Assembly: GCA_012295275.1 (NCBI GenBank)
Contig: CM022671.1
Location: forward strand, 1-64,000
Source of the DNA: Chrysomallon squamiferum
Lineage: Eukaryota; Animalia; Mollusca
Reading direction: 5' to 3'
Length of the DNA stretch: 64,000 nucleotides
The translations under genes and the position numbers were made by a program. The notes below the pieces were generated by a model. That model saw only the letters and a list, made by a program, of their open reading frames with translations, was not told where the DNA came from and made no database searches. Below are positions 1 through 64,000 of this stretch, in pieces; positions within the stretch are counted from its first letter, which is position 1; the number at the start of each line of letters is the position of its first letter.

Positions 1-3000
1 AATATTTCCGACGTGTGCAAAGGTGCGCGCCGTCAGGGCGAGTGTGGCAAAAACGTTTCCAACATTTACCAAAGGTGCTGCACCTTTTGAAAATGCGTTT
101 GAAAAAAAACGAGCAAATTTTCAAAAATATGTGCGTTTTTTGTGCACGTGTCGGAAACGAGTTGTTCCCCTTGGGTGGCGCGTGCGGCACTTTTCACCCG
201 TGTCGGGCAACCCTTGCCCCACTTTTGGGTATGTGCGCCCGATTTTCCCACGTGCTCGGAAAAGTTATTGCACTTTGAAAAAAGGTACCCCTAGCATTTT
301 CAACGAAACTTGAAAAATTCGATTTTCAAAGTTGAAAATCCGTGTGGCACTTTTCCGTTTGGTCGGGAAAAATATTTCGACGTGTGCAAAACGTGCGCGC
401 CGTCCGGGGCGGGGTGTGTGGCAAAAAAAAACGTTTCCAACATTTACCAAAGGTGCTGCACCTTTTGAAAATGCGTTTGAAAAAAAAAAGAGCAAATTTT
501 CAAAACATGTGCGTTTTTGTGCACGTGTCGGAAACAGTTGTTCCCCTTAGGGTGGGGCGTGCGGCACTTTTGACCCGTGTCGGGCAACCCTTGCCCCCTT
601 TTGGGTATGTGCGCCCGATTTTTCCCACGTGCTCGGAAAAAGTTATTGCACTTTGAAAAAGGTACCCCTAGCATTTTCAACGAAACTTGAAAAAATTCGA
701 TTTTCAAAAGTTGAAAATCCGTGTGGCACTTTTCCGTTTGGTCGGGAAAAATATTTCGACGTGTGCAAAACGTGCGCGCCGTCGGGGCGAGTGTGGCAAA
801 AACGTTTCCAACATTTACCAAAGGTGCTGCACCTTTTGAAAATGCGTTTGAAAAAAAAACGAAATTTTTTTCAAAACATGTGCGTTTTTGTGTGCGTGTC
901 GGAAACAGAGTTGTTCCCCTTGGGTGGGGCGTGCGGCACTTTTGACCCGTGTCGGGCAACCCTTGCCCCACTTTTGGGTATGTGCGCCCGATTTTTCCCA
1001 CGTGCTCGGAAAAAGTTATTGCACTTTGAAAAAGGTACCCCTAGCATTTTCAACGAAACTTGAAAAAATTCGATTTTCAAAAGTTGAAAATCCGTGTGGC
1101 ACTTTTCCGTTTGGTCGGGAAAAATATTTCGACGTGTGCAAAACGTGCGCGCCGTCGGGGCCGGTGTGGTGGCAAAAAACGTTTCCAACATTTACCAAAG
1201 GTGCTGCACCTTTTGAAAATGCGTTTGAAAAAAAAAAGAGCAAATTTTTTCAAAACATGTGCGTTTTTGTGCACGTGTCGGAAACGAGTTGTTCCCCCCC
1301 TTGGGTGGGCGTGCGGCACTTTTGACCCGTGTCGGGCAACCCTTGCCCCACTTTTGGGTATGTGCGCCCGATTTTTCCCACGTGCTCGGAAAAAGTTATT
1401 GCACTTTGAAAAAGGTACCCCTAGCATTTTCAACGAAACTTGAAAAAATCGATTTTCAAAAGTTGAAAATCCGTGTGGCACTTTCCGTTTGGTCGGGAAA
1501 AATATTTCGACGTGTGCAAAACGTGCGCGCCGTCGGGGGCGGCGAGTGTGCCAAAAACGTTTCCAACATTTACCAAAGGTGCTGCACCTTTTGAAAATGC
1601 GTTTGAAAAAAAAACGAGCAAATTTTCAAAACATGTGCGTTTTTTGTGCACGTGTCGGAAACGAGTTGTTCCCCTTGGGTGGGGCGTGCGGCACTTTTGA
1701 CCCGTGTCGGGCAACCCTTGCCCCACTTTTGGGTATGTGCGCCCGATTTTTCCCACGTGCTCGGAAAAAGTTATTGCACTTTGAAAAAAAGTACCCCTAG
1801 CATTTTCAACGAAACTTGAAAAAATTCGATTTTCAAAGTTGAAAATCCGTGTGGCACTTTCCGTTTGGTCGGGAAAAATATTTCGACGATGTGCAAAAAA
1901 CGCGCGCGCCGTCGGGGCGAGAGTGTGGCAAAAACGTTTCCAACATTTACCAAAGGTGCTGCACCTTTTGAAAATGCGTTTGAAAAAAAAAAACGAGCAA
2001 ATTTTCAAAAACATGTGCGTTTTTTGCACGTGTCGGAAACAGTTGTTCCCCTTAGGTGGGGCGTGCGGCACTTTTTTGACCCGTGTCGGGCAACCCTTGC
2101 CCCACTTTTGGGTATGTGCGCCCGATTTTTTTTCCGTGCTCGGAAAAAAATTATTGCACTTTGAAAAAAACCCCCCTAGCATTTTCAACGAAACTTGAAA
2201 AAATTCGATTTTCAAAGTTGAAAATCCGTGTGGCACTGTTCCGTTTGGTCGGGAAAAATATTTCGACGTGTGCAAAAACGTGCGCGCCGTCGGGGCGAGT
2301 GTGGCAAAAACGTTTCCAACATTTACCAAAGGTGCTGCACCTTTTGAAAATGCGTTTGAAAAAAAAAAAGCAAATTTTCAAAACATGTGCGTTTTTTGCA
2401 CGTGTCGGAAACAGTTTGTTCCCCTTTGGGGCGTGCGCGCACTTTTGACCCGTGTCGGGCAACCCTTGCCCCACTTTTTTTTGTATGTGCGCCCGATTTT
2501 TCCCACGTGCTCGGAAAAAAAGTTATTGCACTTTGAAAAAAAATTACCCCTAGCATTTTCAACGAAACTTGAAAAAATTCGAATTTCAAAGTTGAAAATC
2601 CGTGTGGCACTTTCCGTTTGGTCGGGAAAAATATTTCGACGTGTGCAAAAAAACGCGCGCCGTCGGGGCGAGTGTGGCAAAAAAAAAAACAACATTTACC
2701 AAAGGTGCTGCACCTTTTGAAAATGCGTTTGAAAAAAACGAACAAATTTTCAAAATGCGTTTTTTTGAAAAAAAAAAACAAATTTTTCCTGGGGTGCGTT
2801 TTTTTGCACGTGTCGGGCAAACAAAGTTTGTGCCCCGCCCCGTTTCCCACGTGCTCGGAAAAAAAGTTATTGCCTTTGAAAAGGTTTTGACGAAACTTGA
2901 AAAATTCGATTTTCAAAGTTTTTGGTATTTCCGCCCGGTCGGGAAAATATTTCGACGTTTTGCAAAACGTGCGCGCCGTCGGAAAAAAAAGGTGTTGCAC

Positions 3001-6000
3001 CTTTTGAAAATTTTGAAAAAAAACGAAAAATTTTCAAAAAATGTGCGTTTTTGTGCCCCTTTTTCAACCCGTGTCAAACCCCTTGAAAAATTCGATTTCA
3101 AAGTTGAAAATCCGTGTGGAAAAATTCCCCTTCCATTTTCAACGGGAAAAATTCGATTTTCAAAATTTCGAAAATCCGTGCAAAAAAAAATCGGGAAAAA
3201 TATTTCGACGTGTGCAAAACGTGCGCGCCGTCGTCCGGGGGGCGTGTGGCAAAAACGTTTCCAACATTTTCCAAAGGTGCTGCACCTTTTGAAAATGCGT
3301 TTGAAAAAAAAAAAAAAAATTTTTTTTTTTGTGCGTTTTTTGTGCACGTGTCGGAAACGAGTTGTTCCCCTTAGGGTGGGGCGTGCGGCACTTTTGACCC
3401 GTGTCGGGCAACCCTTGCCCCACTTTTGGGTATGTGCGCCCGATTTTTTCCCGTGCTCGGAAAAAGTTATTGCACTTTGAAAAAGGTACCCTAGCATTTT
3501 CAACAACGAAACTTGAAAAAATTCGATTTTCAAAGTTGAAAATCCGTGTGGCACTTTTCCGTTTGGTCGGGAAAAATATTTCGACGTGTGCAAAACGTGC
3601 GCGCCGTCGGGGCGAGTGTGGCAAAACGTTTCCAACATTTTACCAAAGGTGCTGCACCTTTTGAAAATGCGTTTGAAAAAAAAAAGCAAATTTTCAAAAA
3701 CATGTGCGTTTCTTTGTGCACGTGTCGGAAACAGAGTTGTTCCCCCTTAGGGGGGTGCGGCGGCTTTTTTTGTGTCGGGCAACCCAACCCCCCTTTTTTT
3801 TATTTATGTGCGCCGATTTTTTTCCACGTGCTCGGAAAAAAAGTTATTGCACTTTGAAAAAAAAAAGTACCCTAGCATTTTCAACGAAACTTGAAAAAAT
3901 TCGATTTTCAAAGTTGAAAATCCGTGTGTTCCGTTTTGGTCGGGAAAAATATTTCGACGATGTGCAAAACGTGCGCGCCGTCGGGCGCGGTGTGGCAAAA
4001 AAAACGTTTCCAACATTTACCAAAGGTGCTGCACCTTTTGAAAATGCGTTTGAAAAAAAAAAAGCAAATTTTCAAAAATGTGCGTTTTTGTGCGTGTCGG
4101 AAACGAGTTGTTCCCCCTTAGGTGGGGCGTGCGGCACTTTTTTGACCCGTGTCGGGCAACCCTTGCCCCTTTTGGGTATGTGCGCCCGATTTTTCCCGTG
4201 CTCGGAAAAAAAGTTATTGCACTTTGAAAAAGGTACCTAGCATTTTCAACGAAACTTGAAAAAAAATCGATTTTCAAAGTTGAAAATCCGTGTGGCACTT
4301 TTCCGTTTGGTCGGGAAAAATATTTCGACGTGTGCAAAACGTGCGCGCCGTCGTCGGGGGGGCGGTGTGTGGCAAAAAAAACGTCCAACATTTACCAAAG
4401 GTGCTGCACCTTTTGAAAATGCGTTTGAAAAAAAAAACAAACAAATTTTCAAAAACATGTGCGTTTTTTGCACGTGTCGGAAACGAGTTGTTCCCCTTGG
4501 GTGGGGCGTGCGGCACTTTTGACCCCCGTGTCGGGCAACCCCCCCCCCCCTTTTGGTATGTGCGCCCGATTTTTCCCGTGCTCGGAAAAAGTTATTGCAC
4601 TTTGAAAAAAAAGGTACCCCTAGCATTTTCAACGAAACTTGAAAAATTCGATTTTCAAAGTTGAAAATCCGTGTGGCACTTTTCCGTTTGGTCGGGAAAA
4701 ATATTTCGACGTGTGCAAAAAAAAATGCGCGCCGTCGTCCGGGCGGGGTGGGCAAAAAAACGTTTCCAACATTTACCAAAGGTGCTGCACCTTTTGAAAA
4801 TGCGTTTGAAAAAAAAAAGAGCAAATTTTCAAAAACATGTGCGTTTTTTGTGCACGTGTCGGAAACGAGTTGTTCCCCTTGGGTGGGGCGTGCGGCACTT
4901 TTGACCCGTGTCGGGCAACCCTTGCCCCACTTTTGGGTATGTGCGCCCGATTTTTCCCACGTGCTCGGAAAAAGTTATTGCACTTTGAAAAAGGTACCCC
5001 TAGCATTTTCAACAAAGAAAAAAAGTGAAAAATTCGATTTTCAAAAAATATGAAAATCCGTGTGGCAAAGTTTCCGTTTGGTCGGGAAAAATATTTCGAC
5101 GATGTGCAAAAACGTGCGCGCCGTCGGGGGCGGGCGTGTGGCAAAAAAACGTTTCCAACATTTACCAAAGGTGCTGCACCTTTTGAAAATGCGTTTGAAA
5201 AAAAAAAGAAAAAATTTTCAAAAAAATGTGCGTTTTTTTGCACGTGTCGGAAACAGTTGTTCCCCCCTTGGGTGGGGCGTGCGGCACTTTTGACCCGTGT
5301 CGGGCAACCCCCCTTTTTTTGGTATGTGCGCCCGATTTTTCCCACGTGCTCGGAAAAAGTTATTGCACTTTGAAAAAAAAGTACCCCTAGCATTTTCAAC
5401 GAAACTTGAAAAAATTCGATTTTCAAAGTTGAAAATCCGTGTGGCACTTTTCCGTTTGGTCGGGAAAAATATTTCGACGTGTGCAAAACGTGCGCGCCGT
5501 CGGGGCGAGTGTGGCAAAAACGTTTCCAACATTTACCAAAGGTGCTGCACCTTTTGAAAATGCGTTTGAAAAAAAAACGAACAAATTTTCAAAAACATGT
5601 GCGTTTTTTGTGCACGTGTCGGAAACAGGTTGTTCCCCTTGGGTGGGGCGTGCGGCACTTTTGACCCGTGTCGGGCAACCCTTGCCCCACTTTTGGGTAT
5701 GTGCGCCCGATTTTTCCCGAGCTCGGAAAAAAAAAAAAGTATTGCACTTTGAAAAAGGTACCCCTAGCATTTTCAACGAAACTTGAAAAAATTCGATTTT
5801 CAAAAGTTGAAAATCCGTGTGGCACTGTTCCGTTTGGTCGGGAAAAATATTTCGACGTGTGCAAAAGCGTGCGCGCCGTCGGGGCGAGTGTGGCAAAAAC
5901 GTTTCCAACATTTACCAAAGGTGCTGCACCTTTTGAAAATGCGTTTGAAAAAAAAACGAGCAAATTTTCAAAAACATGTGCGTTTTTTGTGCACGTGTCG

Positions 6001-9000
6001 GAAACGAGTTGTTCCCCTTGGGTGGGGCGTGCGGCACTTTTGACCCGTGTCGGGCAACCCTTGCCCTTTTGGGTATGTGCGCCCGATTTTTCCCACGTGC
6101 TCGGAAAAAGTTATTGCACTTTGAAAAAAAGGTACCCCTAGCATTTTCAACGAAACTTGAAAAATTCGATTTTCAAAGTTGAAAATCCGTGTGGCACTAT
6201 TCCGTTTGGTCGGGAAAAATATTTCGACGATGTGCAAAAAAAAAACGTGCGCGCCGTCGGGGCGAGTGTGGCAAAAACGTTTCCAACATTTACCAAAGGT
6301 GCTGCACCTTTTTTTGAAATGCGTTTGAAAAAAAAAAACGAGCAAATTTTCAAAAACATGTGCGTTTTTTGTGCACGTGTCGGAAACGAGTTGTTCCCCT
6401 TGGGTGGGGCGTGCGGCACTTTTGACCCGTGTCGGGCAACCCTTGCCCCACTTTTGGGTATGTGCGCCCGATTTTTCCCACGTGCTCGGAAAAAGTTATT
6501 GCACTTTGAAAAAGGTACCCCTAGCATTTTCAACGAAACTTGAAAAAATTCGATTTTCAAAAGTTGAAAATCCGTGTGGCACTTTTCCGTTTGGTCGGGA
6601 AAAATATTTCGACGTGTGCAAAAGGTGCGCGCCGTCGGGGCGAGTGTGGCAAAAACGTTTCCAACATTTACCAAAGGTGCTGCACCTTTTGAAAATGCGT
6701 TTGAAAAAAAAACGAGCAAATTTTCAAAAACATGTGCGTTTTTTGTGCACGTGTCGGAAACGAGTTGTTCCCCTTGGGTGGGGCGTGCGGCACTTTTGAC
6801 CCGTGTCGGGCAACCCTTGCCCCACTTTTGGGTATGTGCGCCCGATTTTTCCCACGTGCTCGGAAAAAGTTATTGCACTTTGAAAAAAAATTACCCCCTA
6901 GCATTTTCAACGAAACTTGAAAAAAAATCGATTTTCAAAAGTTGAAAATCCGTGTGGCACTGTTCCGTTTGGTCGGGAAAAATATTTCGACGTGTGCAAA
7001 AGCGTGCGCGCCGTCGGGGCGAGTGTGGCAAAAACGTTTCCAACATTTACCAAAGGTGCTGCACCTTTTGAAAATGCGTTTGAAAAAAAAACGAGCAAAT
7101 TTTCAAAAACATGTGCGTTTTTTGTGCACGTGTCGGAAACGAGTTGTTCCCCTTGGGTGGGGCGTGCGGCACTTTTGACCCGTGTCGGGCAACCCTTGCC
7201 CCACTTTTGGGTATGTGCGCCCGATTTTTCCCACGTGCTCGGAAAAAGTTATTGCACTTTGAAAAAGGTACCCCTAGCATTTTCAACGAAACTTGAAAAA
7301 ATTCGATTTTCAAAAGTTGAAAATCCGTGTGGCACTTTTCCGTTTGGTCGGGAAAAATATTTCGACGTCTGTGCAAAACGTGCGCGCCGTCGGGGGGGGC
7401 GGTGTGGCGAACAAAAACGTTTCCAACATTTACCAAAGGTGCTGCACCTTTTGAAAATGCGTTTGAAAAAAAAAAAGCAAATTTTCAAAAACATGTGCGT
7501 TTTTTGTGCACGTGTCGGAAACGAGTTGTTCCCCTTGGGTGGGGCGTGCGGCACTTTTGACCCGTGTCGGGCAACCCTTGCCCCACTTTTGGGTATGTGC
7601 GCCCGATTTTTCCCACGTGCTCGGAAAAAGTTATTGCACTTTGAAAAAGGTACCCCTAGCATTTTCAACGAAACTTGAAAAATTCGATTTTCAAAGTTGA
7701 AAATCCGTGTGGCACTATTCCGTTTGGTCGGGAAAAAAAAAATTTCGACGTGTGCAAAACGCGCGCGCCGTCGGGGCGGGCGATGTGGCAAAAAAAAAAC
7801 GTTTCCAACAACATTTACCAAAGGTGCTGCACCTTTTGAAAATGCGTTTGAAAAAAAAAAACGAGCAAATTTTCAAAAACATGTGCGTTTTTTGTGCACG
7901 TGTCGGAAACGAGTTGTTCCCCTTGGGTGGGGCGTGCGGCACTTTTGACCCGTGTCGGGCAACCCCTTGCCCCTTTTTTTGTATGTGCGCCCGATTTTTT
8001 TTCCGTGCTCGGAAAAAAAATTGCACTTTGAAAAAAATTACCCCTAGCATTTTCAACGAAACTTGAAAAATTCGATTTTCAAAAGTTGAAAATCCGTGTG
8101 GCACTTTTTCCGTTTGGTCGGGAAAAATATTTCGACGATGTGCAAAACGTGCGCGCCGTCGGGGCGAGTGTGGCAAAAAAAACGTTTCAACATTTACCAA
8201 AGGTGCTGCACCTTTTTTGAAATGCGTTTGAAAAAAAAAAGCAAATTTTCAAAAACATGTGCGTTTTTTGTGCACGTGTCGGAAACGAGTTGTTCCCCTT
8301 GGGTGGGGCGTGCGGCACTTTTGACCCGTGTCGGGCAACCCTTGCCCCACTTTTGGGTATGTGCGCCCGATTTTTCCCACGTGCTCGGAAAAAGTTATTG
8401 CACTTTGAAAAAGGTACCCCTAGCATTTTCAACGAAACTTGAAAAATTCGATTTTCAAAAGTTGAAAATCCGTGTGGCACTGTTCCGTTTGGTCGGGAAA
8501 AATATTTCGACGTGTGCAAAAAAACGTGCGCCGTCGTCGGGCGAAGTGTGGCAAAAAAAACGTTTCCAACATTTACCAAAGGTGCTGCACCTTTTTTTGA
8601 AAATGCGTTTGAAAAAAAAAAAAAATTTTTTCAAAAACATGTGCGTTTTTTTTTGTGCGTGTCGGAAACGAGTTGTTCCCCCCTTAGGTGGGGCGTGCGG
8701 CACTTTTTTGACCCGTGTCGGGCAACCCTTGCCCCACTTTTGGGTATGTGCGCCCGATTTTTCCCACGTGCTCGGAAAAAGTTATTGCACTTTGAAAAAG
8801 GTACCCCTAGCATTTTCAACGAAACTTGAAAAAATTCGATTTTCAAAAGTTGAAAATCCGTGTGGCTTTTTCCGTTTGGTCGGGAAAAATATTTCGACGT
8901 GTGCAAAACGTGCGCGCCGTCGGGGCGAGTGTGGCAAAAACGTTTCCAACATTTACCAAAGGTGCTGCACCTTTTGAAAATGCGTTTGAAAAAAAAACGA

Positions 9001-12000
9001 GCAAATTTTCAAAAACATGTGCGTTTTTTTTGCACGCACGTGTCGGAAACAGAGTTTCCCCCCTTGGGTGGGGCGTGCGGCACTTTTGACCCGTGTCGGG
9101 CAACCCAACCCCACTTTTTTTTTATGTGCGCCCCCGATTTTTCCCACGTGCTCGGAAAAAGTTATTGCACTTTGAAAAAGGTACCCCTAGCATTTTCAAC
9201 GAAACTTGAAAAAATTCGATTTTCAAAAGTTGAAAATCCGTGTGGCACTTTTCCGTTTGGTCGGGAAAAATATTTCGACGTGTGCAAAAGGGCGCGCCGT
9301 CGGGGCGAGTGTGGGAAAAACGTTTCCAACATTTACCAAAGGTGCTGCACCTTTTGAAAATGCGTTTGAAAAAAAAACGAGCAAATTTTCAAAAAATGTG
9401 CGTTTTTTTTGTGCACGTGTCGGAAACGAGTTGTTCCCCTTAGGTGGGGCGTGCGGCACTTTTGACCCGTGTCGGGCAACCCCCTGCCCCACTTTTTTTT
9501 GTATGTGCGCCCGATTTTTCCCCGTGTGCTCGGAAAAAGTTATTGCACTTTGAAAAAAAGGTACCCCTAGCATTTTCAACGAAACTTGAAAAAAAAATTC
9601 GATTTTCAAAGTTGAAAATCCGTGTGGCACTATTCCGTTTGGTCGGGAAAAATATTTCGACGATGTGCAAAACGTGCGCGCCGTCGTCGGGGCGAGTGTG
9701 GCAAAAACGTTTCCAACATTTACCAAAGGTGCTGCACCCCTAAAAATGCGTTTGAAAAAAAACGAGCAAATTTTCAAAAAAAACATGTGCGTTTTTGTGC
9801 ACGTGTCGGAAACGAGTTGTTCCCCTTGGGTGGGGCGTGCGGCACTTTTGACCCGTGTCGGGCAACCCTTGCCCCACTTTTTTGTATGTGCGCCCGATTT
9901 TTCCCACGTGCTCGGAAAAAGTTATTGCACTTTGAAAAAGGTACCCCTAGCATTTTCAACGAAACTTGAAAAAATTCGATTTTCAAAAGTTGAAAATCCG
10001 TGTGGCACTATTCCGTTTGGTCGGGAAAAATATTTCGACGTGTGCAAAAGGTGCGCGCCGTCGGGGCGAGTGTGGCAAAAACGTTTCCAACATTTACCAA
10101 AGGTGCTGCACCTTTTGAAAATGCGTTTGAAAAAAAAACGAGCAAATTTTCAAAAACATGTGCGTTTTTTGTGCACGTGTCGGAAACGAGTTGTTCCCCT
10201 TGGGTGGGGCGTGCGGCACTTTTGACCCGTGTCGGGCAACCCTTGCCCCCCTTTTTTGGGTATGTGCGCCCGATTTTTCCCCGTGTGCTCGGAAAAAGTT
10301 ATTGCACTTTGAAAAAAAAAGTACCCCTAGCATTTTCAACGAAACTTGAAAAAATTCGATTTTCAAAAGTTGAAAATCCGTGTGGCACTATTCCGTTTGG
10401 TCGGGAAAAATATTTCGACGTGTGCAAAAAACGTGCGCCGTCCGGGGGGGGGGAAAAAAAAAACGTTTCAACATTTACCAAAGGTGCTGCACCTTTTTTT
10501 GAAAATGCGTTTGAAAAAAACGAGCAAATTTTTTTCAAAACATGTGCGTTTTTTTGTGCACGTGTCGGAAACGAGTTTGTTCCCCTTGGGTGGGGCGTGC
10601 GGCACTTTTGACCCGTGTCGGGCAACCCCCTGCCCCTTTTGGGGGTATGTGCGCCCGATTTTTCCCACGTGCTCGGAAAAAGTTATTGCACTTTGAAAAA
10701 AGAACCCTAGCATTTTCAACGAAACTTGAAAAAATTCGATTTTTCAAAAATTCGATTTTCAAAGTTGAAAATCCGTGTGGCACTTCCGTTTGGTCGGGAA
10801 AAAAAAATTTCGACGATGTGCAAAACAAAGTGCGCGCCGTCCGTCGGGGCGAGTGTGGCAAAAACGTTTCCAACATTTACCAAAGGTGCTGCACCTTTTG
10901 AAAATGCGTTTGAAAAAAAAAAAAAAAAAATTTTTTCAAAAAAAATGTGCGTTTTTTTTGCGTGTCGGTCGGAAACGAGTTGTTCCCCCCCTTATTGGGG
11001 CGTGCGGCACTTTTGACCCGTGTGTCGGGCAACCCTTGCCCCACTTTTGGGTGTGCGCGCCGATTTTTTTCCCACGTGCTCGGAAAAAGTTATTGCACTT
11101 TGAAAAAGGTACCCCTAAAAATTTTCAACGAATTTTCAACGAAACTTGAAAAATCGATTTTCAAAGTTGAAAATCCGTGTGTGGCACTTTCCGTTTGGTC
11201 GGGAAAAATATTTCGACGTGTGCAAAAGGTGCGCGCCGTCGTCCGGGCGAGTGTGGCAAAAAAACGTTTCCAACATTTACCAAAGGTGCTGCACCTTTTG
11301 AAAATGCGTTTGAAAAAAAAAACGAGCAAATTTTCAAAAACATGTGCGTTTTTTGTGCACGTGTCGGAAACGAGTTGTTCCCCTTGGGTGGGGCGTGCGG
11401 CACTTTTGACCCGTGTCGGGCAACCCTTGCCCCACTTTTGGGTATGTGCGCCCGATTTTTCCCACGTGCTCGGAAAAAGTTATTGCACTTTGAAAAAGGT
11501 ACCCCTAGCATTTTCAACGAAACTTGAAAAAATTCGATTTTCAAAAGTTGAAAATCCGTGTGGCACTATTCCGTTTGGTCGGGAAAAATATTTCGACGTG
11601 TGCAAAACGGTGCGCGCCGTCGGGGCGAGTGTGGCAAAAACGTTTCCAACATTTACCAAAGGTGCTGCACCTTTTGAAAATGCGTTTGAAAAAAAAACGA
11701 GCAAATTTTCAAAAACATGTGCGTTTTTTGTGCACGTGTCGGAAACGAGTTGTTCCCCTTGGGTGGGGCGTGCGGCACTTTTGACCCGTGTCGGGCAACC
11801 CTTGCCCCATTTTTTGGAATGTGCGCCCGATTTTTCCCACGTGCTCGGAAAAGTTATTGCACTTTGAAAAAGGTACCCCTAGCATTTTCAACGAAACTTG
11901 AAAAAAATTCGATTTTCAAAGTTGAAAATCCGTGTGGCACTATTCCGTTTGGTCGGGAAAAATATTTCGACGTGTGCAAAAAAAAATGCGCCGTCGTCGG

Positions 12001-14200
12001 GGCGAGTGTGGCAAAAACGTTTCCAACATTTACCAAAGGTGCTGCACCTTTTGAAAATGCGTTTGAAAAAAAAACGAGCAAATTTTCAAAAACATGTGCG
12101 TTTTTTTTGTGCACGTGTCGGAAACGAGTTGTTCCCCTTGGGTGGGGCGTGCGGCACTTTTGACCCGTGTCGGGCAACCCTTGCCCCACTTTTGGGTATG
12201 TGCGCCCGATTTTTCCCACGTGCTCGGAAAAAGTTATTGCACTTTGAAAAAGGTACCCCTAGCATTTTCAACGAATTGAAAAATTCGATTTTCAAAAGTT
12301 GAAAATCCGTGTGGCACTATTCCGTTTGGTCGGGAAAAATATTTCGACGTGTGCAAAAGGTGCGCGCCGTCGGGGCGAGTGTGGCAAAAACGTTTCCAAC
12401 ATTTACCAAAGGTGCTGCACCTTTTGAAAATGCGTTTGAAAAAAAAACGAGCAAATTTTCAAAAACATGTGCGTTTTTTGTGCACGTGTCGGAAACGAGT
12501 TGTTCCCCTTGGGTGGGGCGTGCGGCACTTTTGACCCGTGTCGGGCAACCCTTGCCCCACTTTTGGGTATGTGCGCCCGATTTTTCCCACGTGCTCGGAA
12601 AAAGTTATTGCACTTTGAAAAAGGTACCCCTAGCATTTTCAACGAAACTTGAAAAAATTCGATTTTCAAAAGTTGAAAATCCGTGTGGCACTATTCCGTT
12701 TGGTCGGGAAAAATATTTCGACGTGTGCAAAACGTGCGCGCCGTCGGGGCGAGTGTGGCAAAAACGTTTCCAACATTTACCAAAGGTGCTGCACCTTTTG
12801 AAAATGCGTTTGAAAAAAAAACGAGCAAATTTTCAAAAACATGTGCGTTTTTTTGCGCACGTTTCGGAAACGAGTTGTTCCCCTTGGGTGGGGCGTGCGG
12901 CACTTTTGACCCGTGTCGGGCAACCCTTGCCCCACTTTTGGGTATGTGCGCCCGATTTTTCCCACGTGCTCGGAAAAGTTATTGCACTTTGAAAAAAGGT
13001 ACCCCTAGCATTTTCAACGAAACTTGAAAAAATTCGATTTTCAAAAGTTGAAAATCCGTGTGGCACTATTCCGTTTGGTCGGGAAAAATATTTCGACGTG
13101 TGCAAAAGGTGCGCGCCGTCGGGGCGAGTGTGGCAAAAACGTTTCCAACATTTACCAAAGGTGCTGCACCTTTTGAAAATGCGTTTGAAAAAAAAACGAG
13201 CAAATTTTCAAAAACATGTGCGTTTTTTGTGCACGTGTCGGAAACGAGTTGTTCCCCTTGGGTGGGGCGTGCGGCACTTTTGACCCGTGTCGGGCAACCC
13301 TTGCCCCACTTTTGGGTATGTGCGCCCGATTTTTCCCACGTGCTCGGAAAAAGTTATTGCACTTTGAAAAAGGTACCCCTAGCATTTTCAACGAAACTTG
13401 AAAAAATTCGATTTTCAAAAGTTGAAAATCCGTGTGGCACTATTCCGTTTGGTCGGGAAAAATATTTCGACGTGTGCAAAAGGTGCGCGCCGTCGGGGCG
13501 AGTGTGGCAAAAACGTTTCCAACATTTACCAAAGGTGCTGCACCTTTTGAAAATGCGTTTGAAAAAAAAACGAGCAAATTTTCAAAAACATGTGCGTTTT
13601 TTGTGCACGTTTCGGAAACGAGTTGTTCCCCTTGGGTGGGGCGTGCGGCACTTTTGACCCGTGTCGGGCAACCCTTGCCCCACTTTTGGGTATGTGCGCC
13701 CGATTTTTCCCACGTGCTCGGAAAAAGTTATTGCACTTTGAAAAAGGTACCCCTAGCATTTTCAACGAAACTTGAAAAAATTCGATTTTCAAAAGTTGAA
13801 AATCCGTGTGGCACTATTCCGTTTGGTCGGGAAAAATATTTCGACGTGTGCAAAAGGTGCGCGCCGTCGGGGCGAGTGTGGCAAAAACGTTTCCAACATT
13901 TACCAAAGGTGCTGCACCTTTTGAAAATGCGTTTGAAAAAAAAAACGAGCAAATTTTCAAAAACATGTGCGTTTTTTGTGCACGTGTCGGAAACGAGTTG
14001 TTCCCCTTGGGTGATGGCGCGGCGGCACTTTTTCCCCGTGTCGGGCAACCCTTGTCCCCACTTTTGGGTATGTGCCCCGATTTTTAACCTCGGAAAAAGT
14101 TATTGCACTTTGAAAACCCTAACCCTAACCCTAACCCAACGAAACCTAAAAAACCCGATTTTCAAAACCTGAAAAACCCTGTAACCCTATTCCGTTTGGT
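1..14200. repeat. Tandem satellite array, 374-bp monomer, about 38 copies, truncated by the window start
   Basis: The same monomer recurs head-to-tail (…aacttgaaaaaattcgattttcaaaagttgaaaatccgtgtggcac…ggtacccctagcattttcaacg). Equivalent ORF starts at 12309, 12683, 13058, 13432 and 13806 give a period of 374-375 bp. It is much richer in GC and CpG than the rest of the window. Confidence 0.98.
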
Positions 14201-14206
14201 CCCTAA
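14117..14206. repeat. Telomeric (CCCTAA)n repeats interleaved with the last satellite monomer
   Basis: ccctaaccctaaccctaaccc at 14117-14137, then acctaa, aaccc, aacct, aaccct, taaccct and ccctaa (14201-14206) replace satellite bases in register. TTAGGG/CCCTAA is the ancestral metazoan telomere repeat. Confidence 0.8.
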
Positions 14207-14213
14207 AAATAAC

Positions 14214-14282
14214 TGCTCGTTTCTTTTTCACATGCATTTAAAATATGTTGCGCACCTTCTGTAAATGTTGGATACGTTTTTG
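14214..14282 (-). repeat. Inverted, diverged ~70-bp fragment of the 374-bp satellite
   Basis: tgctcgtttctttttcacatgcattt…gcaccttctgtaaatgttggatacgtttttg aligns to the reverse complement of the monomer segment caaaaacgtttccaacatttaccaaaggtgc…aaatgcgtttgaaaaaaaaacgagca at about 58/70 positions by hand. Confidence 0.85.
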
Positions 14283-14956
14283 TCCTCTCATTTTCTCTGC
14301 TTCAGTATACTGAAGTTTTTGTTCATCTTAAAGAGTAACATTATCTTGAAGTTTGATTTTGCAAATATCCTTGAAACTAAATATTATACGTACATTAAAA
14401 ATGTCCGACATACAACATCCCCAAACACAAACTACACAAGTTCGTTGTCGATAATACTCTTTAATTTTTAATGTAGCATAATATTACAGAAATGTACAAT
14501 ATAACGTATAGAGTTGCCAAAACATCTTTCTTACGAAATATATGTTCTCTCTTCTCCCTTCAACTAACTTTCACTCCTGAAACATTGAACACATTACACA
14601 CACCTGATCAGTATTGGCAGATCATTACTGTCATGGGTTTTTATGATAGTCACAGTGGCATTCTTTACCATATATTAATGTCCAAGAGTGTTGGAGGAAT
14701 TTCCCAATTACCTTGAATATAAAGGAAGAGAAATAAACCTCAGACACCTTAGTGGTGTTTATGTAAGTTTAGTAAACCAGAGATTGTGCTTTAGTTGAAT
14801 CCCTCACTTACACTTGTATTAAAACGCTACATTACTATACTTTGTTGATAATAAAGTATTATTACAAAATTTATATAGCTCACGAAGCCCAACAATTTCA
14901 CTTTGATCACCATGTTGTTGCTATTTTGTTTCTTTTTTAAATGTTGAAAGAAGAAG

Positions 14957-15046
14957 AAATTATAGATTTAGTAAATTGTATTTTTGATAAATGTCAAATG
15001 AAATTATAGATTTAGTAAATTGTATTTTTGATAAATGTCAAATGAA
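14957..15046. repeat. Direct tandem duplication, 44 bp x2
   Basis: gaaattatagatttagtaaattgtatttttgataaatgtcaaat occurs twice back to back. Confidence 0.9.
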
Positions 15047-15959
15047 ACAGATGTCTTCTGAGCTCTATAAAGATGAATTTCACGGGAAAATATACAGTTT
15101 ACAATCTATAGTCCATGAAAAACTAAAATGGACCTAAGCCCAAATCAGTCTTATAGCATAAGATTAATATGTCACGATAACTTTTTATATCTGTCTTTCT
15201 AGCTATAGATTGTCTGTCTGTCTCTGTACGTATGTATTTATGATTGTATGTATGTATTAGGTATGTATGAATGTATGCATGTATGTATATATATATGTAT
15301 GTATCTATCTAATTATCTATTTATATCAATATTAATTTAATATATCTGATGGTTTGCTTGCTCCTATTTTACACTATGATTCAGAAGAAAGGGGAAATTT
15401 TTTATTGCAAAATGTTTAAGGATGTTCAAATAAAAATATTTGAACGTTTTTAAAATTAGGTTACCCAGACCTTGTTGCTGCTTGCGAAGGTCCACCATAA
15501 CCATTAAATCTTCAGGGCCCTCAAAATAAAGGCCCGCTATTGTTTTTATAGCTGCAAAGTAATAATAATAAACTGGACAACGCAAAACATATCCTTTTCC
15601 ATTACGGGATAATGTTTTAATGATTTGCTGCAGAAAATCATTAACAGGACGCGATCTCTGTATAATCATGTTTAAGACAGATGTCTTAATGATTCAGCTA
15701 CGTACAGTGATTACTAATAAACATACTCTATTTGAAATTAAATTTACTGTTAACGAAAAACTCTTGACCCTGACTCTGCCATTCTGGTGGCTTCCTGCAA
15801 GTCGCGCAAATTATGAAAAGCAATGTCAGAAATTGCCTTTTCTAAATAGCCCTTTAAAATAATAATTACAAAACCAGCAGGGGAGACCGTCGTAATGAAC
15901 ATAACAGACAAAATAACATTAGCCACTGGACCACAACTAGTTCACTAGTTGCATTGTCG

Positions 15960-16280
15960 CAAGTTCATTGAAGAAACGTTTGCAAGCATATGAGAAAATC
16001 TTGCGACGGAGCAACTGTCAAAATCGGCGATGGCTCTCATTAACAAGTATCCAAATTGACTTGGAGGTAAAACGAACTTCTCAACACGGAGTTTGACAAC
16101 TGATCCGGGTGCTTCTCAGATGACGCAGCTGAAGATCAGAACTACACGGCGACGCATTGGAGCTGCTCTTGTACAAACTCATCAAAGATCACAACTTGCA
16201 GTCATGTTTTCCTAATACTGAAATAATGCTACGCATGTATTTGTGTATGATGGTTTATTGTGGACCGGAGAGGCTTGTAA
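15960..16280 (+). mobile_element. Degenerate hAT transposase fragment (C-terminal dimerization region, ZMYM1-like)
   Basis: Translated pieces KKRLQAYEKI, QLSKSAMALINKYPN and LYKLIKDHNLQSCFPNTEIMLRMYLCMMVYCGPER resemble the hAT C-terminal FPNxxIxLRIYLxxxVxxxSxERSFS motif. The frame is broken. Confidence 0.65.
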
Positions 16281-16423
16281 AGTATGATATATACTTCTTA
16301 TATAGAAGAATCAGCCCCCAGTTTAAAAAAAAAAAAATAATAATAATAAAAAATGTTGATATGATCACTGACAACAACAACAATAATAATAAGAACTTCA
16401 CCACCAAACGTCACCATTACCAA

Positions 16424-16456
<33 letters not shown>

Positions 16457-16461
16457 AACTA

Positions 16462-16504
<43 letters not shown>

Positions 16505-16752
16505 TGATGATGATGATGAAAATTCTAACAAATATATGATTAGTAACAGGAACGTGCAATGGTTCACACGGAGCCAGATACAATAAAATGTCTAATACTG
16601 AAAGATAATAACATTACTGTTAATACTAATCTGAATCTGTCAGTTTATCAAATAAATAGTATGGCTTTGTACAGCGGCAGAGAGAATAAAAAATAATGTC
16701 ATAATAAATACACATGCGTACATACACGTACACTCGGTTTATACATGTGTTA

Positions 16753-16797
<45 letters not shown>

Positions 16798-18134
16798 GTT
16801 ATCTTTTTTCTTTTTTAAAAGAAGTGTGAACCCCCAAACACAAACACAAAACAACAACAAAAAGCTTAATATGAACTTCTGATGTTTTGATCCGTAAATC
16901 AACTTTTAAGATAATATACATTCCAGATATAAATTGTTCCTCTTCCCCATCCCCCTAAATGTATAGGCTACAAATCATAGCCTATGTTACTATGTTCGAC
17001 ACACTGCCCTGGTTTATCTGCTTATGTGATACGTGCTATGTGATGTATGTTTCTTTTATAGGAAGCAGCTTAAAAAAGTAATATTCTTAACTGTTTAATT
17101 AAAATGATTTCATAATCGATCATACTTTCTCGTTCATTTTGTCATTATGCAAGTAAATATGATTAAAAGCTAATAATCATTATTAATAAAATGTATGGTT
17201 AAACAATCTTTATTCGTTAAGATTAGAATTCTAAGAAATCTTTTGCACTTAGACATCATCTGATTACAGTGATCGGGACTTAGTAGCTAAGAGCGAATAT
17301 TTCTTGGTAACGATTTGCGTATTAATACAGTTTTATTATCATCTTTTTTTTCTGTTTTTCTTTTTTGTTTCTTATTCCAAAATCATAACAATTCATAAGA
17401 CAAACAACTGATCATATTAATTTTGTACTATCTGCATGATAATTTTTTATTAATGATTATTTTATACATCACCGATAAGTTACGGGCTATATTCCTTACA
17501 GTGCCCGTTAACGGAAGGCGCAAATAATAAACTGACAGTTGTTGTTTGGTGTCTGTTTCGTTAGAAGAAAGGTGCTCGTTGTTTTGCACCTGTTTTGTAT
17601 CAAGAGTATAGACATTTTCAGCAACATAAATCATGACTGAGTATTATTTAAATGTATACAGAAAATGCAAAATGTGGAAAATTTCATTAATGTTCTGAGG
17701 TGATGGAAAGTAGCATCTGCTTCTCGGTCGCCTAATTTTGTTTTATAATTAATATGATATCGTGTTACTCTGAAGTGTCAAATGTGCAACTGTATTTTTA
17801 GATTGAAGATACTCACAGTATCATGAGTATGAGTATCATTAGCATCTATTTTTAAAACCTCTGTTTTTGTTTATTAATGATAAACTACAGATAATTAATT
17901 TGTGCACCTAAAGCAATATGCCACATTTGGATAGTTTACTGGTACCAGTACTGAAATTGTTTGCATTTGATCACTTCCATTTAATCATTAATGACAGTTA
18001 ATTCAAGGCTGTCAACCGAAGATTCTATTATGTAAAGATACACAGTTTCAGCAGTTACATTTATTAGAACTAATAATATTCAGGAGATGTTTCGTCATTT
18101 TTAATGTGACAACAGAACGATACTAAACCTAAAG

Positions 18135-47931
<29,797 letters not shown>

Positions 47932-47954
47932 CTGTTCTCATAAAGCATATCACA

Positions 47955-49004
47955 TACAATGTGTTCTCAGTCTCACATATATGTTCTCAGTCAAACATAA
48001 AATAAGTTCTCAATATGTTCTCAGCTACATAAAGTATGTGTTCTTGGTTACATATAAAGTATGTGTTCAGTGACACATAAAAAAAATATTGTCAATAGCA
48101 TATAAAGTATGTGTTCAGTGACACAAAAAAAATATTGTCAGTAACATAAAGTATGTGTTCAGTGACACATAAAACATATTGTCAGTAACATAAAGTATGT
48201 GTTCAGTGACACATAAAAAAAATATTGTCAGTGACACAAAAAAAAATATTGTCATAACATAAAGTATGTGTTCAGTGACACATAAAAAATATTGTCAATA
48301 GCATAAAGTATGTGTTCAGTATATTGTCAGTAACATAAAGTATGTGTTCAGTGACACATAAAACATATTGTCAGTAACATATAAAGTATGTGTTCAGTGA
48401 CACATAAAACATATTGTCAGTAACATATAAAGTATGTGTTCAGTGACACATAAAACATATTGTCAGTAACATATAAAGTATGTGTTCAGTGACACATAAA
48501 ACCAATATTGTCAGTAACATATAAAGTATGTGTTCAGTGACACATAAAATATATTGTCAGTAACATATAAAGTATGTGTTCAGTGACACATAAAACCAAT
48601 ATTGTCAGTAACATAAAGTATGTGTTCAGTGACACATAAAACGTATTGTCAGTAACATAAAGTATGTGTTCAGTGACACATAAAACATATTGTCAGTAAC
48701 ATATAAAGTATGTGTTCAGTGACACATAAAACATATTGTCAGTAACATATAAAGTATGTGTTCAGTGACACATAAAACATATTGTCGGTAACATATAAAG
48801 TATGTGTTCAGTGACACATAAAACCAATATTGTCAGTAACATATAAAGTATGTGTTCAGTGACACATAAAATATATTGTCAGTAACATATAAAGTATGTG
48901 TTCAGTGACACATAAAACCAATATTGTCAGTAACATAAAGTATGTGTTCAGTGACAAATAAAACCAATATTGTCAGTAACATATAAAGTATGTGTTCAGT
49001 GACA
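47955..49004. repeat. Minisatellite with a ~41-44-bp dimeric unit, about 22 copies, just 3' of the SUR stop codon
   Basis: The unit ataaagtatgtgttcagtgacac-ataaaacatattgtcagtaacat is regular from ~48046. Degenerate ~21-bp monomers lie upstream. Confidence 0.95.
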
Positions 49005-52000
49005 TACATCAGTAAGTTTACATGAGAGTACAATTCATTATGTTCTCATGAACATATTTCTTTTTCTTTCACATAAAACTAAAATAGTAAAGTTCTAAGC
49101 TGGTGCTTTCATAATACTAGATTACAGACTTGGATAGAGATGTTTTATTCAGTGAGCTGTCTGCAAGAAACAAGAGTTAATCATTTGAAAGATGAATAAG
49201 AAGATAAAATCATAAATTTGTGTTATTACTTAAAAGAACTATTTGAGTATTTAATAGAATGTGATATAAAGGAATACTGCATTAGCAGAATAAGTCATAA
49301 AGGAGCTGCTGGAGTAAATTACTCAACAGACTGAATTGAAAAAGGAGCTGGTCATAAAAGCTTCACTGAAAAAAATGAGTGATAAAGAAATTAGGTGAAT
49401 ACTTTGTAAACACAATAAGAATTAAAACACGAGTTTTTACAGAAACAGAGTTTAAAGATTTAGTTGAGTATTTGATTGAGAATCATACATGAGTTGATTT
49501 TTTTTATTGACAAAATGAGTCATAAAGGAGCTAAACAAAACAAATATTTCAGAGATAGTCAGTCAGAGAGGAGCTGAGTATTCAACTTAGTGAGTCAAAG
49601 AATACACTAGCCTCGTGCAAAACATCTGTAAACAAAATGAGCTGATCATGTACTTCAGTAACAAAATGAGTCGAGAAAATTCTCTTTGTGCTCAGTCTTA
49701 GGAGCTTGCCAAGTATTTAAATGAATAAATGTATCATCACCAAAATTTTGTTTGAAATACATAATAAATAAAATTGTAATGTAAAGAATCGTGCAACTTA
49801 CGTTACTGACAAAATAAAAATAATATAATATATAGTAGTTTTGAAAGAGCCACTTGAATTATTCATTAACAAGTGAATAACACAGGAGTTAATGATTCTT
49901 GAAGGAGACCTTTGTTTCATTAACAAATTTGTTGAAGGAGTCAACTTAGCATTTAATTAACTAGCTGAATCATGAAATATTTAACAAAATGTGTTTATAA
50001 AGAAGCCAGATGAACATTTTGTTACCAAAGTGTGAAATAACTCGGGGAAACACATTAATGAAATGTATGAAGAAAAAAAGCATATCTTTAAATTTTCTTT
50101 TATTATTATTTTTAAAATTTATTTTATTTTTATTTTAATGTTTTGATGTTGTCACAGAAAGATAAAATGACATGATAACCTCAAGATCCAATAAAAATGG
50201 ACAAGTTAACAGTTATAAAATATTAAAATCTGTAATTTTAAACTGCATGTTAGATGATAATGTTATAGCTATGAGTCATGAAATCTATAAATTAATATTT
50301 TAAATAACAGATTCTAAAATGTACTTCTGACAAAAAAAGATAAAAACTGTTGATGATATTTTAAGTTGTATTCAAAGTGTAGATTAAAAAGTGCTCAGGT
50401 ATATAGTTATGGAATTTAGAAAGAACCTTTTCAAATAAAGATGTATTAAGGAGACAGCCTTTATGAGATTACATGATAGAGCAGTAGTTGTAAGTTATGT
50501 TTAAATAGAAGTTCATGTGGATGAAATTGTCTTTTTCAATGTATTTTATACACATCTTTTCAGTATCAGTTTTATGGATGAAAAATTCATAAGCATATTT
50601 AAATGATACATGTTTAAAATGCAAATTAAATGCAGTTCTATATTTACATAGATTATTTATAAGATATAAAAATCTGCTTTTGCAACATATGGATGAAAGT
50701 TTATAACAAAATTTCATGACATATTTTCAAAATAGATATTAAATGACAGTGCTATACTGAAATATATTATTTATTTGATGTATAACTTACATAAACTGAT
50801 CTTGCAACATTATGGATGAAAATTTCACAACCAAATTTAGTAATCCATCTTCAAAATGTGTACTAAGTTACAGTTATACATTATTTATGGAGATGTGTAA
50901 TTTTCATAATTGTTGCATCAGTGTGTTGATAAAGTGTTGAGCTGCATATTCAAAGAGAAAATTAATTCATGGGTTTTTTGCTTATGAATTATTTATGATA
51001 GATTTTTAAATGTTTCCTTCAAGACAGATCTGGGGATGACTATTTTATTTTAAAATCTCTCACTGCTTAATAATACATTTAATCTGTTACAGATTTAAAA
51101 TGGAAAATTTCAGTGACATTTTAAAAGTAATTATTGTGGCTCAGTTAAGGATTTTTACGAAACATTAAATACAGACACGCTGTTTTTTCCCCTATGATTT
51201 GATGTATGTTTACTCTGTTTGTGGTTGTTATTTTTTCATAATAGATGTAATATTAAGAATATTTTATAGGCCTAACTTTGATATTAGAACATTTGAAATG
51301 TTTTTTTTTTTTTATATTAGGAATATTTTAAATAACATGAACAACATTTTAAATGTACTGTAGTGAATCCATCTATGATAAGCCTGAAATAATTACAAAT
51401 CATAACATTACTTCTGATTTATCCGCAAAATTATCACAGAGTATTCTTGGTTATAATATACAAGATCTGAAATCTTGCCCTACATAGGTATTTTCATAAC
51501 CCACTGTATGTAAACATGTTAGCAATGATTTTGTTTGTATTAAGATATTTTATATCAGTATTTTATTTTTTTAAATATTTGTGAGCTTGTATGTATATTT
51601 GAAAATACGATTGAATTAAGGCCCTACAAAAGGAATATATGTTTCAAACTGATATTACCTATCATCATTCAGAATCATTGAAATCATTGTACTGTTGTTG
51701 TGGATTAGATGTTTTTTCATTTTTATATAATATATATTTAGAGGTTAGTTATTACTGGTATATATATGAATGTACATGCAATACACATGTATGTGAAAAT
51801 ATGTAAAGTGTCTGTCTCTGTTGTGTGTGTCTCACATGCACGTTTAATATCTCCACACCCAACCACACCTACACACGTACACGTACCCATTGTTTATCTT
51901 ACAGAGCTTGTTTCTGAAGAAATCTGTACATTCACCGATTTTATATTTAATCATATTACCCTATTAAATCTATTGTATTATTTATAACCTACATTAAGTA

Positions 52001-53267
52001 CCAACATCTGCTAGACAACAAAGTCAAAATATTTAATATATAAAAATGCCAAAGAAAAATATTTTAAAAAAGAAAGATAATAAGATGTATTTTTGTGTTC
52101 AAAGCTGAAAACAAAATTAAAATTATTAATGCTAAGCTGTGAGACTAATGTAGAATTGTGATTAAACATGTCAAAACAGTTAATATATGAGCATGTCAAA
52201 GATAAATATTGTTTTTAAAAAGATAACATTTAGTAATGCATACTAGTATATTTTTGTTCAAAGATGGAAAAAAAACAACCAAAAAACCCCCCAAAAAACA
52301 TTAAGATTATTAATGCTAATATGGATTTATGGTATTAATGCATACTTTTGATGGTATTTAATACTTTTAGGAAATTGCATTAATTATTGATTTTCTGTTA
52401 GTTACAGGATTTATGTTTTTGTCACCAATCTTTATTAATAAAGAAGTATTACAATAGAATTACAAGTCATATGAGATGCATAGATAAAGCTATTTTAAAA
52501 AATATTTCTTTTTATTAACATATTTTGACTTCTTCAAACATGAGACACTGGTACTAATAAAGAACTTGTCATACTTTATCATTAGCAAAGATTGGTAGAA
52601 AGAATCAAATATAATAACTAATTGGATAAAACTAAAATGTATTTAGGCTGTTGACAGTATCCCAAACAAAAGCAGTTTTCTTTTGAAATAATATGAGATA
52701 TAAATGACAATGACTAAAAGTCTTGTGTATGTATCGTGTGTGTGTGAGAGAGATTACAGTAATGCAGGCTAAGTGTAGGTAAATACAAATAATTATCTTG
52801 CAATGTAGTATTAAAATCCTGGGACTATTTAATAATTATTATATATGTGCCATAAACTTAATAAAATCTGGTGTCTGTTTCTGTTTACAGATATAAACGT
52901 AGCCAGCATCAGCCCAAGGTGATGTAAATGTGATAGCTGGGTGTAGTTTGTTTTACAGTTTATTTCTTATATCATTATACAGTGTGTTAACAAAGACTTA
53001 AAATAATCGATCAGTATTTGTTACTGTATTATCTGAATATACATGGTATTAGCTTTCCACAGTAAAATCTGTGCAAAAGTAATAAACAACAGTCATTCAG
53101 TAATCAAGGTAAATCTATAAAATACTTTAATTTAAAAAAACAGGGATTTTTAAGCAGTTTATAATCCAGGTGAATGTGCTGTGTAATATCATTCTGATGT
53201 CTTCAGTTCATGTTTTATTTGTTGTAAAATAACCCCTGCCAGATACAGTTTGTCATGATTATTATTA

Positions 53268-53308
<41 letters not shown>

Positions 53309-53507
53309 GATCAGTGTTTTACATCTCAAATTATAGTAGTGTTGAACAAACAGATTAAGGTATTTACATTTTACAAATAATGTTTATTCCATTTGTTATT
53401 ACTTTGTAATAACCTGTTTTGGTTCAACAAATTTTCACAATGACATTTGACTGAGAATAAACCAAAAATAAAAAAAACTCACAAGAAATAACCATAATTA
53501 AAAAAAA

Positions 53508-53553
<46 letters not shown>

Positions 53554-53906
53554 TATGAAAAAATATGAAAGTAAATAAAAATGTTATAAAAAAAAATAAA
53601 TAACAAAAAACACTTCATAATGCCTAATCTGAGTTTTGTGAATTCAAAAATTAAATTTAGATTTATATGTATCAAAATGTTTGTACATTATAAAAAAGTG
53701 AAGGCACTACAAACTACAACCCATTGTAAGAATATGACTTAATTTTAAAAATGAAAAAAGTGGCTGATTGAAATAATTTTAATGTATTAAAATTTATTTA
53801 TAAACTTTAACAAAACCACATCAGTTTTTTTTAGTTTTTTATGGTATACATTTTTATGTGCAATATATTTATGAGTCATATATTTGGAATTTACTGTTAA
53901 TTTTAA

Positions 53907-54066
53907 AAACAATTTTATATGATTAATAACTATACAGTGAATATAAACAATTTTATATGATTAATAACTATACAGTGAATATAAACTATTTTATATGATT
54001 AATAACTATACAGTGAATATAAACTATTTTATATGATTAATAACTATACAGTGAATATAAACTATT
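53907..54066. repeat. 38-bp tandem repeat, about 4 copies
   Basis: aaac(a/t)attttatatgattaataactatacagtgaatat at 53907, 53945, 53983 and 54021. Confidence 0.93.
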
Positions 54067-54508
54067 ATGAATAACTCAGAAACCATTTTTTTTATATAGC
54101 GTAAAATAATTGTTATTTTTTATTTGTAGGTAAGTTTGTTGTAATATACTATATTGTTGTTTATATTTTAGAGTGGATGTGTTTGCAGACTGTATTTATA
54201 ATTCATTTTATAAAGATGTGGTTAATAGACAATGTTTTAATTATTTATGTGTTCATGTTCTTAGTTGTACCTGATCAAGAATATTTGTACAGTGTTTAAC
54301 ATTATTTCTATTTTGATGTGTGTTCAAGTTGTCACAATAAACTGTTTTAAAAATGAGCAAAATGGGAGTTTTAGTCTAAAAGTTGGAATTAAACAATTAT
54401 TTTCATGAAAAGAATTCCTGAAAAAAATCTAACTGATAAAACTTGCTTAGTAAAAAGTCAATTTAATATTCTTTATGCCACTTGGAACAATTCAGTAGGC
54501 ACTTTCAT

Positions 54509-54553
<45 letters not shown>

Positions 54554-55139
54554 TTACTTTCATTAGGACATTTAGTTATTCTTCAATAAATAAATATATA
54601 AATATATATGTATACACACACATTTGTACACTTTTTATTTTGATAATGTCTATATAATCTCAGTAAATGTGCGTGCAATCTGCATGTCTAAGTGCAAAGT
54701 GAATCAAGAGAATGGAAAATGTCCATCAAATAATCAGTCATAAAAGTTCCATTATTTTCTCGTTAATTTCTTATTAACAGTATTATTAACAAGTTTTAGA
54801 TGATAGAAACTGAGTTAATGAATTAATCGCAATGTTTTAAAGGACTCGTAAACTGACGTTTTGTTAACAATCTTATTTACTTTGAAAGCAATATCGTAAT
54901 AAACTAATTTATTATTAGTGTTTCAGTGGCAGACCCAGCAGCGTAGGAAGAACCTTGTTTTCAATGACGTCACTAGTTTTTGTGAACTGTCATTTTGCTG
55001 AATTGTTCTTAAGAGCTTAGTGTGGTTAACATCGTAGTTAACAAAACTGTTTAATCAGGTTTATTGTCTAACTGAAGACAACCATGACATTCCACAATGT
55101 GTGTGTGTGTGTGTATGTGTGCGTGCGCGCGCGCGCGCG

Positions 55140-55882
55140 CAATGTATCCCTGATTTACAAGTACCCCAACTTACGAGTTTTCTGAATTACGAGCAGTCGC
55201 TTGGTTGATATTTTATTTTGAGTTGCGAGCCAAAATCCGAGTTACGAGCGAGCTTCAGATACACCGCCGCTAGTTGGCGCAACTAACAGCACAACATCCG
55301 GACAGCATCCTGCGTCTCACTAGTTTACTGTACGTGGATGCCTGGCCGTTCTTGTGTTGTGTTCGCGTTTTGTATAGTATTTTGCCAATTTTTTTTTTGC
55401 TCTGACTATTGTTCGTAAGAAAGAGTGCAAAGGACAGTGCTTAGAAGAAGAAGCGGATGATGTCCATTGAATTACAGCATGAAATCATTGAAAAACACGA
55501 GAGAGGTGTGCATGTAGTCGACTTGGTTAGGCAGTACCAGCTTAGTACCATACTGAAACAGGAGTCGATAAAGTCTGTAACTCCAGCCAAAGGCTTTAAA
55601 ATAATGTCTGATCTCCAAGATAAATACACTTTACAAAACCAATTTATTTCTTTACATTCTCTTTTATTTTGTTTTTCTACAATATTTGTCATTTATAAAT
55701 ATTTTTCTCTTATTTAATTTTTTTTTTTTTTTTTTTAAATGGGGGTGGTTTTGAGGGGGGGCTTAAGAGGATTAATGGTATTTCACTTAATTTCAGTCGA
55801 GAAAACTGATTTGATATACGAGCAAATTGAGTTACGAGCTCGGTCAAGGCGAGAATTAAACTCGTAAGTCAAGGTACACCTG
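55140..55882 (+). mobile_element. Tigger/pogo-derived MITE-like element
   Basis: ORF piece KKRMMSIELQHEIIEKHERGVHVVDLVRQY…STILKQESIK. The right terminus aattaaactcgtaagtcaaggtacacctg is followed by TA. The left end is degenerate, with ttacgag subterminal repeats. Confidence 0.85.
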
Positions 55883-55993
55883 TATATATATACCGGCCGT
55901 AACTCGACTCTTTTTGAAATTAGGCAAAAACACTTAATCGCCGAGCGGAGCGGTGCAAAAATATTTGGGCGAGGGGTTGGTGGGCCGCCTAAT

Positions 55994-56278
55994 CAGGGGC
56001 GGGCAACCTTTTAAAACAGGGGCCGGATGGATCTTATAGAAAGAGCATGAGGGCCAGAACATGAAATGAGAACAAAAAACAGTAATTTCACTTTTCACTA
56101 TTGATTCTACGAGTGCTTTCGAGCCTTAAATTTTAAACGAGTGCGAATTGAATAATAAAAAAATAAAAAATAGCTGTGTCAACTGACTTTATTTCACTGA
56201 TTTTGTTTTGCTGTCTCGCGGGCCGGATGGCAATGTTAGCTGTGAACAGTTTGGCGGGCCGCAGTTTGCCCGCCCCTG
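55994..56278. mobile_element. hAT (Charlie-like) MITE, 285 bp
   Basis: Perfect 13-bp TIRs caggggcgggcaa / ttgcccgcccctg, internal gggccgg/gcgggcc motifs, and gcctaa duplicated on both flanks. Confidence 0.85.
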
Positions 56279-56443
56279 GCCTAAGACCTCGACATTAACG
56301 AATTCATTCCGCCGAATAGAGATTTATATTTCATATTGTTTTAAATAAAATCTTTATATTAAAAATAAATAAATAAAAAAAAACCAATATTTTTCAATTT
56401 CGGAAAGAGTCATTTTCTTCATTTGTATCACTGTAGTTACAGC

Positions 56444-56477
<34 letters not shown>

Positions 56478-56611
56478 ATTTTAAAATTATAATGTATATG
56501 TATAGGGAAAAGAAAGAGCATAACATATGAAAATAAGCCATTCATACCCCAAATTTTTTTCCTTTGTACTGAAACTAATGTTCTCGTGAGGCAGTGTACT
56601 GTATGAAAAAT

Positions 56612-56899
56612 TGCATGTCTGTGGTTTGCTGTGTAACAACTGCATGTCTGTGGTTTGCTGTGTAACAACTGCATGTCTGGTTTGCTGTGTAACAACTGCA
56701 TGTCTGTGGTTTGCTGTGTAACAACTGCATGTCTGTGGTTTGCTGTGTAACAACTGCATGTCTGTGGTTTGCTGTGTAACAACTGCATATCTGTGGTTTG
56801 CTGTGTAACAACTGCATGTCTGTGGTTTGCTGTGTAACAACTGCATGTCTGTGGTTTGCTGTGTAACCACTGCATGTCTGTGGTTTGCTGTGTAACAAC
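56612..56899. repeat. 29-bp minisatellite, about 10 copies
   Basis: tgcatgtctgtggtttgctgtgtaacaac repeated almost perfectly. Confidence 0.96.
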
Positions 56900-56956
56900 C
56901 ACGACGAAAATGACGATGACGGCGACGCTCAAGTTGATGATTAAGTAGAAGAACAA

Positions 56957-57070
56957 AATAATAAAAATAACAATAATAACAATAATAACAATAATAATAA
57001 TAACAATAATAAAAATAAAAATAATAATAATAATAATAACAACAATAATAATAATAATAATAATAACAAC

Positions 57071-57139
<69 letters not shown>
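56957..57139. repeat. (TAA)n/(CAA) microsatellite
   Basis: Seen directly. Similar tracts lie at ~16425-16518, 27215-27303, 53260-53308 and 57690-57741. Confidence 0.95.
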
Positions 57140-57689
57140 CTTTGCCATCCCTCCATTTTAAATAATATATTTCACATTTTCCTACCAAACCTGCATATTC
57201 AGCTCCCTCTTCCTTCTTCCATATCTCCGTCTGGTGTCTGCACAGTATCAGAAAGAAAAAAATTCCTAAACATAAATTACGTTATTACAGCAGCAGTACT
57301 CTTGTGTTTATGAAGCTGTAAAACTATAAAACTCGACAATATATTTCAGTTCTAAAGTAGGCGTCTTATTTACATGATCGCAGATTCTGGGTTTTAGTAC
57401 TGTACCAGACTTCATCAGCGTAATGTCTCTCTTTTAAACCGAACTGCTGGCATGGTCTGGTAATGTAAGAGATTTTGGCTGGTATTCAAATCGCGTGACC
57501 ACGCAAGCTTTTAATAAAATAGGCTACAAAACCAGCTTTGTTTTAATAGAATGTGCTTCTGAACTCGTAGGTCAAAGTTTGCTTGTGTTGTGTTATATAA
57601 CTGACTAACAAGTAGAAGATCACTGCTGATAATAATATTATATCCAGGTAACTTTCAAGAGTTCCACACAAGATATTAAAACTATTTAG

Positions 57690-57743
<54 letters not shown>

Positions 57744-59372
57744 TACTAATGGAATAAAAATAAAATAAAAATATAACAGATTACAGATATAAAATAGCAA
57801 AAAATTAAAGATAAAATGAATGGTTTATTATTCATTATAAACGAATTCGTTTTATGCGGAGTTCGTTACAGCAGTAAACTAAACAAAACCCTCTCTTTTG
57901 CTGTTTTATTCGTATTAGGTAAATAAGTAAAACGTGCACAGTTTGTGTTAAATGGTCATATCCAACCTTTATCCGAATCTGTTAATGACTTCGGATGTGT
58001 TTATCGACTGTCGAACACTATTTATTAGCAGTCAACGTTATAAATCAAGATATGCGTTTTATCTGATAATAATAAGAGAGATGAAACCTCTCACCACTCC
58101 ACAGACAGTGCTTACAAAGTAGCAGTAGATGTGTTATTTACCCATGAATACGAAAGTAATGTACCAAAAGAGCAATAAGTGGAACGGGAAATATTCCAAA
58201 GGAATTTCCCTATATTAGACCTGTGGCCACTCACGCTGTATCCAAAAAGCTAAAGCCAATCCGGTTAGCACTTTTATCTGACCCAAATCTTGCCCGGGTG
58301 ATGCCAGCTGTAGACCAGATACATGTGCTAGGTGGACAAAACAAACAAGAAAGCATTAAATGTTTTATTTAAATAAACAAATCGGTTATAATACAATATC
58401 TACGTTGCATAGATAGGAGTAAGTATTGTGTTTTGTTAGTACAATATATGGCTGCAAATCTTAAAAATGCATAAATGAAAAACATTGCTTTTGAGTTAAA
58501 GTTTTAAAAATAAGTCAGTATTTAGCTATCTTGTTCAGACATTAAAAAAGTTACGTATATCAAATTATGTTGTTGTTGTTGTTGTTATTATTATTTTTAT
58601 TATTATTAGTATTATTACATATTCAGATTCCTGATTGCTGGTTACATTTAATTTGCATTATTGCAGTAATTGACGTCACACATTTTGAATATGCATTACC
58701 AGCGTAATATATTAAATTAATCACTTTTATTACGTATCAAGTTTATTCTCCAGCTATATAAATTATCCAATTATTCTTTTTAATACTATATTTTCTTCTG
58801 GGACGCAAACATGATATGAAACTGAATTTTGTTTTTCATTTTATTTTTATTTTATTTTTTTTTTCATTATAAAGTTGATATATCTAATTAAGTTTGAAAC
58901 AAACCATGCTATATACCACCCACAGGCCTTAGAAACGTAATTAATTAGTAAATTCTTGAAGCTTATAAAAACTGAAGGATTGAAAAAACAGATCGACGAA
59001 TGTTAAAACAATAATGAAGCATTAACGTTAATCATTGATTTATTGGGGTTGGTGATGAAAGTATAAAAATATCAATGAGTACTATTTTTCACAATAACTC
59101 AGTCAGAGTTGAATAAGAGATAGGGTCTAGAACATTCTCTATAATTTCCTGTAACGTAGATAATTTCGGCAAGTTCCAGCAAACAAAAATAGTCAGGTGT
59201 GCATATGCGGTATACATAGTTGTACAAGTAATTAAGCCAATGAAAAAGTAATAATAATTGTTTATGGTGTAATTAAATTAATGAATAATTGTCGTCGCAA
59301 TTTTAATTATTAAAATTAAACACATTTTATGTCAGTGAACAAGAGGAGTATTAGATTATATCGCACTCCTTA

Positions 59373-59407
<35 letters not shown>

Positions 59408-59422
59408 TCCTTATATACATAC

Positions 59423-59436
<14 letters not shown>

Positions 59437-59517
<81 letters not shown>
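59437..59517. repeat. (GA)n microsatellite
   Basis: Seen directly. A second tract lies at 60344-60432. Confidence 0.95.
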
Positions 59518-59521
<4 letters not shown>

Positions 59522-59866
59522 AAGAGAGAGACTATTAATACACATGCTGTTTCAAGTTTTGCGTCGGATATATCGATCTTGTTTTAGAAAGTTTAATGAC
59601 GGTATAAAATTTAATGAATAGTTTGTATTCTTCTATTTTGTCATAATCGACCGATTAGAAAAAACTGTTTATGAATCTAATATGATACTAAATAGTAACA
59701 ACAAAATTATATACATCGAGCTTTTTAAACTCAAAGGTCAATAAATGGGCATTTAAAAATATATACATATACAAATAGAAAATGGTACACCCGGAAATCT
59801 GCAGAACATGATATCCACCCCAATTTTTAAAAATGTATTTTATTTAATTATATATGTGTGTGTGTA

Positions 59867-59919
<53 letters not shown>

Positions 59920-60011
59920 ATATATATGTGTGTGTGTGTGTGTATATGTATGTATCTATATATATGTGTGTGTGTGTGTATATATATATATAAAAACATT
60001 AATAAAACGTA

Positions 60012-60340
60012 TCACAATGCAACAATGTCTCCTATATATTGGCTTTGTAGCTGTACTTTCATTTCGATCACTGAATAGAATGCCAGCGCAAGGGCGAGAA
60101 CTCCTGATAAAATGTAAACTTTAGTCTCGACACAAAGGACGTAATTGTAACCGAATGCGATGGCACATCCGGTGGCGTGAAACATCCGGTAAGAAGAAAA
60201 TGCACCTTCCTGTTTGTGTGGGAACAGAACTCCGAACAATGCTGAAATGAAAACGATGAATATATGAATAATTCAAAAAGAACAAATTTAAAGAGAGTTA
60301 GAAATAATGTCAGCTATATCAGCGGACAGATAGATAGATA

Positions 60341-60435
<95 letters not shown>

Positions 60436-63400
60436 ATAAAAAAGTCAGGGAGCGAGCGAGAGAAAGAGGGAAGGATAGATACTGAGGGATAGCAGAAAAC
60501 AATAAATAAAATAAATATTCAGTTTTGAATATTCAAGAGAAAAAAAACTGATACCATTATTTTCGCTCCCAGTCTCTTACAGTAATTACATATTGTCGTG
60601 TAATATGTCAAAGAGAAGCCATGTGCCGTGGCTTAGAGTAATGAGGTACTTAAAATTTCTTTAATAATCGATAGAAAAAATTGAAAACGAAATAAAAAGA
60701 AATAAAAAGACATCATAACAACAATAACACACACACACATTTAATAGTAATATTAATGCAACAAAAATATATGTTCTCTGCCGGAGAATCGCTAAATTGT
60801 CGCTTATTTTGGTTTGTAGTGGCTTGAAACAAAATTCCTTGTTCCTAATGACAACAAAAGAGACTCGTGGGTAAAAAAGAGTTTCTTGTTTTCAGTGACA
60901 AAACAGCTCAAGATAAGCGACTCTTTGGTTTTAATGGTTAGACAGAACCAGTTCCTTGATGGTAATAGTTATAAATAAACAATTTCATGTTTTAATGAAT
61001 GAGAGATAATTTCTTGCGTTAAATGGTTAAAATAAAACAGTTAGTTGTTTTCAATGACAAAAGATAATTCCTTTCTTTTTATGACTGATAAGAAACAATT
61101 CATTGCTGAACTGACGAACCTCTCGCCATTCTAAGGAATCGAATGTTTTCAGCTGATGCCTCTGAATCGTAGCGTTAACTGAAAATGAAACCATCGATTA
61201 AGGGCACGGAAACCCTATCATTCAATGTCGCTTAATGTTAGCTTAAATAATGCACATTAATTGTTTTGTTATCACACAAATCCCGGGCAGTGCAGCAGAC
61301 ATAATGGTGAAAATAATCTGAAAACGACAGAATGGAAGCAATCTCCAGGCATTGTGGCACTAATGACGACGTTCGTTCTCAGAGCAATGCACTTTCTGTT
61401 TTTGTGTTAGAACTCTGCAGATTTGATTATGTTTAACCCATAATCTTCTCTCATTAGCTTATTATTATTAGTTTTTAACGTGGAAAAAAGGATGTACGTG
61501 GTTAATTAAAATGTCTAATTAATAAAGAAATCAATCAAACATACTTATACATATAAGAAAAATAGCATAAATCAGTACAAATATGTATATATATATATTA
61601 AAATACAAAGATGTACGTGTATATGAACACATGCGCACACAAACACGTATACACGTACGCCTATAAATACATAGACATACAGAACCACATATAATAAAAC
61701 AAATACACACATACACAAATATGTAGCGATAAACAGTCGTATACTAGATACACACAAACTCTTATACATCTCTACATACCAATGCAAAGAATTTACACAC
61801 GCACATTCAAACATGAAAGACTTGTATGCTAAAAAAGAAAACTATATACATGTACACTTTGAAATATGACACAAATGCATAGTTACGTACAAACAAACTC
61901 ATACATGCAAAATGCAAAATCATACTTTATTTTCTCTTTTAATTTCCCTTCATTTTAACATTACTACATTCTTTTCATTTGAGTACAAATCCATACTTTT
62001 TTTTATTATAAATAGCCTTGGAATATCACACAAAGCAGTGTTCTGTGTATTTGTTTTATTTTTGCAGTCGTAGTTATTGCTGCATCACAGTCGGATTCTC
62101 TGTATGACGTTGTCTCACCTGTTTCGAAGTAATAGCAAAAGTCAGTGCTGTCTTCACGCCTGACATCCTATATGAAACTTGACGGCCGATAAAAGATTCA
62201 CTTTTCATGGATCCCAAAAGCAAGTCAATTTCGTTCACGTTCAAGAAATCTATTGATCAAAACCTCCATGTTATTACTCTGCGTGTTATCTGAACGTTTT
62301 TATGCACAACGTTCTGCAATTTTTTCCCTTTATTATTAGCTTCTTCTTCTTTTTTTCTCCATTCTGATCGAGCTGTTATCAGTACCGAATGAAGTTGCAC
62401 TCCAGCAGACGACGGAGTTAATCGAAGTGTGTCAATCAATTACGTCATTTCGAAGCAAAGTTTTCTTGCTGTCGGATAATTTGGCAATGATTTTTCTGGA
62501 ATGAAGTACCGTCCTTGTTATAGCATGAAGCAGTTTTTGAAAGATTACTAGCTGAAAAACGGTTCGAGCGCATGATGCAAGATTAAAATGTATTTGTGTG
62601 ATAAAAGTGCAAATTTCCAGATTCTAAAGAGTTAGTTTATAATATTAATTTGATAGTTTCTGATAATAACTGAAATTTCATCAACGTTGCTATAGCTGTT
62701 CCACACTTTACGCAATACTAAAACAAAAACAAAATTAAAATCTTGATAATACCAGCTGTTCACTCCATACAAACACTCATACACACAGACATACACATTC
62801 ACGCACATACAAATGAATGCACGCATGGACATACACAAAGACACAAAGACACAGAGACACAGACACAAAGACACAGAGACACAAAGACACAAAGACACAA
62901 ATACATAGAGACACAGAGACACAAAGACACAGAGACACAGAGACACAAAGACACAAAGACACAGAGACAGAGACACAGAGACACAAAGACACAGAGACAC
63001 AGAGGCACAAAGACACAAAGACACAGAGACACAAAGACACAAAGACACAAAGACACAAAGACACACAGAGATAGAGACAGACAGAAAGAAAAACAGAGCA
63101 ATACTCAAATCAAAATAATAGTAATAATAATAATAAATAAAATAAAATAAAATAAAATATAAACAGACAGAGCTACAGTCATGCAGATAGACATACAGAT
63201 TCCAAATGCATGTACTTATATTCACACCAAAGGAACCACAACAACTCACTGTATGTTTGTGTGTGCCATATTGCATCACACAATCCCAGACATCCTGCGA
63301 TGACGTAGAAATTCGGGATATCGATTGGCTGGGGATGCCACAGCCACAACACGATCAAAAGACAAATGTTGAAAGTGGCGCCAGCCGTTATGAACAGGAA

Positions 63401-63517
63401 ACGCTTGATGTGCTCTGCAATGTAACCAATGGCGATCGAGCTTATAGCGCTCACGGTTCCAAAACAGATCAGGATTGGTCCGATGTTGTGAACTCCCAGC
63501 GTGCAGCTGACGTACGA
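60012..63517 (-). CDS. UNC93A: UNC93-like MFS protein (UNC93A-like), last two coding exons; the 5' part lies beyond the window
   Basis: Exon 63517-63250 ([20 protein letters not shown]…[16 protein letters not shown]) and exon 60241-60012 ([32 protein letters not shown]…DIVAL*) join through a canonical phase-1 GT-AG intron. The motifs match the UNC-93 family pattern YVxCxLG, DAxWQTQ…GVLF…EAAFSNYR. Confidence 0.88.
62836..63085. repeat. (GACACAAA/GACACAGA)n compound microsatellite
   Basis: Seen directly, in the UNC93 intron. Confidence 0.93.
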
Positions 63518-63559
63518 CTGAAATGAAATAAAGAAATTAATTACGTAACGTAGCTTATC

Positions 63560-63712
63560 TTCTGTATTTCAGTTAACATTAAAATACCCTAAAAGTATAA
63601 CGTAAGATAACTGATTTTTCTGTATTTCAGTTAACATTAAAATACCCTAAAATTATATCGTAACATAACTGATTTGTCCATATTTCAATTAACATTAAAA
63701 TACCCTAAACTT
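63560..63712. repeat. 58-bp tandem repeat, about 2.6 copies
   Basis: tatttcagttaacattaaaataccctaaa recurs at a 58-bp period. Confidence 0.85.
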
Positions 63713-64000
63713 ATAATATTCGCATCTCAGAAGTTTGAAATTATTGTTACTGAAATTATTTTTGTAGCCAGTTTCGTTCCCCATATTACGATACAATGTT
63801 CACACAGACACACACGCACACACACGCACACACATACAAACACAAACACACACTCGTGCAAATACGCAGAAGCGAATAACTGTAAATTATATTTTAGATG
63901 AGGTCAGCACTTAAAATAACTGCAAAACACCACTGAGAGAGGAAACAGACAATCAGAAAGTAATAACGAGTAAAATTACTTTAAAAACCAATACTTTTGT

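What the first reader, a model, noticed from the sequence alone, without database searches (positions are those of the whole stretch)
14085..14215. Satellite/telomere mosaic junction: candidate site of programmed chromosome breakage and de novo telomere addition
Seen: the last satellite monomer keeps its register, but blocks of it are replaced by telomere repeat. The satellite reads tgaaaaaggtacccctagcattttcaacgaaacttgaaaaaattcgattttcaaaagttgaaaatccgtgtggcactattccgtttggtcgggaaaaata. The junction reads tgaaaaccctaaccctaaccctaacccaacgaaacctaaaaaacccgattttcaaaacctgaaaaaccctgtaaccctattccgtttggtccctaaaaata. Nearly every change moves toward CCCTAA, and single-copy DNA starts right after the last ccctaa. 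C-rich repeats on the + strand are the correct orientation to cap the left end of the gene-bearing DNA. Inference: this looks like a consensus of two read populations sharing the sequence right of ~14206, one ending in (CCCTAA)n and one continuing into satellite. Established: in programmed DNA elimination in nematodes (Ascaris, Parascaris, Oscheius) and ciliates, germline DNA, often terminal satellite, is cut off and the soma is healed with new telomeres. I know of no such report for the mollusc-like lineage this DNA resembles.
Basis: partly seen in the sequence, partly recalled or inferred. Interest (0 to 1): 0.88.

Follow-up and report, generated by a model that had tools for sequence, protein, structure and literature searches.

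The report
Snail chromosome end blurred by assembly
The half-satellite, half-telomere stretch in this snail genome is likely an assembly blend rather than real DNA: short-read contigs from two samples run on into the same satellite in the opposite direction, and the telomere letters likely come from a shorter, telomere-capped version of this chromosome end, which is more likely an inherited variant than programmed DNA elimination.

Summary
The mosaic is real in the window. At 14115-14213, 26 of 26 bases that differ from the 374-bp satellite fall in telomere 4-mers (null mean 4.0). A toy consensus of about 55-70% telomere-capped reads plus satellite reads reproduces it. (1) 14214-14282 is not single-copy: it is an inverted, 83%-identical satellite piece. 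(2) In 2 of 4 runs laid on the junction (X1, X3), the contig passes 14214 unbroken and continues 12 and 21 letters into the satellite in reverse orientation, not into the mosaic, telomere or the assembled forward array. So the assembled junction is wrong for those samples. A telomere-capped form at about 14214 is inferred but was not seen directly. The host is a gastropod. Best reading: an inherited, telomere-healed truncation of a subtelomeric satellite block, blended with satellite reads at a misjoined or flipped array edge (0.5). Programmed DNA elimination is not excluded (0.12) but has no positive support: one site, tissues unknown, satellite abundant in 4 of 4 runs.

The parts
1..14114 (+). 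374-bp satellite array as assembled, about 38 monomers, forward orientation; homopolymer-expansion errors typical of a noisy long-read consensus (label from my own knowledge); garbled at 2756-3190
   Evidence: 41 plus-strand monomer hits, 80-100% identity outside the mosaic; the five full monomers at 11853-13726 are 96.9-100%
14014..14098 (+). Mildly garbled end of the last full monomer (outer edge of the blended zone)
   Evidence: at 14033 and 14034 most laid satellite depth carries other letters than the window in all four runs (table 3)
14115..14213 (+). Satellite/telomere mosaic, likely a consensus blend; three perfect CCCTAA at 14117-14134
   Evidence: (73 of 99 identities to the satellite, 71 to the telomere array, 57 to the inverted satellite against 55 for a control monomer)
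14214..14282 (-). Degenerate inverted piece of the same satellite (monomer 156-224, 82.9%). Its left edge is the inferred telomere-addition site, and the place where the X1 and X3 contigs continue into inverted satellite
14283..18134 (.). Low-copy flank with small dispersed repeats; its first ~670 bp is matched by short-read contigs with 0-2 other letters
   Evidence: table 8 (only 14283-14950 was laid)
18135..47928 (+). ABCC8/ABCC9 (sulfonylurea receptor)-like gene, 3.9 kb from the junction and transcribed away from it; places the host among gastropods
   Evidence: Pfam TMD0_ABC; best of 14 hits Haliotis rubra 78%; 28 collinear tblastn blocks covering residues 1-1675 of P0001

Best explanation
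The mosaic is likely a long-read consensus blend at a subtelomeric junction that likely exists in two inherited forms: one runs from the gene-side DNA into the 374-bp satellite in reverse orientation, as contigs of runs X1 and X3 show, and the other has likely lost that satellite block and been capped by telomerase at about 14214. Shown: the telomere bias of the changes, the inverted monomer piece at 14214-14282, and the reverse-orientation continuation in X1 and X3. Inferred: (a) telomere-capped molecules anchored right of 14214 were among the long reads, because C-strand repeats on the + strand cannot come from forward-satellite reads ending in a telomere. (b) Their alignments overshot 100-200 bp into a satellite backbone and roughly outvoted it. 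(c) The forward array is not the true immediate neighbour: either a chimeric-read or repeat-graph misjoin, or the true array flips orientation within about 21-200 bp left of 14214. (d) The cap arose once in a germ line, as a terminal deletion healed by telomerase, and segregates as an allele.
For:: 26 of 26 changes are telomere-directed. (15 mixtures, 8 repeats each, 30 simulated reads): 19 telomere to 11 satellite gives 72.6/69.5 identities against the observed 73/71, and the best mean match to the mosaic (79.8, against 72 and 73 for the pure sequences). The two mixtures without telomere reads stayed at 41-43 telomere identities. A half-telomere three-class mix (15/5/10) also fits; loose ends of 12 (X1) and 21 (X3) letters before 14214 match the monomer's minus strand in register with 14214-14282; 9 of 9 window matches of the 21-letter end are on the minus strand, 0.02 expected; the satellite is abundant in 4 of 4 runs. 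Telomere healing that deletes subtelomeric repeat units, and allelic subtelomere variation, are proposed for Chlamydomonas (PMC8287924, passages). Misjoins from single chimeric nanopore reads and at telomeric repeats are documented (10.1101/866020, passages).
Against: No telomere-joined contig was seen in any of the 4 runs, so the capped form rests on the mosaic alone. The loose ends are 12 and 21 letters, below the tool's 31-letter rule for a bridge, and both come from one study (P1). They could in principle come from another degenerate copy that shares the 14214-14243 word. No phasing was possible. A random break landing in the last 69 bp of an array is unlikely a priori, whereas programmed elimination would put it there. 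The mosaic holds no trace of the inverted satellite (57 against a control of 55), although the simulation shows up to a third of such reads can hide. The simulation is a toy, not the assembler used.
Confidence: 0.5

Rival explanations
1. Programmed DNA elimination: the germ line carries the reverse-orientation satellite block, and somatic cells cut at the array edge (about 14214) and add a new telomere. The long-read sample mixed both cell types.
For: Two forms seem to meet at one position, and the break lies in the last degenerate monomer at the border of unique DNA. The C-strand orientation caps the gene-bearing side. The simulation needs a telomere plurality. Oscheius tipulae elimination was found as an internal precise telomere site in 80% of reads (PMC8022731, section 14 part 1 read).
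Against: Only one site. In the Caenorhabditis survey, species with one or two such sites, or with sites at repeats on a subset of ends, were not counted as having elimination (PMC13370393, passages). Ascarids lose over 99% of satellite (PMC9894435, passages), whereas this satellite is abundant in 4 of 4 runs (tissue not on record). X1 and X3 assemble the continuing form without a break at 14214, which a soma-dominated library should not favour. No mollusc case turned up in searches.
Confidence: 0.12
2. A real short interstitial telomere tract (about 100-200 bp) lies between the forward array and the inverted piece on one haplotype, as the scar of an old healed end that later gained an array. 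Satellite reads partly overwrote it during consensus.
For: The telomere signal is confined to 100-200 bp. The monomers next to the junction are among the cleanest of the array, as if several anchored reads span into the forward array.
Against: X1 and X3 continue into inverted satellite without telomere letters. The forward register is kept base for base up to 14211, which suggests a satellite backbone rather than a telomere one.
Confidence: 0.15
3. There is no telomere at this locus. Telomere-ended reads from another chromosome end that shares the inverted satellite piece or a duplicated flank were laid here, on top of a misjoined array.
For: The only junction form seen directly is the inverted satellite. 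A roughly 90%-identical second copy of parts of the flank exists in X1, X2, X4 and X5.
Against: 69 bp of 83%-identical satellite is a poor anchor for long reads. The second copy has a different, non-telomeric left flank at 14293 (loose ends). Misplaced reads would have to outvote the true ones.
Confidence: 0.15
4. The mosaic is genuine fixed DNA: a degenerate interstitial telomere formed by telomerase-like conversion of the last monomer.
For: It is what the window reads.
Against: Contigs of X1 and X3 leave the window's letters at 14214. A simple majority vote reproduces the same telomere-converted blocks.
Confidence: 0.03

Closest known systems
Telomere healing and allelic contraction of subtelomeric repeat arrays (Chlamydomonas reinhardtii Sultan arrays; PMC8287924)
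   Same: A telomere placed inside a subtelomeric repeat unit after loss of distal copies; haplotypes differ in the end structure.
   Different: Sultan units carry a telomere-like seed in phase with the tract. Here the letters at 14214 are out of telomere phase, and the capped form is inferred from a consensus blend, not seen in reads.
Programmed DNA elimination with precise end removal (Oscheius tipulae, early-branching Caenorhabditis; PMC8022731, PMC13370393)
   Same: An internal site where some molecules pass into telomere repeat and others continue.
   Different: There it is at all ends or many sites, with a motif and a soma/germ-line split. Here it is one site, no motif can be derived, tissues are unknown, and the assembled continuation has the wrong orientation.
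Ascarid elimination (Ascaris 121-bp satellite; PMC9894435)
   Same: Satellite distal, genes proximal, telomere at the border.
   Different: Ascaris adds telomeres over 3-6 kb regions and loses over 99% of its satellite. Here the addition looks confined to one point and the satellite is abundant in all four runs laid.
Long-read misjoins at telomeres and by chimeric reads (Drechmeria coniospora; 10.1101/866020)
   Same: A contig extended or fused past a repeat or telomere, with artificial junction sequence; O. tipulae chrIV also had an artificial assembled end (PMC8022731 passages).
   Different: The assembler and raw reads behind this window were not available, so the route is inferred.

Membership tests
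Programmed DNA elimination with de novo telomere addition | Two molecule classes at one site: telomere-capped and continuing | tested here: inconclusive
   Continuing class seen in X1 and X3, in reverse orientation; capped class only inferred from the mosaic
Programmed DNA elimination with de novo telomere addition | Continuing form confined to the germ line, capped form in the soma, on both haplotypes | not testable with these tools
   Tissue is not on record for X1-X5; contigs only, no phasing
Programmed DNA elimination with de novo telomere addition | Eliminated satellite strongly depleted in somatic DNA | tested here: inconclusive
   Satellite abundant in 4 of 4 runs; word depths are capped at 50,000 (10.1101/2024.07.30.605881 passages), so dosage cannot be compared; tissues unknown
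Programmed DNA elimination with de novo telomere addition | Reproducible at many or all chromosome ends, often with a shared motif | not testable with these tools
   No whole genome held; no earlier findings for this genome
Telomere-healed terminal deletion allele | Telomere repeat joined directly to subtelomeric DNA in C-strand-distal orientation | tested here: inconclusive
   Orientation fits (C-strand 53, best G-strand window 11) and telomere letters abut 14214, but no read or contig shows the join
Telomere-healed terminal deletion allele | A longer allele continuing through the same position | tested here: met
   X1 and X3 contigs continue in register into the inverted monomer; 12 and 21 letters only, under the tool's 31-letter bridge rule
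Telomere-healed terminal deletion allele | Segregates with haplotype, same in all tissues | not testable with these tools
   No raw reads offered; all listed runs are contigs
Consensus artefact at a mixed-read junction | Assembled letters are contradicted by independent data at the same anchor | tested here: met
   contigs with 0 other letters over 141 and 187 window bases leave the window at 14214
Consensus artefact at a mixed-read junction | The sequence is reproducible by voting between two parent sequences | tested here: met
   (toy model)

The most novel reading that the evidence does not exclude
A gastropod mollusc performs programmed chromosome-end removal: somatic cells cut at the inner edge of a terminal 374-bp satellite block, inside its last degenerate monomer at 14214, and add a new telomere 3.9 kb from a sulfonylurea-receptor gene, while the germ line keeps the reverse-orientation array seen in X1 and X3.
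Probability: 0.12. Interest if true: 0.9.

Novelty: new member of a known kind. Interest (0 to 1): 0.3.

Why it matters
As it most likely stands, this flags a misassembled chromosome end: the 14 kb forward satellite should not be trusted as the neighbour of the ABCC8/9-like gene, and a telomere probably sits there on at least one haplotype. That is useful for curation and a clean example of how a hidden telomere leaves a fingerprint in a noisy consensus. If elimination were the cause, it would be the first mollusc case of break-and-heal DNA elimination that my searches could find, in a phylum far from nematodes and ciliates. The site is now defined to the base and can be tested with existing raw reads and one PCR panel.

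Tried and rejected
No whole genome is held, so other contig ends could not be checked. No earlier findings. A satellite motif scan of metagenome contigs found 0 matches. Missing cover, not used as evidence: no contig lay on 14110-14209 in 4 of 4 runs at 90%, but the tool skipped 14110-14146 as repeat and filters some records. X5 and X2 and X4 lack the contig over about 14214-14310. That could be the human-like filter removing a telomere-ended contig, graph simplification next to a high-depth repeat, or low cover, so it supports nothing. Likewise the lack of a telomere branch in X1 and X3 is not proof of absence: Logan contigs are simplified with SPAdes-like heuristics, and my recollection, from no call, is that short links into very high-depth nodes can be pruned. 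The X1 joint 14211 to 13840 is only satellite running into the next monomer. Satellite dosage comparison was dropped: summed depth is 0.66-1.4 x 10^5 times a single-copy contig, but X2 and X4 sit near the 50,000 cap, giving only rough lower bounds of about 3,100 and 2,300 copies. A trace of inverted satellite in the mosaic was tested and not found. An orientation flip at the monomer's 7-bp inverted repeat at 352-374 would sit near 14075-14090, where the window is garbled; the monomer has many such repeats, so this is an untested guess. Long contigs in X1, X3 and X4 (71-189 kb) and metatranscriptome libraries in study P2 hint at bacteria-bearing somatic tissue, but tissue is not on record and I did not count this.

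Full report
Observation. Bases 1-14211 are a 374-bp satellite. A clean monomer gives 42 hits of 40 nt or more in the window, 41 on the plus strand and 1 on the minus strand. The last partial monomer keeps its register to 14211 but is only 78% identical. In 14115-14213, 26 bases differ from the monomer and all 26 lie in telomere 4-mers; random refilling gave a mean of 4.0 and a maximum of 19 in 200,000 trials. The stretch has 73 of 99 identities to the satellite and 71 to a CCCTAA array, against 41 for an intact monomer. The 12 best C-strand telomere windows listed all overlap the junction, and the best G-strand window scores 11 against 53.

Correction to the anatomy. The DNA right of the mosaic is not single-copy at first. 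14214-14282 is monomer 156-224 in reverse orientation at 82.9%. Low-copy DNA starts at about 14283. An ABCC8/9-like gene begins at 18135 and runs to 47928 on the plus strand in 28 collinear blocks. Its best of 14 relatives is from the abalone Haliotis rubra at 78%, followed by other gastropods and then bivalves, so the host is a gastropod.

Independent data. No whole genome is held. Eleven runs were listed, five of them holding half or more of the words of 14090-20400, all kept as short-read contigs. I laid X1-X4 on 13840-14950 and X1, X3, X5, X2 on 14110-14400. In X1 and X3 a contig matches the window without a difference from 14214 rightwards (141 and 187 bases; depths 126 and 161) and goes on to the left with 12 and 21 letters that the window does not have. 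The 21-letter end matches the window 9 times at up to 3 mismatches, all on the minus strand of satellite monomers, against 0.02 expected. It sits in register with the inverted piece. So in these two samples the gene-side DNA continues into the same satellite in reverse orientation. Limits: both samples are from one study, the overhangs are under the tool's 31-letter rule for a bridge, depth is a whole-contig mean, and a shared word with another degenerate copy cannot be excluded. X5 and X2 gave no contig over the junction, which shows nothing either way. No telomere-joined contig was seen in any run. Contigs are simplified (10.1101/2024.07.30.605881, passages) and human-like records are filtered, so this is not proof of absence.

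How the mosaic forms. I simulated 30 noisy reads voted onto a satellite backbone (15 mixtures, 8 repeats each). With 12 or fewer telomere reads in two-class mixes the consensus stayed pure satellite. At 19 telomere to 11 satellite it gave 72.6 and 69.5 identities, against the observed 73 and 71, and converted the same blocks. At 27 to 3 it was mostly telomere. Mixes of forward and inverted satellite without telomere reads did not move toward telomere. A three-class mix of 15 telomere, 5 forward and 10 inverted reads gave 76/67/59 against the observed 73/71/57, so a minority of inverted reads can hide. This is a toy, not the assembler used, but it shows that the mosaic needs no biology beyond mixed reads with a telomere plurality. 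By orientation, C-rich repeats on the plus strand must come from molecules whose body lies to the right; forward-satellite reads ending in a telomere would vote G-rich letters (inference).

What is probably there. Two forms meet at 14213/14214: a continuing one (shown in X1 and X3) and a telomere-capped one (inferred). The forward array that the assembly attaches matches neither. It is either a misjoin, of the kind caused by single chimeric nanopore reads or by telomeric repeats (10.1101/866020, passages), or the true array flips orientation shortly left of 14214. The run of clean monomers next to the junction leans weakly to the flip. For the capped form I favour an inherited terminal deletion healed by telomerase (0.5), the mechanism proposed for contraction of Chlamydomonas subtelomeric arrays, where allelic variation is extensive (PMC8287924, passages). 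Rivals are a real short interstitial telomere overwritten by satellite reads (0.15), misplaced telomere reads (0.15), programmed elimination (0.12) and a genuine fixed mosaic (0.03).

Programmed elimination, for and against. For: the break is in the last degenerate monomer at the border of unique DNA, the orientation caps the gene side, and O. tipulae elimination was first seen as an internal telomere site in 80% of reads at every end (PMC8022731, passages and section 14 part 1). Against: this is one site. The Caenorhabditis survey found one or two such sites in seven species and 9-11 low-coverage or repeat-associated ones in two more, and did not count these species as having elimination (PMC13370393, passages). 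Ascarids lose over 99% of their satellite (PMC9894435, passages), while this satellite drew the bulk of 80,907, 2,362, 31,993 and 2,990 laid contigs in X1-X4. Depth caps and unknown tissues prevent a dosage test. X1 and X3 assemble the continuing form unbroken. None of the defining features was met outright.

Literature. Searches for programmed DNA elimination with mollusc (11 papers), DNA elimination with telomere addition and gastropod (0) and chromatin diminution with Mollusca (5) showed no mollusc case in their listings. I read passages of two of the 11: PMC9292451 mentions only whole-genome loss in androgenetic Corbicula, and PMC5874043 has the term only in a reference. Searches were seen as listings, apart from the papers named above. 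The library lacks most subscription papers, and no supplements were read.

Verdict. The letters at 14115-14213 are most likely not real DNA, and the assembled forward array is not the neighbour seen in short reads. A telomere-capped version of this chromosome end probably exists. The ordinary cause, a healed truncation allele, is about four times as likely as programmed elimination on present evidence. Interest 0.3; the elimination reading would deserve 0.9 and can be settled with the raw long reads.

Noticed in passing
window 18135-47928 (+): Near-complete ABCC8/ABCC9 (sulfonylurea receptor)-like gene, 28 tblastn blocks against P0001; residues about 1002-1063 have no block.
   Followed up: partly
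window 14293-14354, 14505-14606, 14643-14919: A second copy about 90% identical to the flank appears in X1, X2, X4 and X5 at lower or similar depth, with a different left flank at 14293; paralog, dispersed repeat or hemizygous segment.
   Followed up: partly
window 1-14211: Monomer variants are clustered along the array: one position reads T or G in most left monomers and A in all ten scored from 9626 on; the monomer is rich in short inverted repeats.
   Followed up: partly
window 32677-33438 and 40372-41158: A 790-bp element duplicated at 96% identity in two introns of the ABCC gene, probably a recent transposon copy; no convincing Pfam match.
   Followed up: partly
window 63179-63568 (-): Open frame with a weak MFS_1 match (E 0.005, below the cut-off); looks like an exon of an UNC-93-like membrane protein (label from memory).
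   Followed up: partly
window 48047-49004: Minisatellite of 46/94-bp period just downstream of the ABCC gene.
   Followed up: no
window 2756-3190: Badly garbled stretch inside the satellite, consistent with a poorly supported consensus.
   Followed up: no
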